Origin: a virus
IMG/VR virus record: IMGVR_UViG_3300034069_001614
Strand: one strand, 5' to 3'
DNA length: 64,000 nt
The notes beneath the pieces were generated by a model that did not search any database, had not been told where the DNA came from, and was given only the letters and a program-made list of their open reading frames with translations. The position numbers and the translations under genes were made by a program. This document shows positions 1 to 64,000 of the stretch, piece after piece (the stretch's first letter is position 1; every line of letters begins with the position of its first letter).

Positions 1-55
1 AATCTTTTGTGTCATGTGAAGACGATTCACGTAGTGGTATAGCTTGATTGCTCAT
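1..55 (-). CDS. hypothetical protein, 5' part only (runs off window)
   Basis: AGGAG RBS then ATG at 55 (MSNQAIPLRESS...); open to window edge. Confidence 0.5.
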   Translation of the reverse strand, partial: MSNQAIPLRESSSHDTKD

Positions 56-200
56 CTTCTAGATCTCCTATTTCACGATGATGTCCACGATTGATCTCAT
101 GGATTAGTACATCGATCGGCTTGTCTTTGTTGTTACGCAACATGTGCAAAATAGCATCGCGCTCGATGAGACGCTGTTGTTGTTTTTCTTCAGGCGATAT
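27..200 (-). other. 57-codon open frame lacking a canonical start (begins ATA)
   Basis: (I/M)SPEEKQQQRLIERDAILHML...; directly after, and in frame with, the TAA at 201-203; fills the gap to the next gene. Confidence 0.35.
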
Positions 201-362
201 TTACTTTCCCACCATGAAAACAGGCAAATCTTTCTCTTTGTTCCACCCACAATAATAATGACCGACTTCACCTGCTTCTTTACAGTTACAGCGATCCAGA
301 TCATCATTTTCGGGTTTACGACCAACACGACTTACGAAATGATCTCGGGTGATGGTGGTCAT
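201..362 (-). CDS. small Cys/His phage protein (53 aa)
   Basis: Manual translation MTTITRDHFVSRVGRKPENDDLDRCNCKEAGEVGHYYCGW...; AAGGA RBS; below ORF-track cutoff. Confidence 0.75.
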   Translation of the reverse strand: MTTITRDHFVSRVGRKPENDDLDRCNCKEAGEVGHYYCGWNKEKDLPVFMVGK

Positions 363-377
363 AATGACATCCTTAGG

Positions 378-617
378 CTAAGTTTCCAGATCAGCTAAGA
401 AGATGGATGCAGTATCTTCAGTAATCTCTAGTCTCACTAAAGCAGCCTGACCCATCGGCGTCTCCTTTTCTGTATTCCAAGTATCATACCACCATGTAAA
501 GGATTTATCACGATTATCCCTTACAGTTATCCACTCACCTTCAGTAATTTTTCTGGCAGCAAGCGTATCGTTTGCTTCTGTGGCTTCTTGCATCATTTTA
601 TCAATAATTGATTGCAT
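378..617 (-). CDS. hypothetical protein
   Basis: 79 aa ORF in tightly packed minus-strand array. Confidence 0.7.
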   Translation of the reverse strand: MQSIIDKMMQEATEANDTLAARKITEGEWITVRDNRDKSFTWWYDTWNTEKETPMGQAALVRLEITEDTASIFLADLET

Positions 618-626
618 AATGCTTTT

Positions 627-818
627 TCAACGCCTTGGAAAGAGTTTCGGATTAGCTAGCTTCCAACAAGGGACACACAGAAAACCAGGAAAATATTGGG
701 TAGCCGTTCGTGGCCACAGAAAACCACATCGAACTTCACGGGAGTTGTGCATATGAACTCCTTCAGTGGTACCGCAATCACTACATCGATCGAGAGCCGG
801 TGATGTCGCGTTGGGCAT
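627..818 (-). CDS. small Zn-finger-like protein
   Basis: GGAGG RBS before MPNATS; CSDC...CVPC pairs. Confidence 0.7.
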   Translation of the reverse strand: MPNATSPALDRCSDCGTTEGVHMHNSREVRCGFLWPRTATQYFPGFLCVPCWKLANPKLFPRR

Positions 819-828
819 TAACACCTCC

Positions 829-1032
829 TCAATTAGATTTATCAACGTTTAGAGGATCTGCAACTTTCTGAAGAAGCAGGTGTCCTCTGGCTAATGCAGG
901 CTTTCCGTCATGAACGCCGGCCACCTACAACAAATCCCCTTCGACGTAAATGATGTAGGTGGTACCTTCTTGGGGGTGTTTTACCCACCAATAGCCATTA
1001 CCAATGTCTTTAGCCAAAATTCGTGTTTCCAT
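829..1032 (-). pseudogene. 67-codon gene interrupted by in-frame TAG (925-927), or two tiny ORFs
   Basis: AAGGAG-ATG METRILAK...GDLL*VAGVHDG...VDKSN-TGA; ends at RBS of next gene. Confidence 0.55.
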
Positions 1033-1043
1033 TGGTCGACTCC

Positions 1044-1400
1044 TTATTCAATTTCGTGATAGAGATTAAGATTAACCACCATCAACGCAATCAGTTCACA
1101 ACCAGTGGGATCACGGTTAGCCTTGCGCTGATTGCAGGGACCATGCGCTGGAACACTGTTGCGCTCATTAGATCCTCCTTTCGCTTTAGAAACAACATGA
1201 TCTTGGGTGATCTGGCTTTCTTTTACAATAGGAAGACCACAAATACCACAGCGTTGATCAAAGGCACGCCAGAGTCGTAGATTGTAGGATTTAGCTTTAG
1301 GTCTAGTCTTATGCTTCTTGCTTCGACCAGGGAGCCATCCGTGGATCCTGTGATAATGCCACGGGAGACCGTCAATGATTTTTGTGCGGGGACTTTCCAT
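1044..1400 (-). CDS. HNH endonuclease (McrA-like, Zn-binding)
   Basis: CGIC...TQDHVVSKAKGGSNERNSVPAHGPCNQRK; start refined to MESPR. Confidence 0.85.
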   Translation of the reverse strand: MESPRTKIIDGLPWHYHRIHGWLPGRSKKHKTRPKAKSYNLRLWRAFDQRCGICGLPIVKESQITQDHVVSKAKGGSNERNSVPAHGPCNQRKANRDPTGCELIALMVVNLNLYHEIE

Positions 1401-2148
1401 GATGGTGGTTCTTGATAGGTAGATGAGAACGATGGTTGTGATGGGGATGATGAGGGGCAATCTTGTAAAAGATATGACCAAACATCACACCAGTAGGAAT
1501 CATGTCGCCTACCCAGTAAGCGACCATGGTTTCCGTATGATAGTGCGTTGCACCACCCGTAATATCTTTGTAAGCACCAGCCAGTAACTTACCGGCAATT
1601 TGATTGGCTAGCACCCAAGCCTGCCAATCAGGACTATGATCGTCTAGTTTAGCCAAATCCAGCATCTTCTGGTAATTGTTGTCGCCAGGATTCCAACAAC
1701 TGAATTGCTTATGCTTGTGACATACACCGTGGATCCCATGCCCTGTGGCATGGTGATCCCACTTTACCCGGTTGAGAATAACGCATCCAATGGCTAGCAT
1801 GCCCTGTTCACCATAACCACGGGCTTCTCCCCACATGGTGAGAGCCAGATCATGCCGATCACCAGGCGTGGTTAGTGTATGCAAGGCGCGTAGATTATGC
1901 GCACCACTGTGCTTACGGTGATGGTGCTTATGCTTGTGATGCCTGGGCAGGTGGGGATGAATGGGCTTGTGGTGAACAACGGTGTGTGAAATCGCCGGGG
2001 TTGTATGCACCCGAGGGGGAGTCTTAGGAGTTTGAATGGGGGAGGTCAGAAGAGAGGGCTTTGCCACCGCCTTCTGAGCGCGAAAGCTCTGGGTTGCCAT
2101 CAAGGTACCGAGCGTTGTTTGGCCAAGCATGGCCCGTCGAGTTATCAT
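1372..2148 (-). CDS. SleB-like cell wall hydrolase (Hydrolase_2) with Tat-like signal and His-rich arms
   Basis: LALTMWGEARG..GMLAIGCVILNRV, QFSCWN, GGATHYH, GHIFY; N-term TRRAML. Confidence 0.9.
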   Translation of the reverse strand: MITRRAMLGQTTLGTLMATQSFRAQKAVAKPSLLTSPIQTPKTPPRVHTTPAISHTVVHHKPIHPHLPRHHKHKHHHRKHSGAHNLRALHTLTTPGDRHDLALTMWGEARGYGEQGMLAIGCVILNRVKWDHHATGHGIHGVCHKHKQFSCWNPGDNNYQKMLDLAKLDDHSPDWQAWVLANQIAGKLLAGAYKDITGGATHYHTETMVAYWVGDMIPTGVMFGHIFYKIAPHHPHHNHRSHLPIKNHHHGKSPHKNH

Positions 2149-2611
2149 CGTTGAACATTCCTTGTGTTAGAGTTAGTTCAAGAGAATCAATAGAATCAAG
2201 AAAAGATGTTGGATAGCCCCGAGCGACAGCTCGACAAACAAAACGAAAGAACCGTTTAACCCTTTGCCTAATGTGAGGTGTTCTCACGGGTTCAAACAAC
2301 AGTCCGTCGTGACTACATAGAGAATCGGGCATATTCTGAAAGAAACCTTCTCCGCGTTGATATTTGGTTTGTTGCACCAAATTACGCTCGGATCCTTTAG
2401 GTTTATTGAGCGACACTCCTTGAACAATGGGATGGAGATAAGAGTCTTTACGACTGTAAATGGAGTCTTCAGAATAGTAAAGACAGTTTCTACACACCCT
2501 CATTTTTCGTTGATCATAAGCCGCATCTTGTTGTTCAATAGCGACTCTGTTGTTTTCTACCTGATCAAGTAGTTTCTTAGCTCGTACCAGAATATCTTCT
2601 TTTTTGTTCAT
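2024..2611 (-). CDS. hypothetical protein with CxxC
   Basis: 195 aa ORF, VCRNC...LCSHDGLLFEP; 3' end overlaps SleB gene by 125 nt. Confidence 0.65.
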   Translation of the reverse strand: MNKKEDILVRAKKLLDQVENNRVAIEQQDAAYDQRKMRVCRNCLYYSEDSIYSRKDSYLHPIVQGVSLNKPKGSERNLVQQTKYQRGEGFFQNMPDSLCSHDGLLFEPVRTPHIRQRVKRFFRFVCRAVARGYPTSFLDSIDSLELTLTQGMFNDDNSTGHAWPNNARYLDGNPELSRSEGGGKALSSDLPHSNS

Positions 2612-2620
2612 GAGGAGTAC

Positions 2621-3064
2621 TCATTTGAAATGAGATTTGATCTCTTCTGCTCGTTCCGGTGTCATCTTGTAATAATCGTAATTAGGACTCCCCGGTCCAG
2701 CGATAGCGACATGCATTTCAGATGCAGTTGCTGGGTAAAGATTGGGGATGTCATCAAGCGCATCATTGCTCCACAAATTAGCATAAGCAATGTCAATATA
2801 CTGGTATTCCGTTTGAGGACCAAACGCATTACCATCCAGACAAGCAAATGCTTTTGCGTGATGACGCAATACCGTAAGTTGTTCGCTGGTTAACTTTTCG
2901 CCGATAACCTTACGATCAAGAAGACCGAACGGAGGAATGAAATGTTGAAAGACATAAAGCTTTACGAACGAAGGATTATCATCGGTGAGAGTAAAGCGGT
3001 GAGTCGCGTTGTCGGCTACCATCTCAATCAGTGGTTCGCCGTTCGCGTTGAATTTCTGAGTCAT
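2621..3064 (-). CDS. hypothetical protein
   Basis: AAGGA RBS before MTQKF. Confidence 0.7.
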   Translation of the reverse strand: MTQKFNANGEPLIEMVADNATHRFTLTDDNPSFVKLYVFQHFIPPFGLLDRKVIGEKLTSEQLTVLRHHAKAFACLDGNAFGPQTEYQYIDIAYANLWSNDALDDIPNLYPATASEMHVAIAGPGSPNYDYYKMTPERAEEIKSHFK

Positions 3065-3077
3065 GGTATTTTCCTTT

Positions 3078-3494
3078 TCAGTAGCGAGCCCGTTCATCGG
3101 TGTAGACACCGTCGTAATCGTGACCGTCGTACACTTCCATGTCTTCGTCTTCGCCTAGCTCTTCAGCAAGTCGTTCATTTTCCTTGCGAATACAGCCATC
3201 GCAGACATCGTACACCCGACCGGTTCTCCCTTCTTCCCAATCCCGATGAGGATGAACAATAACGTTAGCAGTTTTACACCAATCACAGGTTCCTGTTCGG
3301 GGAGGAGCGTTACGGCTTTCTGTAACACACTCTTTACAACAATACCAAGTTTCCGATCCAAAAGAATCTGTTTCTCCGACAATTTCAGAAACTGCTGGTC
3401 GATCAGAATGAGTGTCACACACTGTACCTTCCGGAATTTGCCGCGTCATTGCACTACCAGGAAGGTAACTATTGGGTCCAATAACGTCAGCCAT
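3078..3494 (-). CDS. Zn-finger protein with acidic tail
   Basis: CxxH, CxxC x3, acidic C-terminus. Confidence 0.75.
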   Translation of the reverse strand: MADVIGPNSYLPGSAMTRQIPEGTVCDTHSDRPAVSEIVGETDSFGSETWYCCKECVTESRNAPPRTGTCDWCKTANVIVHPHRDWEEGRTGRVYDVCDGCIRKENERLAEELGEDEDMEVYDGHDYDGVYTDERARY

Positions 3495-3515
3495 AATGAG
3501 CCTTTCTTGTTAAAG

Positions 3516-3716
3516 TTAAGAAACTAATGCTTTACGAAGTACTTGACCTTCTGCGTTAAGAATCATCGACCAACGATTGATTCCGTAGTGACGATAACCC
3601 TTCACCAATTTGGCGTCACGCAAATAAACGCAGATGGGATGATCGCCAGGTAAGTTAAACCAACCGACCGGTACAAGCTTCACCATCTCTCGGTTTTTAA
3701 GTTGTTTATCTTTCAA
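3516..3716 (-). CDS. hypothetical protein
   Basis: TTG start with GGAG RBS, 66 aa. Confidence 0.6.
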   Translation of the reverse strand: MKDKQLKNREMVKLVPVGWFNLPGDHPICVYLRDAKLVKGYRHYGINRWSMILNAEGQVLRKALVS

Positions 3717-3767
3717 GTGTAAACTCCATTGAATTTATTATTACAGCTGGCCATGATAAATCTCCAG

Positions 3768-4082
3768 TTAAGACGTCAATGTTATTACGTCGTAAATTCT
3801 AGCTTTTCGTTTAATTTCGCGAGCCAAGTCACCCTCATCCATCTCTTCAGGAATCAGGGTGACTTCGTTTCTGGAATCTACTCCGTAAAACTCAGACTTA
3901 ACGACCTCTCCTTCTTTTTCAGTTTCACCAGAACATACTTCTTCATCCGACAAACCTAAACCTGTGTTACCCCAGGTTTCAACTTTTCGTTGAGCGTGTT
4001 CAGGACTATCAGCTTCCACCACCATCGACTGACGATCAACCGTGGTAATGCTTTGGTAAAAGCTCACTTTATACTTAGCCAT
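3768..4082 (-). CDS. hypothetical acidic protein
   Basis: start refined to MAKYKV, overlapping upstream gene end. Confidence 0.65.
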   Translation of the reverse strand: MAKYKVSFYQSITTVDRQSMVVEADSPEHAQRKVETWGNTGLGLSDEEVCSGETEKEGEVVKSEFYGVDSRNEVTLIPEEMDEGDLAREIKRKARIYDVITLTS

Positions 4083-4611
4083 AACGACAAACCTTTCCGT
4101 CTTGCTTGGGATGAACGGTACAACGAGGAGGCTTTTCCTCTCCCGACATCGGACCACCAGGTCCGTAGGCGTCATCTTCCAATTCAGTCAGGCAAGTGCA
4201 CATTGCTGGAACAAGCATGTAGCGAGTGGGTCTTGTTGACAACGGACAACTCCCTCGCCAATAGTTTCCATCAGATCGTACCACTTCAGGACGGATATAC
4301 CGATCACCTCCCATGACTAGTACATAAACATCATCTTCCCAAACAGGAACAGTGTCAATGGTCTGCCAAGGCGATGCAGGAGATTCGGTATAAGGCAAAT
4401 CACCAATGGCCCGCATCACTGCTGTGAGGGCCTTTTGAAACTCCACTGATGGAACAGGATCTGTCCGCAGCTTACGAATAGCGTTGTACACGTCTTCGCG
4501 CCTCAACAGATCGTTCTTGTCTTCTCCGGTAAGAGTACGACGCATGTGCGCCTTTTCCTCAGACGACATACTAGCTAGTCGTTGCTGAAACTGTTCACCA
4601 ATAGGTCCCAT
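4075..4611 (-). CDS. hypothetical protein with DUF551-like segment
   Basis: WQTIDTVP...VLV...W...PTRYM pattern; GGAG RBS. Confidence 0.65.
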   Translation of the reverse strand: MGPIGEQFQQRLASMSSEEKAHMRRTLTGEDKNDLLRREDVYNAIRKLRTDPVPSVEFQKALTAVMRAIGDLPYTESPASPWQTIDTVPVWEDDVYVLVMGGDRYIRPEVVRSDGNYWRGSCPLSTRPTRYMLVPAMCTCLTELEDDAYGPGGPMSGEEKPPRCTVHPKQDGKVCRYG

Positions 4612-4623
4612 AAAACATCTCCT

Positions 4624-4962
4624 TTACGTTGTCCATTCTACTTTACCAAACCCAAACTGAACAATAGCTCGTTGACAACCAGAACAAGGCTTAGCTAAAG
4701 CAGGTTTACCGTCTCTGGTAACTCTGGCAACATAAAGCGTCATTCCTGTTACATCGCAACGAGCGTTAACAAAAGCAGCTATCTCAGCATGAAGATAAAT
4801 ACATTCATCCATTTTACCAAATTTAGCTTGCAAGGGATGAGTTTTAAACGTATTTAAACCAATACTGACAAGGCGCTTGCGATCTTTAATAACAGCAGCC
4901 ATCCTTGGTGCTCTCTTGATAGGATTAGCAAGCGCTGCTTTTATCGCTAGATCAAGACTCAT
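4624..4962 (-). CDS. Zn-dependent cytidine/dCMP-deaminase-fold protein
   Basis: HAE...PCxxC (LHAEIAAF; KPCSGC), TLYV strand. Confidence 0.85.
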   Translation of the reverse strand: MSLDLAIKAALANPIKRAPRMAAVIKDRKRLVSIGLNTFKTHPLQAKFGKMDECIYLHAEIAAFVNARCDVTGMTLYVARVTRDGKPALAKPCSGCQRAIVQFGFGKVEWTT

Positions 4963-4989
4963 GACAAAACGCTCTGTTGTATCAAAAGA

Positions 4990-4997
4990 GTAATATA
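4990..4997 (-). promoter_or_regulatory. phiKZ-type early promoter TATATTAC
   Basis: exact motif in intergenic gap 28 nt upstream of the deaminase ATG. Confidence 0.7.
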
Positions 4998-5015
4998 TCG
5001 ATGAACGGTGATGAA

Positions 5016-5384
5016 CTAGGCTGATACAAACCCTAGGATGTTGCCTGCTTTATTAAAACCTCTCACGGTAGGGGGAATTAAGGGTTTATCACCCTGATTA
5101 AGCATGGCGGCAGAAAGGACATTCAGGACCCACTCAATCTGGCGCTCATACATCACAACACCCCAATAGTTTGGATCTTCACGCAGTCTAGCCTTGCTGG
5201 TCGCCATGCGAGCTGTCGTAAGCAGTGCCACCAGTTCATCGTTGCTTTTACCTCGGCATTCTTCAAATCCATTAATACCACCTTCTTTTTTAAGGCGCTG
5301 ATCAGGTCTGGTGTAAAGATGACGAATTTCCTCGATACCATCATCGATCACGGCATTAATTAATTCATTGCGGTTCATGGGCAT
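5016..5384 (-). CDS. hypothetical protein
   Basis: AGGAG RBS before MPMNRNEL. Confidence 0.7.
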   Translation of the reverse strand: MPMNRNELINAVIDDGIEEIRHLYTRPDQRLKKEGGINGFEECRGKSNDELVALLTTARMATSKARLREDPNYWGVVMYERQIEWVLNVLSAAMLNQGDKPLIPPTVRGFNKAGNILGFVSA

Positions 5385-5676
5385 TGTTATCTCCTTTTGG
5401 GTGAAAAGCTTTAAGGTAGGGAAACTGTGTTGGTGTATTGGAACGGTCTGAATAATGATGAAGGACGAAAGGGTGTAGGGCATGATCTTCTTGAGGAAGA
5501 ATTACATCCACCGCCTGCATCACAAAAACCGGAACATTGTTTTTGTTGGCGAGTTTTACAGCCTCGTTTCTAGCAGACCGGTGAAGGTAATGGCGTCGTG
5601 CTGATACCGGTCCTTCCATGTCACAACACAAGAAAAACTTCTTAGGCGTAACATTATTCCACCAATGTTTAATCAT
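5365..5676 (-). CDS. hypothetical protein
   Basis: GGAGG RBS; 103 aa. Confidence 0.65.
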   Translation of the reverse strand: MIKHWWNNVTPKKFFLCCDMEGPVSARRHYLHRSARNEAVKLANKNNVPVFVMQAVDVILPQEDHALHPFVLHHYSDRSNTPTQFPYLKAFHPKGDNNAHEPQ

Positions 5677-5702
5677 AACACCTCCTTACATCTCCATGAT
5701 GA

Positions 5703-6989
5703 TTAAGTAGGACGTCCAGCATTAACCCAAGCCTCGAAGCGTTCTTCCTCCTCAATAAGCTTTTGAATTGCCTTTTCCTCTTCTCGTTCACGAGCAAGGG
5801 CGGCACGGCGGGCTTGTTCTGCCTGAGTGAGATGGGGTGTGACTCTGGGTGCACGACGCTTGTATGGTTTAACCTTGAACGGTTTGGGAGGCTTGGGAGC
5901 CTTAATGGCTTCCAGCTGAACAATGGTTGGATCTTTGTTAACCAACAAAATCTTGACGTGACCGGCTCGGTACTTCTTCCCTGTTACCTCGCTGAGCCAT
6001 TGGGCAATCTTTCCATAGGTCCACTCCAATGGATCAGAGCGCCGCTTAGCCAATGCTTGTTGAGCAAGCTCGGGGCTAGCAGGGGTGCGATCAACAAGGG
6101 CGGGTCGCTGTGTCTTGATTACCTCATGGTCTTCGATGGGCGGTTCAATCGCGTTGAGATGCGTAAAGGTCTTTCCCCGAACAGCAACACTGATCGTGGC
6201 GATTGATATCTTGTACTTTTCAGCATAGATTTTCCAAGCCTTTTTACCCGATGCTCTGATCTCACGACGCATGGCGATGACATCATCGTCTTTGAGAACC
6301 TGACAACCATTGGCGACCCGCACGGTCTTCTTGCGAGGTTTCTTGGTAGCGGTACGGTTTTCTTTGCGAGCAAGAATCAGATCTCCACAATGTTCACTGA
6401 TCTTCTTGTCTGATATTTTCAGTTGACGTGACAGATCAATAACACTCATGCCTCCTTGATAAAGCTCACGCATCTTTTTGATAAATTCATCAGATAGATG
6501 ACGCTTCGGGGTAGTGGGAGGCGTATCGTTTAGATCACGACACCAAAGCGATAGAGAGGATTTTGATACCCTCAGCTGAGCTTTGATCTTGTCGTAACTA
6601 TAGCCTTGACGGTAAAGCTCCCGCGCTTTTTCTCGAAGCAAATCATATTCACTCACCGTGTCAACGGGACTATGGGTTGCATCAAGATGTTTAAAGCTTT
6701 GACCTTTTAATGCTTTTTCTAGCGACCGAAAAGAATAGTTACGTAGGTCAAAATGCGATTCTCTTGCCCACACCCGCAGATTGAACAGCGGGTCATTGGC
6801 GGCTTTTGTTCGCAGGTCTTTAACCATGTCATCGGTTAGACCTGTTGTCTTCTTTTCTAAATCCCGGCAGAAACGACGCACGGTGGTAGGGGGGATATTG
6901 AGCTCCCGAGATACTTTTTGAGCATTACCCAACTGTGAGTAAGAATCTCTAATCTTTTGAATAGTATCATCGGTGTAGGTTATCGTCAC
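5703..6989 (-). CDS. multi-HTH DNA-binding protein (about 6 HTH modules)
   Basis: repeated ...SLWCRDL and ...RGKTFTHL-type HTH modules, basic; GTG start overlaps upstream TGA. Confidence 0.75.
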   Translation of the reverse strand: MTITYTDDTIQKIRDSYSQLGNAQKVSRELNIPPTTVRRFCRDLEKKTTGLTDDMVKDLRTKAANDPLFNLRVWARESHFDLRNYSFRSLEKALKGQSFKHLDATHSPVDTVSEYDLLREKARELYRQGYSYDKIKAQLRVSKSSLSLWCRDLNDTPPTTPKRHLSDEFIKKMRELYQGGMSVIDLSRQLKISDKKISEHCGDLILARKENRTATKKPRKKTVRVANGCQVLKDDDVIAMRREIRASGKKAWKIYAEKYKISIATISVAVRGKTFTHLNAIEPPIEDHEVIKTQRPALVDRTPASPELAQQALAKRRSDPLEWTYGKIAQWLSEVTGKKYRAGHVKILLVNKDPTIVQLEAIKAPKPPKPFKVKPYKRRAPRVTPHLTQAEQARRAALAREREEEKAIQKLIEEEERFEAWVNAGRPT

Positions 6990-7663
6990 AGAGGTTCTCC
7001 CCAGTCTGGAAATCCAGCATTAGCCCAAGCTTCATACCGATCAGCCGCCACAATCGCTTCACGTAATGTTCGAGCATTTGCTTGTTTCTGGGCACGCTGT
7101 TCATCGCTTAACGGTTTTCGTATCCGAGGTCCTTTTACAACAGGAACTCTTGGTTTACGTTGTTGTCGAATGTTGGAAGCAGCTCGCTTGTCAGCTTTAC
7201 GTTGCTGAATAAGATCAACGCAGTATTTCTCCACTGTTCGTCTAGAAATTCCAACCAACCTAGCAACAACAGGTGTTGTTTTACCTGATCGGTAAAGCTT
7301 GCGAGCTTTTGTTTTCTTTACCTCATATTCTTCCTTGCTTAAATAGGTGGTTTTGTTTTTTGTTAAATCTCTGCACCAAAGAGACAAGGTAGAAGAACTG
7401 ATGTGAAAACGTTCAAGAATAATGGCATGGCTAAGCTTTTCAACGCCATAGGCATGGCGAACCGCTTCTCGTAACTTAGGCTTACCTTTTTGAATTCGGG
7501 CAGGAGGTTCAATCGCATTGAGGTGCTTATAAAAAGCACCTCGTACTGCTTTACCAATTGTTTTAACCGTGACCTCGAACTCATTAGCATAAAACTTATA
7601 GTCCAACGTCCCTTTTTCTCGGCAAAGGCGACGCAGGAAAATAACTCGTTCGTCGGTCAACAT
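6986..7663 (-). CDS. multi-HTH DNA-binding protein (3 modules), paralog of 5703..6989
   Basis: shares HLNAIEPP, LSLWCRDL and R(Y/F)EAWxNAG motifs. Confidence 0.75.
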   Translation of the reverse strand: MLTDERVIFLRRLCREKGTLDYKFYANEFEVTVKTIGKAVRGAFYKHLNAIEPPARIQKGKPKLREAVRHAYGVEKLSHAIILERFHISSSTLSLWCRDLTKNKTTYLSKEEYEVKKTKARKLYRSGKTTPVVARLVGISRRTVEKYCVDLIQQRKADKRAASNIRQQRKPRVPVVKGPRIRKPLSDEQRAQKQANARTLREAIVAADRYEAWANAGFPDWGEPL

Positions 7664-7709
7664 TGCTATTTATCCTCTTTTACGAATCATCATTGTCTTT
7701 ATTATCAGA

Positions 7710-7717
7710 GTAATATA
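7710..7717 (-). promoter_or_regulatory. early promoter TATATTAC
   Basis: exact motif upstream of the HTH pair. Confidence 0.7.
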
Positions 7718-7738
7718 GCGTTACATTCAACTAGATCT

Positions 7739-8305
7739 TTATTTGATCTGCCTTGGAAAACACCCGCTGCGAGTAAGCGCCATGCCGATGGCGTCACCAA
7801 AAGCACCATTTAAGTTAATTCCAGCGCTGATGCGATCACCAGTCGGACGCACCTCACTAAAACCGTTAGGCAGTGGTGGTGTCTCTGGCAGTGGATCGAG
7901 GATTTCTACCTTGGGTTTATTGTTTAAGTAAGCATCTAGCTGCTCACGCGTCATGATGTCTTTCATGTCATCACGGGAGGCTGCTTCAGTTTCGTTTAAA
8001 GGAACAAAGATAGCAGACGTCTTACGAGGATAGAATCCGGCATCGCCATCAGCCTTGGTTGCCTTGCGGGTACGCTCTACCATCAGAGCACCTGAAACAT
8101 CAACTTTCTGAATGGTAGCAGTTGCGTAACACCACTGAGACTTAAACTTGATCTGAACTTTACCCTTACCAATCGGCTTGATCTTTTCAATAACAACAGA
8201 AGACTGACCGTAAAGAGAGGATATGCTTCCTTGGATGTGATCACCTTTTTGACATTGATCAAGACGAATTTGTTCTTTGATCATCTTATCCCGTATTGTT
8301 TTCAT
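7739..8305 (-). CDS. hypothetical protein
   Basis: 188 aa; ATG overlaps upstream TGA. Confidence 0.7.
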   Translation of the reverse strand: MKTIRDKMIKEQIRLDQCQKGDHIQGSISSLYGQSSVVIEKIKPIGKGKVQIKFKSQWCYATATIQKVDVSGALMVERTRKATKADGDAGFYPRKTSAIFVPLNETEAASRDDMKDIMTREQLDAYLNNKPKVEILDPLPETPPLPNGFSEVRPTGDRISAGINLNGAFGDAIGMALTRSGCFPRQIK

Positions 8306-8652
8306 GAGGTTTTCTCCCTTGCTTTAGGAAACTTCTGGTAAAAGGCTTGAGCATAAGGTTTATGATCAACATCCCATCGACCATTGTTAAAAGGCATAGA
8401 GGGATAGTGAGCGATGGTCTCCAAAGCGTCTTTCGGAGAGATGCTCTTATCAAACAATCCTCTCTCGACCCATTTAGCGAGATAGTTAATGGTATCTTGA
8501 CTATCATCATTAGCTAAGCTAGTTTTGAGCTTTTGTGTAATCTTATTAAGCTCATCAGAGGCAAGCGTTGCGCCGAGCAAAAGCGTTAACGCCTCGGAGA
8601 GTCCTTCTAGTTCTTTAACAGTTTCTTCAGCAACACTATACAAATTATTCAT
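8302..8652 (-). CDS. hypothetical protein
   Basis: AGGA RBS before MNNLYS. Confidence 0.65.
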   Translation of the reverse strand: MNNLYSVAEETVKELEGLSEALTLLLGATLASDELNKITQKLKTSLANDDSQDTINYLAKWVERGLFDKSISPKDALETIAHYPSMPFNNGRWDVDHKPYAQAFYQKFPKAREKTS

Positions 8653-8721
8653 GATGTAAAATCCTAAAAGAAATGAATAGTAGTGGTGGATGTCCACCAC
8701 TACTAGCCAATCTGATTGCTT

Positions 8722-9057
8722 TTATTTACAAGGATCATGACCCCAGTTCATTAGCGAATATCGCCAGTCGCTGGTTTCCTTATTCTTAGTCGGACCACCT
8801 TGCGCGGTATGGCGAGCCACATAACTAATGACACGCTTCATGTGGTGATAGTCACCATCATCGAGTTCAGCTTTAAGCTTGCCCAAGATTTCAATGATCT
8901 GCTTACCCGATTTGTGACCAATCGATTCTGTCTCACCGCTTTTGGTTTGACCGACTTTCTTGCTGTTGTCCGTTGTTAGAAATGCTGCAATTTGTGATGC
9001 AGACATATTAACGACGTGTTTAAACTTCTTGTAGGTTTCATCATGGTCATCAGCCAC
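8722..9057 (-). CDS. DUF3140 family protein
   Basis: FxxxVNMS...SxxVG...ESIGHKSG...HMKRVISYVARH...WRYSLMNWGHDP; probable GTG start. Confidence 0.85.
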   Translation of the reverse strand: MADDHDETYKKFKHVVNMSASQIAAFLTTDNSKKVGQTKSGETESIGHKSGKQIIEILGKLKAELDDGDYHHMKRVISYVARHTAQGGPTKNKETSDWRYSLMNWGHDPCK

Positions 9058-9187
9058 AGGAGATCTCTTTCTTAACTGACCTATAGCAAGATTACCAGAA
9101 AGACATTTATCTTTCACAAGAACTAGACTTATGTTTCTCATTCAACAGCATGCATCTTCTCGCAAAATAGCAGCCACTTTCCTTTTA

Positions 9188-9418
9188 TTAAGCAGAAATA
9201 AGAATGTCATGGTGATCAAGAGTTAGCACAGAGGCCATCTCAGGCATGTTCTTCCACTTGTCAGCAAATTCTCTTGCTGCCTGTTCCCCTGGAAAAAAGA
9301 CAGGTAACCTCATCTGGTTGTATCGATCATAGCCTTGAGGACAATAATTGATGCTCACCACATGAGTGGAATCTTTTTGTCTTTCTAATGTTCCCGTGAT
9401 ATCTCCTACTGTAAACAC
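9188..9418 (-). CDS. hypothetical protein
   Basis: 76 aa ORF. Confidence 0.6.
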   Translation of the reverse strand: MFTVGDITGTLERQKDSTHVVSINYCPQGYDRYNQMRLPVFFPGEQAAREFADKWKNMPEMASVLTLDHHDILISA

Positions 9419-9431
9419 AAGTTATATCCTT

Positions 9432-9614
9432 TTATCGAGTAGCAGGAACTGAAATACAGTGGTAAGACGATGTCTTTAATCCCGTTACTTCATCTGCTGT
9501 TTGCTTCATCTTTTCACCGACAAAATAGCAGACTTGCTGATTCGGTTGAGGTGTGGGAGGCAAACACGAACTTCCGAAATGAACTTGCGAGCAAAAGATC
9601 AAAAACCACTTCAT
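9432..9614 (-). CDS. small secreted/Cys-containing protein
   Basis: MKWFLIFC hydrophobic N-term, several Cys; AAGGA RBS. Confidence 0.6.
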   Translation of the reverse strand: MKWFLIFCSQVHFGSSCLPPTPQPNQQVCYFVGEKMKQTADEVTGLKTSSYHCISVPATR

Positions 9615-9629
9615 TGTTAATTCCTTATA

Positions 9630-9836
9630 TCAAAAACCAAAGAACTTAAGAACTTTGGCAAGTCCGTGACCGATCTTGTACAACAAAATCAGAGGCCAAA
9701 TGATGATGTAAACAACAGTTGCAAAAAGATTTGCTTCCATGTCGTCTACACCGTCATGTTCCCAAATACCGTCCAAACCTGTAAAGATAATGCCTATCCC
9801 TACCCACATCAAAGAATAGCCAAGAACCGTAGACAT
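9630..9836 (-). CDS. small two-TM membrane protein
   Basis: two hydrophobic helices, IIIWPLILL motif. Confidence 0.7.
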   Translation of the reverse strand: MSTVLGYSLMWVGIGIIFTGLDGIWEHDGVDDMEANLFATVVYIIIWPLILLYKIGHGLAKVLKFFGF

Positions 9837-9921
9837 AACTATCCTTTCTTGTTTGTTGAGTCCTGAAACACGAAGAGTGATTACTCGTTCGTTTCATTGT
9901 TGTTCATGAGTAAGTCCTTTG

Positions 9922-10329
9922 TTAAAGATAAACGTATTTTTCAAAATACGCATCTCTACCATGTTGTTTCCAATACTCAGCTCGTTCTTCGGCTTCTCCC
10001 TGCGTAAAGAAAACAACACCACAACTTCTCAAGCTGCAGGAACGAGGTTCTGTTCCATCAACCAAGCTTTTACCCTTGATGTCATCATTGTTGTAGTCAA
10101 TCAAGGTAATCAAACAAGGGTGATAGGAACAGTCTTCGTAATAGGTCTTGTCTCCCTTTTCTTCTCGAACGTCATCCATTTCTTGTTTGAAACGGCGAGC
10201 TTTAGCTTTTTCATCTTTCCGATACTTTTGATACATGGAATATAAATCTCCTTTATAGAAAATCGACATCCATGAAAACTTTTTCTGGATCTTTTTATTG
10301 AATTGAGTACGGCGCTTCCAGCTTTTCAT
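9922..10329 (-). CDS. hypothetical protein
   Basis: 135 aa; YEDCSYHPCL...GKSLVDG..RSCSL..CG. Confidence 0.7.
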   Translation of the reverse strand: MKSWKRRTQFNKKIQKKFSWMSIFYKGDLYSMYQKYRKDEKAKARRFKQEMDDVREEKGDKTYYEDCSYHPCLITLIDYNNDDIKGKSLVDGTEPRSCSLRSCGVVFFTQGEAEERAEYWKQHGRDAYFEKYVYL

Positions 10330-10341
10330 CGGACTGTTTCC

Positions 10342-10764
10342 TTATAACCGTTCACCACCGTCATGATAAACAACTTCGTTGATCCACCAATTTCTGTAAA
10401 GCAAGGCGTTATCGTTAAACTTGCAAATAAAAGTAGGTTCATTACCGCGCTGAAAAGTAATAACGCTTTGGTTATCCCTAAACACATAGGTGTCATAGGT
10501 CTCATTCACTACCTTAGCGGGTTTTCCTTCCATGCAACCACGGTTCAATGCAGTGGGAGCTTTAACCATGAGCTGAGGAGCAGGAGGGCGGCTAGCCCAA
10601 CCATAGCCTATGCCGTACAAGAATAGGGCAAAAGGTAAGATAATTGTAGTAGCAAGGTAGCCGGCACTGGCGGTAAGGGCGCTTCTGACAAGGAAGCGTA
10701 ACCAAAAAGTTTTCTCGATCTCACGAACAAAGGCTTGCACCTTTGGATCGTCATCATCCACCAT
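10342..10764 (-). CDS. membrane protein
   Basis: AAGGA RBS; N-terminal TM segment followed by soluble domain. Confidence 0.7.
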   Translation of the reverse strand: MVDDDDPKVQAFVREIEKTFWLRFLVRSALTASAGYLATTIILPFALFLYGIGYGWASRPPAPQLMVKAPTALNRGCMEGKPAKVVNETYDTYVFRDNQSVITFQRGNEPTFICKFNDNALLYRNWWINEVVYHDGGERL

Positions 10765-10852
10765 GAAACTGATCCTTTACAAACACGTCCACTGAACACT
10801 ACTCTCCATCTGAACACAGATTTCAGCATGGGTAGACTTAGTAGTGGAAAAG

Positions 10853-10892
10853 GGGGTATAGCTACATGAACCACACAGGATCGCTATACCCC
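10853..10892 (-). terminator. 10-bp stem, 20-nt loop hairpin
   Basis: GGGGTATAGC...GCTATACCCC followed by CTTTT on minus strand. Confidence 0.45.
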
Positions 10893-10927
10893 AACCAACA
10901 GTTAATCGATACACGTTAAATAACTCT

Positions 10928-11500
10928 TTAAAGGTTTACGACATATTCGATCGGGTTGACTTTTTTGCCGTCAATATATATTCCAGAAGGAGCATGTAGT
11001 CCCTTGTTGATGAACGCCAACCATGACTCGTAAGATGAATTTTTACCTTCGGGATGTTCACTCAACCACTGAGCAAGTTCTTCTGCTGTTGCAAACACAG
11101 GTGAGATAGGACCTCCCTCGGTGACCGTTTGGTACATCTGAAAGTGGGTGCGCTCTTCATCAGACCACAATGGCATGTAGTTTTCTGAATCAGGCTTAGC
11201 GCCATCATATTCTTCATAAGGAGTGCCTGCATATTCAGCAGGCTTTGGTTGCCACTTCCACGTATTGGGATCGTTGTTTGACCAAGAAGGATCGCTATAG
11301 TCGATCACCTCACCACGATCCCAAGCAGCCTTGTAAGCCTCCCAGTGCTTTACATCACGCTCGTATCTGTTTCCATCAAACAAGCCGATAAAGTTTGTTC
11401 GGTGGTAATAGGATTCGTTTCCAGAATGAAGATATTCAGGCATTTCCTGATCGATAGGATGTTGCCAATCACTTCTCACACGACGAAGTTCACGACCCAT
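10928..11500 (-). CDS. conserved phage hypothetical protein
   Basis: MGRELRRV..DWQHP...YMPLW...THFQMYQTVTEGGPISPVFATAEELAQWL. Confidence 0.75.
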   Translation of the reverse strand: MGRELRRVRSDWQHPIDQEMPEYLHSGNESYYHRTNFIGLFDGNRYERDVKHWEAYKAAWDRGEVIDYSDPSWSNNDPNTWKWQPKPAEYAGTPYEEYDGAKPDSENYMPLWSDEERTHFQMYQTVTEGGPISPVFATAEELAQWLSEHPEGKNSSYESWLAFINKGLHAPSGIYIDGKKVNPIEYVVNL

Positions 11501-11595
11501 ATGCAATTCCCTTCAAATAAAAATACAGATAAGCTCACCCTTACCCAAAATCACCAATGCTGATGCTAAACATCGGGGTTAATATTTCTGGTTCA

Positions 11596-12144
11596 TCAAC
11601 CACGTGAACTCCTCAGTTGTATAGTTATGTGGTGATCATCGCTACGACCATCATTGATCTCCGAGAGAATCCTCTTCATTCGGAAGGCTTGTTCGCGATC
11701 AGAACTGTGGAGATTGATTAGCTGGAGATTGGGAAGGTAATAAAGATCAGTAAAGAATTTCTCTGCAAGCTGGGTAGCAACAACTACCCCATCTTGAGTG
11801 TTACCAAGATACCAATCTAGCGAGAGTTGCGTGACGTTGTAACGCGTGTCCACATTGTCGAGGAGACTGAAAAATTCCTTGCAGTTCTTAACCAACGTCC
11901 ACCCCTCAGGGCAAGGACGTTCATCATCAAGAAAAATCTTGACTGGGTTTAAGAGATGAGAAGAGACTTCTAAAAATCCTTCTGAATTGTCAAGGTGAAT
12001 CATCCGACCAGGGTACTGCGTCATCGTTTCAGCTTGCTTTTTCCAGCTCTGCGATACCAGATCACGTTGATGGGTGAGCGCGGTATTGCGCTTCTCACGG
12101 GGACCCTTGAATCGAGTAGGTTTACCAAGCTTCATTGATCGCAC
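11596..12144 (-). CDS. cyclic-phosphate-processing receiver domain (cREC) protein
   Basis: KIFLDDERPCPEGW...LSLDWYLG..DG...INLHSS. Confidence 0.75.
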   Translation of the reverse strand: MRSMKLGKPTRFKGPREKRNTALTHQRDLVSQSWKKQAETMTQYPGRMIHLDNSEGFLEVSSHLLNPVKIFLDDERPCPEGWTLVKNCKEFFSLLDNVDTRYNVTQLSLDWYLGNTQDGVVVATQLAEKFFTDLYYLPNLQLINLHSSDREQAFRMKRILSEINDGRSDDHHITIQLRSSRG

Positions 12145-12538
12145 CTTTCGATGAGTCTACTATTTCTATCTTATTGTTTTTACGCATGGTCACGTAATCA
12201 AGATATCCGACACGTCGCACTTCAACTTCTGTCAATGCCCAGTGTTCTTGTGTCAGATCAAAATCACTTCCTTTTAAACTGTCATCCGGTTTCACCAAGG
12301 TCCCATTATACTGATAAACAGTAGGACATGTGAAACTAGACGATAGTTCCAGAAAATTGGCCAAGATTTTAACTCCTGGCATTTCCCCAAAGGCACCAAT
12401 TGCTATTAAACACAATTCCACTGTTGGAGAGAAACATACTCTAGGAGTTTTTTTACACTCTTTTTTACAGAGAGTAAAAGGAATTTGCGGAACCAGTGTT
12501 GCGGTGAAGCCGAGATCTACTCGGGACACATGAAACAT
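12122..12538 (-). CDS. hypothetical protein, possible ADP-ribosyltransferase fold
   Basis: FHVS...PRVCFSPT..CL.AI...D...TQEHW. Confidence 0.45.
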   Translation of the reverse strand: MFHVSRVDLGFTATLVPQIPFTLCKKECKKTPRVCFSPTVELCLIAIGAFGEMPGVKILANFLELSSSFTCPTVYQYNGTLVKPDDSLKGSDFDLTQEHWALTEVEVRRVGYLDYVTMRKNNKIEIVDSSKGAINEAW

Positions 12539-12549
12539 AAGTACTCCCG

Positions 12550-12825
12550 TTAATTTACTTCTTTCCCTAAACGAACTTGCTTGATTTCCGTTCCTTTAGG
12601 GAAATAGAGGCTCTTGATTCGATAATTCATAGCGGGAATGACGTACTCCAGTTCCATGATTTCCCCCCTCGCGACTAAATCATCGATCATCTCAGGAACG
12701 TCGGTTTCAGGAGTAACAAGAGAGTTGGCGCACATGACGCCAATGGCTTTCGTTACCAGTTCAGTTCCTTTGATAGCCGTTTTACCTGTGACCAATGTCA
12801 CAATGATGTTTTCTTCTTCGGTCAT
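12550..12825 (-). CDS. hypothetical protein
   Basis: AAGGA RBS; 91 aa. Confidence 0.7.
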   Translation of the reverse strand: MTEEENIIVTLVTGKTAIKGTELVTKAIGVMCANSLVTPETDVPEMIDDLVARGEIMELEYVIPAMNYRIKSLYFPKGTEIKQVRLGKEVN

Positions 12826-12835
12826 GATTTATCCT

Positions 12836-13294
12836 TTATTTTTTCCAACGCGATTGAAGAGCTAAAGCATCCCAATACGCATTATGACGAATGGCTCCTA
12901 CAACAGTAGTAGGATAAGCATCGACGTTGTGAACTTCGAATTTAATGAGAGGTAAACCATAAGACGTCCACTCACCGTCTTCCCCCGTTGACAAAGCCAT
13001 ACAGAATCGAGCAATATCAACAGGACTGTCAGCGATAACGGTAATGTCTTCCTCACCTTTAAGAAACCAGTTAATCCACCAACCCACTTCGTTATGCGGA
13101 ACGTTCTTAGGATCAATATCCAATACGGGATGTTGGTGAAGGATGGGAACAACGTTCTCGATCACCCAAGGATCAGTCGCCACTGTATCGGTTACCACGT
13201 ACAAATTACACGCAGGTTCTTCATCACAAACCAGAGCTAAGCTAAGCAAAGGTCCTGAGTGACCATCAAATTCGCAATCAAGAAAATACCTCAT
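12836..13294 (-). CDS. 3'-5' exoribonuclease, Rv2179c-like (DEDDh)
   Basis: YFLDCEFDG..LLSLALV...ADSPVD...HNAYWDA. Confidence 0.85.
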   Translation of the reverse strand: MRYFLDCEFDGHSGPLLSLALVCDEEPACNLYVVTDTVATDPWVIENVVPILHQHPVLDIDPKNVPHNEVGWWINWFLKGEEDITVIADSPVDIARFCMALSTGEDGEWTSYGLPLIKFEVHNVDAYPTTVVGAIRHNAYWDALALQSRWKK

Positions 13295-13336
13295 AAAAAA
13301 CTCCTATGAAGCAAACACCCATCTCTTGTCAGATGA

Positions 13337-13344
13337 GTAATATA
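13337..13344 (-). promoter_or_regulatory. early promoter TATATTAC
   Basis: exact motif upstream of the exonuclease. Confidence 0.7.
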
Positions 13345-13427
13345 GGGATGTAGTGTGTTGACTTTGGTTTAATCAAACCATGTTTTACTAATAAACTATT
13401 ATAAATGTAAGTAAAAAATAAAGAACA

Positions 13428-13457
13428 AGATAGAGAGGGTGTGACCCCTCTCTATCT
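13428..13457 (-). terminator. intrinsic terminator
   Basis: 12-bp stem AGATAGAGAGGG/CCCTCTCTATCT, T-rich tail on minus strand. Confidence 0.75.
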
Positions 13458-13469
13458 ATTTGTATTGGA

Positions 13470-13871
13470 TTAAACGAGGAATGACATGTCAGGCTGTTCT
13501 GCCTGACCGATCGTGGCAAAGGCCTGATCGACCTCTAGAGCATTGTCAACTTCACTCACCACTCGGCGGTGCTTAGGCTGGCGCGGCTTAAGCCCCAGAG
13601 ATGTATCGAGATTGTAAAGGGTGGTATCGCGTACTTGGCTAAGGAAATTAATGCTGTTGCGCATCTTCTCCTTTTCATAAAGAGACCCATTGCTGTTAAC
13701 ACAGCGAACTTCTAGATCTTTGATCCGCTTGTTCATATGCACAAGCGCATGACGACGACGATCTTCCTTCATCTTCTCACGCTGGATCTGACGGGGGGAA
13801 ACAGTCTTAATAGTGGTCACGGTATTTAGATCCTTCTTCATTAATAGTGTTGATAATGTATTGGCAACCAT
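13470..13871 (-). CDS. hypothetical basic protein
   Basis: 133 aa ORF; true start uncertain. Confidence 0.6.
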   Translation of the reverse strand: MVANTLSTLLMKKDLNTVTTIKTVSPRQIQREKMKEDRRRHALVHMNKRIKDLEVRCVNSNGSLYEKEKMRNSINFLSQVRDTTLYNLDTSLGLKPRQPKHRRVVSEVDNALEVDQAFATIGQAEQPDMSFLV

Positions 13872-14163
13872 CGCGTTGTATAAGGTATTCTTGCTGATTA
13901 CCTATATTTTTTTTCCAACTCTTAAAAGCACGACGTAGTCTTCGCCGTTGTAAAAAGCTAAACTTGATTTCACAGGGTTTGTAAACATAGATACCATGTT
14001 TTACAGATAGTTTTATATCACTAGCTTGATGTTCAATGAAATACTGACCGTCACCGTACCATGTCCACTGGCTAGGATGACTAGTTAAGCTCTTACATAA
14101 AGAAGAAACAGTGTCTTCTTTAAGATTCTGTATCACGTTGTCCTGCTCTTCGGCTAAGTTCAT
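13807..14163 (-). CDS. hypothetical protein
   Basis: 118 aa ORF. Confidence 0.65.
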   Translation of the reverse strand: MNLAEEQDNVIQNLKEDTVSSLCKSLTSHPSQWTWYGDGQYFIEHQASDIKLSVKHGIYVYKPCEIKFSFLQRRRLRRAFKSWKKNIGNQQEYLIQRDGCQYIINTINEEGSKYRDHY

Positions 14164-14180
14164 GATTTGAAACCCTTGAT

Positions 14181-15311
14181 TTAGATCTTGCTGGTAGGGT
14201 AAGGATCAGGCCGTGATAGATGCGTTTGTAATTCCTTTGTGATTAGATCAGAAGTGGTTTTCGCAGCTATCTGAGACGCTTGGTTCATGGGATCATTGAT
14301 GTTGATATCAAGCTCAAGATCAATGGCCCGACGCCAATCATCCGCAAACGCTTCTTCTCGCTCCTTAGCTGGACCGGTTAGATAATCTCCTTCGATACGG
14401 TAAGCATGATGTTCCAGGGGGTTGTTGGTAACAGGATCACGATCATGGGCTGATGCCCATAGCGTGTTGTACCCCAGACGAACCACTGCATTAACTGGAT
14501 TCTTTGGTGCTGTGATCACCACTGGTCCGACTACATCAGCCCATTTACCTGACTTTTCTTCAGGGTTACTAGGAGTGGTAAGCTCCGTTATAAACAAAGA
14601 ACTATCGAGCTTGCGGAACATTTTGGTATAGATGATGCGCAAATCATCCAAGGGAATAGCAAAACGGTCATCGTGAGTTTCGTAGGTAAGCCGGTGATTA
14701 TAGCGTAGGATGTTAAGTGTAGCGATAGCTCCTAGCGCTTCAGCTACGCGCTTTTCTGGGGCGTTACCGACATAAGCTGCCCAGTAGTGAAGATACCAAC
14801 CAGATGCATCAACCCACACCTCTAGACTTGCTTTATGCCAAACACCAGGACCATCATAATCCCATCCATCTTTGAACATCTTTGTGCCCTTAGCAATAGA
14901 TTCGTCATCTATCTCTAGAGCACAAATAGGATTACGAATGGTGCGTTCATACCACTTATCGGCATTGGGTTGTGCCATCAACATCATCGGTACCGCTAAC
15001 CCAGACGAATCCATATCACCAATTTGGCGCAGTGTTTCACTAAGCGCTTGCTCAGTTAAGCGACCGCCTAAATAGTCCAGCCCGATCATTAAATGTTCAC
15101 GCGAGGCAAAGCGAATGCCTCGCCATACAGGTCGCACTCGGTGAGTGGTTGCATAGCTTTGCAGGAGTTCGTCTCCAACAGGACCCTTAGGCTTAGGAGG
15201 GGGAACTCTTTTAACGTTGGGTGCAAGATGAGCGTTCACCACACCAGGGTAAATCAAACCTGTTTCAGAATCGGTGTAAAATTGATGGTACTTATCTTTT
15301 CTGTTTCCCAT
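14181..15311 (-). CDS. hypothetical protein (376 aa)
   Basis: AGGAG RBS; own early promoter; no recognised motif. Confidence 0.8.
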   Translation of the reverse strand: MGNRKDKYHQFYTDSETGLIYPGVVNAHLAPNVKRVPPPKPKGPVGDELLQSYATTHRVRPVWRGIRFASREHLMIGLDYLGGRLTEQALSETLRQIGDMDSSGLAVPMMLMAQPNADKWYERTIRNPICALEIDDESIAKGTKMFKDGWDYDGPGVWHKASLEVWVDASGWYLHYWAAYVGNAPEKRVAEALGAIATLNILRYNHRLTYETHDDRFAIPLDDLRIIYTKMFRKLDSSLFITELTTPSNPEEKSGKWADVVGPVVITAPKNPVNAVVRLGYNTLWASAHDRDPVTNNPLEHHAYRIEGDYLTGPAKEREEAFADDWRRAIDLELDININDPMNQASQIAAKTTSDLITKELQTHLSRPDPYPTSKI

Positions 15312-15361
15312 GTTATTCTCCTGTGTAAAAAAGAGACATCAGCTAGGCTGTTCTCACAAGA

Positions 15362-15369
15362 GTAATATA
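15362..15369 (-). promoter_or_regulatory. early promoter TATATTAC
   Basis: exact motif in intergenic gap. Confidence 0.7.
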
Positions 15370-15378
15370 ACGATTGGT

Positions 15379-15639
15379 TTAGATTGGTATCGGTTGTAGC
15401 TTTTCCAAAAGAGTACGGACCTGTAGACCCAGCTCGTTTAGGCGATAAGCTTTGATCATCTGAAGTTCGGGAACAGGAGTAAGTGACATAAGTTCTTTTC
15501 GCACCAAGGAATGAATTTGGTAGAAATACTTACCATTTCCATCCCGCTGGCAATAAAGAATGGCTTGTTTTTCCTTTGGGGTTAAACCATCAACCAGTTG
15601 TTGCAGCGTTTGCACTGTTGTTGCCTTGATTGGATTCAA
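15379..15639 (-). CDS. hypothetical protein
   Basis: 86 aa ORF. Confidence 0.55.
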   Translation of the reverse strand: MNPIKATTVQTLQQLVDGLTPKEKQAILYCQRDGNGKYFYQIHSLVRKELMSLTPVPELQMIKAYRLNELGLQVRTLLEKLQPIPI

Positions 15640-15877
15640 TCAGATCGTCATTATCTATCGACATTCCTTTGGTGAGGAACTTTTCGATTCTCTCCGCGAT
15701 GTCTTTATTAACCTCTGCTTTTTCCACATGACTGTTAGTTCCCGACATGCTTGTCGCCGCACTTGCCTTTTCCATGTGGTTACGCTCATAGCGACGAAAC
15801 AATGTTGAACACTCTTTAAGGAGATTAAGCGCATCAATAAATTCTTGTTCAAGATCTTTGGTTGATTCTTTGTTCAT
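15590..15877 (-). CDS. hypothetical protein
   Basis: AGGAG RBS; 95 aa helical. Confidence 0.7.
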   Translation of the reverse strand: MNKESTKDLEQEFIDALNLLKECSTLFRRYERNHMEKASAATSMSGTNSHVEKAEVNKDIAERIEKFLTKGMSIDNDDLIESNQGNNSANAATTG

Positions 15878-15911
15878 GATTAATCTCCTTAAAGGTTTAA
15901 AAGTAAAAGAA

Positions 15912-16550
15912 TTACTTACCGCTCTTATCGCCTAACTGAGAAGCTAAGCTTTCTTCCTTGACGTCCTTGACCTTCTTGGGATCGACGTCTTCAGGACAAG
16001 GCACAGACACTGCAGCAGCTGGCAGCTCAAACGGAACGGTATTAACCTTTGACTCAATCAACGCTGTATGAGCCTCACCATTTTTAGGGTTGATCAGATC
16101 AACAATGGTTGCATCACCTGATGTCGGCGAATAAAGACCATTGGGTTCAGGTTGATCCTGTTCGTAAATGTCCCCGTAGGTATTGGGATAGGTTCCATCC
16201 GCATAAGGTACGGTAATTCGTTGGGGGTAATGCGACGCAGTGAATTGAGTACCCAGCGACACACCATACCCAAGAGCCTGACCCAGACAAATCATTCGAC
16301 CATCCATGCCTTGAGTATAGGCATAGGTCAATGTGGTCTGATCCATGTCTTCATAGGCGTTCTTCAGCAATTTCTTTTGGGCAAAGTTTACCATGCGCGG
16401 CATACCAACTTCACGATCCGCTGCATTCATGCTCTTGCGGGTGGCATCGGCCTCACGTTCGCCAGCTGGGTTAGTACCTTCAGTGTTGTAATTACACCCC
16501 ACTGTCAAGAAGGACAGAACAGCGGCAGAAACAAGATAGAAACGGTTCAT
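15912..16550 (-). CDS. phage lipoprotein
   Basis: lipobox LTVG|C; GMP.MVNF..KK...QPEPNGLYSP motif. Confidence 0.8.
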   Translation of the reverse strand: MNRFYLVSAAVLSFLTVGCNYNTEGTNPAGEREADATRKSMNAADREVGMPRMVNFAQKKLLKNAYEDMDQTTLTYAYTQGMDGRMICLGQALGYGVSLGTQFTASHYPQRITVPYADGTYPNTYGDIYEQDQPEPNGLYSPTSGDATIVDLINPKNGEAHTALIESKVNTVPFELPAAAVSVPCPEDVDPKKVKDVKEESLASQLGDKSGK

Positions 16551-16553
16551 AGT

Positions 16554-16904
16554 TTAAAACTCCTTTGCTTCAGAAAGACAGGTCTGGTTATCATCGGTCA
16601 GAGGACCATCATAAGTCGAGGCATTGCTTCGCATCAATGCTGCAACAGCTTTGCGAGAAGACATAGGACGGCTGGTATCACGCATCTGTTCACAGTAGCG
16701 AGCAATGTCGCGTTTCATGCCATCTTGATATTCAATAGAGTTGTCTCGAACTTCCTTGCGGGTTTGTTCCTTGTAGATTTGCTGAGGACGATCAGTTACC
16801 AGACCAAACCAGCTGGTAAAGAATCCAATCACCACAACAAGGAGCACGAAACAACCAAACGCGATTGCTATTCCTAGCAGTGTTTTGATATCATCATCAT
16901 TCAT
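16554..16904 (-). CDS. single-pass membrane protein
   Basis: AAGGA RBS, MNDDDIK, TM helix then helical domain with 2 Cys. Confidence 0.75.
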   Translation of the reverse strand: MNDDDIKTLLGIAIAFGCFVLLVVVIGFFTSWFGLVTDRPQQIYKEQTRKEVRDNSIEYQDGMKRDIARYCEQMRDTSRPMSSRKAVAALMRSNASTYDGPLTDDNQTCLSEAKEF

Positions 16905-17601
16905 GCGTTGATTCCTTTTTAAACAGCGGATGGGTTGGTTCGTGATAAAGTTCGGGACAATCAGCAGTGAAGCGGTATACATTCCAGATTACATGGTCAA
17001 ACCGGTAAGCAATGGTCTCTGGGTTAGTATCTCGCTGCGCAATCTCCAACTCTACCACAAGTAACGCTAACAAAAAGTAAAGGCTTTCTTGATTGAGCTT
17101 TTTATCTTTAAGATAAAGAAGCGCTCGTTCAATTGTTAGCCTAACATCATTAAGATGGATATAGGTGAAAAGATAATCATCAGCACTAACCGACTGACGC
17201 ACCCAATCGCTAAGATTAGATAACACTGTACGCAGATCATCCATGAGGTAGAATGTTACCGACTTGGAATAATCACGCGGTAAAGCGGTATCACTTAGTA
17301 TATGTAAAAAGTTATAAGCATGGCAAGCAACCGCTTTTTTAGGCTGAACACACCAACACGCTAGATCATGACCTCCCAGGTCACGGCGGATGGTGATCAC
17401 CAAAGACGGATCTTGAGTCAAGCTTTTGTAAAGATCGATACGATGAAGCGCAACGCACTCTTCTTTAGAATACTTACCTGACTTTGTACTGTAGTCATTA
17501 CCATACAAAGATGGACGTCCTACATAGATAGTATTCTGTGGAAGATTAGAGACTGTAGAAAACCAATGGACGTTGACCACTTTCGCATCGATCTTTACCA
17601 T
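16897..17601 (-). CDS. DUF4326 domain protein with C-terminal extension
   Basis: IYVGRPS.YGN...LGGHDLACWC..P..ACHA. Confidence 0.8.
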   Translation of the reverse strand: MVKIDAKVVNVHWFSTVSNLPQNTIYVGRPSLYGNDYSTKSGKYSKEECVALHRIDLYKSLTQDPSLVITIRRDLGGHDLACWCVQPKKAVACHAYNFLHILSDTALPRDYSKSVTFYLMDDLRTVLSNLSDWVRQSVSADDYLFTYIHLNDVRLTIERALLYLKDKKLNQESLYFLLALLVVELEIAQRDTNPETIAYRFDHVIWNVYRFTADCPELYHEPTHPLFKKESTHE

Positions 17602-17618
17602 GATTCTTAATCACTAAT

Positions 17619-18050
17619 TTAAACGAAATATTCCTTAGCCCATTCTTTCCAACGAGGGTAGAATGTTGGATCAGCCGCGCCAGCCTTAATGGCTCCGCAA
17701 AACTGAATATGAGGAGGAATACCCTCCTGCTCACTTAGATCATAGGTTTCCAACCACTGCCGATACGTCCTGGAAGAGCTATGCGCTCCTTCCCAAGTCT
17801 GATCTGTAGCTGGATCCAACATAGAGCCTTCACCAACAGTGGTTACCCGGTTCATCCAATGGTGAATAAGAGTAATCCAATTATTCTTACCGTCTTTGAT
17901 TTCGTGAGTGTTATTTCGTTTTAACTGAATGATATCAGGAATGATAATCACTCGTTTACCGGGATCTCCCTTTCCTCTCTTTTTGAGGTAAGGGGGAAGA
18001 TCAGGAGGATCTGTAACCAGGGAAGGTTTATCGATTATTAGCATAACCAT
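17619..18050 (-). CDS. hypothetical protein
   Basis: 143 aa ORF. Confidence 0.7.
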   Translation of the reverse strand: MVMLIIDKPSLVTDPPDLPPYLKKRGKGDPGKRVIIIPDIIQLKRNNTHEIKDGKNNWITLIHHWMNRVTTVGEGSMLDPATDQTWEGAHSSSRTYRQWLETYDLSEQEGIPPHIQFCGAIKAGAADPTFYPRWKEWAKEYFV

Positions 18051-18711
18051 TCATCCTTATTTTCTTCACTGACGCTTCAGACCATTTCCAAAAAGCACCG
18101 ATGAGTTGTTCGTAGACGTCAAGATAAAATTCACCGCCACCGAAATATTCACCAAACCCAAGCCCTTTTACCATGGCATCAAGCGACACCAGATCTTTTT
18201 TGTCAATGATATCAAGGTGATCACGGGTAAGAACATCGTGATTAATCGCCATCACCAACACACGCAAGATGTTGATGTCGATGTAAATCTGAGTTTTAAT
18301 TGATGCTACCTCGCGGCGAGTTTCTTCTGTTTTGGAATAATTAGGATACATTTCCATGTATCCTTGAATGACACGAACATTGTACATCTGATTAGTAATG
18401 TCTTTAACAAGCTTCTTGTACGCTTTAAACATCAGCACATACAAGGCTAATTCGTCAATGGTATCTTGACCTACCACTGGGCGCAAAGAAATCACTACTG
18501 CTGGATCTTTTTCCTCATCCAAGAACTTCACCGACAAGCGCACATCACGCAAGTCAGCATAAGCTCGAAAGCCGACCATCCCCGTCAGCATTTCTTCCTT
18601 CCAGTTCTTGGCGATCTCCTGCTTAAGAGCAATAAACTTTTTCCATGTTGGATAGAGATGAACATCCATAGGAGAAGGATATTGTGGTGTAAAAACATCA
18701 GACTTTTTCAT
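18028..18711 (-). CDS. hypothetical protein
   Basis: 227 aa ORF; AAGGA RBS. Confidence 0.75.
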   Translation of the reverse strand: MKKSDVFTPQYPSPMDVHLYPTWKKFIALKQEIAKNWKEEMLTGMVGFRAYADLRDVRLSVKFLDEEKDPAVVISLRPVVGQDTIDELALYVLMFKAYKKLVKDITNQMYNVRVIQGYMEMYPNYSKTEETRREVASIKTQIYIDINILRVLVMAINHDVLTRDHLDIIDKKDLVSLDAMVKGLGFGEYFGGGEFYLDVYEQLIGAFWKWSEASVKKIRMNGYANNR

Positions 18712-18723
18712 GGGTAAAATCCT

Positions 18724-19347
18724 TTAATTCTTGAGAGCGTATTGAAGAGCTATGGCGGCATCATCTAGCACCATGGGAAGGTAATCGCAACCAAAAGCAA
18801 ATTTCATCCATCTACCTTCTACTGGTTGTGTTTCATAGAACACGGCAAAGAATTGATCTTCTGATCGTTCAATTCGAACAAAAGCGATATCTGGTTGTTC
18901 AAAAATAGTCATCAGCAATGCCACGCAAAAGAGCGGGTTATAGCTGTTAGAAGAAGGATATGAATGAAAATAGTTTCTTAGATCGTCGATAGGGTTGTCG
19001 GGAAAAGGTTGTGCCTCTGGCTCCTCATCAGTCCACCCGTATGTGATCCATGCAAAATTGGTATAGCTTTGCGTACCGAATTCAGGAATGGTTTGTCGGC
19101 GAAGACTACTAGACAAGATAAATCCGTCCAATCCCGTTTCATCGTTATGACCTGTACCCCATCCCGTTACATCCCACCATTCATAAGGAACACCTTCAAG
19201 ATAATTAGAATGGGGAAGTTGATTGACAATAGTGTGAATAATGGTAGGAAAGTTACAAGACTCTAGCCATGTTCTAAACTGATCAGGATTAACATTCTTG
19301 TTGTTTTTGATCCGGCCTGGAAATTGAAGGACGTTGTTGTCAGTCAT
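18724..19347 (-). CDS. hypothetical protein
   Basis: start refined to MTDNNVLQFPG. Confidence 0.75.
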   Translation of the reverse strand: MTDNNVLQFPGRIKNNKNVNPDQFRTWLESCNFPTIIHTIVNQLPHSNYLEGVPYEWWDVTGWGTGHNDETGLDGFILSSSLRRQTIPEFGTQSYTNFAWITYGWTDEEPEAQPFPDNPIDDLRNYFHSYPSSNSYNPLFCVALLMTIFEQPDIAFVRIERSEDQFFAVFYETQPVEGRWMKFAFGCDYLPMVLDDAAIALQYALKN

Positions 19348-19385
19348 GGTAAAACGGTTCCCTTTCCACTTAGTTAACCACAAAG

Positions 19386-19393
19386 GTAATATA
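19386..19393 (-). promoter_or_regulatory. early promoter TATATTAC
   Basis: exact motif at head of the minus-strand accessory array. Confidence 0.65.
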
Positions 19394-19407
19394 GGGGTGA
19401 GACACTG

Positions 19408-20385
19408 ATGACAAATATCTTTTTTTGGTTTATCTATAGTGTGGCAATAGTTTGGACAACAATTGTTGTCCGCAAGAAGTTTAGCAAAAGGAGACTAAAG
19501 GTTATGCACAATCTAGGGTATACCAATGCTGCAGCAATGGTGTTGTTTGAACAAGAACTTTCCCTGTACGAAGAGGCTATTAACCCTCACAGCAACAATC
19601 CTAACGATTATCATCATCCAGCTGATCTGATCAAAAACGCCCTTTTACGCATTGTTACTTCTCCAGAAGCTGACACCTATACGCTGATGCGTCGATTGGT
19701 GGCTCGTATGCAGGATAAGGTTGATGATGAATATTCCGATTTTGCTATTCGGATGATGGCCGCTGCTACCAAAGACCTGCGCGCCAATCAGCTCATTATG
19801 AGCATTCTGTATATTACCCGAGACATCCTGGTCGGTGACAGGGTTGACCTCAACGATCGCTGGCTAGTGCTGGTTGATGGGAACATGGCCATTTACCAGT
19901 TCTTGAAGAATTACAATCATTCCGACCAGAAGCAGTTGGAAGATACCTATAGCGGTAACATTGTCTCTTCTCCCAAGGTTTGGCAAAAAGTTAATCTTAG
20001 CGATCCCCAGTCAGTTGTTACGATTGGTTATGCCAATTATGAGGTAAAGCTCACCGGTGATGTGATGCAGACCGTATCCTTTGTGCGTGATCCAAGTGTT
20101 CAGCGTGAAGCGGATGCCGATCCCAGTGAAGCGTTGATGATTGTCAGCGAAGTTGTCCTCACCCCCACCATTGGGGTTGTTGCTGTTGACAAATCAGTGA
20201 TGTTTTATGACGATGCCAAGGCACAGCTCAATGCGCATGGTAATCGCTTCATTCACGGTTATGATACGCAGATTACTCTGCCTGGATTATTCTACAGTGC
20301 AGCGCTGAGCGTGATTAGCACTGATGGAGGAAATATATGGCGGGTTAGTGAGATCAATATTCTCCCCCCGTCCATTAGACGATAA
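19408..20385 (+). CDS. membrane-anchored hypothetical protein
   Basis: 325 aa; N-terminal TM helix; only plus-strand gene in first 44 kb. Confidence 0.75.
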   Translation: MTNIFFWFIYSVAIVWTTIVVRKKFSKRRLKVMHNLGYTNAAAMVLFEQELSLYEEAINPHSNNPNDYHHPADLIKNALLRIVTSPEADTYTLMRRLVARMQDKVDDEYSDFAIRMMAAATKDLRANQLIMSILYITRDILVGDRVDLNDRWLVLVDGNMAIYQFLKNYNHSDQKQLEDTYSGNIVSSPKVWQKVNLSDPQSVVTIGYANYEVKLTGDVMQTVSFVRDPSVQREADADPSEALMIVSEVVLTPTIGVVAVDKSVMFYDDAKAQLNAHGNRFIHGYDTQITLPGLFYSAALSVISTDGGNIWRVSEINILPPSIRR

Positions 20386-20406
20386 CCTTTAATTCAATCC
20401 ACAGGT

Positions 20407-20443
20407 TAATAACAGAGGAGGCATGACGCCTCCTCTGTTATTA
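20407..20443. terminator. bidirectional terminator
   Basis: 16-bp perfect stem between convergent genes. Confidence 0.8.
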
Positions 20444-20446
20444 CTC

Positions 20447-21496
20447 TTATCCAAACCGATTGATCCACACTTTCAATGATCGCTCATTATAACGATCAAG
20501 ATCATTTAACTGATCACTAACACATGCCTTAAGGTAATCATCACCCCCTGCAAACAAGTTGGTAAGATGATTGCAGATATCAAAAGCACTAGTGGGACAG
20601 GCGTGATAGTGTTTCCCCAGCCACCGCACTTCGTCTGACGCAATAACTGGTACAGAACAAATAACAGCATCAGCTGCTACAATGTTAAACGATTCGGTCA
20701 AGGAACACTGAAGAAGCACGTCGATCTGGGTGCGAAGCAACCGGTAAAACTGCTCCTTGTCCATCCAAGGATGCTCAACCAATTCACAATTATTGAGCCG
20801 CATAAACATACCCTGAAGGTATTTAAGCGGCTGACTACCATTGCCTTCAACACGCGTGCCATTGATGTGAAAAAATAGCTTGCGTCCCGTTTTGTTAGCA
20901 TAAGCAATAGCAGCCATGGCTTGTTCCACATGATTCTTCATGGAACGCACCGCACCAAAGCATCCGACGTGAATGTCGTCCTTGGGAACAGATTTAACAG
21001 GACTACGTTCAACATAATGCGAACAATAGACATTGGGTAAGTGAGACAAAAGAGTCGGGCTGACACGCAAATTATCAACCAAGGGACTAAGATCATCCAC
21101 CGTTCGTTCTGAGACGTTGGAAATCTCTACATTCATTTTGAGATATTCGCAGTTCCAGATTCCAGCCATCCCTTCTTCGGCAAGAAAAGGAACTTCAGAA
21201 TGGTTGCGAACAATCCATTTAACGTTAGGATGAAGGGTTTTCAGTAGTTCAATCTTACCAGGCTTAACCCAATAAGCCTCCATCACTAAAATGTCAGGCT
21301 TGATTTCACACAAAGCGGTGTGAATAAAGTTGTAATCTGGTACATCATGAAGATGGACATCGAGTCCTGCATCTTCTAACGCTTTAACTAGAGTTTCAAC
21401 AGAATTAGAAAGACCAGGCTTTTTGCTGGTCGAATTGGCCCAGAGACTTTGACCCTGCTTCTGGCGCAGTAAAAACAACAATTTAGGTTTCGTCAT
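20447..21496 (-). CDS. glycosyltransferase, GT-B fold (GT4/group 1-like)
   Basis: HVGCFGAVRSMKN; SLTESFNIVAADAVICSVPVIASD (E-x7-D/E donor-binding motif). Confidence 0.85.
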   Translation of the reverse strand: MTKPKLLFLLRQKQGQSLWANSTSKKPGLSNSVETLVKALEDAGLDVHLHDVPDYNFIHTALCEIKPDILVMEAYWVKPGKIELLKTLHPNVKWIVRNHSEVPFLAEEGMAGIWNCEYLKMNVEISNVSERTVDDLSPLVDNLRVSPTLLSHLPNVYCSHYVERSPVKSVPKDDIHVGCFGAVRSMKNHVEQAMAAIAYANKTGRKLFFHINGTRVEGNGSQPLKYLQGMFMRLNNCELVEHPWMDKEQFYRLLRTQIDVLLQCSLTESFNIVAADAVICSVPVIASDEVRWLGKHYHACPTSAFDICNHLTNLFAGGDDYLKACVSDQLNDLDRYNERSLKVWINRFG

Positions 21497-21564
21497 AACT
21501 CACACTTGTGTAAAAAGTAAATGTCCCCATAGAAATTGAAAAAATAAACATCAGTATTAATAAC

Positions 21565-21598
21565 AGTAAAGAGAGGGCTTCAAAGCCCTCTCTTTACT
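21565..21598 (-). terminator. terminator hairpin
   Basis: 15-16 bp perfect stem after nrdB. Confidence 0.75.
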
Positions 21599-21605
21599 CT
21601 AATAC

Positions 21606-22769
21606 TTACTGAAGAAGGGGTTCATCTTTAGCAAAAGCATCTGCCCAACTACCTGTGGTAGCGTCTTTACTATATGAAGTTCCTCTTACTTCAAACAGAT
21701 TGGCGTGTTCCACACCCCCCATCATCCCATCAATCCAATCTTCAAACGGATTATTGGTAACGTTGAACAGCTTAGGCATACCAAATTGATCAAGACGGTA
21801 ATCCGCCATGAAGGACACATAATCCTTCAACTCGTGCTTGGTCATGCCTTCCACCGGACCCAGTTCAAAAGCAAGATCGGCAAAGCGATGCTCGTTTTGG
21901 ACGATTGTCCTGACTGCATTATTACCAGCATCAGCCAGCGTCTTCTTGTCAAGCAAATGACCGAATTCGGCCATGAACACTTTGAAGAGCTGTGCGACAA
22001 AGGCCACGTGAAGGTCTTCGTCCTTAACGCTCCACGAGACGATCTGTCCCATACCGACAAGCTTGTTTTGACGAGGGAAGTTAAACAAGGTAGCAAAGGA
22101 AGCAAAGAGCTGCAAGCCTTCGGTGAACGCACCAAAAACAAGCATAGCAACCGCAATACCCATCAAGGTGTCCATGCGGAAACCCTTGGTGAAATCATAT
22201 TTGTCATTCATTTCTTGATATTCAAGAAACGCTGAATAGTGACTCTCACCAAAACCGAGCTCAGTCAGCAGGTGAGAATAAGCAACCTGGTGCACGCCTT
22301 CTGCATTAGCAATCGCCGTGATAGCAAGCTGGAGATCAACAGGCTTGAAAATCTTAGCGTATTGTTCAACATAGGCATTACCGACCATGACGTCGTTCTG
22401 GACGAACAGCGGAAACATATGCTTCATGAGATTGCGCTCAGCATCATTGAGCTTCTGCTTCCAATCCTGGAGATCCTTGTTAAGGTTTACAGGATGGTGA
22501 AGCCAATGCATCTGATTCTGGAGTTCCCAAACCTTGTAACCAAACTCATAACGGAATGGTTTAAAAGCTTTAGAGGGCGTCATGACATTTTGTTCAGGAA
22601 CACCAGGTAGTCGAGTGAGATCAAGATATTTCAGTGGGATGCGAGCAATCTCGTTGATACCGATACGACCTGACACAATGTCAGACATAACGCTTTCACG
22701 TTCATTCTGGTATTTAGCGTTGGCAACATTGTCAGCTGAAATAAGTTCAACAAACCGAACGGAATCCAT
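21606..22769 (-). CDS. nrdB: class Ia ribonucleotide reductase beta subunit
   Basis: FKPFRY..HWL; ligands QND, EGVH+Y, TEG, DEDLH; probable start MDSVRF (AGGT RBS). Confidence 0.95.
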   Translation of the reverse strand: MDSVRFVELISADNVANAKYQNERESVMSDIVSGRIGINEIARIPLKYLDLTRLPGVPEQNVMTPSKAFKPFRYEFGYKVWELQNQMHWLHHPVNLNKDLQDWKQKLNDAERNLMKHMFPLFVQNDVMVGNAYVEQYAKIFKPVDLQLAITAIANAEGVHQVAYSHLLTELGFGESHYSAFLEYQEMNDKYDFTKGFRMDTLMGIAVAMLVFGAFTEGLQLFASFATLFNFPRQNKLVGMGQIVSWSVKDEDLHVAFVAQLFKVFMAEFGHLLDKKTLADAGNNAVRTIVQNEHRFADLAFELGPVEGMTKHELKDYVSFMADYRLDQFGMPKLFNVTNNPFEDWIDGMMGGVEHANLFEVRGTSYSKDATTGSWADAFAKDEPLLQ

Positions 22770-22793
22770 AAAACACCTATAGTTGTTGTGGGC

Positions 22794-22825
22794 ACTAGAT
22801 GGGTGGTAAGAACCACCCATCTAGT
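22794..22825. other. 14-bp perfect hairpin between nrdA and nrdB, no U-tract
   Basis: ACTAGATGGGTGGT-AAGA-ACCACCCATCTAGT. Confidence 0.8.
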
Positions 22826-22878
22826 ACTAAACTTGGGTCACATTATGTGATAGCTAAAAGGTAAAACTTAATCTATTG

Positions 22879-25833
22879 TCACTGGCAAGACAAGCACTCG
22901 GAGTAATTGATCTGTTTAGCAGAAGCAGTGGGGGCAGAAAGGTCTTTACCAGCAGCACTAGACGTACTACCAACCTGTCCGACCGACATAGACCGAAGAT
23001 AGTACATCGTCTTGACACCCAGCTTCCAGGCCATCTGGTGAAGCTTCCAGAGGTCACGCTTGTCGACGTTGGGCTGGAGAGACAAGTTAAACGACTGTGC
23101 CTGATCAAAGAGTGGCGCACGATCCGCTGCGAACTCAACATGGTAACGCTGATCAACCTCAAACGAGGTCTTAAACACATCGCGTTCATCCTGACTCAGG
23201 AAATCAAGATGTTGGACACTACCCTGTTTTTCGGTAATACTGTTCCAGACGGCACGCGTGTCCTTACCATAACCAACCAAGATCTTCTGGAGGTAAGGGT
23301 TCTTTACCTCAAACGATCCATCCAAGGTTTTCTGCGTAAAGACGTTGGCAGGAATAATGTCAAATCCAGCCGAGGTACCACCGCAGATGATTGACACTGA
23401 CGCAGTGGGAGCTGCTGCCGTCTTATAGGAGAATCGTTCCATGACACCGTGTTCGGCTGCATCAGGGCAAGCCCCACGCTCTTCAGCAAGCCGGCGAGAG
23501 GCAGCATCCATCTGAGTCTTGAGGTGGTTGCAGATCTTGAGATTCCACACCTTTGCCATGACTGATTCATAAGGAATCATCTTGGACTGAAGGAACGAGT
23601 GAAAGCCCATCATCCCAACACCAATCGAACGCTCCCGCATGGCAGAATAGCGAGCCTTGGTGAAGCATTCACCGGCATTGTCAATAAAGTCCTGAAGGAC
23701 ATTGTCCATGAAATAAGCAATGTCTAAGAAGAACTGATCATTGTCCTTCCACTCATTAAACTTTTCAGCATTAGGCTGGAACAAGCAACACACTGCGGTG
23801 CGATCAATACCCTTATGATCCTTTCCTGTTGGCAGAGTAATCTCAATACAGTTACCCGTAAGAACACCTTCAAAAACGCCAAGATGCTCAAGAGGTTCAT
23901 TAAAGCAATAAGTATCGTCAACGCGACCATTATTCTGAATATCAACAACCGTCACAAACTGATGAGCATCACGTTGTGTTTCACGCTGAGTAACATCAAG
24001 ACGGCGGAAAGAAAGACCAAGATTGAGAAGACGCTGAGTATCGCCAGCGGTGATCACAAGACGGTATACGTCCTTACAGTCGAAGAAAGCATTACCTCCT
24101 TTACCATCAGGAAGCTCGTAGGTACCGGCAAGTCTCATTCTGTTTACCTTGGCATCCACGCCAAGGGTGGTCAGCATCAGCCTAACTTCCATGAGAAAGT
24201 CTTTATGGATCGAGGCAGCTTGAAGAGTTTCACAATCACCATTGCGAGCAACAGTGCCATCACCGTCCATGAAGCCAGCAAACCAGCTGAGCTTGGTTGC
24301 TACATTGCCGTCAATTGGAACAGTGAATTTGGGAAGAAGATCAGCTTTATCGAAATAAACAGCGTGACGCTTTCCTTCGGCTTCGTCTTCTACAACACGC
24401 AAGGGATCCATGCTTGCGAAATGAGAAAGGAGTTCTTTCTTTTTCGCGTAAAGATAAAGCCGAGGATTTCCATACTGATCGTTAGTGCCATCTGCCGTAT
24501 AGAAGCCATTACGATAAGCAAATTCAGAATCCCACGAGAATCCTGCTTCAACCACGGGAAGATTTGGTTTAGCAAGCTTATCTCCCTTACGAAGCTCATG
24601 GGTGGCTACCATCTTACTGTTGGTCGACCCTTCGCCATAGCCAAGCTGGATCTTCCACTTATGGTATTCTGTCACATCTAACTTGACGCCGTTTGACAGG
24701 TAAACCGAAACCAACTTCTGATTTTCACCAGTTTTAGCTACCTGTGCCTCCGACCACTGTTTACCGTTCCAGACTTCTTGGACAGTACCAGCGATCTGAT
24801 TAATAGGCATATACCCATCGCGCGTCAGAACACGAGTTTCTGGTGCCACGCACAGGTTGGATGTATGGGGATATAAACCAGACTTAGCGTGATGTTCAGG
24901 CGTTGCGCGCTTCACCGTATCGCTAAAGAAGATATACGGGGTACCGGTGTTCATGCGGGTCTGAAGGATCTTAATGGCAATGTCCTGAGCACGAACCGTT
25001 TCAACCACCTTACCGGTCTTGGGTGAAATAAGATCCCACTCCGCATCGTTCTCCACGGCTTCCATGAATGCATCGGGGATGCACACGCCGTGGTACAGAT
25101 TGAGTGCCTTACGATTAGGATCACCACCTGATTCATTGCGCAGTTCAATAAAAGCCTCAATCTCAGGGTGCGACACATCCATGTACACAGCTGCTGCACC
25201 ACGCCTGTTACCAGCCTGCGAGATACAAGCAGTAAGCGAGTCAATGACCTTTACAAAGCTAATCGCACCAGATGTCTTGCCCTTGGTACCAACCTTACCA
25301 CCGATCTCACGCAGACCACCGACATAGGTACCAATACCACCACCCTTGGCCCCCATCCAGATGTTTTCCACCCAGGTACCAACAATGTCTTCGAGTGAAT
25401 CATCCATGTCGTTGATGAAGCACGAGATCAAATTGCCTTTGGTGGTACCGCCATTGGAGAGAATCGGGGTAGCCGGCATACACCACAGCTTGGAAATATA
25501 GTCATACATCCGCTGAGCATGTTCGCCATCATTGGCATAGTAGCGGACGCAATTGGCAAAGCGGTCCTGATATGACTCATCTTCGGTGAGGTACCGGTCC
25601 TTTAGCGTTGCCTTACTGAACGGTGTTAAAAGAGCATCGCGGCTATCATCCACGACCACATCAGGAACAGGCATGTTCCGTAAAGGAGTATTCTTGATTG
25701 TTTTTGCTAAACGCTTGGTACTCAGTTCCATCACGCGAACAGAACCAAAATCGTCAGCGGTTGTTGGGGTATATTCCGTAGCTGCGTAATCCGTGTTTGA
25801 AAAACTGAGATCTGTCATGACTCTCATGTCCAT
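22879..25833 (-). CDS. nrdA: class Ia ribonucleotide reductase alpha subunit, intein-containing
   Basis: MPATPILSNGG, ISCF, GGGIG, SNL/C.EI, APTAS, C-terminal ECLSCQ. Confidence 0.97.
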   Translation of the reverse strand: MDMRVMTDLSFSNTDYAATEYTPTTADDFGSVRVMELSTKRLAKTIKNTPLRNMPVPDVVVDDSRDALLTPFSKATLKDRYLTEDESYQDRFANCVRYYANDGEHAQRMYDYISKLWCMPATPILSNGGTTKGNLISCFINDMDDSLEDIVGTWVENIWMGAKGGGIGTYVGGLREIGGKVGTKGKTSGAISFVKVIDSLTACISQAGNRRGAAAVYMDVSHPEIEAFIELRNESGGDPNRKALNLYHGVCIPDAFMEAVENDAEWDLISPKTGKVVETVRAQDIAIKILQTRMNTGTPYIFFSDTVKRATPEHHAKSGLYPHTSNLCVAPETRVLTRDGYMPINQIAGTVQEVWNGKQWSEAQVAKTGENQKLVSVYLSNGVKLDVTEYHKWKIQLGYGEGSTNSKMVATHELRKGDKLAKPNLPVVEAGFSWDSEFAYRNGFYTADGTNDQYGNPRLYLYAKKKELLSHFASMDPLRVVEDEAEGKRHAVYFDKADLLPKFTVPIDGNVATKLSWFAGFMDGDGTVARNGDCETLQAASIHKDFLMEVRLMLTTLGVDAKVNRMRLAGTYELPDGKGGNAFFDCKDVYRLVITAGDTQRLLNLGLSFRRLDVTQRETQRDAHQFVTVVDIQNNGRVDDTYCFNEPLEHLGVFEGVLTGNCIEITLPTGKDHKGIDRTAVCCLFQPNAEKFNEWKDNDQFFLDIAYFMDNVLQDFIDNAGECFTKARYSAMRERSIGVGMMGFHSFLQSKMIPYESVMAKVWNLKICNHLKTQMDAASRRLAEERGACPDAAEHGVMERFSYKTAAAPTASVSIICGGTSAGFDIIPANVFTQKTLDGSFEVKNPYLQKILVGYGKDTRAVWNSITEKQGSVQHLDFLSQDERDVFKTSFEVDQRYHVEFAADRAPLFDQAQSFNLSLQPNVDKRDLWKLHQMAWKLGVKTMYYLRSMSVGQVGSTSSAAGKDLSAPTASAKQINYSECLSCQ
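23851..24852 (-). mobile_element. intein with LAGLIDADG homing endonuclease in NrdA (334 aa)
   Basis: SNL|CVAPET...VLTGN|CIEI; GFYTADG and FAGFMDGDG motifs. Confidence 0.95.
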
Positions 25834-26089
25834 TTATTATGTGTAAAAGAAAAGGGTTTAAATGCCTAATTTTGTAAAAAGAATATTACTCTTTTTTGAA
25901 CCAAAGAGAATGGGCATATGATGTATCCCCATTTCTGTTAGTAGCTAACCCTATCTCTTATGGTAGAATTTATGTGCATGTCATCATGACCAAAAGGTGA
26001 AGAAATATTGTCAGCGATTATAGTCGTATATACGGTGAAAGGAGTTGTTTGGTGGTTGTCTGTTTTGTACAGCTATAATTAAAAACGCT

Positions 26090-26123
26090 TAAACAGAGGA
26101 GGGTGTTACCCCTCCTCTGTTTA
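26090..26123 (-). terminator. terminator hairpin
   Basis: 14-bp perfect stem abutting stop of upstream gene. Confidence 0.75.
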
Positions 26124-27365
26124 TTACTTCATTCGTTGTAGACATCTGTATAAAACATAGTAGATCACAGCCAGTCTTAAAGCTGACTGTGAAGCCACAT
26201 TAACCGTGATGTTAAATGAATCGGTGAGATAGGTCACCGACCGCTTAATGGCAGCAATGTCAGGATCAGTGGAGCGTGAACTACTATAAGCATCCCGCAT
26301 CTTTTCAAATACGATAGCGCGCTGACCCATGTTGATTCGACGTTCCCGACACAACCGAATCATGGAACGAATGATCTCAATAATCAAGGCTCGCATGCCG
26401 ATGTACAAGGTCCCCTCTTTATCAATTTGTACCTTATCGAACGTACGGGAAGAGGTTTGTAGTACCGCTGTTTCGTTGAGCTTTAACAGCGCTGTTTTAA
26501 GCATACGAGGAGAGATAGTGGTAAACATCCCAGCAATGTCATCAACAGAGATGTCATGTACAAACATGTTAGGATTCAGGATTTCTGACACCATGGCTTG
26601 CGTTGCTGAATCAATCACTGACGCTGTTTGAGCGATAATGCGTTCGCCTTCCTTGTTTTCACTAATGGAAGATTTAGAATCGATTCTGTCGCCTTCTTTA
26701 TAAGCCTCATAATACGCTTGCGCAAAGGTGACAATCTTCGCGCGAAGAGCCGTTTGTGATTCCCCAATCACCCGCAGAAACATGTCATCGGGAGAACCAT
26801 CTACCAATGTTTTATAAAATCGGTCTTGAGGATCAAGAATCTTTTCAGCGTGTGATTCAATCAACGCTCGCCAACTGCCCAATCTGATAATGTCGCTCTT
26901 ACGCGACAGATTAGCCACCGTCGCCGTGACAACGCCTTCGTTTGCCCCATGCTTCCAACTGTTGTTTACTGTTGATGTAAAAATGCGGCAAAGGAACAGC
27001 AGAATACAATTGCGTTGAAATTGATAACAGACCTTTTTGTCCTTGATGTAAATAGGGGCTAGATGTACTAGCCACATGATCAAGATGTTGTATGGTTCTG
27101 AGGTCACCACAAAATTGCGATCCACAGCATGCATGGTACGAATCTTTTCTTCTACCTCTGCTTTACGAAGATCGAAGATATCAAAGAGAGCGTTATAATC
27201 AGCGGTGGTAAAGGAAACAGGATGGACCCCAAGATAAGGTCCATCAAAGGTTAAGGGATGAGTACGCCTTAAAAAAAACGACACCACCATCTTTTCCACA
27301 TCGTGGATCTGGACAGGGGTGATCGTAATGGGGAGTTCCCCCATCGCCTCAGAAATGGTAGTCAT
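26124..27365 (-). CDS. conserved phiKZ-like protein adjacent to terminase
   Basis: 413 aa; LGVHPVSF..D..LF; recalled as a jumbo-phage core family, not verified. Confidence 0.6.
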   Translation of the reverse strand: MTTISEAMGELPITITPVQIHDVEKMVVSFFLRRTHPLTFDGPYLGVHPVSFTTADYNALFDIFDLRKAEVEEKIRTMHAVDRNFVVTSEPYNILIMWLVHLAPIYIKDKKVCYQFQRNCILLFLCRIFTSTVNNSWKHGANEGVVTATVANLSRKSDIIRLGSWRALIESHAEKILDPQDRFYKTLVDGSPDDMFLRVIGESQTALRAKIVTFAQAYYEAYKEGDRIDSKSSISENKEGERIIAQTASVIDSATQAMVSEILNPNMFVHDISVDDIAGMFTTISPRMLKTALLKLNETAVLQTSSRTFDKVQIDKEGTLYIGMRALIIEIIRSMIRLCRERRINMGQRAIVFEKMRDAYSSSRSTDPDIAAIKRSVTYLTDSFNITVNVASQSALRLAVIYYVLYRCLQRMK

Positions 27366-27409
27366 GGGTATAAACCTTTATGGATCACATCATGGTACAA
27401 GAAAAAGAT

Positions 27410-30400
27410 CTATACGTTTAATAACATCTTTAGTGAGCGCTCCACTGTATCGCGCTCAACCGGTGTTCTAGATTGAGCAGCAATATCCTGATCAGTAAAA
27501 CGAGCAGGATCACGGTTAAACTCATCTGCTGTGACAGGCGTGGGTAGATCTTCATGATTTACCATCTGGCGCACCAGGGTTAAATCGGATTCGATAAGCT
27601 TGCGTAAAGAAGGATCACGCTGAAGCTTGAGAGCTTTTTCTAGCTCCTCAATTTTGCCACGAACCTTTAACTGATGCTCTTCAGACAATTTAGATTTATT
27701 AGGCTGACCAGGAGTGATATAACTAAGTACCGTACCAGGCTTGATTCCGTATAGATCAAGATGCTTACCATGAAGAATAAACCACATAGCTAACAACCAT
27801 GCGATGACAGTATCATCGTTTCCCCCAGCTGCGTGATCAACTCTGTTGTTGCGCAAGGTCAATGTGTTGAGTTCTTGAATCAATGTTTGATCTTTAACGC
27901 GCGACGCAGCCTGTGACGTAGCTTCCATTAACGTTGATCCATAAAGCTGATCACGTTTTGCTTTATCGGTCTTGAAACCAAAAAAACGTTTCACCGATGT
28001 GTCCAAAAGCGACATGTCTCTGATGTCGACATTTGCAAATTCTTGTTCATGACGCTCTGATACAACACGGTTGTAGATTCTGATAAAAGGATTGTGTGAT
28101 GCTTTTCGTAATCCAAGGGAAACAATGTCAATAAGCGATGTTCCAGAACTCTTGTTTTCTGGAACCCAGATCATTTTAGGGAACATCAACAACAGCTTGT
28201 TGATCATGGCACCAACAACATTGATGTTACCAACAGTTGTTCTAAAGGTAAAAACAGTTTCTAAAGAACGAGGATCGATACCCACCAGTGTGGTTGCATC
28301 GCGGTCAATCATTTCAGAAGAATCACAACCCACCACAATAGGACGATCTCTGAATTGTTGAGAACTAACTACTTCTTTACTAAGATACCAGTAAATCACA
28401 AAGCCTTCATGAAGAAATTGGATATGATCTACTTCTTCTTGTGACCTGTTAATAGTTGCCAAAACTTCTTTTGAAATAATGGGTTTGTCAGCAATCGATA
28501 CTCGACGATTGAGGTAATCCCTCATGGTCTGTTCGGGGGTCATTCGATTACGTCTAATTTTCTCACGTAACCAATTATTATCTTTACCTAGTTGAAGATG
28601 TGAAAATTGGCCCAAAATCATTTTTTGTGGTGAAGAAGCTTCAACAATCTGATGGAGTTTTTCATTGTTTTCTACATCGTATAACGACTCAGCAAACGGC
28701 ATTGCCCCATCAAGAATCGCCATTGCTTCTTTACACTCAATCGTAGATGGGTCACCTGCAGTTGTTGTGAGAATGTTAGAATGGGGCTTCCCATTCTTTT
28801 TGGCATTTTCTCTGGCTGTACCCGTTGATGCCATCGCGATGGGGTAAGACGTTCCTACGTTAGAAAAAAATTCAGCCTCGTCCCAATGTGTTACAGGGAG
28901 TGAAGCACCACGCGCTTGTTTATCTGCAGCTGCTTTTTCTTTCTGAGCCACAAAAGTTACATAGTGAGTTTTTAACTGAGCGTAGTAAATTTCTTCAGCA
29001 TTAGCTTTATCTTTGTACCGGTCTGCAATAAGCCACCACTTGGGAAGGTTCTCACCAAAAGATTTGACGCGTTTGACATTCTCACGACGCAAATTATCAT
29101 CTTTATTGAATCCACCAATGGTAAATTCAGATCCTGACGAATATAAGATCCAAGAGAGTAGACTTAACGCGCAAACGGTATTGTGAGTAACAATAAAATC
29201 ATCAGTAATATACAAATGATCAGGATGATCAACTTCGATACACTGAGCTTCCCATTCGCCGATCGACTCAACGGCTTTGATGCCCAGTTTCAGTTTACCT
29301 GCAAATTTATAACAGTCTGAGATTTTATCAAGTTTGCGAGGAAGTCGAAAGAGAGATTTTGGATTGTCAATTTTGATACGAAGAATGTAAGCAGTTCTTC
29401 CTTCTCGTTTCTCACCGTTGTGAGTATAACAAGTTTTCTTGTCCTTTATCCGACATACACCTCCCAAACTACGAACAAGATATTGAACTTGATGAGCAAG
29501 ATTCAGACTAGTGGTGCAGAAAGAAGGAGACCCTCCTTTGATTTCGCTAGCTCCATCGACAGTACCATCGGTGTCCATAAGACCTTGAAGCAAAGCAATT
29601 TTCTGTGCAGTAGAACCTTCCATGTACTGGACAGGGATAGTCTTTTCATAGCTAAGTTTGTCCAGATTTAAGGATCTGATGGTTTGTAGAAAAGGAGAGA
29701 ATCTACCAGCAGGAGTTCTCGATCTATCAACGATGCGCCAATCTACACCAGAATCGTATACCAATTCTACATCTGTAGGAAGAAGCCTTCTGAGCTCATC
29801 AAGAATAAAATTATCTTTGCTAGAAATACGAGCGCCATTGGTAAGACCACCGTCACCAATAAGAGCGCCAACGACGTATGGATCGAGAGGAAGATCAACA
29901 TCTTCTTTAATTTCAGGCTGGACAAGCGGGACGAATAATCCAGCTTCAGTGCTAGGATGTTTTTCCATCCGATTCATTATTTCGCGAAGAGTAATAACCC
30001 TCCATTGATTATCTTCTGGAGTCCAGTAACGATTATAAACCTTCCATAGGTGATCATCACAACAGTCGGTCCAACGACCATCTTCAAAGTAAACGCGATA
30101 AATTGGTTTCTTTCCTTGAGGATACACACCGACAACATCGGAGGTTCCTCCATCAGGAATCACAACTTTGTCGCCGACTTGCATATCACCCATTCTTTTC
30201 CAACCTTTAGGGGTTTGAATAAGAGAGTCAAGTCTTTGTGCTTTTCCCAATTGTCGGGGAACCATAGCAGTGTAATCAATTCCATTAAGAAAACACCATG
30301 TCATTGCACAGCTACTGCGATCTAGACGGAAAGGAATCGGAGTACCTCCCTGTTCGTAGATGCGAATACATTCGCGATGCCAGTACCATGCATTACGTCT

Positions 30401-30643
30401 AGATTCTATCATTACCTTTGTGCGAAGAATCTCATTTTCAGGCGTATCTTCTTCTAAATCATAGACATCGACGTTTTTAAGATCTGGATCATATAAAGCA
30501 AGCATAAACGCATAGTTCTTAACACCCATGCGTTTAAGCAATTGTGCTGTTCTTAAAAAAGAAGTATTTTTAGTAGTGATATGGGGGATAGCTTTTAAGT
30601 TACCTTTATCATCCTTCCAATCTTTTTGAAAAAGAATAGACAT
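27410..30643 (-). CDS. terL: terminase large subunit (phiKZ gp25-like), intein-containing
   Basis: Walker A PRQLGK|T, Walker B HWDEAEF, RNaseH VVGCDSS and DDTVIAW. Confidence 0.93.
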   Translation of the reverse strand: MSILFQKDWKDDKGNLKAIPHITTKNTSFLRTAQLLKRMGVKNYAFMLALYDPDLKNVDVYDLEEDTPENEILRTKVMIESRRNAWYWHRECIRIYEQGGTPIPFRLDRSSCAMTWCFLNGIDYTAMVPRQLGKAQRLDSLIQTPKGWKRMGDMQVGDKVVIPDGGTSDVVGVYPQGKKPIYRVYFEDGRWTDCCDDHLWKVYNRYWTPEDNQWRVITLREIMNRMEKHPSTEAGLFVPLVQPEIKEDVDLPLDPYVVGALIGDGGLTNGARISSKDNFILDELRRLLPTDVELVYDSGVDWRIVDRSRTPAGRFSPFLQTIRSLNLDKLSYEKTIPVQYMEGSTAQKIALLQGLMDTDGTVDGASEIKGGSPSFCTTSLNLAHQVQYLVRSLGGVCRIKDKKTCYTHNGEKREGRTAYILRIKIDNPKSLFRLPRKLDKISDCYKFAGKLKLGIKAVESIGEWEAQCIEVDHPDHLYITDDFIVTHNTVCALSLLSWILYSSGSEFTIGGFNKDDNLRRENVKRVKSFGENLPKWWLIADRYKDKANAEEIYYAQLKTHYVTFVAQKEKAAADKQARGASLPVTHWDEAEFFSNVGTSYPIAMASTGTARENAKKNGKPHSNILTTTAGDPSTIECKEAMAILDGAMPFAESLYDVENNEKLHQIVEASSPQKMILGQFSHLQLGKDNNWLREKIRRNRMTPEQTMRDYLNRRVSIADKPIISKEVLATINRSQEEVDHIQFLHEGFVIYWYLSKEVVSSQQFRDRPIVVGCDSSEMIDRDATTLVGIDPRSLETVFTFRTTVGNINVVGAMINKLLLMFPKMIWVPENKSSGTSLIDIVSLGLRKASHNPFIRIYNRVVSERHEQEFANVDIRDMSLLDTSVKRFFGFKTDKAKRDQLYGSTLMEATSQAASRVKDQTLIQELNTLTLRNNRVDHAAGGNDDTVIAWLLAMWFILHGKHLDLYGIKPGTVLSYITPGQPNKSKLSEEHQLKVRGKIEELEKALKLQRDPSLRKLIESDLTLVRQMVNHEDLPTPVTADEFNRDPARFTDQDIAAQSRTPVERDTVERSLKMLLNV
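29180..30241 (-). mobile_element. class-3-type intein with LAGLIDADG endonuclease in TerL (354 aa)
   Basis: GK|AQRLDS...IVTHN|T; DHLW, QCIEV, THN; GALIGDG, LQGLMDTDG. Confidence 0.93.
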
Positions 30644-30646
30644 ACA

Positions 30647-31492
30647 TTACTCTTTCATTTTTGTACAAGGGGTAAACAGAGCATCTTCAACGGACCACCC
30701 ATATTTCTTAATACGGCAAGTAAGCACTGCGTACGGAACATCTGTAAGAAGACTCAATTCTGTCATATTGTAGCAGTGATGTTCATAGGGTATCGTTCTG
30801 TTATCGTAATCGTGGCTTAAAATATGTCCGGCTTCCCAACTTTGGGCATATCGATATTTTGCAACAGGAAGAGGTAATTTATTAATTTCAGCAAAAACAC
30901 TAAGTTCCAAATATTTACTGTTTCCCATTGCTACAACACTGTTCTCTGGTACAGTTTCTCTATATTTACGACTTCTTCTGGTGTTATTCATTTGAACTTT
31001 ACGAGTTTCCCATCCGCAATTACTCGGTTCATAATCACCATCCAAGTTGTATCGTTCAATGGTTCCTCCGGGAGGCCTAGGACCCATGTCATCGCAAAAG
31101 TTTTGATAACCTACACTTCGAGGTTTTGCAGCCCATCGATCACATAGTTTTGTGGGTCGGGGCTTTTTTCCACCATAATTACAAAATGCTTTACATTTAG
31201 GGTTAAAAATTCGCTGTAATATATCGGTATAGACGCTGTATCTGGGATCTCGCGATTTCGCGTTTCTACCTGTTCTAGCTATAACTTGTTCACGATTTTC
31301 GTAATAGTACTTTTTACGTCGTTGCGATTCTTGTTCTTTTCTACCTAAATATTTAATGCGATTGTATTCGAGTACACAAGGTTTACAAATGGGATTGCTG
31401 TTGATATCCCGGTAACGGGGTCCTTGACATTTTGGACATGGTTCCGGAGATTGGGTACGGATTTTTCTGGACATATAAGTTCCTTTATTCAT
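30647..31492 (-). CDS. free-standing HNH-type homing endonuclease
   Basis: NYGG...CDRW...F.DDMGPRP..TIER...GDYEPSNCGW...QMNN; N-terminal CxxC pairs. Confidence 0.85.
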   Translation of the reverse strand: MNKGTYMSRKIRTQSPEPCPKCQGPRYRDINSNPICKPCVLEYNRIKYLGRKEQESQRRKKYYYENREQVIARTGRNAKSRDPRYSVYTDILQRIFNPKCKAFCNYGGKKPRPTKLCDRWAAKPRSVGYQNFCDDMGPRPPGGTIERYNLDGDYEPSNCGWETRKVQMNNTRRSRKYRETVPENSVVAMGNSKYLELSVFAEINKLPLPVAKYRYAQSWEAGHILSHDYDNRTIPYEHHCYNMTELSLLTDVPYAVLTCRIKKYGWSVEDALFTPCTKMKE

Positions 31493-31549
31493 GATATAAC
31501 AAAAGAAATTATCTTTTTTATTTCATCAGTATGCAACGACCGCAATAGA

Positions 31550-31581
31550 AGACATAGGAGGCTTTAAAGCCTCCTATGTCT
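31550..31581 (-). terminator. terminator hairpin
   Basis: 14-bp perfect stem. Confidence 0.75.
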
Positions 31582-31589
31582 AATATACT

Positions 31590-32228
31590 CTATTCTGTTA
31601 TAAAACGAGACTCAGGTACCACGACATGAGCACCACGGTTGAGTGAACTGCCTTCCTCGGTAGTAAGGATGTTCTTCTCCACCGCTGATTCAATTAGCCA
31701 TTTGTAGAAATCGTGCATGGCTCGGTAGGATGCTGATACATCCTGCTCACGCTGAAGCACATAGGAGGGAATAAACAAAGCTCCCTCAGAACCCTTGTTA
31801 ATCTTATCTGCCAGGAGATAGAAATAGGCAGAGGTGTCAAACACGATGGTGTCGAGATGAACCTCTAGAGTAGCAGGTGTTGCCACTAGGGCACTCATCA
31901 CGTTGATCAAGCCAAAAAGCGGTGTATCACTTTCTAGCGACAGAATCGTTAAGTGGATATGGTCGGTTTCCTTTAAGCTCGACAGCCACATGGAGAGTGC
32001 TTGACAATAAGGCGAATGATCCCAAGTCTTGCACACATAAATAGTGACATAGAACAAACCATTTTCACTAGCGATGTTGACCGGTTTAAACGGAACATTG
32101 TCACCAGGTCTAGCTTGTCCCTGAGCCAGATCCTGATCAAGAGATTCCAAGCCAATACCGGTGTTATCATCAATGGTGATGAGATCATCACCCCATGCTT
32201 CGATAGCAATTGCTTCTCTAGCAATCAT
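31590..32228 (-). CDS. degenerate ClpP-fold protein with GLES-type propeptide
   Basis: aligns by eye to ClpP domain of neighbour (ETDHIHL, LTTEE) but lacks catalytic Ser/His. Confidence 0.6.
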   Translation of the reverse strand: MIAREAIAIEAWGDDLITIDDNTGIGLESLDQDLAQGQARPGDNVPFKPVNIASENGLFYVTIYVCKTWDHSPYCQALSMWLSSLKETDHIHLTILSLESDTPLFGLINVMSALVATPATLEVHLDTIVFDTSAYFYLLADKINKGSEGALFIPSYVLQREQDVSASYRAMHDFYKWLIESAVEKNILTTEEGSSLNRGAHVVVPESRFITE

Positions 32229-33388
32229 TAGTTCTGCTCCCTTCCCGAGATAGCACCGACACGAGCAATCGCTTCTCTGCCAGAAATGTAAATGTCAGCT
32301 GATTTATCAATCATATCACTTACCTCTTCCTGGGTAAACAACCCGATCTTGACAATGCGCGCCAGCTTATCGGTGATATAGTTTACCGCAAAAATCGCTT
32401 TAGCTGAAATGTCGGTAGTTTTACCAGCCAGAAGCTGCGAGCTCATGTGTTGCATGAAATAAGAACCAGGACGAATATGACGTTCGTGTCCTGCTGCCCA
32501 GATCGCCGTTGCAGCAGAAGCTACACCACCTTCGGCGTAAGTGATGACCTTTGCCTTGGTGCGATTAATAGCAGAGATAATCCTTCCCATCAAGACAACT
32601 GAACCACCAGGACATGCAAGATGGATATGACAGGTATCCGTCTCTCTAGCGAGTTCTAGTAACCGGCACAGAGTATCGACGGTGTTCGTCCATGCTCGCA
32701 TATCCAAAGGCGAATACATGACGAGATGATAGTTAAACTCACCAGGCGTCGAACAGACGGTTTTAATACGAGGACCATTGACTACATCAGGTAAAGCGAT
32801 GATCACACCACCTGCTTCATCCCTGGGCGCAGGACGGTCTTGATTGGGTTTAACAAAAGGAACGATGCCAGCAACTTCTACTGAAGTAACACCATCTCTT
32901 TTATACTCAAATGCAGGCTTAAGTGAGGAACCATCACTTTTTAACCATGATAAGAAAGCATCATTGGTAAAACTGGTAATAACACCGAGACGATCTTTAC
33001 CTGATCCATCGCCGAAAACCGACTCATAGGTCATCTGGACTTCATCACTAGATCCAAAGCCGAGCATGACTTTATGTTCATCAAACTGACCACTAGCGAC
33101 ATTGACCTGATCGATAACGAAGATAGGATCAGTATCACTAGCGTAGGAGGAAAGATACATATCGATCTCCTCACCATGCGCATCGGTCGTGCCTAGAATA
33201 AAACCATAAGCAGAAGGCATGACACCATCAACATTATAGCCATCTTTAGAAATCTTGGTGCGAGTGTCACCGGCAAGAAATTCGATAACGATGGTAAGGC
33301 CTTGAAACGTGTAGGGCTTATCTTTCTCCCAGTCGATATGATTATTAGGAAGAGGACTGACAGGACTAGTGAGATCACGCTGACGCAT
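32228..33388 (-). CDS. inorganic-pyrophosphatase-like domain fused to ClpP-like serine protease
   Basis: YGFILGT.DAHGEEID...DQ...FDEHKVMLGF (InPase); CPGGSV...VASAATAIWAAG...FMQH (ClpP). Confidence 0.85.
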   Translation of the reverse strand: MRQRDLTSPVSPLPNNHIDWEKDKPYTFQGLTIVIEFLAGDTRTKISKDGYNVDGVMPSAYGFILGTTDAHGEEIDMYLSSYASDTDPIFVIDQVNVASGQFDEHKVMLGFGSSDEVQMTYESVFGDGSGKDRLGVITSFTNDAFLSWLKSDGSSLKPAFEYKRDGVTSVEVAGIVPFVKPNQDRPAPRDEAGGVIIALPDVVNGPRIKTVCSTPGEFNYHLVMYSPLDMRAWTNTVDTLCRLLELARETDTCHIHLACPGGSVVLMGRIISAINRTKAKVITYAEGGVASAATAIWAAGHERHIRPGSYFMQHMSSQLLAGKTTDISAKAIFAVNYITDKLARIVKIGLFTQEEVSDMIDKSADIYISGREAIARVGAISGREQN

Positions 33389-34298
33389 GGCTTAGATTTC
33401 CTTTGTTGTCTTTAGCATCAAAGTTTCTAGAAGTAAGGATAAGAGCTCTTTCAACAGCGTTGTTAATGTCAGAAAGAAAAACAGCATTTCTTTCTATCAA
33501 GAAAAAACCAAAATTCATTACCTCTAGTGTTTTAACATAAGTAAATTTTTCTTTGTTTTGAGACTGTAAAACTTTGTTCTTTCGATAGATAAGATTTAGT
33601 CTTTTCCACAATCCTTCAATCTCTACATATCGCTTTTCTGATTGAACAAGTGTTTTATGAATTTCGTCCTCATTCGACTTAAATTCCCTAACAGCTTGCT
33701 TAAAATTATCAGATGTCCAGCCAGAAACAGAAAAAGGCACAACGCCTGTCGTATTAGAATGTTCCCATTTCAGAGATTTTAGCTCTTGGCGATCATGTAG
33801 TACATCATCGGTTTTGATAGCAATCTGCTCATCATGAAGCTTATTCCATCCAGCAATATCAGCCGATTTTGGAACCAATGCAAGCGCCCGTTGCATCAGT
33901 CGAAAAGCTTTCTTTCTAACAGCTAGCAGGGTCACAATTTCATCATGGCGTCTGGTATGACTATTCTTATCATTGATCACTAAGTTTGCCGACGAAACCT
34001 TATCTAGTTGTTTACTAGGATGTTCACCGACATAACCAATATTCGATAACCTTCCAACGATGGCTTCTTTAATGTTTGTCCCTAATCCCTCTAATGCTAA
34101 ATCAAAAGCTGGATCATTGTTGATTTGATCAAGAATCTCCAGATGCTGACTAAACATATCCAACGATTCAAAGCCAGCAAAACTATCGTAATTAACAAAA
34201 GCAATGAGCTGGGGATCAGGACCTAACTCATCTGTGATATTGATGTACGCTTGACCGAGCTTTACTTGTTTAAGTAGATTGTCAGTGTCGTAAATCAT
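33375..34298 (-). CDS. putative internal head protein with propeptide
   Basis: N-term paralogous to 35250..36125; GFES and ALEG sites. Confidence 0.65.
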   Translation of the reverse strand: MIYDTDNLLKQVKLGQAYINITDELGPDPQLIAFVNYDSFAGFESLDMFSQHLEILDQINNDPAFDLALEGLGTNIKEAIVGRLSNIGYVGEHPSKQLDKVSSANLVINDKNSHTRRHDEIVTLLAVRKKAFRLMQRALALVPKSADIAGWNKLHDEQIAIKTDDVLHDRQELKSLKWEHSNTTGVVPFSVSGWTSDNFKQAVREFKSNEDEIHKTLVQSEKRYVEIEGLWKRLNLIYRKNKVLQSQNKEKFTYVKTLEVMNFGFFLIERNAVFLSDINNAVERALILTSRNFDAKDNKGNLSHASA

Positions 34299-34300
34299 CT

Positions 34301-35158
34301 TTAGATTTCCTTGAAGAAGTCGTTAAAGATCGATTTCCTATAAAGATTAGGAAAGCGCTGGGAAAGGCTAGGATCAGGCGTGACAATCGTCGTCGACTGG
34401 ATAATCCGGTGGATATCAGAGGTACCAAAGATCTCGTTAAGTTCACTATTAGAAATAGATTCTAAAGCAATCTGATCGATCTTAAGATTACCATTCTCCA
34501 TAACCGTCATTTCGCAATCGAGAAACTGATCTCCTGCAAATGATTCTAAGCCAAGCGCATGGGCCTTGTCACTTCCGAAAAAACCCGAAGCCCCCACAGT
34601 ATCAAACGTAACTAATGAACGCACATTACGATATTTACGACCGTTGGATTCCACTTTCGTATCAACATATGCTCTTAAAGAAAAAGCGGTATTGACAACA
34701 GGATCTTCAAGACTTTCTTTAAACACAGCCCCGTATGGCCCAGTTGGTTTAAGATCAGCTCGCAATACCACAGTGCCATCGCGAGAAGGAGAATCGGTGT
34801 AGAAACTGGTAAACAAATGTGACGTTGTTTTCTCATCTACGGTAGTAAGCCGCTGAATCTTCTCACTGTCATTAGCAAAGCCTTGACCAATAAAAGAAGG
34901 ATGTCCATACTCGCCAAGAAGCTTTCCTTGTTTTAGGACAATATTAAAACGACTAGTTGGAGATGTTATCTGATCCATCACTGATTGAGGATCGTAGTAG
35001 GTATTTTGTTGAGTTGTTTCCCCCAACGTCATCATTGGTAAACCGGAGTATACCCCGTTCGCATCACAGCGCAAACGCCCTACTCGGTTGTTCTTCCCAA
35101 CAAACGTACTTTCTGCCCTGAAACTTAGGTTGCGAGGAATAGATGGATTGATCGGCAT
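34301..35158 (-). CDS. prohead maturation protease (phiKZ gp175-like)
   Basis: LGEYGHP, AFSLR, VTFDTV; C-terminal GLES/ALES autocleavage-type sites. Confidence 0.9.
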   Translation of the reverse strand: MPINPSIPRNLSFRAESTFVGKNNRVGRLRCDANGVYSGLPMMTLGETTQQNTYYDPQSVMDQITSPTSRFNIVLKQGKLLGEYGHPSFIGQGFANDSEKIQRLTTVDEKTTSHLFTSFYTDSPSRDGTVVLRADLKPTGPYGAVFKESLEDPVVNTAFSLRAYVDTKVESNGRKYRNVRSLVTFDTVGASGFFGSDKAHALGLESFAGDQFLDCEMTVMENGNLKIDQIALESISNSELNEIFGTSDIHRIIQSTTIVTPDPSLSQRFPNLYRKSIFNDFFKEI

Positions 35159-35185
35159 GTAAAAACCCTTGCTATAAAGGAGGAG

Positions 35186-35198
35186 ATCATAAGATTTG
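35186..35198 (-). promoter_or_regulatory. putative late promoter CAAATCTTATGAT
   Basis: TATG core; identical 13-mer at 44222. Confidence 0.5.
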
Positions 35199-35218
35199 AT
35201 AAAAAAGAAACAAGACCA

Positions 35219-35244
35219 GATAAGGAGGCGTAAGCCTCCCTATC
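35219..35244 (-). terminator. terminator hairpin with G-U pair
   Basis: GATAGGGAGGC/GCCTCCTTATC on minus strand, T-rich tail. Confidence 0.65.
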
Positions 35245-35249
35245 CCTAG

Positions 35250-36125
35250 TTATTTCTTTTCAAGATTGTGCGAGACTTTCGTCAGCAACGATTTAACATC
35301 ACCAAGAATACTAGTTGACGTACTCATCGAACGACGTGACTCAGCCACGGACTTTGAAATGTAAGATTTGGTCTTACCTTCAGCTTTATCAGCAGCACCC
35401 AATGCATTGGCAACATGATCAAATTTTTCAGCTTGTTTCTTAGCAGAAGCTTCTATCTTTCCACAAGCAACCGTGTACCATTGAGCAGCATTAGTGTATT
35501 TTTCAGCAGTCCAACCAGATTTGTCAAAATTGGAGTTAGTTGATGTAAGTTTATCCAATAGATCATCAACATCGCTCTCCCAACCACCACCTGGATTAAA
35601 GACATGATCGTCGGTAAACTTAGCCCATGCCTTTTCATCAATGGTGGAAGGAATAGCTGTGGTAAACGTATCCTCCATTCGAAACGCGAGTTCGAACGCT
35701 TTGGTTAAGGTCACAAAATTGGTAACAGGAGGAGTAGCCTTAGCATTAGCAATAACACCCAGTGCACCAACACCTAACAGCGGCAAGGCTGCAGCCCCAC
35801 CTGTAACGGCCAGAATGGCACCTCCACCTAGTAACCATTTGCGATACTTGATAACCGTGTCTTTAAGGCCTTCAGTGGCCAGACTATCAAGAGCATCAGG
35901 ATTAAGATTAGACAAGAGGAATTGATGCTGGTCAAGTAGATCGAGCGATTCCAGCCCCAGACCTACATGCTCTTCCAGTGAGTTGTCATAATTGACAAAC
36001 AAGAGAAGCTGTTTGGAGGGACCATATTGCTTGGTAATATCGATATACGCTATAGCCATATCACGTTCACGTAGCGTATTATCGACTTGCTCAAGCTGGG
36101 TTTCGATGTCGTTGAACTCTGACAT
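35250..36125 (-). CDS. putative internal head protein with propeptide and hydrophobic segment
   Basis: AAGGA RBS MSEFND; GLES, ATEG; GGGAILAVTGGAAALPLLGVGALG. Confidence 0.7.
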   Translation of the reverse strand: MSEFNDIETQLEQVDNTLRERDMAIAYIDITKQYGPSKQLLLFVNYDNSLEEHVGLGLESLDLLDQHQFLLSNLNPDALDSLATEGLKDTVIKYRKWLLGGGAILAVTGGAAALPLLGVGALGVIANAKATPPVTNFVTLTKAFELAFRMEDTFTTAIPSTIDEKAWAKFTDDHVFNPGGGWESDVDDLLDKLTSTNSNFDKSGWTAEKYTNAAQWYTVACGKIEASAKKQAEKFDHVANALGAADKAEGKTKSYISKSVAESRRSMSTSTSILGDVKSLLTKVSHNLEKK

Positions 36126-36138
36126 ATTGTTATCCTTG

Positions 36139-36318
36139 TTAAGATTTGATGTTTTTGATTCGTTGATGGTCACCAGTGACGCGCGAGATATATTCTACAT
36201 TGCGTTCAATGGATTGCGCGGCGGCTTTGAAACGATCTCCTTTTCCTTCACTAGGAATGGGAACATCCAATCCTCCTAAATAGAAGTTCATTAGTAGAAA
36301 TGATTTCTTAACACCCAT
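36139..36318 (-). CDS. small hypothetical protein (59 aa)
   Basis: manual translation MGVKKSFLLMNFYLGG...IKNIKS; fills the gap. Confidence 0.5.
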   Translation of the reverse strand: MGVKKSFLLMNFYLGGLDVPIPSEGKGDRFKAAAQSIERNVEYISRVTGDHQRIKNIKS

Positions 36319-36321
36319 GAT

Positions 36322-37080
36322 CTATGCCTCTATATCGTTAGCTTGGTTAGACATTGCTGAACTCACGCCCCGGAGAATATTTTCGAAGGGCTGTGGTTGA
36401 TCCACTTCATAGCGAAGAGCTGACGTTAGGCCATCGGACGAATATGATCCATTAAGTCTGGCAATGGTACCAGTGGGACCTTGACTGATACTCTTTAGGG
36501 CAATCAGTTTAAAAGGTTCACTCATATCGGTGAGACGGTATTGTTTGGAGATATTGTTCCGGTCTCTCGAAATATGGGCAATGATTCCTTCAAACACGGA
36601 GCGTGATACACCGATCCCTTGACCTGTTAATTCACGCACGTGTTGAAAGATCGCCAGGAGAGACGAATAGGTCCAGTAGTAAGGAATCTTACCTGCTGTA
36701 ATAAACTCAGACCATACACAGTAAACAACATTAGAATCTTGAATGATTCTGGTGTTGCTGATAAAGACATCATTGTTGTTTAAAAACAAGGTGATATAAT
36801 CGATACCTTGATAAGAAAACTTACCCATGTCTGATGGATAGATAGAAATCTGTCCTAGAATGTTTAACCCAACATGGTAGGTGTCATCGATGATAAGATC
36901 GCACATACCAAGCGTGGTGACAAACTCACCCACCGACAACATGCCATATTTAGCAAAGCCTGCAGGGATGCGAACCTCTAAGCGTTTACCGGTAAAGATC
37001 TTAGAACCATCAGGCAAATCAGTAAAATAAGCTTTCACAGAATCAATCGGTTGCAAAGGAGTGCTGTAAGGAGACATCAA
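36322..37080 (-). CDS. phiKZ-like conserved virion structural protein
   Basis: EVRIP..F...GKIPYY...RLNGSY.DGLTSAL; recalled family, not verified. Confidence 0.6.
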   Translation of the reverse strand: MMSPYSTPLQPIDSVKAYFTDLPDGSKIFTGKRLEVRIPAGFAKYGMLSVGEFVTTLGMCDLIIDDTYHVGLNILGQISIYPSDMGKFSYQGIDYITLFLNNNDVFISNTRIIQDSNVVYCVWSEFITAGKIPYYWTYSSLLAIFQHVRELTGQGIGVSRSVFEGIIAHISRDRNNISKQYRLTDMSEPFKLIALKSISQGPTGTIARLNGSYSSDGLTSALRYEVDQPQPFENILRGVSSAMSNQANDIEA

Positions 37081-37128
37081 TATTCAACCCGTCAAGCTTA
37101 GGTAAATCATAGAATTCATGTCTCCTTT

Positions 37129-37416
37129 TCAATCATTATCTGCTGTTAACTCCTTGCTTGATCCATCAGCAGAAATAGTGACCAAATTAATATAGACACC
37201 CAGTGAGGCTATTTCGGCAATAAGACAATCTAGTTGGTCTAGATGGTCAACATCACCTGAGATATGCATGTGGTAGCCGATACACTCGGCCTGCTGGAGA
37301 CGGGCTATTTCATCGCGATGTTTTTTATGGTCAGCAAATGATGCAACAGGTGGTGATAGATTAGAATCATGGTCCATATAACACGGCCTCTTTTTAACTG
37401 CTAACATAATCAACAA
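37129..37416 (-). CDS. hypothetical protein
   Basis: 95 aa ORF. Confidence 0.6.
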   Translation of the reverse strand: MLIMLAVKKRPCYMDHDSNLSPPVASFADHKKHRDEIARLQQAECIGYHMHISGDVDHLDQLDCLIAEIASLGVYINLVTISADGSSKELTADND

Positions 37417-38665
37417 ATTGTAAAGGAATGTTCCTAGCTTTTAAGGGATCGGTGATCAAATCCGGAATAAAAGGAGGATTAATTGAGTGATCCTGCCAAT
37501 CAACATCATTGTCTTGATGAGGTAAGAAGATAGATTTGGTTTGATGAGGATCACGCCAAATTAGGTAAGAGGGGCAAAGACCACATCCATAACTTGCCAT
37601 TCCTGATAAAGCACGGTTAGCTGCATCAGTGTAGAACTGTAGAGTTCCACTGGGTGTTACAGCAGTACTAAGCGTAAACACATTGGGGTTGTTGAACACC
37701 ACCAAGAAACTATGAAAATGAGTTAAGCGAGAATATTGAAAATCGGCATTAGCTAGAGTAGAAGAAGGTACCGCCGAATTATTTAAAAACACGGCCTCAT
37801 ACCCGTCGGTATATTTACGTGACGTCTGCGTAGCATCAGGTCCATATCGATCAGGGCGTCTTACTGTACGGGGGTTGTGACGGAACTGTTGAATCAAGGG
37901 AAGCTTGTTGCAGCTAATTTTTAGATGTGTTGCATCCGCAATCTTGAGGATGCGTTGATCACGATGATAAAAATAACCATCAATAACAGCAAAAACGGTT
38001 TTGTTAGCAATGGATTGTGTCAGCGTTACCGTGGCTGCTTGTTGGTAAGCGGGTTTGGAAACATTGGCTGTTGTTAACGGAATAAGAGTGTGCCCTCCAA
38101 TGGCCTTGGTGTCCACCAACACGACATCGTGGCGTCCTGTTAGGCGAATAGTGCGGTAACCATCTAACACAAACAACTGATTGTTAAAGTAGGTTGTTTG
38201 GTGAAATACCCCATTTACGGCGACCAAGCATTGACTCAAATCATCAGCACTGATAATGACCAGATCATCAAGATAGCCTCGCTTATCTACGTCGTCGAGG
38301 AGATAAGGTGTATCGACCGAGGTAAAATGAACACGGTAATCTTTGTACGAAATAGGATTTAATACTCTTAATCGATTGTTGTACAAGCCTGGGGAAATGG
38401 CTAGGGGGATATCGGTCGTAGAAAACCGCTCCACCAAAAGATCGTTTAGCCGACCATTAAATACTTGTCCAATCGGTTGGGTAATATCAAGATGAGATAA
38501 GTCTGTTAACAGGTCATTGATGGACAAGGTAAATACAGCAACCTTGTTGCGAACAAGAAGATAGGATTCCCCTGAGGCAAAGGTTGACAAAGGTTGGGTA
38601 AGGTCATCTGATTCACAGAGACGATTACGCGTCACGGTGATGGTTTTAATAGGTGTATAACTCAT
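37394..38665 (-). CDS. phiKZ-like baseplate/tail structural protein
   Basis: LVAVNGVFH, AVIDGYF repeats; position in structural block. Confidence 0.6.
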   Translation of the reverse strand: MSYTPIKTITVTRNRLCESDDLTQPLSTFASGESYLLVRNKVAVFTLSINDLLTDLSHLDITQPIGQVFNGRLNDLLVERFSTTDIPLAISPGLYNNRLRVLNPISYKDYRVHFTSVDTPYLLDDVDKRGYLDDLVIISADDLSQCLVAVNGVFHQTTYFNNQLFVLDGYRTIRLTGRHDVVLVDTKAIGGHTLIPLTTANVSKPAYQQAATVTLTQSIANKTVFAVIDGYFYHRDQRILKIADATHLKISCNKLPLIQQFRHNPRTVRRPDRYGPDATQTSRKYTDGYEAVFLNNSAVPSSTLANADFQYSRLTHFHSFLVVFNNPNVFTLSTAVTPSGTLQFYTDAANRALSGMASYGCGLCPSYLIWRDPHQTKSIFLPHQDNDVDWQDHSINPPFIPDLITDPLKARNIPLQFVDYVSS

Positions 38666-38712
38666 AAGGCTATCCTTATTATTAAATCATAGCATCAAAA
38701 CACCCTAAGGAT

Positions 38713-38740
38713 GAGTAGAGGGGTAGATACCCCTCTACTC
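38713..38740 (-). terminator. terminator-like hairpin
   Basis: 12-bp perfect stem. Confidence 0.65.
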
Positions 38741-38747
38741 GCCCGAA

Positions 38748-40436
38748 TCATACGTAGCTGCCGGTTACCACGTCAACAGGAACCCCGTACAAAATGTTAG
38801 AAACACTGCTAGAGACAATGTTAAGGAATTCTATCATCACACTGCGTCCAACATACGCACCTGTCGCATCACCAATAACAGAAAACAATTGTGAGTAACT
38901 GGTTAAAGCAATGGGTGCCGAAATGATCATAGCGCCAGATACAATATCGCGTACCACGAAATGGGTGGGTTGCTGAGGAATCTGGCTGATCGAAGGGTCG
39001 TAAGGTGGGGACGCTTGGGTGTAAAACGAATTTATAAAAGCAGCTTGATTAGCAAAAAGAGCACTGGAGACAAAATACTGCTGACGCCCATTGTCGTATT
39101 TCAACAACGGACGCCTGGAAAGGACAGTGTCAAGCCCGTAGATATACTGCGATGTGTTGGCATCACGAATCGACCATTTAACAAGCGTGGTAGGAGCACC
39201 GAATTTAATCACCACGTTTTGCTGATAAAGCGTACTGGTGGGATAATGTGTGGGATCCACCAGGTTCATGTCAACACCGATAGTGTAGGTCTGTGCTACG
39301 CCGAAATAAGAGCTGTCAGTAACCAAGCTACCCTGGGTGATAGAGACATAACCAGAAACATCAGCATGACTACGTCCATCAGCCCAATACGCCCAGTAGC
39401 GTACTTGATAACGAGCCTGTGCTGAGTTCCATTGTGGGATGGCCATGATCTTAACGGTCACACCCAGAATATTAGGAATGACGGTGACAGGTACGGTGAT
39501 GGTAATCATTTCTCCTGTTGGATCACCGATACTGGGGCTGATTGCTTCGCTGCGGGAACGGTAATATTTAACACTAACGTTCTGGGTCAGTCCCGAAAAG
39601 GAAGAGATAAAGTCATGTTGTCCATAAAGAATACACTTCACCCCATCAACGGGAGCCGTGGTGATACTACCATCGTCATAAACAAGATTAGCGGTAAGAC
39701 CTAGAGAATCGAAATCTTGCTTTTCATAAAGATAAAAAGTACCATTAGCAAGCTGTTGATTACCCGTTACGGTCATACCCGTAATCTTGGGAGCATACAG
39801 AACATCTTCGTTAATAACCGCTGATTCTTTGGTAAAAAGTAAGGCTGAATAAACCTCTGTACCCGCTTCATCAAAAATCTTAACGGTGATCTCTTCATTG
39901 TCGGTGAGGACCTGTGAGATATGACAACGAGGCAGATACCAGCTTGACATCGAGCTATCAAGTGGGGCAAGAGGCACCATTTGGGAAATAAGGGTGTTAG
40001 TGCTATCAAAATACTGAGACACCACACTTTCCTGCGCGGTGCCTGTGTTGCTGGTCAGGCTATAAAAACGCGGTGACTTTCCAATAAAGATACATTTGGC
40101 ATCAGGCGTCGCTGGATAAGGGAGCGCTCGGTAGTCAAGATAAAGACGTAAAACAGAATTGCCGTAGTTCAACATCGATACCACGGCATCATTGTTGGTA
40201 CTCAACGGAACGGCTACGTAAGACGGTACCATGGTAACTGGATCCACCCCTGTAACCCACAGCGGTGTTTCATCAACATCACGCACGAGTGACCCTGGAT
40301 AAGGAACAATCTTTTGGCGCAGATCAGCTAGATAAGCATCGTCAGTAAAGGTAGGATCGTAAATTTGACTACGGTCATACAACCCGGCATTTTTAGGTCG
40401 CAATAAGGCTGTGGGTGGAAGAATAGGATTTGTCAT
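38748..40436 (-). CDS. virion structural protein (phiKZ gp26-like)
   Basis: 562 aa; size and order relative to sheath match recalled phiKZ block. Confidence 0.65.
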   Translation of the reverse strand: MTNPILPPTALLRPKNAGLYDRSQIYDPTFTDDAYLADLRQKIVPYPGSLVRDVDETPLWVTGVDPVTMVPSYVAVPLSTNNDAVVSMLNYGNSVLRLYLDYRALPYPATPDAKCIFIGKSPRFYSLTSNTGTAQESVVSQYFDSTNTLISQMVPLAPLDSSMSSWYLPRCHISQVLTDNEEITVKIFDEAGTEVYSALLFTKESAVINEDVLYAPKITGMTVTGNQQLANGTFYLYEKQDFDSLGLTANLVYDDGSITTAPVDGVKCILYGQHDFISSFSGLTQNVSVKYYRSRSEAISPSIGDPTGEMITITVPVTVIPNILGVTVKIMAIPQWNSAQARYQVRYWAYWADGRSHADVSGYVSITQGSLVTDSSYFGVAQTYTIGVDMNLVDPTHYPTSTLYQQNVVIKFGAPTTLVKWSIRDANTSQYIYGLDTVLSRRPLLKYDNGRQQYFVSSALFANQAAFINSFYTQASPPYDPSISQIPQQPTHFVVRDIVSGAMIISAPIALTSYSQLFSVIGDATGAYVGRSVMIEFLNIVSSSVSNILYGVPVDVVTGSYV

Positions 40437-40437
40437 G

Positions 40438-43056
40438 TTAAATTAAAACCTGTTCTATAGCTAAAGGAGCGGGATTTAGAAGCAACGCAATCAATCGCTG
40501 TACCAACACCATCTGATCGGGTCTGTTGATGACAAAATTGTCAAAATGAGCCGCCAAGGTTACAAAGCGTCGATCAATCAAAGGATTATTGCCTAACAAC
40601 ACTGGATCTCTAGAGAGAAGCAGCGCGTAGGCATTAAACTGTTTCAAAAATTGATCATCTTTGACTTCATTAACAAGGGTCAAAACCCCTGTTGCAACAT
40701 CGGTGATAATGGCAGCAAGGTAAGGACTATAAAGAGCAAACAGATGCGACAGGACAACAGTTGGTGGGTAGGAGGGCGGCGTTCCGTTGAGTACCTTAAA
40801 GATGCGCGTCCGCAAATCGGTGTCAGGAGCAAATAGAACAGTAGCCATAAGCTTCTTGACACTGAAAGGAAGTGACCATTCAAGTAGATAAGGAATGCCT
40901 TGATCAAGGGGTTGCGGTGACGTCACCACGTCACCTACTTCGGTAACACCGCTAACCAACAACCCATGCGCGTAAGCACGCCCGCAGGACGCTGACCACA
41001 ACATGGGAGGTTCATGGCGGTGAAACTGATTGTTAATCACATACCCTTTGTCACTAGAAACCACCGCGTCACCGTGTACCACAATCTCCAGCATATTACC
41101 AGAAGATTCTAAATGCAGATAGTCCTCATTTGTTATCACCAACAACGTCTGCAGAACATCATCACTGCTTCCCATAACGGGATCACAACTATAATCCAAT
41201 CCCTCAACAAGGCGATAGCCATTAAGGTAGATTTCAAGCGTTGCATAACCCACTAGAGGGAAGAGGTTGTTATCCTGATCACTGGTTGTAAGAGGAATAA
41301 TGATTGGTTGTTTATTGGCGAGATAAGAATCCAACGAATAAACACCGCTACTCATTCCTCCATAAGGAACCAAATAGAAATGATCACCATAGTGTACCGG
41401 ATTGACCGACAACGTTACACTGTTGTCAGCATTCACAACCATGTGGTAGTCGCCAGGACTAACAGGTAGTGAATGATAACCCTTTGTGGTTGTATTCTGC
41501 CATATGGCTTGCGGTGTGTCATAGGACACGATCTTAACAAGAGTATAATCATCAGTGTCTAGAGAAAGCGTCGGCGCCGCAGTGGTAGGGTTAAAGCTAA
41601 TCGGCGTACGATTTCCCCCCTCAGTGAGATACACCGCCATGGTGGCATTAACATCGATATAGGTATCGGGTTTAAACGTTAGTTTAACCGTACTATTACC
41701 ACAATCAGCAATAACAACACTGTAGTCAGGGATCTTGCGACCATTAGCATACACTAGGGCTTGACAAGGATAACCAATCAAGCGTCGTGGTTTAGTGATT
41801 TCTACAGCATCCCCCTTGTATGTGTAGTAATGCATTGCCTGTGATAAGGTCGAGGCAACATCATAATACCCCATGGCGTCACTGTAACTTTGTAGAACAT
41901 CATCACCTGTAAAACTTGGGTAATCATACACCAAGCTTAAATACCCTGATTGTTCCAAATAAGCGGCATTCCATTCGGTAATGGGATGAAGTGACAGCCC
42001 TGCCAATTGCTTCTTTATTTCATCATCAGGCAGTACATACAGATCTTGAAGATGATTAATATTATCCACCAAGTCGATTGGGTTGGTGGAATACCGAACA
42101 TACAACCGAACTTTGATCGATGGGGCTCCCAATCCTTGCTGAAAAGCCTGAAGCGTGGTTCGTCCCATAGAAAAATCATTGTGGCTAATGGCTTCCAACG
42201 CATGAGGGTCTACGCGGTGACCATAAACCCCTTTGTTGTTAACCGCATCAAAAATACCAATGGTGATGGTATCGTGGGTAATCACATAGTTGTTAGGATT
42301 AAGGGCTTTGGGAATATGGAGAATCTCTCGGTATTCGCCAAATTTCTGACTGTAATACCCGGTTTGGTTATCATCCAAGAATAAGTCGCAATACCCAACA
42401 ATATCAGGGTCGCTGATAATCTCAACCACATCTGTTACGGACAAAGGGGGAATAGTGGTTGGATCATAGAGCCAACCATTGACATACACCATGGTACCCG
42501 CTGTATAATGGAGCATTGCATCGTGTAGAGCTGCTGTGACTACTGCAGGAGCAGTGGATTGGTAGAGCTGGCGCACGACTGGTGTTTGACGACTGGTGTC
42601 ACGATAAACCGTCATATACAGATTGGGATAGGAATCACCAGTACATGTTTTGGTAAAGATGGATCCAATCGCGATTAGCACTAAACTGCGTTGCGGATCA
42701 TAATAAGCATAGATTGCTTGATTGGGAATCATTTGACCTACTGCGGTATAGGCAGATAAGGTAATTGCCTGTTTCGTTAAAACATCCCCTGCATTAATCC
42801 ATTGGTAAGGTAGGAGATGAATAAAACGGCCAAACACCTCAATAGGAGCACGATACACTGCGTAAACCGTACCGGTGGTGGGGAGACCCACCACCGACAG
42901 GCTCACAGGGACGGCACCTAGCTGCGGTCGCGATGCAGCTTTGTTCAGGACAAAATTGGCTTGACCATGATCCTTGGTAGCATTCCATACTCGGTTAAAG
43001 TACGTCTTTTCCAAATGATCTAACATGGGTAGAGTCAAGCTCGATGGAAGTCGCAT
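40438..43056 (-). CDS. virion structural protein (phiKZ gp27-like)
   Basis: 872 aa; YLNGYRLVEGLDY, VYANGRKI repeats; synteny. Confidence 0.7.
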   Translation of the reverse strand: MRLPSSLTLPMLDHLEKTYFNRVWNATKDHGQANFVLNKAASRPQLGAVPVSLSVVGLPTTGTVYAVYRAPIEVFGRFIHLLPYQWINAGDVLTKQAITLSAYTAVGQMIPNQAIYAYYDPQRSLVLIAIGSIFTKTCTGDSYPNLYMTVYRDTSRQTPVVRQLYQSTAPAVVTAALHDAMLHYTAGTMVYVNGWLYDPTTIPPLSVTDVVEIISDPDIVGYCDLFLDDNQTGYYSQKFGEYREILHIPKALNPNNYVITHDTITIGIFDAVNNKGVYGHRVDPHALEAISHNDFSMGRTTLQAFQQGLGAPSIKVRLYVRYSTNPIDLVDNINHLQDLYVLPDDEIKKQLAGLSLHPITEWNAAYLEQSGYLSLVYDYPSFTGDDVLQSYSDAMGYYDVASTLSQAMHYYTYKGDAVEITKPRRLIGYPCQALVYANGRKIPDYSVVIADCGNSTVKLTFKPDTYIDVNATMAVYLTEGGNRTPISFNPTTAAPTLSLDTDDYTLVKIVSYDTPQAIWQNTTTKGYHSLPVSPGDYHMVVNADNSVTLSVNPVHYGDHFYLVPYGGMSSGVYSLDSYLANKQPIIIPLTTSDQDNNLFPLVGYATLEIYLNGYRLVEGLDYSCDPVMGSSDDVLQTLLVITNEDYLHLESSGNMLEIVVHGDAVVSSDKGYVINNQFHRHEPPMLWSASCGRAYAHGLLVSGVTEVGDVVTSPQPLDQGIPYLLEWSLPFSVKKLMATVLFAPDTDLRTRIFKVLNGTPPSYPPTVVLSHLFALYSPYLAAIITDVATGVLTLVNEVKDDQFLKQFNAYALLLSRDPVLLGNNPLIDRRFVTLAAHFDNFVINRPDQMVLVQRLIALLLNPAPLAIEQVLI

Positions 43057-43128
43057 GATCGTCCTTTCACCTGTTGAAATACAGATCTATAATAGAAGGG
43101 TAAAAAGTTTTATTACTATTACATGGAT

Positions 43129-44178
43129 TCACATTGTATTAAATAATTGCGGAGAAAGCATCACTTGATCCATCAAGGTCTGACCTTCTTTGATCAAGTT
43201 AAGGTTTTTCATGGAAAACGAAAGACCAATTCTCACGTGAGATAATACCAGCAGAATCATGAACAGAAAATAAGGTGGGTATTCCAAAGCAATAACTGAC
43301 ATATGTCCATCATTGCTTAAATTGCGAAACTTAGCATTAAGAACAGGTCGGGTGATACGAGATCCACCGTCGTGTCTAAGCTGACCATGTTCTAGTGCAT
43401 CAATCATTAAGCAAACCTCTTCCAAATTTTCCGGAACGGGCTTGCCTAATTCTTTGTCAATAAAACTTAAGATCTGTACAATGTCGTTGGGGTTGTTAAG
43501 CCCTAGATTTTTACCTTGTGCTTTAACAAACGTGGGGGCTATATCTGATGAGGTCATGAGACCTACATAGAAGACGCAAAACACGGTTTGGACAAAGCTT
43601 TGCGTAAGGGGAGAAAGGTTAAAAAACCGACTGATTTGTCCCCCTATGGTCATACTATAGACCTTGGCGACATAGCTAACCAGGGCCGGAGAAATCCAAC
43701 TATTTCCTCCTGAGCTATAGAAATTTCTCACTAGAAAATCGCGAACAACGCGGTGATGAAACTGCGTCACATCGCTAAAATCGCCATTTGCTTTGGTGAG
43801 ATCAGTGATGTTAATCACTAACTTATTGTTCAGTTCAGGGAACATTCGTACCAGGTTTTCGGTATGGGGCGATGCATCACTGATTTGACAAAGGTCAACA
43901 GGAATAAACGTTAGGTCAAGAGCTTCTCGCAATGCCAACGTCTTGCTAGGTAATTGCAACAGGCTATAAAGACGATTCTTTCCCACCACGGTTAAGCGGT
44001 GTACCATATCAGCAATTAAAGAATGTTGTGAAATACGTGTTTTAAACAATTCATTTTTTTGATTATCTGAAATGATAAAATTACGATTGCTGACCAAAAA
44101 CTCAACAAGATCATCCATCATTGATGGTGGTAGCGTGGATGCAACACTAAGCGTCTTGTAAATATTTTGCCGTCCCAT
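43129..44178 (-). CDS. virion protein (phiKZ gp28-like)
   Basis: 349 aa, ALEYPPYF motif; divergent from sheath. Confidence 0.6.
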   Translation of the reverse strand: MGRQNIYKTLSVASTLPPSMMDDLVEFLVSNRNFIISDNQKNELFKTRISQHSLIADMVHRLTVVGKNRLYSLLQLPSKTLALREALDLTFIPVDLCQISDASPHTENLVRMFPELNNKLVINITDLTKANGDFSDVTQFHHRVVRDFLVRNFYSSGGNSWISPALVSYVAKVYSMTIGGQISRFFNLSPLTQSFVQTVFCVFYVGLMTSSDIAPTFVKAQGKNLGLNNPNDIVQILSFIDKELGKPVPENLEEVCLMIDALEHGQLRHDGGSRITRPVLNAKFRNLSNDGHMSVIALEYPPYFLFMILLVLSHVRIGLSFSMKNLNLIKEGQTLMDQVMLSPQLFNTM

Positions 44179-44221
44179 GGGGTGAATAGCCTCCTTTTAC
44201 CATAACCATATTTAACATTTA

Positions 44222-44234
44222 ATCATAAGATTTG
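44222..44234 (-). promoter_or_regulatory. putative late promoter CAAATCTTATGAT
   Basis: identical to 35186..35198. Confidence 0.5.
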
Positions 44235-44257
44235 CATTTATTCAAGAAAGGATTACC

Positions 44258-46243
44258 ATGTTTGACAATGGTTACCCCACCTATCGTTTTTCATGGAACG
44301 ATCGATCTGGGGCGTCAACCGATACATCGTTTTCTGCCACCGATGGTCTTTGTGTTCCCTTTGCTTTTGTGATGGCTGAACGCGGTGATCCAGGGGCAAT
44401 TTATTTCGGTGGATCAGCTGAACTCACGCCCAAGCTTGGGGCAGCGACATTTGACCCTACTCAGCCCTATTTCAATACCTCTTCCTTGTTTGTCGGTACG
44501 GCGATGGCAGGTCAGGGTGTTGAGGTTATGCGTCTGGTAGATCCAGCGGCAACGATTGCCAGTCTGGGTTTGTTTGTATCAGTAACGCCTAAGGCTGTGA
44601 CGCAGTTTAAAAAGACGGCTAGCGGGGCACGAATACTCGACAAAAATGGTAACTATATTCCCCAGCTACAGGCTGATGGTGTAACCCCTGTTACCCAGCC
44701 TGGTATTGAGGTGAAATGGTCGATTCGTGAAATCGATGCTGATGAAGCGTTTAACGCGCTTTCTCCGGTCACAACGAATGTTGGTAATGTTACCACGACC
44801 ACCTATCCCGTTGTAGCTCTTCAGATGACGTCGCCGGGTAAATACGGTAATCGTCAAGGTTTTTCGTTCTACTCCACGACGACCAAAGATTCGTCGGTTT
44901 CACAAAGCATTGATTCGATTCTGTACCGCTTTGTTCCCATGGAACTTCCAACCACGGTATCAACCACGGCTGGTGCTTTGCTGGATGTTTACAGCTCTCA
45001 GTACAACGATGTGTCGTTTAAAAATTCGGCCATCTATGGAGGCACAAACACTAACTACAACATCGACTATGTATTCAGCAACAATTATGTCGATGCTGAT
45101 TCAGGTGATAATGTTCTTCCTTACACCATGTTCACCTACGGTGGTAACATTGGCGCAGTCGGCGAAGCAGCCCTTGCCGTTAGTCCAGAGCTTGTTGGTC
45201 TTGATCCTTACATGATCGATTTGATGTCATGTGCTGATCTAAACGGTAACCTATATGACCACATTCAGCTCGATGTTACCTCAGCAACGGTTGTAAACAG
45301 CAGCGTTATTAATTACGCTCAGGGGGGTAGCGATGGCGATACCAGCTGGAGCATGTTTGAACAGCTGGTAGGTAACTGGCTGGCTGGAAGTGACCATGGG
45401 GAGTTCCCTAACCTTCAGCAGCATCCCATGACCCATTTCTATGATCCTGGTTTTAGTCTCCCGACCAAAACCTTGCTTCTGAACATGTTGGATTTGCGAG
45501 ACAATTTCAAGATTGATTTAGCCACCCAGGATATTTCCTTGCCTGTTAACACCAAGGCAGAAGATATTTCGGTAGGCCAAACGCTCCTCTTTAGAGCGCA
45601 AATGCACCCTGAATCGGTTATCAATGGTGTTGGATGTACTCGTGTTGGTATCTACGCTCATGCCTCGACCCTGGCTAGCGGTGCTGCAAACGGTGTGGTG
45701 ATTCCGTTTAACTACAATCGCATGATCCAGCGTCGTAATCTGGATGGGGGTACTTACATCAAGGGTTCCTCTGGCGGTCGTCCAGGTAGTGATGTGACGC
45801 AGTTTCGTAAACCTAACTGGGTGGCTGATAATGAATCAGATCAGTCATTGGCTTGGGCTAACTGCATCAACGTTGTACGACATGCTACTCGTACAGCCAT
45901 CTTCTATCCATCACTGCGTACGGTCTATCCTAACGATACATCGCTGTTGTCGGATGACGAAGTGTCGGATCGCATTCTCTACATTTTCAAGATCGTGCGT
46001 GAAGTCTGGGCAGAATTTGTGGGAACCCGTAAAGAAGTTGCCAAACTGTTTCCTCAGATCCAGAAAGAAATTAACGATCGCTGTGCAGCAGCGCTTGCTG
46101 GGGACAATGTCAAGGTTAAGTCCACGGTGTTCCAGACAGCAGCTGACAGCAACCTTGGTTATCAGACCTCGGTTAATTTGGCGGTAACCGGAACCATGCC
46201 TTTGCGCACAATGAACTTCAACGTCATTGTTGCCAGGGAATAG
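44258..46243 (+). CDS. contractile tail sheath protein (phiKZ gp29-like)
   Basis: 661 aa; AERG, YAQGGSDG, FYDPGF, MHPES, FYPSLRTVY.NDTSLLS. Confidence 0.9.
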   Translation: MFDNGYPTYRFSWNDRSGASTDTSFSATDGLCVPFAFVMAERGDPGAIYFGGSAELTPKLGAATFDPTQPYFNTSSLFVGTAMAGQGVEVMRLVDPAATIASLGLFVSVTPKAVTQFKKTASGARILDKNGNYIPQLQADGVTPVTQPGIEVKWSIREIDADEAFNALSPVTTNVGNVTTTTYPVVALQMTSPGKYGNRQGFSFYSTTTKDSSVSQSIDSILYRFVPMELPTTVSTTAGALLDVYSSQYNDVSFKNSAIYGGTNTNYNIDYVFSNNYVDADSGDNVLPYTMFTYGGNIGAVGEAALAVSPELVGLDPYMIDLMSCADLNGNLYDHIQLDVTSATVVNSSVINYAQGGSDGDTSWSMFEQLVGNWLAGSDHGEFPNLQQHPMTHFYDPGFSLPTKTLLLNMLDLRDNFKIDLATQDISLPVNTKAEDISVGQTLLFRAQMHPESVINGVGCTRVGIYAHASTLASGAANGVVIPFNYNRMIQRRNLDGGTYIKGSSGGRPGSDVTQFRKPNWVADNESDQSLAWANCINVVRHATRTAIFYPSLRTVYPNDTSLLSDDEVSDRILYIFKIVREVWAEFVGTRKEVAKLFPQIQKEINDRCAAALAGDNVKVKSTVFQTAADSNLGYQTSVNLAVTGTMPLRTMNFNVIVARE

Positions 46244-46253
46244 TTCTTTTTTC

Positions 46254-46286
46254 AAGGAGGGGTGTCTATAAAACCCCTCCTTTTTT
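46254..46286 (+). terminator. intrinsic terminator
   Basis: AAGGAGGGGT/ACCCCTCCTT + TTTT. Confidence 0.7.
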
Positions 46287-46317
46287 ATAAACATGTCCGA
46301 CAAGGAGTTTTCCTACC

Positions 46318-47193
46318 ATGCCAGTCATGGACAATAGTCTTATTGCCAATGGCGGTTCCTTTGCCGCTTCCCCCAATTCTTATGTTGCCAACGTCAAGGA
46401 TGGTGGTCAGGTTGGTTTTGGCCCTATGCTGGGCAACCTCGACGCTAACACACCGCCTGTTTTTACCTCTCTCCAGTTGTTCGTGACCCACGTTCCCACG
46501 ATCTTTAACTATATTCCCAACGGTATTGAAACGTTTAAAGCGCTGTATGAAACTCATATGGTAAGCTTTGAAGGTCTTGACTTTGCTTACTCCATGGAAA
46601 TTGACGGTACGCCTGTGGGTCGTGACGGTCAGCTCCAGAACGTACCGACCCGCCAGGTGCGCTCGCAGATCTCTCCTACCGCCATGTGGCCTGAGAAGAT
46701 CGGTAACTTGGTGTTTAACATGCACCGGTTGTGGATGAACGCGATGCACGATGTTGACACTCAGGCATCATCGATGGCCGGTATTATTTCATCGGGGACG
46801 ACACTTCCTCCCCTGGTGGCCTCCATGTACGCCGCTGACTTCCTCTTTATTCAGTTTGATTCCACCTATCGTCCAGAGAACATCATCGACGCGTTTGCGA
46901 TGACCAACGTGTTCCCGACCGAAATTGGCTCACCTGGTTATCAGCTCAATACCCTGGAGACGCATCGTCCTGATCGTAACGTGACGTTCACAGGCATTGT
47001 TCAGCACAATGCAAACACCGTCAATGTTGCCAGAAATGTGGCAGGGCTGGTAAACTTGCATGAGGTAAATTACCAAGATGCCTTGCCTATTGCTCAAGGT
47101 ATTGAAAGCCAGCTTGCTGGTCAAGGTCTTGAATATCAGGCTGCTACGTATTTTCCTAATTTCGTTAACCAAAATGGTAACGTGTCAGCTTAA
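46318..47193 (+). CDS. tail tube protein (phiKZ gp30-like)
   Basis: 291 aa after sheath; E.H...FEGL, WPEKIG, NVFP.EIG. Confidence 0.85.
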   Translation: MPVMDNSLIANGGSFAASPNSYVANVKDGGQVGFGPMLGNLDANTPPVFTSLQLFVTHVPTIFNYIPNGIETFKALYETHMVSFEGLDFAYSMEIDGTPVGRDGQLQNVPTRQVRSQISPTAMWPEKIGNLVFNMHRLWMNAMHDVDTQASSMAGIISSGTTLPPLVASMYAADFLFIQFDSTYRPENIIDAFAMTNVFPTEIGSPGYQLNTLETHRPDRNVTFTGIVQHNANTVNVARNVAGLVNLHEVNYQDALPIAQGIESQLAGQGLEYQAATYFPNFVNQNGNVSA

Positions 47194-47205
47194 TTAAAGA
47201 ACAAG

Positions 47206-47240
47206 AAGTAGAGAGGAGGCAACATGCCTCCTCTCTACTT
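47206..47240. terminator. bidirectional terminator
   Basis: 16-bp perfect stem between convergent genes. Confidence 0.8.
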
Positions 47241-47249
47241 TCTATAAGG

Positions 47250-49748
47250 TTAATATCCCTCAGGACTAGTTGATGGCGTAGCGGTTGGTTCTTCTGAAGA
47301 AACCCCTAGAGCCGCATTATCTTTCATCATTTGAGCAAGATTATAAAGACTATCATGCAATGAACGAATCGGTCCAAGTTCTTTGGATACTTCATTTTCT
47401 GGTACCACCAGAGAAGACATACCCGATGACTTTAAATAGTTTCTGATGTTATCAATAACATACCTGGCACGAAGCACCGTCAGCGCAGGACGCAGTGTTT
47501 CATCGCTTCCGACAATGTCGTCAGGAAGCAACGCTGTAACTGTTGCTTGAATGGCGGTCACCATCGCTTCCAACGCCTCAAACTGAGCCTTACCGGGGGC
47601 AACGTTGGGATGCGGTAAGGCAATACTCATATCCGCAATCAACATCTCCAAGGTATAATCGTCAGGTAGACCTGTAACGCCATTGTCATCTACATTAGGG
47701 TCATTCGTAGACGATGCTGAAATTTTCTCTCTTCCTAATTGAGGTAAAATTTCAAGCAATCCCTTTTGGAATTCTTCGGAGAACTGGGCATATTTACGCA
47801 AAAGATCAGATGTTACACCAATCACAATTTCTTGGTCAATAGCAACATCCATGGCAAAGAACAGATTAGTCGTCGTGACTGAACGAGCATACTCATCTTC
47901 GCTCAATGAATTCATGGTAGAGGCTGGAACGCGCAACCCATTCAAAATGGTTTTATCGAGCTGTGCCATGAGATCTGGATCAATATCAACAGTACCAGAG
48001 CGTGTGTCTGGTTCATTGGTGATATCGAATTCTTCCATGCCAGGAATACCAGATCCTTTAATGCTGATTGATTTATCAGCAATCTGGCTCTGAATAGCGC
48101 TGGGATCAATAGCAAAATTAATGGTCTGTTTTTTAATGTATTCGTTAATGATGTTAGTAAACATTGCCTCTGGTTGATCCATGTAATTGGGATCAAACTT
48201 AACATCAATTTTGCGTTTATCCATGGCGTTTTTAATAGCGGCTAAGATTCTAGACACCTGAAGTGACATTTTCATGCCTAGCACAAACTTGATGCGGTCA
48301 AGCCTGGAGACGCCATAACCTTGATCATTACGCTCAAACGCCATGTAAGTGACCAGCTCTTTGGGCAGAAACAAAATACGTGTTTGCTTTTGCTGAAGGA
48401 ATCTGGAAAACATACAACGATAAACAGAATCGAGACTCTCCATCTGCACATGGTTAAAGCCTGCTTTACCCAAACGGCGCTTAAGATGTTCAGAAACAAT
48501 CTGGGTGTAGACCCGGCTCATGGTCTCATGATCCATCAAGGTACGCTGTGATGTACCATTAGCGACACCATAGGCATTGTATGTTTGTTGAAACACACTT
48601 TGATGATTATTGTTGTAATGATTAGGCGAAGCTTCTCTTGCTTCTTCCTGGGCAACAGCATTGATCGGATTACCTAATTGGTCAAGCATTACTAGGTAAC
48701 CTTGGTGATCATTGGGGTCACCAGGTGTGTGAATCACCGTTACCGATTCTGGAGGCAACCGCATCAAGATTGGGTTACCTATTGCATCAGCATCGTCAAG
48801 AGATAATGACACCATGGCTTCATGCATGGGTAATTTAAACTTCTGTTTTAACGTGTTCTTGGTTTTCTTTTCACTTTTGTTTTTGTAATATTTTTGAACA
48901 CGAAGAACTGACGGATTGTCTGTTAAACTAAGGGCCTCTTGCCCGATTATCTTCTCCACTAGCGATGTTGACACAGAGGCTGGAACACGGTGATCAACGA
49001 ACGATTTATCTTTTTGTTCTCTGGTTGCATCTTGAGCAAGCAATGCTTCTCTGGCAAGTGATTCCAACCCCACAACGTCACCTCGGTCACGTCGATCGGC
49101 TGCGTCACCAAAGTTAAACAGGCTTTCTTGTGCCAAAGGATCAATAACTTGCCGACTAAAATCTTCAGTACCAATATACGATTCGTCTTGAATTTTATCA
49201 AAAGACGTCATGGGAATAATGGCAAAAATACATGATCCTGTTTCATACCCATACTGATACATCCAGGAAGGTAATTGCGTTTTAAGATTGATTTTCTTTT
49301 GAAAGAAATCCTCGGCATATTTCTCAAGACGCTTTTTGGGTCCTTCTAGAATACTAGTGTTGTTGAACACCACTGGAATAACATCACGGGTGAGATCATT
49401 GGGCGAGAGGGTCGAGGCGATCATCAACCGTGCGGCTTTGTCAACTTCAGGCATGAGACCAAGAATCTTACGATTCTCCATGCGTTCTTTACCGACTTTA
49501 ACCAAGGAGCCTTGAACGATGTTGATGAGTGATCCAGCAGCAACTGGCTGTCTTTGCTGACCAGGAGAGTCGAGATTTCCCTGAAGAAGCTTGGTACGAT
49601 CATCCCGAGAAATGAGTTCTGGAGACGGGTAGGCAGCTGATGGTGGGGGTGTTTCCTTTTCATTGGCACGAAAAGTGAAATTACCACGCAAGCTGTCAAT
49701 GATATTGAACGTCCTTGCTCCTTGTGACTTGGTAGGGCTTTTTGCCAT
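47250..49748 (-). CDS. portal protein (phiKZ gp129-like)
   Basis: 832 aa; LIASTLSPNDL, RLPPESVTVIH.PGDP.H.GYL.MLD..GNP; GLES site. Confidence 0.8.
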   Translation of the reverse strand: MAKSPTKSQGARTFNIIDSLRGNFTFRANEKETPPPSAAYPSPELISRDDRTKLLQGNLDSPGQQRQPVAAGSLINIVQGSLVKVGKERMENRKILGLMPEVDKAARLMIASTLSPNDLTRDVIPVVFNNTSILEGPKKRLEKYAEDFFQKKINLKTQLPSWMYQYGYETGSCIFAIIPMTSFDKIQDESYIGTEDFSRQVIDPLAQESLFNFGDAADRRDRGDVVGLESLAREALLAQDATREQKDKSFVDHRVPASVSTSLVEKIIGQEALSLTDNPSVLRVQKYYKNKSEKKTKNTLKQKFKLPMHEAMVSLSLDDADAIGNPILMRLPPESVTVIHTPGDPNDHQGYLVMLDQLGNPINAVAQEEAREASPNHYNNNHQSVFQQTYNAYGVANGTSQRTLMDHETMSRVYTQIVSEHLKRRLGKAGFNHVQMESLDSVYRCMFSRFLQQKQTRILFLPKELVTYMAFERNDQGYGVSRLDRIKFVLGMKMSLQVSRILAAIKNAMDKRKIDVKFDPNYMDQPEAMFTNIINEYIKKQTINFAIDPSAIQSQIADKSISIKGSGIPGMEEFDITNEPDTRSGTVDIDPDLMAQLDKTILNGLRVPASTMNSLSEDEYARSVTTTNLFFAMDVAIDQEIVIGVTSDLLRKYAQFSEEFQKGLLEILPQLGREKISASSTNDPNVDDNGVTGLPDDYTLEMLIADMSIALPHPNVAPGKAQFEALEAMVTAIQATVTALLPDDIVGSDETLRPALTVLRARYVIDNIRNYLKSSGMSSLVVPENEVSKELGPIRSLHDSLYNLAQMMKDNAALGVSSEEPTATPSTSPEGY

Positions 49749-49840
49749 GGGTAATACCCTTCATGTTCAAGTTAAATAAGCGCGAAATGTCTTTTTTATA
49801 AAAGATCTTCCTCACATGATGATAGAGAAAGCTTTTCCTC

Positions 49841-52036
49841 ATGATATCACCTGATCGCCTTCTCCTTCAGCGCCAAATCTACAATTTCCTGCGCACCACA
49901 ACGATTAAATATTCCCCCATTGCCCAGTACATCAATGAGGGATTATTGCGCAAAAACTACGTTGTTGATTTTAACAACCCTGCTACATGGAAATACTATC
50001 TTAACATGCAAGGTAAGTATCATGAAAGTGATACGTTGATGAACGTGGTATCCTTGGACACTAGAGAGACTATTTTGTTCTCACCTGATGTGTTAGTTAA
50101 CCATCCTCGCACCCGTGCCGTGTATCTTCCTGGTGGTCCTTATTACACTCGATTATGCGATTTATACCCGGAACAAGTTGATCTGATTAAATCAGTTCTG
50201 TTTCCCGTAACAGACATCAACAATGCCCTGGCGGCAGATGATTTAACCTTGTTGAACTATGGATCTGGTTATCTAGAAATTTACGAAGAATCGGTGTTGA
50301 TCATGGACATCGAACGATTTCTAGAAATTTATAAAGAACGATGGTATTTTAGTTTTCTTGACGATGAACCTTATTTTTATCTCACGGCATGGAGTAGTCT
50401 TCATGTTCAATTAGCCATGCTCTTAATGAGTAGTCGTGTTGCTCACATCAAGACCTCGTTTGTCCACAGTTGGGATTTGTGGAACGAATTAGCAGCTTAT
50501 GGATTAGATAATTATTCCGATGTTCTTGATCGTGAAAAAGCGATGATGCTGTATCAGAATATTGATTATCTGAAAATAAATGCTGGTAAACAAAGCAACC
50601 TTACTATTCTTGCGGATCGGTTATTGAGTAGTTTTGGTATTGCTGTTTATGGCCGCAGTGTTGTTCAAGAAAGTGAAACAGGGGAGGCTAATTATCAGCT
50701 TACCCCTCAATTAGTTCCGGTGCGTATTGCCGGGGGAGGGGGGACCTCATCCATTGGTATTCAAGTTAAAACGGTTAGCGAAATTCAAGAAGAGATTTAT
50801 ACCAAAGGGCTTACTCAATCTGATACAGCAGAAGCAGTGCAAACGATTGAGCGTCAATTGGGAGACACCACTCTTAACAACTTTGCGACTAAGTTTGTTG
50901 AGATCAAACCCACCGCTCAAATTAAACCTTATGCTCAGATCCTTAATGTCTTTTTGTTGGAAAGCTTGATTGTTTCTATTACCAGGGGATATTACACCAA
51001 TCCTGTTGAAGTGTATGATCCTTTAACCAATAGTCCTATTTACTTACCCCCTGCTGAACTTTTAGCCTTATACAACTATGCTTCGCTAGCCTCTATGGGA
51101 TTAACTCCTAGTACATTTCCTAGTAAAGTACGCTTATACCGGTCGTTCACCCCAGACATTGGTAGCCCCAATCTCACCATTCCTTATTTTGATAGTATTC
51201 TTTACTTATCACAAGTTGTTGATGCATCGTCGTATCTCAATGGTCTGCAATATAGTCAACATCTACAAAATCCCGCTGAGTTTTCTGATAATGTAACCGC
51301 GTTGTGGCTTCGTTTCATGGATCATCAGTTGCTTGATGAAGGAACAACTCTAGACAAAGCCCATGCCGCTTACCAGTATCTGAGCACTCTGTGCCATACC
51401 CGTCGTGAAGAATCACTTAATTTGGTACCCAATTACACCACCTACGAAGATTGGTTAGGAGAAGGAGGGATTGATCTGTTTTCAACAGTACTCGCCCAAT
51501 ATTCTTTACAACCTAATCCACTTGAACAATGGGGTAATCTTGCTGATACCATTTTGTCAGCCTTGATTCCCATCAGTGATGTTCTTGCTTCTTTTGGTAA
51601 CTTTACGTTGTCCAATTCTGGGTACAATCGGTTACGACAGTTGTTTGTACAGCTCACCAGTTACCATTTAGTATTTTTAGAGAGTGACCGTGACATTGCC
51701 GATTTTAGCATCACTGCTAAATGGTCAACTGATTATGGTGCTGTTCAACTGGATAGTTACAGTGAGTCCTTGGGAGGCTTTGGTGTAGAACTCACCAATC
51801 AGATCAGTCGCATCCATGATCTATCCTTGCACAATGGAGTGACTCTTCACCGTGAATCAAATACTCTCCATCAATTGGATTATACTGTGAGCAGTGTTGC
51901 TCACCTTACACAAGACCAATCATCTAGTCCATTTATTCCACCCAAAACATCATTTTCGCACAAAGCCGTTTCTCGGCGCAATAGTCCCCTTAAGCTTGTT
52001 TACCATGCACCCCTACCGATTCCGGTGGAGGCATGA
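49841..52036 (+). CDS. virion structural protein (phiKZ gp128-like, baseplate candidate)
   Basis: WKYYLNMQGKYH.SD.LM..SLDT; divergent from portal. Confidence 0.7.
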   Translation: MISPDRLLLQRQIYNFLRTTTIKYSPIAQYINEGLLRKNYVVDFNNPATWKYYLNMQGKYHESDTLMNVVSLDTRETILFSPDVLVNHPRTRAVYLPGGPYYTRLCDLYPEQVDLIKSVLFPVTDINNALAADDLTLLNYGSGYLEIYEESVLIMDIERFLEIYKERWYFSFLDDEPYFYLTAWSSLHVQLAMLLMSSRVAHIKTSFVHSWDLWNELAAYGLDNYSDVLDREKAMMLYQNIDYLKINAGKQSNLTILADRLLSSFGIAVYGRSVVQESETGEANYQLTPQLVPVRIAGGGGTSSIGIQVKTVSEIQEEIYTKGLTQSDTAEAVQTIERQLGDTTLNNFATKFVEIKPTAQIKPYAQILNVFLLESLIVSITRGYYTNPVEVYDPLTNSPIYLPPAELLALYNYASLASMGLTPSTFPSKVRLYRSFTPDIGSPNLTIPYFDSILYLSQVVDASSYLNGLQYSQHLQNPAEFSDNVTALWLRFMDHQLLDEGTTLDKAHAAYQYLSTLCHTRREESLNLVPNYTTYEDWLGEGGIDLFSTVLAQYSLQPNPLEQWGNLADTILSALIPISDVLASFGNFTLSNSGYNRLRQLFVQLTSYHLVFLESDRDIADFSITAKWSTDYGAVQLDSYSESLGGFGVELTNQISRIHDLSLHNGVTLHRESNTLHQLDYTVSSVAHLTQDQSSSPFIPPKTSFSHKAVSRRNSPLKLVYHAPLPIPVEA

Positions 52037-52065
52037 TCTCTTGAACATAAGGATTTACTGTTACT

Positions 52066-52917
52066 ATGGTCTCTTCTGTTACCAGCATTAAACCAATTGA
52101 AAATTCCAAGGAAACCTTGCTTGGTATGACCACGGCGCTCGAACAGCGCTTTGGATGTCAGCCCCGCAATGATCTTGGTACAACCTTGAACACTAAGTTT
52201 GGCGTTTTTCCTTCTCTGCTTCCAACCAACCCTAAACTTGTTCGTTATTTCTGTTGGGGTGTTGGTGGAAAGATCAACGACACCACAGGTCTTAGTTCAG
52301 CACAACCTCCTCTTGGTACCGATATGGCTCCTTATGCCATTCGTCCTTTTCGAGCCGTTCCTTTTGACAGTGATTTATCGGCTCCAGAAATGGCGCAGTA
52401 CGCTATGCGTCAGGTTGTGCCCAACTTCCAGGGTACAGGGGTTACTTATTGTCTTTACTATTTGAAACTGATTGATTTCACGTCTAGTCAGGTTCAATAT
52501 GTGAGACAAGATCCGGTTACGGGTAATTCAGTTACCTATGAAATTGATGACAGTAATCTGAGTCCAACACCCCCTGCGGTATCGGACAATGGTGTTATCA
52601 CTGATGTTGCTGATTCGGTGTCAGTTATTCTTCCAGGTAACTGCATCCTGACCGGACAGGAAGTATTGGAATCAATGGCAGTCATGGATGGTGGTGATCC
52701 ACGTTATGCTATTGCGAGCGAAATGGGCTTTGTGTCAGCATCGACACAGTCTGTATCAGTGGTCGACAATAATGGTGTTCCGTTTAGCTACAATGAAGCG
52801 ATTCTTGCTCAGATGACCGATCACTATACCTGTGTTGGTCAACCATTCTTTTCAACCGACGATACCTGGACAAGATCCATTGCTTTCTCTTTACGCAATA
52901 TCGTGGTCTCATCATAA
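52066..52917 (+). CDS. phiKZ-like virion structural protein
   Basis: YFCWGVGG, PFR..DL..E..QY, YYLKLID. Confidence 0.65.
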   Translation: MVSSVTSIKPIENSKETLLGMTTALEQRFGCQPRNDLGTTLNTKFGVFPSLLPTNPKLVRYFCWGVGGKINDTTGLSSAQPPLGTDMAPYAIRPFRAVPFDSDLSAPEMAQYAMRQVVPNFQGTGVTYCLYYLKLIDFTSSQVQYVRQDPVTGNSVTYEIDDSNLSPTPPAVSDNGVITDVADSVSVILPGNCILTGQEVLESMAVMDGGDPRYAIASEMGFVSASTQSVSVVDNNGVPFSYNEAILAQMTDHYTCVGQPFFSTDDTWTRSIAFSLRNIVVSS

Positions 52918-52936
52918 CAAAAAAGAAACAAATAAT

Positions 52937-52965
52937 GAGAGGAGAGGCATCACGCCTCTCCTCTC
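52937..52965. terminator. bidirectional terminator
   Basis: 12-bp perfect stem between convergent genes. Confidence 0.75.
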
Positions 52966-52973
52966 TAGGTCTT

Positions 52974-53228
52974 TTAGTCTGAAAAGAGAGATGACGATGT
53001 TGGAATAAAGACAACTCCATTGATGGCATAGATGCTATCGACATCATATTCACCAAAGACATGTTCAGCAACAGAATAAGGAGGTCCGTTGTAATTACGT
53101 TCATCGTTCTGGTCTAACTTGATAGCGATAAGCGTACGGCTACCAACATCAGTGACACGCCAATTATACTTATCTCCTTCAGTTAGGGTGAATTCATATC
53201 CTATTTTAAAATCCGTTAACTTAGCCAT
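52974..53228 (-). CDS. small conserved hypothetical protein
   Basis: WRVTDVGSRT.IAI.LD...GPPYSVAE.VF; AAGGA RBS. Confidence 0.75.
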   Translation of the reverse strand: MAKLTDFKIGYEFTLTEGDKYNWRVTDVGSRTLIAIKLDQNDERNYNGPPYSVAEHVFGEYDVDSIYAINGVVFIPTSSSLFSD

Positions 53229-53247
53229 CAGTAATTCCTTTTTATAA

Positions 53248-54192
53248 TCAACAATCTTCTGAAGCACCACCACCACTAAAACTAGTATCATCACTGTTAT
53301 TGGAAGAAAAGCCTGCGCTATCATCACTGTTACTAGCGATAGATGATGAAGTATCCGTATCACTATCATCAGACGATGAAGAACATCGACTGTAACCCGT
53401 GTCATCGTCCATCGACGATACAGCGATGGTACTTGCTGCAGCCGCTGCTGCACTACCTAGATTGTTTGGAAAATAGTTATTGGCTGGCCAGTAACTGCTG
53501 GTATATCCGTTGCGGGGATAGTTTGTTGTATAAAGAGATGATTGTTGGGGGGTAGAAGAGACAGGAGCAGCTTTCTTGCGCTTGTTCTTTATCCATGAAA
53601 GAACTACCATCCCAGCAATACACAGACCAACCAACAGGCTGATAATTTGTACCGGTGACGACGATGTAGGAGAAGAGGCTTTTTTCACATCTTGTTCATG
53701 CGCATCAATATAACTGGTGGTAAGGTTAGCACCAAGCTGCAGTCCTGCCTCTGGTCCTTTTGCTTTAATAGTACTAGCCACTTGATGAATGATTTGTTTA
53801 CTCATGGCGTCGGTTAAAACAGGTTCAAATCCTTTTGCTACTTCTAGGCGAACACTCCCATGACCGCCAACTTTAGCATAGATCAAGATCGCTGCATCAT
53901 CGATCCCTGTTTGACCAAGTCTCCACCCCCGTCCTAGCTGGTAACCATAATCCTCAAGAGGATAGCCTTGCAGATCATTTGTGGTAAACACCACCAGATC
54001 GTGATGAGTCTGGTTGTGCCACTGGGTTAATTGCTTACTAAGTGCTGACAAACCCGTAGGAGAAAAGACATGAGCATCATCTACTACGGCTTGATTATTA
54101 CGAGGAGGTAGTTTAAGCTCAGCCTTAGCGGGTTGGATTATCAATCCTAGGCTCAGCAAAAAGCTTACCAACACCATCCGAAGAACCGTCAT
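53248..54192 (-). CDS. TPM-domain (YgcG-like) membrane protein
   Basis: signal peptide, VVDDAHVFS, WRLGQ.G.D..IL, RLEV.KG.E..LTDA; TM; SGGGASEDC tail. Confidence 0.9.
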   Translation of the reverse strand: MTVLRMVLVSFLLSLGLIIQPAKAELKLPPRNNQAVVDDAHVFSPTGLSALSKQLTQWHNQTHHDLVVFTTNDLQGYPLEDYGYQLGRGWRLGQTGIDDAAILIYAKVGGHGSVRLEVAKGFEPVLTDAMSKQIIHQVASTIKAKGPEAGLQLGANLTTSYIDAHEQDVKKASSPTSSSPVQIISLLVGLCIAGMVVLSWIKNKRKKAAPVSSTPQQSSLYTTNYPRNGYTSSYWPANNYFPNNLGSAAAAAASTIAVSSMDDDTGYSRCSSSSDDSDTDTSSSIASNSDDSAGFSSNNSDDTSFSGGGASEDC

Positions 54193-54220
54193 ATTTATCT
54201 CCTGATGAAAAGAATATTGT

Positions 54221-54523
54221 CTAGTGAAAAGTAAGAAAGTTTCGCAGCTTTATTTGATCATAAAGACTGCTTTCTGCTCGTTTTAAAAGATCGTGAATCT
54301 GATCCTGATTCAAGGTCTTATCTGAGATGTAGATTTGTACATCGAGATGATTAGCATCGTCACATCCAAACACAATTCAACAAACATAGTCAGTATCATG
54401 TATATCGGGAGTGCGAGCAATCTGCATCATGGTGGAATCAAAGCTTGGGTGCTCAGAGAGATGCAGATACAAAATACCGATGGAATCAATTAATCCAACA
54501 AAGACAGAAGGTACAGCTTCCAT
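54221..54523 (-). pseudogene. 100-codon gene with in-frame TGA at codon 49 (54377-54379)
   Basis: MEAVPSVF...DYVC*IVFGCDD...FLTFH-TAG; fills the intergenic gap exactly. Confidence 0.6.
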
Positions 54524-54548
54524 AATGACAATCTTTTTTGATTAGATT

Positions 54549-55217
54549 TCACACACGATGAGGAATGTGCTTGAGATCATGAAGGAAATCATCGGGAATG
54601 GTATTTTCATAGCTTTCCGCGTGGATATACTCCAGAGTATGAAGGCGCCCTTGTGGGGTTACATAGCGTAATTGAACGCCGCTATTTACTTTTGTTCCCA
54701 TAAACACAAGCGATTTAATGGTAAAGGAAAGCGACAGAAGGTTATTGATTCCTGCCACAACTTGAACATACCGGTCTTTGATGTAAGTAAGTTGTTCCTG
54801 ATTGTAAAAGGATTCTGGATCACCTTCATTGCGAATAAAATTGGGGTCTTCTCCCAGACGAAGAGTGATGTCGTACAAAAAGCTATCATTGCCTTTGGTG
54901 ACACGACCAAGGGCTTCTGCAAACAGATCAGGAGTAGGTAGCCCAAGGGGATGAACAACTGGTTCGGGTTCTATTTGAGGAAGGGTAGGAAGTGATTCCT
55001 GGCTTTTGTGGTCAGCTTCCGGATCTTCCATATAGACCTGAAACGACAAACTGTAAACCACATTCTTTTCATCAACGCTGGCTTGAGGCTCAACATTAAC
55101 ATCAAGTCCTAGAAGTGTTCCATCACTTAGCTGAAAAACATCACCGCGCTCCTCGGTTAATGATGCACCTTGAGGTAATTCAATACTACCTTTGATGATA
55201 AAGGCTAATGTTGTCAT
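54549..55217 (-). CDS. hypothetical protein
   Basis: start refined to MTTLAF. Confidence 0.7.
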   Translation of the reverse strand: MTTLAFIIKGSIELPQGASLTEERGDVFQLSDGTLLGLDVNVEPQASVDEKNVVYSLSFQVYMEDPEADHKSQESLPTLPQIEPEPVVHPLGLPTPDLFAEALGRVTKGNDSFLYDITLRLGEDPNFIRNEGDPESFYNQEQLTYIKDRYVQVVAGINNLLSLSFTIKSLVFMGTKVNSGVQLRYVTPQGRLHTLEYIHAESYENTIPDDFLHDLKHIPHRV

Positions 55218-55242
55218 CTGTTTGACTTTCAAAAAAGAAACA

Positions 55243-55269
55243 GTAGAAGGGGTTCACTCCCCCTTCTAC
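55243..55269 (-). terminator. intrinsic terminator
   Basis: 10-bp stem, TGTTTCTTTTTT tail on minus strand. Confidence 0.7.
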
Positions 55270-55291
55270 CGATCCTTAGTTTATATACGTG

Positions 55292-57130
55292 TTATACCAG
55301 CCTAAAGGTTGGAAGAGTCTTTTTGGCCACAACCATTTGAGCAGAACCAAGATTATTATCGATGGTGGTGAAAATATCCAACGCCATGAGATAATCCTTA
55401 GGGTCCGTGCCAAATTGCACCGCAAAGATAGTTTGATCAACCGGGAACTTTGTGGGCGCTGTTCGCGACAATCTTCCTTGTTCCTCTACACCATAATTAG
55501 CAGGATCGCTGTAGAAGTTTTCCAACTGTTGTGATGGATAGTCATCCAGCACAAAAGGTTCAATGGGATATTTGGTATCTTCTGAATCCGGACTAATCTT
55601 ACCATAAGGCAGAGCACAAGCATTAAACACCGTTGCCAGCGGATTGCTGATGATGGTGGCATCCTTGGCGATGTAGGGCAAAATAGTCTTACCCATAGTG
55701 TTGGTGATCACCACAGAACGACGGGATAACAGATACGTACGCTGACTAAGCTCACGCTCTTCTAGGGCTTTCAAGAATTGCTTGGCTTCGGGATCATTGT
55801 CTTGCGGAATAGAGAATTTGTTAGGGTACACACCTTCCATGGAGAAAGGGAAAACAGGTGATGATTGCATGGCGTGGGTTGGAATAGAACCACTATCAAA
55901 CATCACACTGGTGTTAACCACCAACACATTCCACAAAACACCCGCCACCAAGGCTTCCAATGCCCTACGGCCATCGGGATGGGTTGTTAGCGGATGACTA
56001 AAGGATGATGACAACAGTTCATTGACATCATCAAAGGTATTAATTTTGATCTTGTTTTTGATGGTCCAATTAGTACCAGTAGTAAGTCGTGCGTTGAGAT
56101 ACAGCGCACGGTTGATATGCTCCACAAGATAGCTAGTGATGGCCTTCCACTGACCTGTCGGTAGACTCTCTAGAATCTTACTGATCTGCTTATGCAAAAC
56201 AATGGGAGACTTGGTCCGCTCTGCTTCATTAACCACTTCAATGCAACTGTTTCGGATAGAAACAAAAGCCTGGGTAGGAAGGTCAATAACATCGAGATGA
56301 TTGTAAAGAATCCTGAACACAAAGGGAGATCCCAGTGTTTGATCAGGAACAATGGTAAAGAAGTCTTTTACTACATCAAGCGGATCATCAAGAATGAGCT
56401 GATGAAAAGCCCCTACCCGGTTGATAACAAAGTTACTGCATTTCAGTTCTTGACGTTGGGCAACAACAATACGGTTATCTTTAGCCGCTTCATCACCCCA
56501 AATTGGTTTTGCTCTTACCTCAGCAAAGGTTGCAGAGGAATCCTGTAGTTCATCAAGAGGATTGGGCTTATAAACAACACTGGTCTCCACGTCGACTTTT
56601 ATGGGTTTATCCATTGGAGTGGATGGTGAGACAGTGGGCGCAGGAGCGGTTCTGGTCATGGTTGTTGTGTCGTCCACCAAATGAGACCCTGGTCCTCGCG
56701 AACCAGGCTGTTGGTTGTTGAAGCCGCTATTGTTACGGTTAAACCCTCCGCCGCTAAAGCCAGAAGAACTACCAAAACCACCACCGCTGAAGCCTCCCCC
56801 GTTGTTAAAGCCTCCTCCTTGCTGCTGTTGTCGCACCTGGGCTACATAGTTGTTAAAGATATTTTCAACAAAAGCCCCAACAATCTGAAAAAGTAGATCA
56901 GGTTGGACAACATTGTTACCATTGAGCCGACGTGCTTCAGTGGATACATAGTTAAATAAGAACTGTGCGTTATTGTATCCTTGTTGTCCACTACGAGGAT
57001 TATACTGCGTCATGAATTCATTGCAGAATTGGGCACCCAATCGTTGAGCGTTGTTACGCAAAATGCCTTCAGCGCAGTTCAAAATGGCGTTATATGCAGT
57101 TTCGTCCATCGGGGAATACCTTTTTTCCAA
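55292..57130 (-). CDS. hypothetical protein with Q/G/F/N low-complexity linker (neighbour of nvRNAP subunit)
   Basis: 612 aa; QQQQGGGFNNGGGFSGGGFG linker. Confidence 0.75.
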   Translation of the reverse strand: MEKRYSPMDETAYNAILNCAEGILRNNAQRLGAQFCNEFMTQYNPRSGQQGYNNAQFLFNYVSTEARRLNGNNVVQPDLLFQIVGAFVENIFNNYVAQVRQQQQGGGFNNGGGFSGGGFGSSSGFSGGGFNRNNSGFNNQQPGSRGPGSHLVDDTTTMTRTAPAPTVSPSTPMDKPIKVDVETSVVYKPNPLDELQDSSATFAEVRAKPIWGDEAAKDNRIVVAQRQELKCSNFVINRVGAFHQLILDDPLDVVKDFFTIVPDQTLGSPFVFRILYNHLDVIDLPTQAFVSIRNSCIEVVNEAERTKSPIVLHKQISKILESLPTGQWKAITSYLVEHINRALYLNARLTTGTNWTIKNKIKINTFDDVNELLSSSFSHPLTTHPDGRRALEALVAGVLWNVLVVNTSVMFDSGSIPTHAMQSSPVFPFSMEGVYPNKFSIPQDNDPEAKQFLKALEERELSQRTYLLSRRSVVITNTMGKTILPYIAKDATIISNPLATVFNACALPYGKISPDSEDTKYPIEPFVLDDYPSQQLENFYSDPANYGVEEQGRLSRTAPTKFPVDQTIFAVQFGTDPKDYLMALDIFTTIDNNLGSAQMVVAKKTLPTFRLV

Positions 57131-57148
57131 GTAGAGAGAAGAAATAGA

Positions 57149-58714
57149 CTAGCGAGGTAGAAAATTTACAATGGCATCAATTGATTCCGCATAGTCAGGA
57201 TGCAGTATTGCGCCATACTCATCCACGGGAATACAAGGATTGATGTAACCGGTTTTACCGATATATTTTCCTACAAAAGCGTTGATGGATTCCCCTACCA
57301 CCATAGAGGGATGAAGACGTTGTTCGGCTTTACCGCCGAGCCTAATCTTGTTTAGTCCTCCTGCAAACAAATAGTTATCACCAACGATGTCCGGTGGGGC
57401 AACATAATCTTTGTCTTCATCAGAACGTCCTGCTGCTGGAGACCTAAACATCATGGAATTCAAGCGTAAAGCCTTGTTGACATCCTCCAAGGTGACGTTG
57501 GAACGCTTGGACAAAGCGTAGATGTTTTTGTTGATCCGGTCAGCAAAGGTTTTTACCAATAGTCCATTAGACACATCAATCCTTGAACTATAAAGATCTT
57601 GCGTCGTGTTATTGACCATGAAGCTGTCGATGTTAATAAAGATGTACACCAACAAATCGTAAATGTCGTCAATAGCAATACCAAAATTCTTGAATCTGTC
57701 GCGGGTTAGCGGATCAATGAAATGATCAACTGAACCAAGGTGAACTTCAGCATTGCTATACGCCTTGGCTTCAGCTTTGTCTTCAAAGATAATAACGCCT
57801 AGAATGATCTTCCAAATTGACAAATGCTGGTGGAAGCCATCCTCCACATACACGTTGTCAATGTTTTGAATAAGAAAGAACGACAAGACGTAAACAAGAT
57901 TGACCACGAACTTTTCAGTTTGATCATCCATCATGAGCAATTTTTTGACCTTCAGGAATAATCCTGGTCCTTGTTCAGTTGCCGCATCATATTTCCGTGC
58001 TGCAAAATATTCATGAGTATCAGTGTCGTTGTCGACTTGAGTGGTGAAACTGACATCCTTTTTGGAGAGGCCGAATTTTTGGAGTGTTTTAGTAAACCCA
58101 AATTTTGCCAGCATGTAATGAACAATGGTGGTGTCACACATTTTGTTTTTAATGGTGCCATGGAACAGTCTTGCTGACACAATGAAATGGTTATACGATT
58201 CGTTGGTGATATAGGAAAAGATGCGAAAGGTTTGACGTCGATTAAAGGTCAGATTTACCCGGATAGGAGACACCGAGAGGCCGTCACGATCATTTTCCTT
58301 GACGCGACTAAATGTCTTCTCCAGAATAACCTTTCTTACCATGGAGCGCTTATCTTTGATAAACAACATCCCATCAAACATGTACGGCGTATAAATGTTG
58401 GAATAGATAAACTGATTACCAAAGCGCACTTGGTAACGAATAAGACTCATATGTGATACCGTAAGCGGTATCTTTGCCCGGTTAGATTTACCTGGGGTTG
58501 TCTTGAGTTCATATTTGACGCGCTCTTCTGGATTGAGAACCTTGTGTTCCATTAGTTCCAAATCAGCATTGACTAGCTTAAAGCCTTCTCGAAACACCAT
58601 ACTGATAAAGTTGGGAGAGTTGTCAATGTTGTTTTTAACAAAGTCGCGTAGCGCGTTGTGGTTAAAGGGAGGACATGCATCCGCTACAAGCTTAACTATA
58701 GCGTTGAAATTCAC
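57149..58714 (-). CDS. non-virion RNA polymerase beta-like N-terminal subunit (phiKZ gp123-like)
   Basis: GGAGG-GTG start; size about 520 aa, CPPFN, IYTPY, HYMLAKFG, RLHPS..GES; downstream of early promoter. Confidence 0.7.
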   Translation of the reverse strand: MNFNAIVKLVADACPPFNHNALRDFVKNNIDNSPNFISMVFREGFKLVNADLELMEHKVLNPEERVKYELKTTPGKSNRAKIPLTVSHMSLIRYQVRFGNQFIYSNIYTPYMFDGMLFIKDKRSMVRKVILEKTFSRVKENDRDGLSVSPIRVNLTFNRRQTFRIFSYITNESYNHFIVSARLFHGTIKNKMCDTTIVHYMLAKFGFTKTLQKFGLSKKDVSFTTQVDNDTDTHEYFAARKYDAATEQGPGLFLKVKKLLMMDDQTEKFVVNLVYVLSFFLIQNIDNVYVEDGFHQHLSIWKIILGVIIFEDKAEAKAYSNAEVHLGSVDHFIDPLTRDRFKNFGIAIDDIYDLLVYIFINIDSFMVNNTTQDLYSSRIDVSNGLLVKTFADRINKNIYALSKRSNVTLEDVNKALRLNSMMFRSPAAGRSDEDKDYVAPPDIVGDNYLFAGGLNKIRLGGKAEQRLHPSMVVGESINAFVGKYIGKTGYINPCIPVDEYGAILHPDYAESIDAIVNFLPR

Positions 58715-58755
58715 AATAGGGCCTCCTTTTGTTTTAACAATCAGGAGGGTGACAA

Positions 58756-60153
58756 TCACCCTCCCATGGACAGCTTGATGTTGTATTTCTTACAAAGAGC
58801 AATGATAGACACAATAGCGCCAATCGATGCTGTGGTGATGCCCCAACCTGATTTCAAGATCTCAGCAACAGTTTTAAGCTTTGCCGTTTTATAATTCAAC
58901 TTAAACGTTTCTTGTTTGTGGTGAAGATCGAGTTCTTCGTTGTCGAGCTTTTTGGCTTCGTGCTCCGTTCTGCGTCTAGTGTTATCCATGTCATTGAGAA
59001 TGTACGACGCACTCATCTTACCGTCATAGTGTTCACGGATCTTAGTAATGGTATCCTCACGATCTCGCACATCAGATCGCAATTGCTTTACCGTAGCTTT
59101 TAGGGTCGTAATGAGTTGGTTGTTCTCCTCATCGTTTACTTTAAAGCTCGTTATTTGATCTTCCAGAAGAACAATCTTTTCTCTCAACAACGGATCACCA
59201 CTGCGTCCAGCAACGTGCAACATTTCTTCGTTGAAGCGTTCCATGCTTTTGCGCTGGTGAACATAGTCTAGATAATGGTCTTTATCACTAAAGATCGCCA
59301 TACCGTAGAATTTACCAAACAATGTTTCTTCCTCATTACGATCGAGATACATTGATCCATGACGGTTAAGTTCACTAAAGGTTGAACGGAATTCTTGTTG
59401 ACTCGTAACAAAAAGATTCTCGATAACAAATTCATCGATCTGTAAATCAGGGTCATACACCAACTTATAGTCATCAAAAGGAACGAAATAACTATCCAGA
59501 ACAGCAACTCGCATCGTTTTGATAATGTCGGGAATAAATCCATAGTTAAGATCCACCCCAACACGGATGCTGATTTTATCGCGACGCTCAACACATTGTT
59601 TAATTAAGCTGCGATACCCTTCATAAAGCTGTGCTGGATCTTGTTTAATCATTGAAGCAGGAAGATTAATCGACTCCCAATTCTGCTGGGTGACGTCTTT
59701 GGCAATCAACTCACGCGTAGCATCAATCTGCGCTTCGGCCATCAAATAGCAATCGAGTTCGCCGATAAACACAGCACCTTGACCTAAGATTCGACCTGGT
59801 ATCCGAATCTCTGTTTTACGCACCTGAAGTGTCTTTTTCTTTGGGTCGGGCGAATTACTGTTGACTTTATTATACAAAGTGATGACAACCTGATTGGTGT
59901 AACTATAATCAGGTCGTACACCTTCCCGCAGCAAGGAACGGATTTGCGTTGGAGGTGTTCGTAAATTACCACTGATGTAAACGGTTTCAGCAGTATAATT
60001 GCGAACGTTATAATAAAAGTTGAATCCAACTCGGTCCATGGTAATGCTGTTAAGATCATGTTCGATCTCACGCAGCTCATCATTTTGATGGTAAAAGAAA
60101 CCATCGATTTTTGAAGATTTATCAAAGCGTCTGAAAATGATGTCGCCAAACAT
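58756..60153 (-). CDS. coiled-coil protein with C-terminal membrane anchor
   Basis: heptad region, terminal GWGITTASIGAIVSIIALC. Confidence 0.75.
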   Translation of the reverse strand: MFGDIIFRRFDKSSKIDGFFYHQNDELREIEHDLNSITMDRVGFNFYYNVRNYTAETVYISGNLRTPPTQIRSLLREGVRPDYSYTNQVVITLYNKVNSNSPDPKKKTLQVRKTEIRIPGRILGQGAVFIGELDCYLMAEAQIDATRELIAKDVTQQNWESINLPASMIKQDPAQLYEGYRSLIKQCVERRDKISIRVGVDLNYGFIPDIIKTMRVAVLDSYFVPFDDYKLVYDPDLQIDEFVIENLFVTSQQEFRSTFSELNRHGSMYLDRNEEETLFGKFYGMAIFSDKDHYLDYVHQRKSMERFNEEMLHVAGRSGDPLLREKIVLLEDQITSFKVNDEENNQLITTLKATVKQLRSDVRDREDTITKIREHYDGKMSASYILNDMDNTRRRTEHEAKKLDNEELDLHHKQETFKLNYKTAKLKTVAEILKSGWGITTASIGAIVSIIALCKKYNIKLSMGG

Positions 60154-60209
60154 AGTGCTTTACCTCACTTTAGATTAAAGCGTGTAAAGACTTACCGCTT
60201 GTCATACAG

Positions 60210-60217
60210 GTAATATA
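60210..60217 (-). promoter_or_regulatory. early promoter TATATTAC
   Basis: exact motif upstream of the operon containing the nvRNAP subunit. Confidence 0.7.
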
Positions 60218-60239
60218 GTGATTCAGCTTGGTTGACCCC

Positions 60240-60271
60240 TATAGGTCTGTGGGCATACCCACAGACCTATA
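60240..60271 (-). terminator. hairpin
   Basis: 14-bp perfect stem TATAGGTCTGTGGG/CCCACAGACCTATA. Confidence 0.7.
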
Positions 60272-60286
60272 TGACGGAATTAGCAA

Positions 60287-61774
60287 TTATACCAATGCTA
60301 GATTAAGGGTACCATCACTACCAACAGTCATAGGTGTTCCTCCTAAAAAGTTGGTAAAATCATTACTGTTAAACGTAGCATCGAGAAATGATGGTTGACT
60401 TTGCGAAAATAACGATACATCATAGACAGGGTAATTGATAGATGACGATGATGGATCAGTGTACGCCTTTTGGGTTGAAGTACCAAAAGTGTTAAAAATA
60501 GAATTCACCGTTCCTACATCATTTGCCGTTAGATTAGGATTGGACAAAATATTGCTAGTGACAGTAGGTGTGTTAAGGGTGGCTGGCGACTGAACACTTG
60601 CTAAAATCTGAGAAGCGATATTGATCTGTGAATTTGTCGATGACGTAAAAGCACTACCTAATGACGTTTGACCCGTGAGGGTAGTGGCATGAGAACAACC
60701 CAGTAATCCTCCTACCAGATCAGCCAAACCATTAAGGGCCGCTTGTTCCAGTGATAAGTTAAAAGAACTAGCTTGTACGGAAGAAGAACTATAGTTAGTA
60801 ACTGAGGTTACACAACCGGTTTTCAAAATGGTTTGGGCAATAGCATTAGCTGTGGTAGCATCTACACCTGACCCGTTGGTGTTAACCGTTTGACCCGTGA
60901 TTGAATTAATCAGTGACGATGATGGATTGGTGACAAAATAGCTAGAAAGAGCAGATGAGCCACTCTTGTTACCAAGGGCTGTGGTTACGTTGTTGGTGGT
61001 ACCAAGAAACACGGCCAGATCATTACCAATAGCTCTGGTAACAATAGGGGAAGAAGCAACACCTAGTGATGATGCTGTAACACCGGTTGTGACCCCAGCT
61101 ACTAACCCACCAAGCGACGTGCTCCCCGTAAGCGAGCTGACAGCAGATCCGGTTAGTGAACCAGCATCAACAGATAAAGTAGAAAAAAGCCCATTGAGCT
61201 TATTGGAGGAGGAGTTGTTAACCAGGGCATTAGGTAGACTAGCTGCCGCCGATATATCCAAGTTCAACCTATTCAACAATGTTGAAAAGGTAGTACCTTG
61301 CATGGAAGATGCCCCTGTTCCAAACAAGCTTGTTGCACCTGCTGTGGAAATAGGACTAGAACCAGATAACAATGAACTGATGTTAAATGTTCCTGAAGCT
61401 GGATTCTTTTTATCCAACAAATTGGTTTTAACAGGATCAGAAATCAATGTTGTCGTGGTGGAATTTTTAGGATTGTTGGTGTTTGTAAAAATCCCACTCA
61501 GCGACGGTGAAATTGTAGCAGCTAATGATTTTAACGATGTGTCAAATGTAGCCGTTGTTGATTGAATAGCAGCTTTCAAATAGTTGTTAACAGGAGCTGT
61601 TAGCACAGCTAGAGGATCTGTTGTGCTAGAGGGAGCTGAAATAATGGGAACGATTGATTGTGAGATTTGTGGGGCAACAGGGGTAGTTGTTGGGGTGACG
61701 GTGATCTGGTTGGGATCGATACCTATAAGGGACTGTTGAGTGGTGGGGGTTGATGATGTATCAAAAAAAGCCAT
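60287..61774 (-). CDS. Ser/Thr-rich low-complexity protein, probably virion-associated
   Basis: 495 aa dominated by S/T/N/G/A. Confidence 0.7.
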   Translation of the reverse strand: MAFFDTSSTPTTQQSLIGIDPNQITVTPTTTPVAPQISQSIVPIISAPSSTTDPLAVLTAPVNNYLKAAIQSTTATFDTSLKSLAATISPSLSGIFTNTNNPKNSTTTTLISDPVKTNLLDKKNPASGTFNISSLLSGSSPISTAGATSLFGTGASSMQGTTFSTLLNRLNLDISAAASLPNALVNNSSSNKLNGLFSTLSVDAGSLTGSAVSSLTGSTSLGGLVAGVTTGVTASSLGVASSPIVTRAIGNDLAVFLGTTNNVTTALGNKSGSSALSSYFVTNPSSSLINSITGQTVNTNGSGVDATTANAIAQTILKTGCVTSVTNYSSSSVQASSFNLSLEQAALNGLADLVGGLLGCSHATTLTGQTSLGSAFTSSTNSQINIASQILASVQSPATLNTPTVTSNILSNPNLTANDVGTVNSIFNTFGTSTQKAYTDPSSSSINYPVYDVSLFSQSQPSFLDATFNSNDFTNFLGGTPMTVGSDGTLNLALV

Positions 61775-61794
61775 GCTGTTCTTCTTTTTTCGTT

Positions 61795-62466
61795 TTATAC
61801 GTTGGAACTAAGGTGAAGAGCGCTCAGAAAAGAACGAAGGGTATTTGCTGACTTTACACCTGACGTTCCATGCATCACCGACGTGTCGCTGTCACCTGTT
61901 TCTTCAATCTCGGACGTCATGCGAGAATAGGCCTCCAGATCACCCCCTCTCACCGTCATCATTTCGTGAAGGGTCGTTACTAATCCTTTTTCAGCAATCA
62001 TCTGAGCTTGAGGAAAAGAGATAGCAGAACCTTTATCGGGTTTCACAACCTGATCAGTAAGAGGGTTTAGGCGGCGATCAGAGTCTGGCACCGACAAGCC
62101 ATCCATGAGATACTGTTTTAGTCGTCGTACAGGAAGTTTCAAAATAAAGTATTTTTCGACTGTGGTTGTGTAGCGTTTTCCGACCGGATCCCATAGCCGT
62201 AACCGTTCCAAAACGTCAATGCCTAATTTCTTGGCGGTTTTGAAACAATTCTCAATGCTGATGACTACTTTGAAAGGGGGAACCAATAAGGTCATCTTAG
62301 CATGGGGATCGTCTTTAAGTTTGTGCATCCAGCTATCGAATGCTTGATCATCAAGACTGGCAAAGAAATCCTCATAGACTTTGGCGTTATAGCCACTGGG
62401 ATCTTGCGTAGAAATTATGTCCAAAATATAGTTTTGAACGTGTTGTCTGTTGGAAGAAACGGACAT
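61795..62466 (-). CDS. virion RNA polymerase beta C-terminal subunit (phiKZ gp176-like)
   Basis: LPVRRLKQ...NPLTDQV...SAISFPQAQM..KGL..TLHEMMTVRGGD resembles RpoB C-terminal LVTQQP...EMLTVKSDD. Confidence 0.8.
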   Translation of the reverse strand: MSVSSNRQHVQNYILDIISTQDPSGYNAKVYEDFFASLDDQAFDSWMHKLKDDPHAKMTLLVPPFKVVISIENCFKTAKKLGIDVLERLRLWDPVGKRYTTTVEKYFILKLPVRRLKQYLMDGLSVPDSDRRLNPLTDQVVKPDKGSAISFPQAQMIAEKGLVTTLHEMMTVRGGDLEAYSRMTSEIEETGDSDTSVMHGTSGVKSANTLRSFLSALHLSSNV

Positions 62467-62515
62467 GAAAAAACTAGCCTTTGTAAAGAATCATAAAATT
62501 GGACAAAAAAAGATT

Positions 62516-62544
62516 GTGAAAGGGAGCTTGACGCCCCCTCCCAC
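62516..62544 (-). terminator. intrinsic terminator with G-U pairs
   Basis: 12-bp stem including 3 G-U pairs on minus strand, TCTTTTTT tail. Confidence 0.65.
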
Positions 62545-63374
62545 TATCCTGCAATACCATCAGTCGCATTGAGATGAAAGCCAAAAGGAATACGCAATTC
62601 TTTTGCCATCAAATGAAGTTCAATCAGTTTTTCAAAGAAGATCTTGTTTTTCTTCTCATCGGCTGATTGCGTCGGGTCAAATTCTTCCGGCGTAAAAGAA
62701 GAACGGTCAGCATGCTTTAAAACTTTGCTAGTTGACCAATCAGCATGGGAAAACAATGACCAATTTTTAATAACGTAAACAAGATCATACATTGAAGATA
62801 AATTAAAAGGAGTCTTTGTTTCAGCTAGTTTACGACCATCTTCGTCATAGGACGAATTATCTTCGCCCACAAAGATACCATCGATTGACTGATCTATTCT
62901 TACGACGAAACCCATGCGGTTGACGTAGTGACATCCCTTTTGCAGACTTACCTTACCGGGACTTAACGGCTTAAAAAAAGAAGAAACTAAAAGATGCTCA
63001 TAGTGAATCCATGTCCGCATGGGATAAGGAGAAGGATCTCCTCCTACATCACCCAGTGAAGCAATTAGATCACCATTACTGGATTCTTCATCACTCAACT
63101 TACCTGTGGTTGTGAAGAATTCTTCTTCGCTGCTGTAGTAAGCAAAACCTGCTGCAAACTCTTTAGTGCCTTCTGTGATCTTTCCACGGATCTCTACAAT
63201 TCTACCTTGGCGATTTCGATAGAATTGAGGAAAGTTTAACACGGTTGAAAGAGTAAATAAAGCAGGTGATTCTTCTACTATTTCTTCAAGAAAAGGTACA
63301 TCTGATAAATGATGTTCTGTCTCAGGATAAGCATGATGAAGCATATCCTTAAGATCTTTTTCTTCTATGGACAT
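62544..63374 (-). CDS. hypothetical protein with internal duplication
   Basis: GAGGGG RBS, MSIEEK; two Y.NR.G..V.I...G...DL units. Confidence 0.7.
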   Translation of the reverse strand: MSIEEKDLKDMLHHAYPETEHHLSDVPFLEEIVEESPALFTLSTVLNFPQFYRNRQGRIVEIRGKITEGTKEFAAGFAYYSSEEEFFTTTGKLSDEESSNGDLIASLGDVGGDPSPYPMRTWIHYEHLLVSSFFKPLSPGKVSLQKGCHYVNRMGFVVRIDQSIDGIFVGEDNSSYDEDGRKLAETKTPFNLSSMYDLVYVIKNWSLFSHADWSTSKVLKHADRSSFTPEEFDPTQSADEKKNKIFFEKLIELHLMAKELRIPFGFHLNATDGIAG

Positions 63375-63429
63375 ATTCCCCTCGCACTGCGTGAGCCCCA
63401 TATCAAAGTAGTAAAAACTAACAAAAGCT

Positions 63430-63780
63430 TTAGCGTTCCAACCCGATATGATTGTCAACTGGGTCCTGTAGAGCATTACTAAGAACAAGAGATCCATCAG
63501 GATAACGAGTTACCAGCGTAATATGATACGGACCAATAGCGGTTAGCATGGGAAGCTCAAGGGTGGTGAAAAAAACTTGTGCGCTTTGGGTTACCGCTGT
63601 AATCGTTTCGGTGAACAATGCCTGACATACGCCCACCGATTGAGGAGAGTCATAGTGATAACTAAATCGACAAACCCCTACTGTGTTTGACTGTCGATCG
63701 TCAAGAATGACGGTACGGTTCCGATTATCTACAGTGGCATCTTTAATAAACGTTTTAACATCTGTTATGTTGATACGCAT
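63430..63780 (-). CDS. hypothetical protein
   Basis: AAGGT RBS; 116 aa. Confidence 0.65.
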   Translation of the reverse strand: MRINITDVKTFIKDATVDNRNRTVILDDRQSNTVGVCRFSYHYDSPQSVGVCQALFTETITAVTQSAQVFFTTLELPMLTAIGPYHITLVTRYPDGSLVLSNALQDPVDNHIGLER

Positions 63781-63796
63781 AATCTACCTTTTAAAG

Positions 63797-63819
63797 GATA
63801 GGGAGCAGTGCTCCCTATC
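63797..63819 (-). terminator. hairpin
   Basis: 10-bp stem GATAGGGAGC/GCTCCCTATC. Confidence 0.6.
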
Positions 63820-63829
63820 ACCTCACCTC

Positions 63830-64000
63830 TTATGCAATGGAATCAATACCGACTTCTTGTTCGCGATTGATCATATCCATGAGTTGTTCAATTGACATGT
63901 CTGTGGAAAAAGTTTTGGTTTCTCCCATTAAACGATCACGCACTTGAATCTGGACTACTTCGATATTGTATCCCATTGCGGATAGAATTGTTTCAATCAT
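63830..64000 (-). CDS. 3' end of a gene entering from the right edge
   Basis: ...MIETILSAMGYNIEV...EVGIDSIA-TAA open to edge. Confidence 0.6.
   Translation of the reverse strand: MIETILSAMGYNIEVVQIQVRDRLMGETKTFSTDMSIEQLMDMINREQEVGIDSIA

Follow-up and report, generated by a model that had tools for sequence, protein, structure and literature searches.

The window analysed here, a 64,000-nucleotide stretch of virus DNA (IMG/VR record IMGVR_UViG_3300034069_001614), encodes a phiKZ-type split RNAP beta-like subunit, and the core proteins of this phage share 22–32% identity with those of cultured relatives. No chimallin-like protein was identified in the window; a 612-aa ORF is without a match in cultured phages. 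The late head module on the minus strand contains the following features:

35250..36173, minus strand: 307-aa protein with G-L-E-S-L-D at residue 73, paralogue of the one encoded at 33375..34298
35218..35245, minus strand: terminator-like hairpin of 12 pairs plus a T-run (consensus match only), just upstream of the S80 gene
34301..35158, minus strand: Peptidase S80 (phiKZ gp175-type) prohead protease (PF20034, E 5.5e-33; phrog_3014)
33375..34298, minus strand: 307-aa head-module protein with G-F-E-S-L-D at residue 42, paralogue of the one encoded at 35250..36173
32228..33388, minus strand: InPase-ClpP fusion gene (386 aa, ATG start; Pfam InPase and CLP_protease both above curated cutoffs)
31590..32228, minus strand: partner gene encoding a 212-aa ClpP/crotonase-fold paralogue, its start overlapping the fusion stop codon (TAATG)
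30647..31492, minus strand: HNH endonuclease between partner and TerL (phrog_3377, E 1.5e-30)
27410..30643, minus strand: large terminase (TerL) with an intein (PHROG TerL families, LAGLIDADG_3, weak Hint matches)

The two 307-aa proteins match each other by BLASTP (E 4e-20), and the hairpin is likely the 5' boundary of a transcription unit reaching from the S80 gene to the partner gene. The HNH endonuclease is specific to the window, as the fusion-carrying loci L001, L003, L005 and L011 have none at this position; their TerL is 719–866 aa long versus 1077 aa in the window.

The fusion gene had been singled out in an earlier note, made from the letters alone, with exactly these coordinates, and the strings quoted there (YGFILGTTDAHGEEID...DQ...FDEHKVMLGF, VASAA and FMQH) are all found in its product. 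The parts of the protein are arranged as follows:

32939..33316, minus strand: InPase (family-I pyrophosphatase-like) domain, residues 25–150, from Pfam and hhalign
33176..33178, minus strand: codon of H71 in the InPase motif D-A-H-G-E-E-I-D (residues 69–76)
32792..32938, minus strand: inter-domain linker, residues 151–199, part of it low-confidence, holding a conserved D-E-A-G-G-V
32255..32791, minus strand: ClpP-fold protease domain, residues 200–378, from structure match and aligned triad
32516..32518, 32447..32449 and 32294..32296, minus strand: codons of the triad residues S291, H314 and D365, respectively

Both domains named in the note were recovered by Pfam, i.e., InPase (PF18823; residues 25–150, profile positions 13–135 of 135, 98.8 bits against a cutoff of 26.8, E 3e-28) and CLP_protease (PF00574; residues 225–374, 49.7 bits against a cutoff of 20.2, E 5e-13). 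These two make up the whole Pfam content of the protein, which is without a MuF, portal or MPTase domain. The AF2 model has a mean pLDDT of 89.9, with values of 61–80 in the linker region (residues 171–210), and the match to ClpP-only relatives begins at about residue 179. Another 57 metagenomic proteins, 41–83% identical to the fusion, carry both InPase and ClpP; the two-domain family (E <1e-30) forms approximately 18 clusters at 50% identity, many of them on phiKZ-like contigs of 250–310 kb. Given these matches, we conclude that the protein is a real and conserved fusion, joining a pyrophosphatase-like domain and an intact ClpP-type protease.

The gene order S80, fusion, partner, TerL holds without exception down to 36–41% identity, and the sister lineages that encode ClpP alone show the order S80, ClpP, partner, TerL. 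The head-operon location proposed earlier is thus that of a conserved late head module. A tblastn search of the fusion against cultured phages returned no record covering at least 80% of the query; a look-up in IMG/VR gave only three loci.

Structural comparison of the fusion model with Foldseek gave at least 500 matches (E ≤ 0.001), of which the best 50 were all ClpP (probability 1.00, TM by target ~0.7). Using VIA, residues 199–378 of the model aligned to 7eko_C (Z 17.0) and 9dqk_A (Z 16.9) over 164–169 residues, with an rmsd of ~3 Å. S291, H314 and D365 correspond to S97, H122 and D171 of E. coli ClpP in a pairwise alignment (90% probability, 141 columns), and alignment with Coxiella ClpP places the same triad. 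The intact Ser and His reported earlier therefore belong to a whole triad, which is invariant across 55 fusion-family members, and the Ser and His are kept in 30 of 30 wider relatives checked.

The alignment to E. coli ClpP opens at precursor residue 53 and the Pfam match at profile position 22. The approximately 50 N-terminal ClpP residues that form the axial loops are without an aligned counterpart in the fusion, which has the linker and InPase domain instead; the apical face, to which unfoldases dock, would be crowded by this replacement. The genes next to the fusion include no unfoldase. The "ClpP ring" of the earlier note, if taken as a classical ATPase-driven machine, is doubtful, as it is the unfoldase-docking axial region that has no aligned counterpart.

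Among PHROG families, the ClpP half scores best with phrog_1827 (E 5e-31), and it also matches the "head maturation protease" families phrog_94, phrog_1684 and phrog_133. The best match speaks against a head role, because phrog_1827 lies outside the head genes in Vequintavirinae. Its members there (annotated "ATP-dependent protease", e.g., phiTE_141) are 27–28% identical to the fusion by tblastn, have no InPase domain, and sit among RNR, PhoH and methyltransferase genes, whereas the fusion sits in the head module. A prohead protease function for phrog_1827 was ruled out; in phiTE and SSBI34 the gene is located among those for nucleotide metabolism. From this angle, the fusion could be a cytoplasmic, host-directed protease, with ClpP and its dead paralogue (the partner, see below) joining host ClpX/ClpA, or an adaptor from the phage, in the breakdown of host or defence proteins, and with the InPase domain as an unrelated metabolic add-on. 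The best PHROG match and the intact triad agree with such a role, and Iyer et al. 2021 read the patchily distributed ClpPs of jumbo phages as host-directed. We nevertheless consider it quite improbable, given the likely crowding of the unfoldase face, the invariant late head-module position, and the S80-type propeptide motifs seen both in the partner and in the ClpP-only orthologues.

The fold of the N-terminal domain was assigned from Pfam, hhalign and secondary structure; when the two-domain model was compared with PDB (Foldseek) and VIA-wide, the matches were all taken by ClpP/crotonase and none was informative for this half. In the AF2 model it consists of an all-beta core followed by helices (pLDDT >90). 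Aligned by hhalign to E. coli PPase (91% probability), Y61, H71, E73 and D76 of the fusion correspond to Y55, D65, D67 and D70. E. coli D65 is a metal-binding signature residue, and D67 is the putative general base. The classical motif D-G-D-x-x-D thus reads H-G-E-E-I-D in the fusion, and Asp is retained at D70 alone from the D-x-D-x-x-D acidic set (E. coli D65, D67, D70). Position 71 is D in 97% of 131 broad-family InPase domains and H in 53 of the 55 members of the fusion's clade. Two deep-branching fusion members (P0078 and P0074) retain the canonical PPase motif, and the signature has drifted within the family from D-G-D through D-G-E to H-G-E, which makes the family a natural experiment on the family-I pyrophosphatase metal site. 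Nothing relevant on D65 or D67 substitutions in PPase was found in the literature searched.

The InPase signature described earlier is therefore present as a domain, but its metal-binding motif is substituted (D65 to H, D67 to E). With both changes in the fusion's subclade, plain PPase activity is uncertain, and reading the domain as an ordinary pyrophosphatase is weakened by the changed signature. By contrast, all 55 family members have E36, R43, Y61, D76, D93, D103, E104, H105, K106, Y121, D127 and R133, among them the E20-like Glu, the Y55-like Tyr and the D-E-H-K block, and each of these residues is kept in at least 89% of the 131 broad-family domains; this strict conservation of active-site residues besides D65 and D67 argues for catalysis.

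The partner gene is present downstream of every fusion and of every ClpP-only orthologue examined, and the partners of the ClpP-only lineages were recognised by the partner-family profile (E 8e-18 and 9e-16). It is translationally coupled to the fusion, the TAATG junction being read directly in the sequence. The AF2 model of the partner has a core with pLDDT >90 and a poorly predicted N-terminus (residues 1–45, pLDDT <50), and a Foldseek search placed it in the crotonase/ClpP1 superfold; its structural neighbours in the Atlas were ClpP clusters in 10 of 10 rows. Alignment of the partner with the ClpP half of the fusion by hhalign yielded an E value of 4e-4 over 148 collinear columns. BLASTP between the two yielded no significant match (best E 0.24), a plain HMM built from the ClpP half did not recover the partner, and a PDB profile search with the partner family returned no meaningful match, so their kinship is visible only by profile-profile and structure comparison.

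At the position equivalent to the catalytic Ser the partner family is variable, and the His equivalent is absent. An adjacent ClpP-fold paralogue without the catalytic Ser and His is a feature of heteromeric ClpP with an inactive paralogue, and the best VIA matches of the fusion's ClpP half include chains of Chlamydomonas chloroplast ClpP (7eko/7ekq), which we take to be a heteromeric ClpP/ClpR-type assembly. In complex prediction, the ClpP domain of the fusion and the partner scored 0.65, versus 0.01 for the best control; 58 of 80 solved complexes and 2 of 110 mismatched pairs came up to this mark. The score is a model confidence for a 1:1 pair and may partly reflect memory of solved ClpP ring contacts. 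On this basis, the partner is predicted to bind the ClpP domain of the fusion.

The disordered N-terminus of the partner carries a motif of the type cleaved by S80 proteases:

32142..32153, minus strand: G-L-E-S motif, partner codons 26–29, ending the disordered N-terminal propeptide; putative S80 cleavage site

The S80 protease of SPN3US cuts after A-x-E, with Ser favoured at P1', and head proteins of that phage carry N-terminal propeptides (PMC10052503). In the window, the motif occurs 9 times in 23,029 aa, always in head-type proteins. Two G/A-L-E-S motifs (residues 203 and 231) are in the C-terminal tail of the S80 protease itself, where the motif is conserved at about residues 197–231 in all six orthologues examined. 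For the partner, [GA]-x-E is found at the same alignment column in 20 of 23 orthologues, and the ClpP-only orthologues have a cleavage-type motif at about residue 30. The partners of L001 and L011, the two most divergent examined, are without an N-terminal propeptide.

No S80-type A/G/S-x-E propeptide motif was detected in the fusions of the window, L001, L003 and L011. Cutting by S80 between the two fusion domains was considered and ruled out, with S/A/G-x-E occurring in the linker of only 21–24 of 55 sequences and at scattered positions; the conserved occurrences in the family (positions 74, 302 and 372) are inside folded domains.

Because the partner shares its G-L-E|S motif with the S80 tail and the neighbouring head proteins, it points to packaging into the prohead, and S80 may trim the partner's N-terminus at this site. 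The fusion itself is without such a motif, so its packaging would depend on the predicted association with the partner.

The pairing of InPase and ClpP is not unique to the window. Protein gp020 of the cultured Cellulophaga phage phi13:1 (AGO49031.1; phrog_20705) has InPase followed by ClpP, the same order as in the fusion (Pfam InPase at residues 21–155, E 5e-55; CLP_protease at 209–347, E 8e-18), with the ClpP Ser and His present. It aligns to the fusion family by hhalign with 99.4% probability and is about 20% identical; because of this low identity, and being too long for the length-limited protein search, it surfaced only via the structure search. Its gene is part of the phi13:1 structural module, and MS/MS found the protein in virions. 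The genus of phi13:1 is Cbastvirus, which also holds phiST and phi19:2. A homologue was looked for in phi13:2 and none was found. The claim in the earlier note that no such fusion had been described stands for the literature searched, but the architecture is auto-named in public databases, and gp020 is encoded in a cultured phage genome public since 2013, annotated just as a "putative tail protein". The recurrence of the two domains in an unrelated cultured siphophage, with the protein in the virion, suggests a functional link and not a chance fusion, and phi13:1 and its relatives would offer a lab-tractable model for it.

Virion loading of the fusion, as proposed earlier, is favoured indirectly by the conserved S80-type propeptide of the partner together with this MS/MS-detected profile-level homologue. 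An alternative is a purely morphogenetic function, in which ClpP and dead ClpP serve as a second maturation protease or prohead core that is degraded or expelled around DNA packaging, and InPase is a passenger or assembly domain never active in the host. ClpP-type head maturation proteases are common, three such families (phrog_94, phrog_1684 and phrog_133) match the ClpP half, the ClpP-plus-C-terminal region of gp020 matches phrog_94 (E 9e-32), the pair sits between the prohead protease and TerL, and the propeptide motif is on the partner. However, a canonical S80 prohead protease, itself with conserved sites of the autoprocessing type, is already encoded by the phage, the InPase active-site residues besides D65 and D67 are under strict conservation that favours catalysis, and gp020 is still in mature Cellulophaga phage virions. 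We therefore regard a morphogenetic function alone as unlikely.

Taken together, we lean towards placing the fusion among the internal head proteins of its phage, an uncultured phiKZ-like jumbo phage; it would be an active ClpP-type serine protease with an N-terminal InPase domain on a flexible linker of ~50 residues, and the fusion and its dead partner are probably a head-packaged enzyme complex. The late operon would yield the fusion along with the S80 prohead protease, the fusion being coupled to its catalytically dead ClpP-fold paralogue, and the active and dead proteins would co-assemble in ClpP/ClpR style. The partner would provide the disordered propeptide ending in G-L-E|S with which the complex enters the prohead, where S80 would trim it, as the occurrence of the same motif in the partner, the S80 tail and head proteins suggests. 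While still in the head, or once ejected along with the DNA, the complex may use its ClpP chamber to cleave peptides or unfolded proteins without a dedicated unfoldase. The InPase domain may hydrolyse PPi or a related phospho-anhydride, using a metal site that appears remodelled, with His for D65, Glu for D67 and a new Asp two residues upstream.

In the model of the earlier note, the protein would be ejected with DNA and the virion RNAP, InPase would clear PPi for early transcription, and the ClpP ring would degrade or remodel proteins within the early-infection compartment. Iyer et al. 2017 (PMC5512222) had already proposed, in general terms, that InPase domains delivered by virions clear PPi for a co-injected RNAP, and heads of the SPN3US type eject a multisubunit RNAP together with many internal proteins (PMC10052503). 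The split RNAP beta-like subunit encoded in the window, the head-module position and the packaging-type evidence are all consistent with this proposal. On the other hand, no link between InPase and RNAP was found by fusion, adjacency or co-occurrence, the ClpP-only sister lineages manage without InPase, and the PPase signature of the fusion's subclade has His in place of its first Asp, with Glu at the putative general base. This specific model thus seems to us improbable. A fuller version of the head-packaged complex is a capsid-delivered, unfoldase-independent heteromeric ring of active and dead ClpP bearing a domain derived from a pyrophosphatase, with His in its remodelled metal site, the dead subunit of the ring acting as a head-targeting adaptor trimmed by the prohead protease; it would represent an unrecognised class of ejected effectors in a deep-branching uncultured phiKZ-like lineage. 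In all its details this picture is tentative, and we put it forward as a possibility only.

The phiKZ-like phages pack and eject tens of megadaltons of internal head proteins, most with unknown roles. An active and dead ClpP pair with a PPase-like domain, linked to S80 by a motif, would be a concrete example of an internal or ejected enzyme complex, and would add a second protease system to a head equipped with the S80 protease.

Comparison with known systems places the two domains in different contexts. The ClpP half shares its fold and triad with bacterial ClpP (MEROPS S14) at only ~20–23% identity, and differs by an N-terminal addition of ~200 residues in place of the axial-loop region. ClpP1P2 and ClpP/ClpR likewise pair an active subunit with a paralogue, as the fusion and its partner do, although the heteromeric contact here is a predicted one and the partner is far more diverged than ClpR.

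InPase domains are known as fusions to portals and polyvalent proteins, which are typically virion-associated (Iyer et al. 2017, PMC5512222; the main text of that paper makes no mention of ClpP). The virion-associated portal gp19 of Pa193/E217 contains the same Pfam InPase family, fused to a portal and not to ClpP. Phage-type polyvalent proteins have the InPase module and the virion context in common with the fusion but belong to another architecture class, as they are multi-effector and usually MuF/portal-anchored or equipped with processing peptidases, which the fusion lacks. The polyvalent and portal InPases of PF18823 share with it E36, R43, Y61, G62, D76, Q94, D103-E-H-K106, Y121, D127 and R133, whereas the fusion subclade differs from other PF18823 InPases by D65 to H, D67 to E, G69 to D and G45 to K.

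The closest cultured counterpart in architecture, gp020, retains the canonical D-G-D-P-L-D where the fusion has H-G-E-E-I-D, and is 688 aa long (versus 386 aa) owing to a ~340-aa C-terminal extension matching the ClpP-capsid-type "head maturation protease" phrog_94. Its phage is a 77-kb siphophage of Bacteroidota without an S80 protease, whereas the fusion phage is phiKZ-like with S80. None of the cultured phiKZ-like phages in the collection has a related ClpP or InPase-ClpP gene. The head maturation system of phiKZ and SPN3US (S80 gp175/gp245) is nonetheless mirrored at this locus, as its published A-x-E specificity matches the A/G-x-E|S motifs found here and, as in that system, S80 is adjacent and the motifs follow disordered N-termini and lie in the protease's own tail.

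The minus-strand ORF at 32228-33388 encodes a 386-aa protein (hereafter, the fusion) with two Pfam domains above their curated cutoffs, InPase (PF18823; residues 25-150, 98.8 bits, E 3e-28) and CLP_protease (PF00574; residues 225-374, 49.7 bits, E 5e-13). The genes discussed here are as follows.

22879-25833, minus strand, ribonucleotide reductase large subunit, 984 aa
27410-30643, minus strand, large terminase (TerL), 1077 aa
30647-31492, minus strand, HNH endonuclease (phrog_3377)
31590-32228, minus strand, partner of the fusion, 212 aa
32228-33388, minus strand, InPase-ClpP fusion, 386 aa
33375-34298, minus strand, 307-aa paralogue
34301-35158, minus strand, S80 prohead protease
35250-36173, minus strand, 307-aa paralogue
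55292-57130, minus strand, 612-aa ORF

PHROGs were consistent with Pfam for both halves: the N-terminal half resembled the InPase segments of giant polyvalent and 'minor head'/portal proteins, and phrog_20705, and the C-terminal half resembled phrog_1827 and phrog_5410 ('ATP-dependent protease'), with weaker matches to several 'head maturation protease' families. With a 55-sequence alignment as input, AlphaFold2 gave a confident model (mean pLDDT 89.9), whose low pTM comes from two domains being joined by a flexible linker (~171-210). The C-terminal half of the model matched solved ClpPs (Z 17, TM by target ~0.7), and when aligned by profile to the ClpPs of Coxiella and E. coli, S291, H314 and D365 fall on the catalytic Ser, His and Asp, all three being invariant across the fusion family. 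The domain pair proposed in the earlier note was thus confirmed by Pfam, PHROGs, the model and the triad alignment, and the InPase-ClpP fusion is a real, conserved feature.

A large protein collection contained 57 further proteins with both Pfam domains (41-83% identity to the fusion), many of them on contigs of 250-310 kb. When representatives at 50% identity were searched exhaustively, 18 clusters came out at E < 1e-30; their members are all ~370-475 aa and have both domains. The gene order at every locus examined was S80, sometimes an extra head protein, the fusion, a 180-210-aa ORF, TerL and a ~412-aa protein, and the order from S80 to TerL was kept down to 36-41% identity. The next-closest relatives of the fusion lack InPase; they are ClpP-like, 250-256 aa long, and fill the same slot (S80, ClpP, ~245-aa ORF, TerL). 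As the ORF downstream of these ClpP-only relatives also belongs to the partner family (E 8e-18 and 9e-16), the conserved core is a ClpP-fold gene pair between prohead protease and terminase, and one large branch has gained InPase at the N-terminus.

The window is from a phiKZ-like jumbo phage, with matches to Peptidase_S80 (phiKZ gp175-type prohead protease), PhiKZ_VTX (gp28), the phiKZ gp29 sheath and DUF7193. Its split RNAP beta-like subunit has 22-23% identity to jumbo-phage 'RNA polymerase beta', and its core proteins in general have just 22-32% identity to those of cultured relatives. Megablast of the region gave no match, and neither the fusion nor a related ClpP was found in the cultured phiKZ-like phages of the collection. 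No chimallin was identified in the window. The 612-aa ORF has one A-L-E-A-L motif of cleavage type; it matched no PHROG, and tblastn against 50,697 phage records gave nothing.

TerL is longer than in related fusion-carrying loci (719-866 aa in L001, L003, L005 and L011) and includes LAGLIDADG_3, along with weak matches to Hint; it is probably interrupted by an intein. The ribonucleotide reductase has LAGLIDADG_3 inside its barrel domain (relatives, 614-653 aa), which would be a second intein of the window. The HNH endonuclease between the partner gene and TerL is absent from this gap in four related loci and therefore looks like a mobile insertion.

The partner gene overlaps the fusion stop codon (TAATG) and is preceded by a Shine-Dalgarno-like run. 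BLASTP detected no similarity between partner and fusion; a partner profile built from 23 sequences aligned to the fusion ClpP domain over 148 collinear columns (E 4e-4, probability 35%). All ten structural neighbours listed for its ESM Atlas model were ClpP clusters (TM 0.55-0.59), and its AF2 model has the ClpP/crotonase superfold with core pLDDT > 90. The Ser-equivalent position varies between S, L and T, and the His has no counterpart; by sequence and model, the partner is a predicted catalytically dead ClpP. For the fusion ClpP domain and the propeptide-free partner, complex prediction gave a median score of 0.65 over three runs (best control, 0.01). Of 80 solved complexes, 58 scored at least this high, as did 2 of 110 mismatched pairs. 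The score supports binding between the two, although part of it may come from resemblance to ClpP rings of known structure. The ESM Atlas clusters nearest to the partner are labelled Bacteria, most commonly Verrucomicrobiota, which hints faintly at the host of this uncultured phage clade, or at how it was binned.

Predicted disorder covers partner residues 1-45, which include [IVM]-G-L-E-S-[FL], with [GA]-x-E at the matching alignment column in 20 of 23 orthologues. The S80 gene is flanked by the two 307-aa paralogues (E 4e-20), each with one motif near the N-terminus and a common N-terminal region ending in G-[LF]-E-S-L-D; these are probably propeptide-bearing internal head proteins, and L003 encodes several more of this sort. 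The S80 protease itself has the motif twice in its C-terminal tail (at ~197-231 in 6/6 orthologues examined). Otherwise the window ORFs (23,029 residues) have the motif just 4 times, each time in a large virion-type protein. It lies at ~44-47 in several head-module proteins of L003 and at ~residue 30 in the ClpP-only orthologues, and is absent from the fusions of the window, L001, L003 and L011. The related SPN3US protease cuts after A-x-E with Ser preferred at P1', strips N-terminal propeptides from head proteins and also cleaves itself (PMC10052503). Our inference is that both ClpP-fold proteins go into the prohead, and that in InPase-bearing lineages the targeting and processing propeptide would sit on the dead partner. 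Three features make a cytoplasmic, ClpX-dependent, host-directed role of the fusion quite unlikely: the domain fused to the ClpP N-terminus, the place of the gene in a late head module and the propeptide motifs.

Many residues are near-invariant across 131 InPase domains of unrelated proteins, and the fusion clade keeps E36, R43, Y61, G62, D76, D93, Q94, D103-E-H-K106, Y121, D127 and R133. Alignment of the InPase core to E. coli PPase (hhalign probability 91%, E 1e-6) equated Y61, H71, E73 and D76 with Y55, D65, D67 and D70 (mature E. coli numbering). Family-I PPases use D65 and D70 as ligands of the catalytic metals, and D67 to activate the water. The broad InPase family has D-G-D-x-V-D, and the window subclade has D-x-H-G-E-x-x-D, where position 71 is His in 53 of 55 sequences, position 73 is Glu in 98% and position 69 is a new Asp in 98%. 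The wider fusion family forms a gradient, from D-G-D-P-[VI]-D in the deep branches (P0078, P0074) through D-G-E in intermediate ones, with His in the motif only in the window subclade. Because the altered site is strictly conserved, its sequence argues for an activity retained but modified, perhaps in its choice of metal or substrate; the side chain of D69, which precedes position 71 by two residues on a strand, may replace D71. PPi clearance for a virion RNAP, as suggested in the earlier note, is considered improbable. On balance we lean towards a heteromeric complex of active and dead ClpP inside the head, bearing the PPase-derived domain, which the partner propeptide would bring into the prohead, where S80 would trim it; the complex might act in the head or after ejection.

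In the literature searched, no such fusion is described, and the earlier note knew of none, but the architecture is present in public databases and in Cellulophaga phage phi13:1. Iyer et al. 2017 (PMC5512222) defined InPase and noted portal and polyvalent fusions, with probable virion packaging, and ClpP was not found in the main text; Iyer et al. 2021 mentioned only standalone ClpP, in some jumbo phages. Family members are labelled 'ATP-dependent protease ClpP protease subunit' at JGI, and a separate 620-aa ESM Atlas cluster (53 members) is a 'Clp protease/Inorganic Pyrophosphatase domain-containing protein'. The top viral match in a structure search was S0A103 of phi13:1 (E 2e-20, full query), encoded by KC821625 gp020 (10045-12111). 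This protein has InPase at 21-155 (E 5e-55) and CLP_protease at 209-347 (E 8e-18) and aligns to the fusion family (hhalign probability 99.4%), but has a further ~340-aa C-terminal stretch. Its GenBank note records it as part of the virion by MS/MS. This independent experimental record supports the view that virions can contain an InPase-ClpP protein, and it makes the bare architecture less novel. It is annotated 'putative tail protein'; its ClpP and C-terminal regions resemble ClpP-type head maturation proteases (phrog_94, E 9e-32), and a head-maturation or internal head protein is more likely. For the fusion in the window, a purely morphogenetic role seems unlikely.

Related ClpP-like genes of Vequintavirinae differ in lying outside head modules; in phiTE and SSBI34 the gene is among RNR, PhoH and DNA-methyltransferase genes. 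Tblastn matches extend past its annotated start and into the ORF before it, so several records may have the wrong gene start. Portals of Pbunavirus phages, which often go under the name 'minor head protein', have an InPase-like domain at their C-terminal end; in the solved Pa193 portal gp19 (PDB 9b41 chain L) it spans residues 638-761, and residues 529-765 have no density in the cryo-EM map and are unmodelled. No experimental structure of the InPase-like domain family was found.

Beyond the earlier note, the analysis adds the obligatory, putatively dead ClpP partner, a shared motif for putative S80 cleavage, a PPase metal site remodelled in steps and a tractable cultured homologue. The known kinds behind the fusion are InPase virion fusions, phage ClpP-type proteases and heteromeric ClpP with an inactive subunit.
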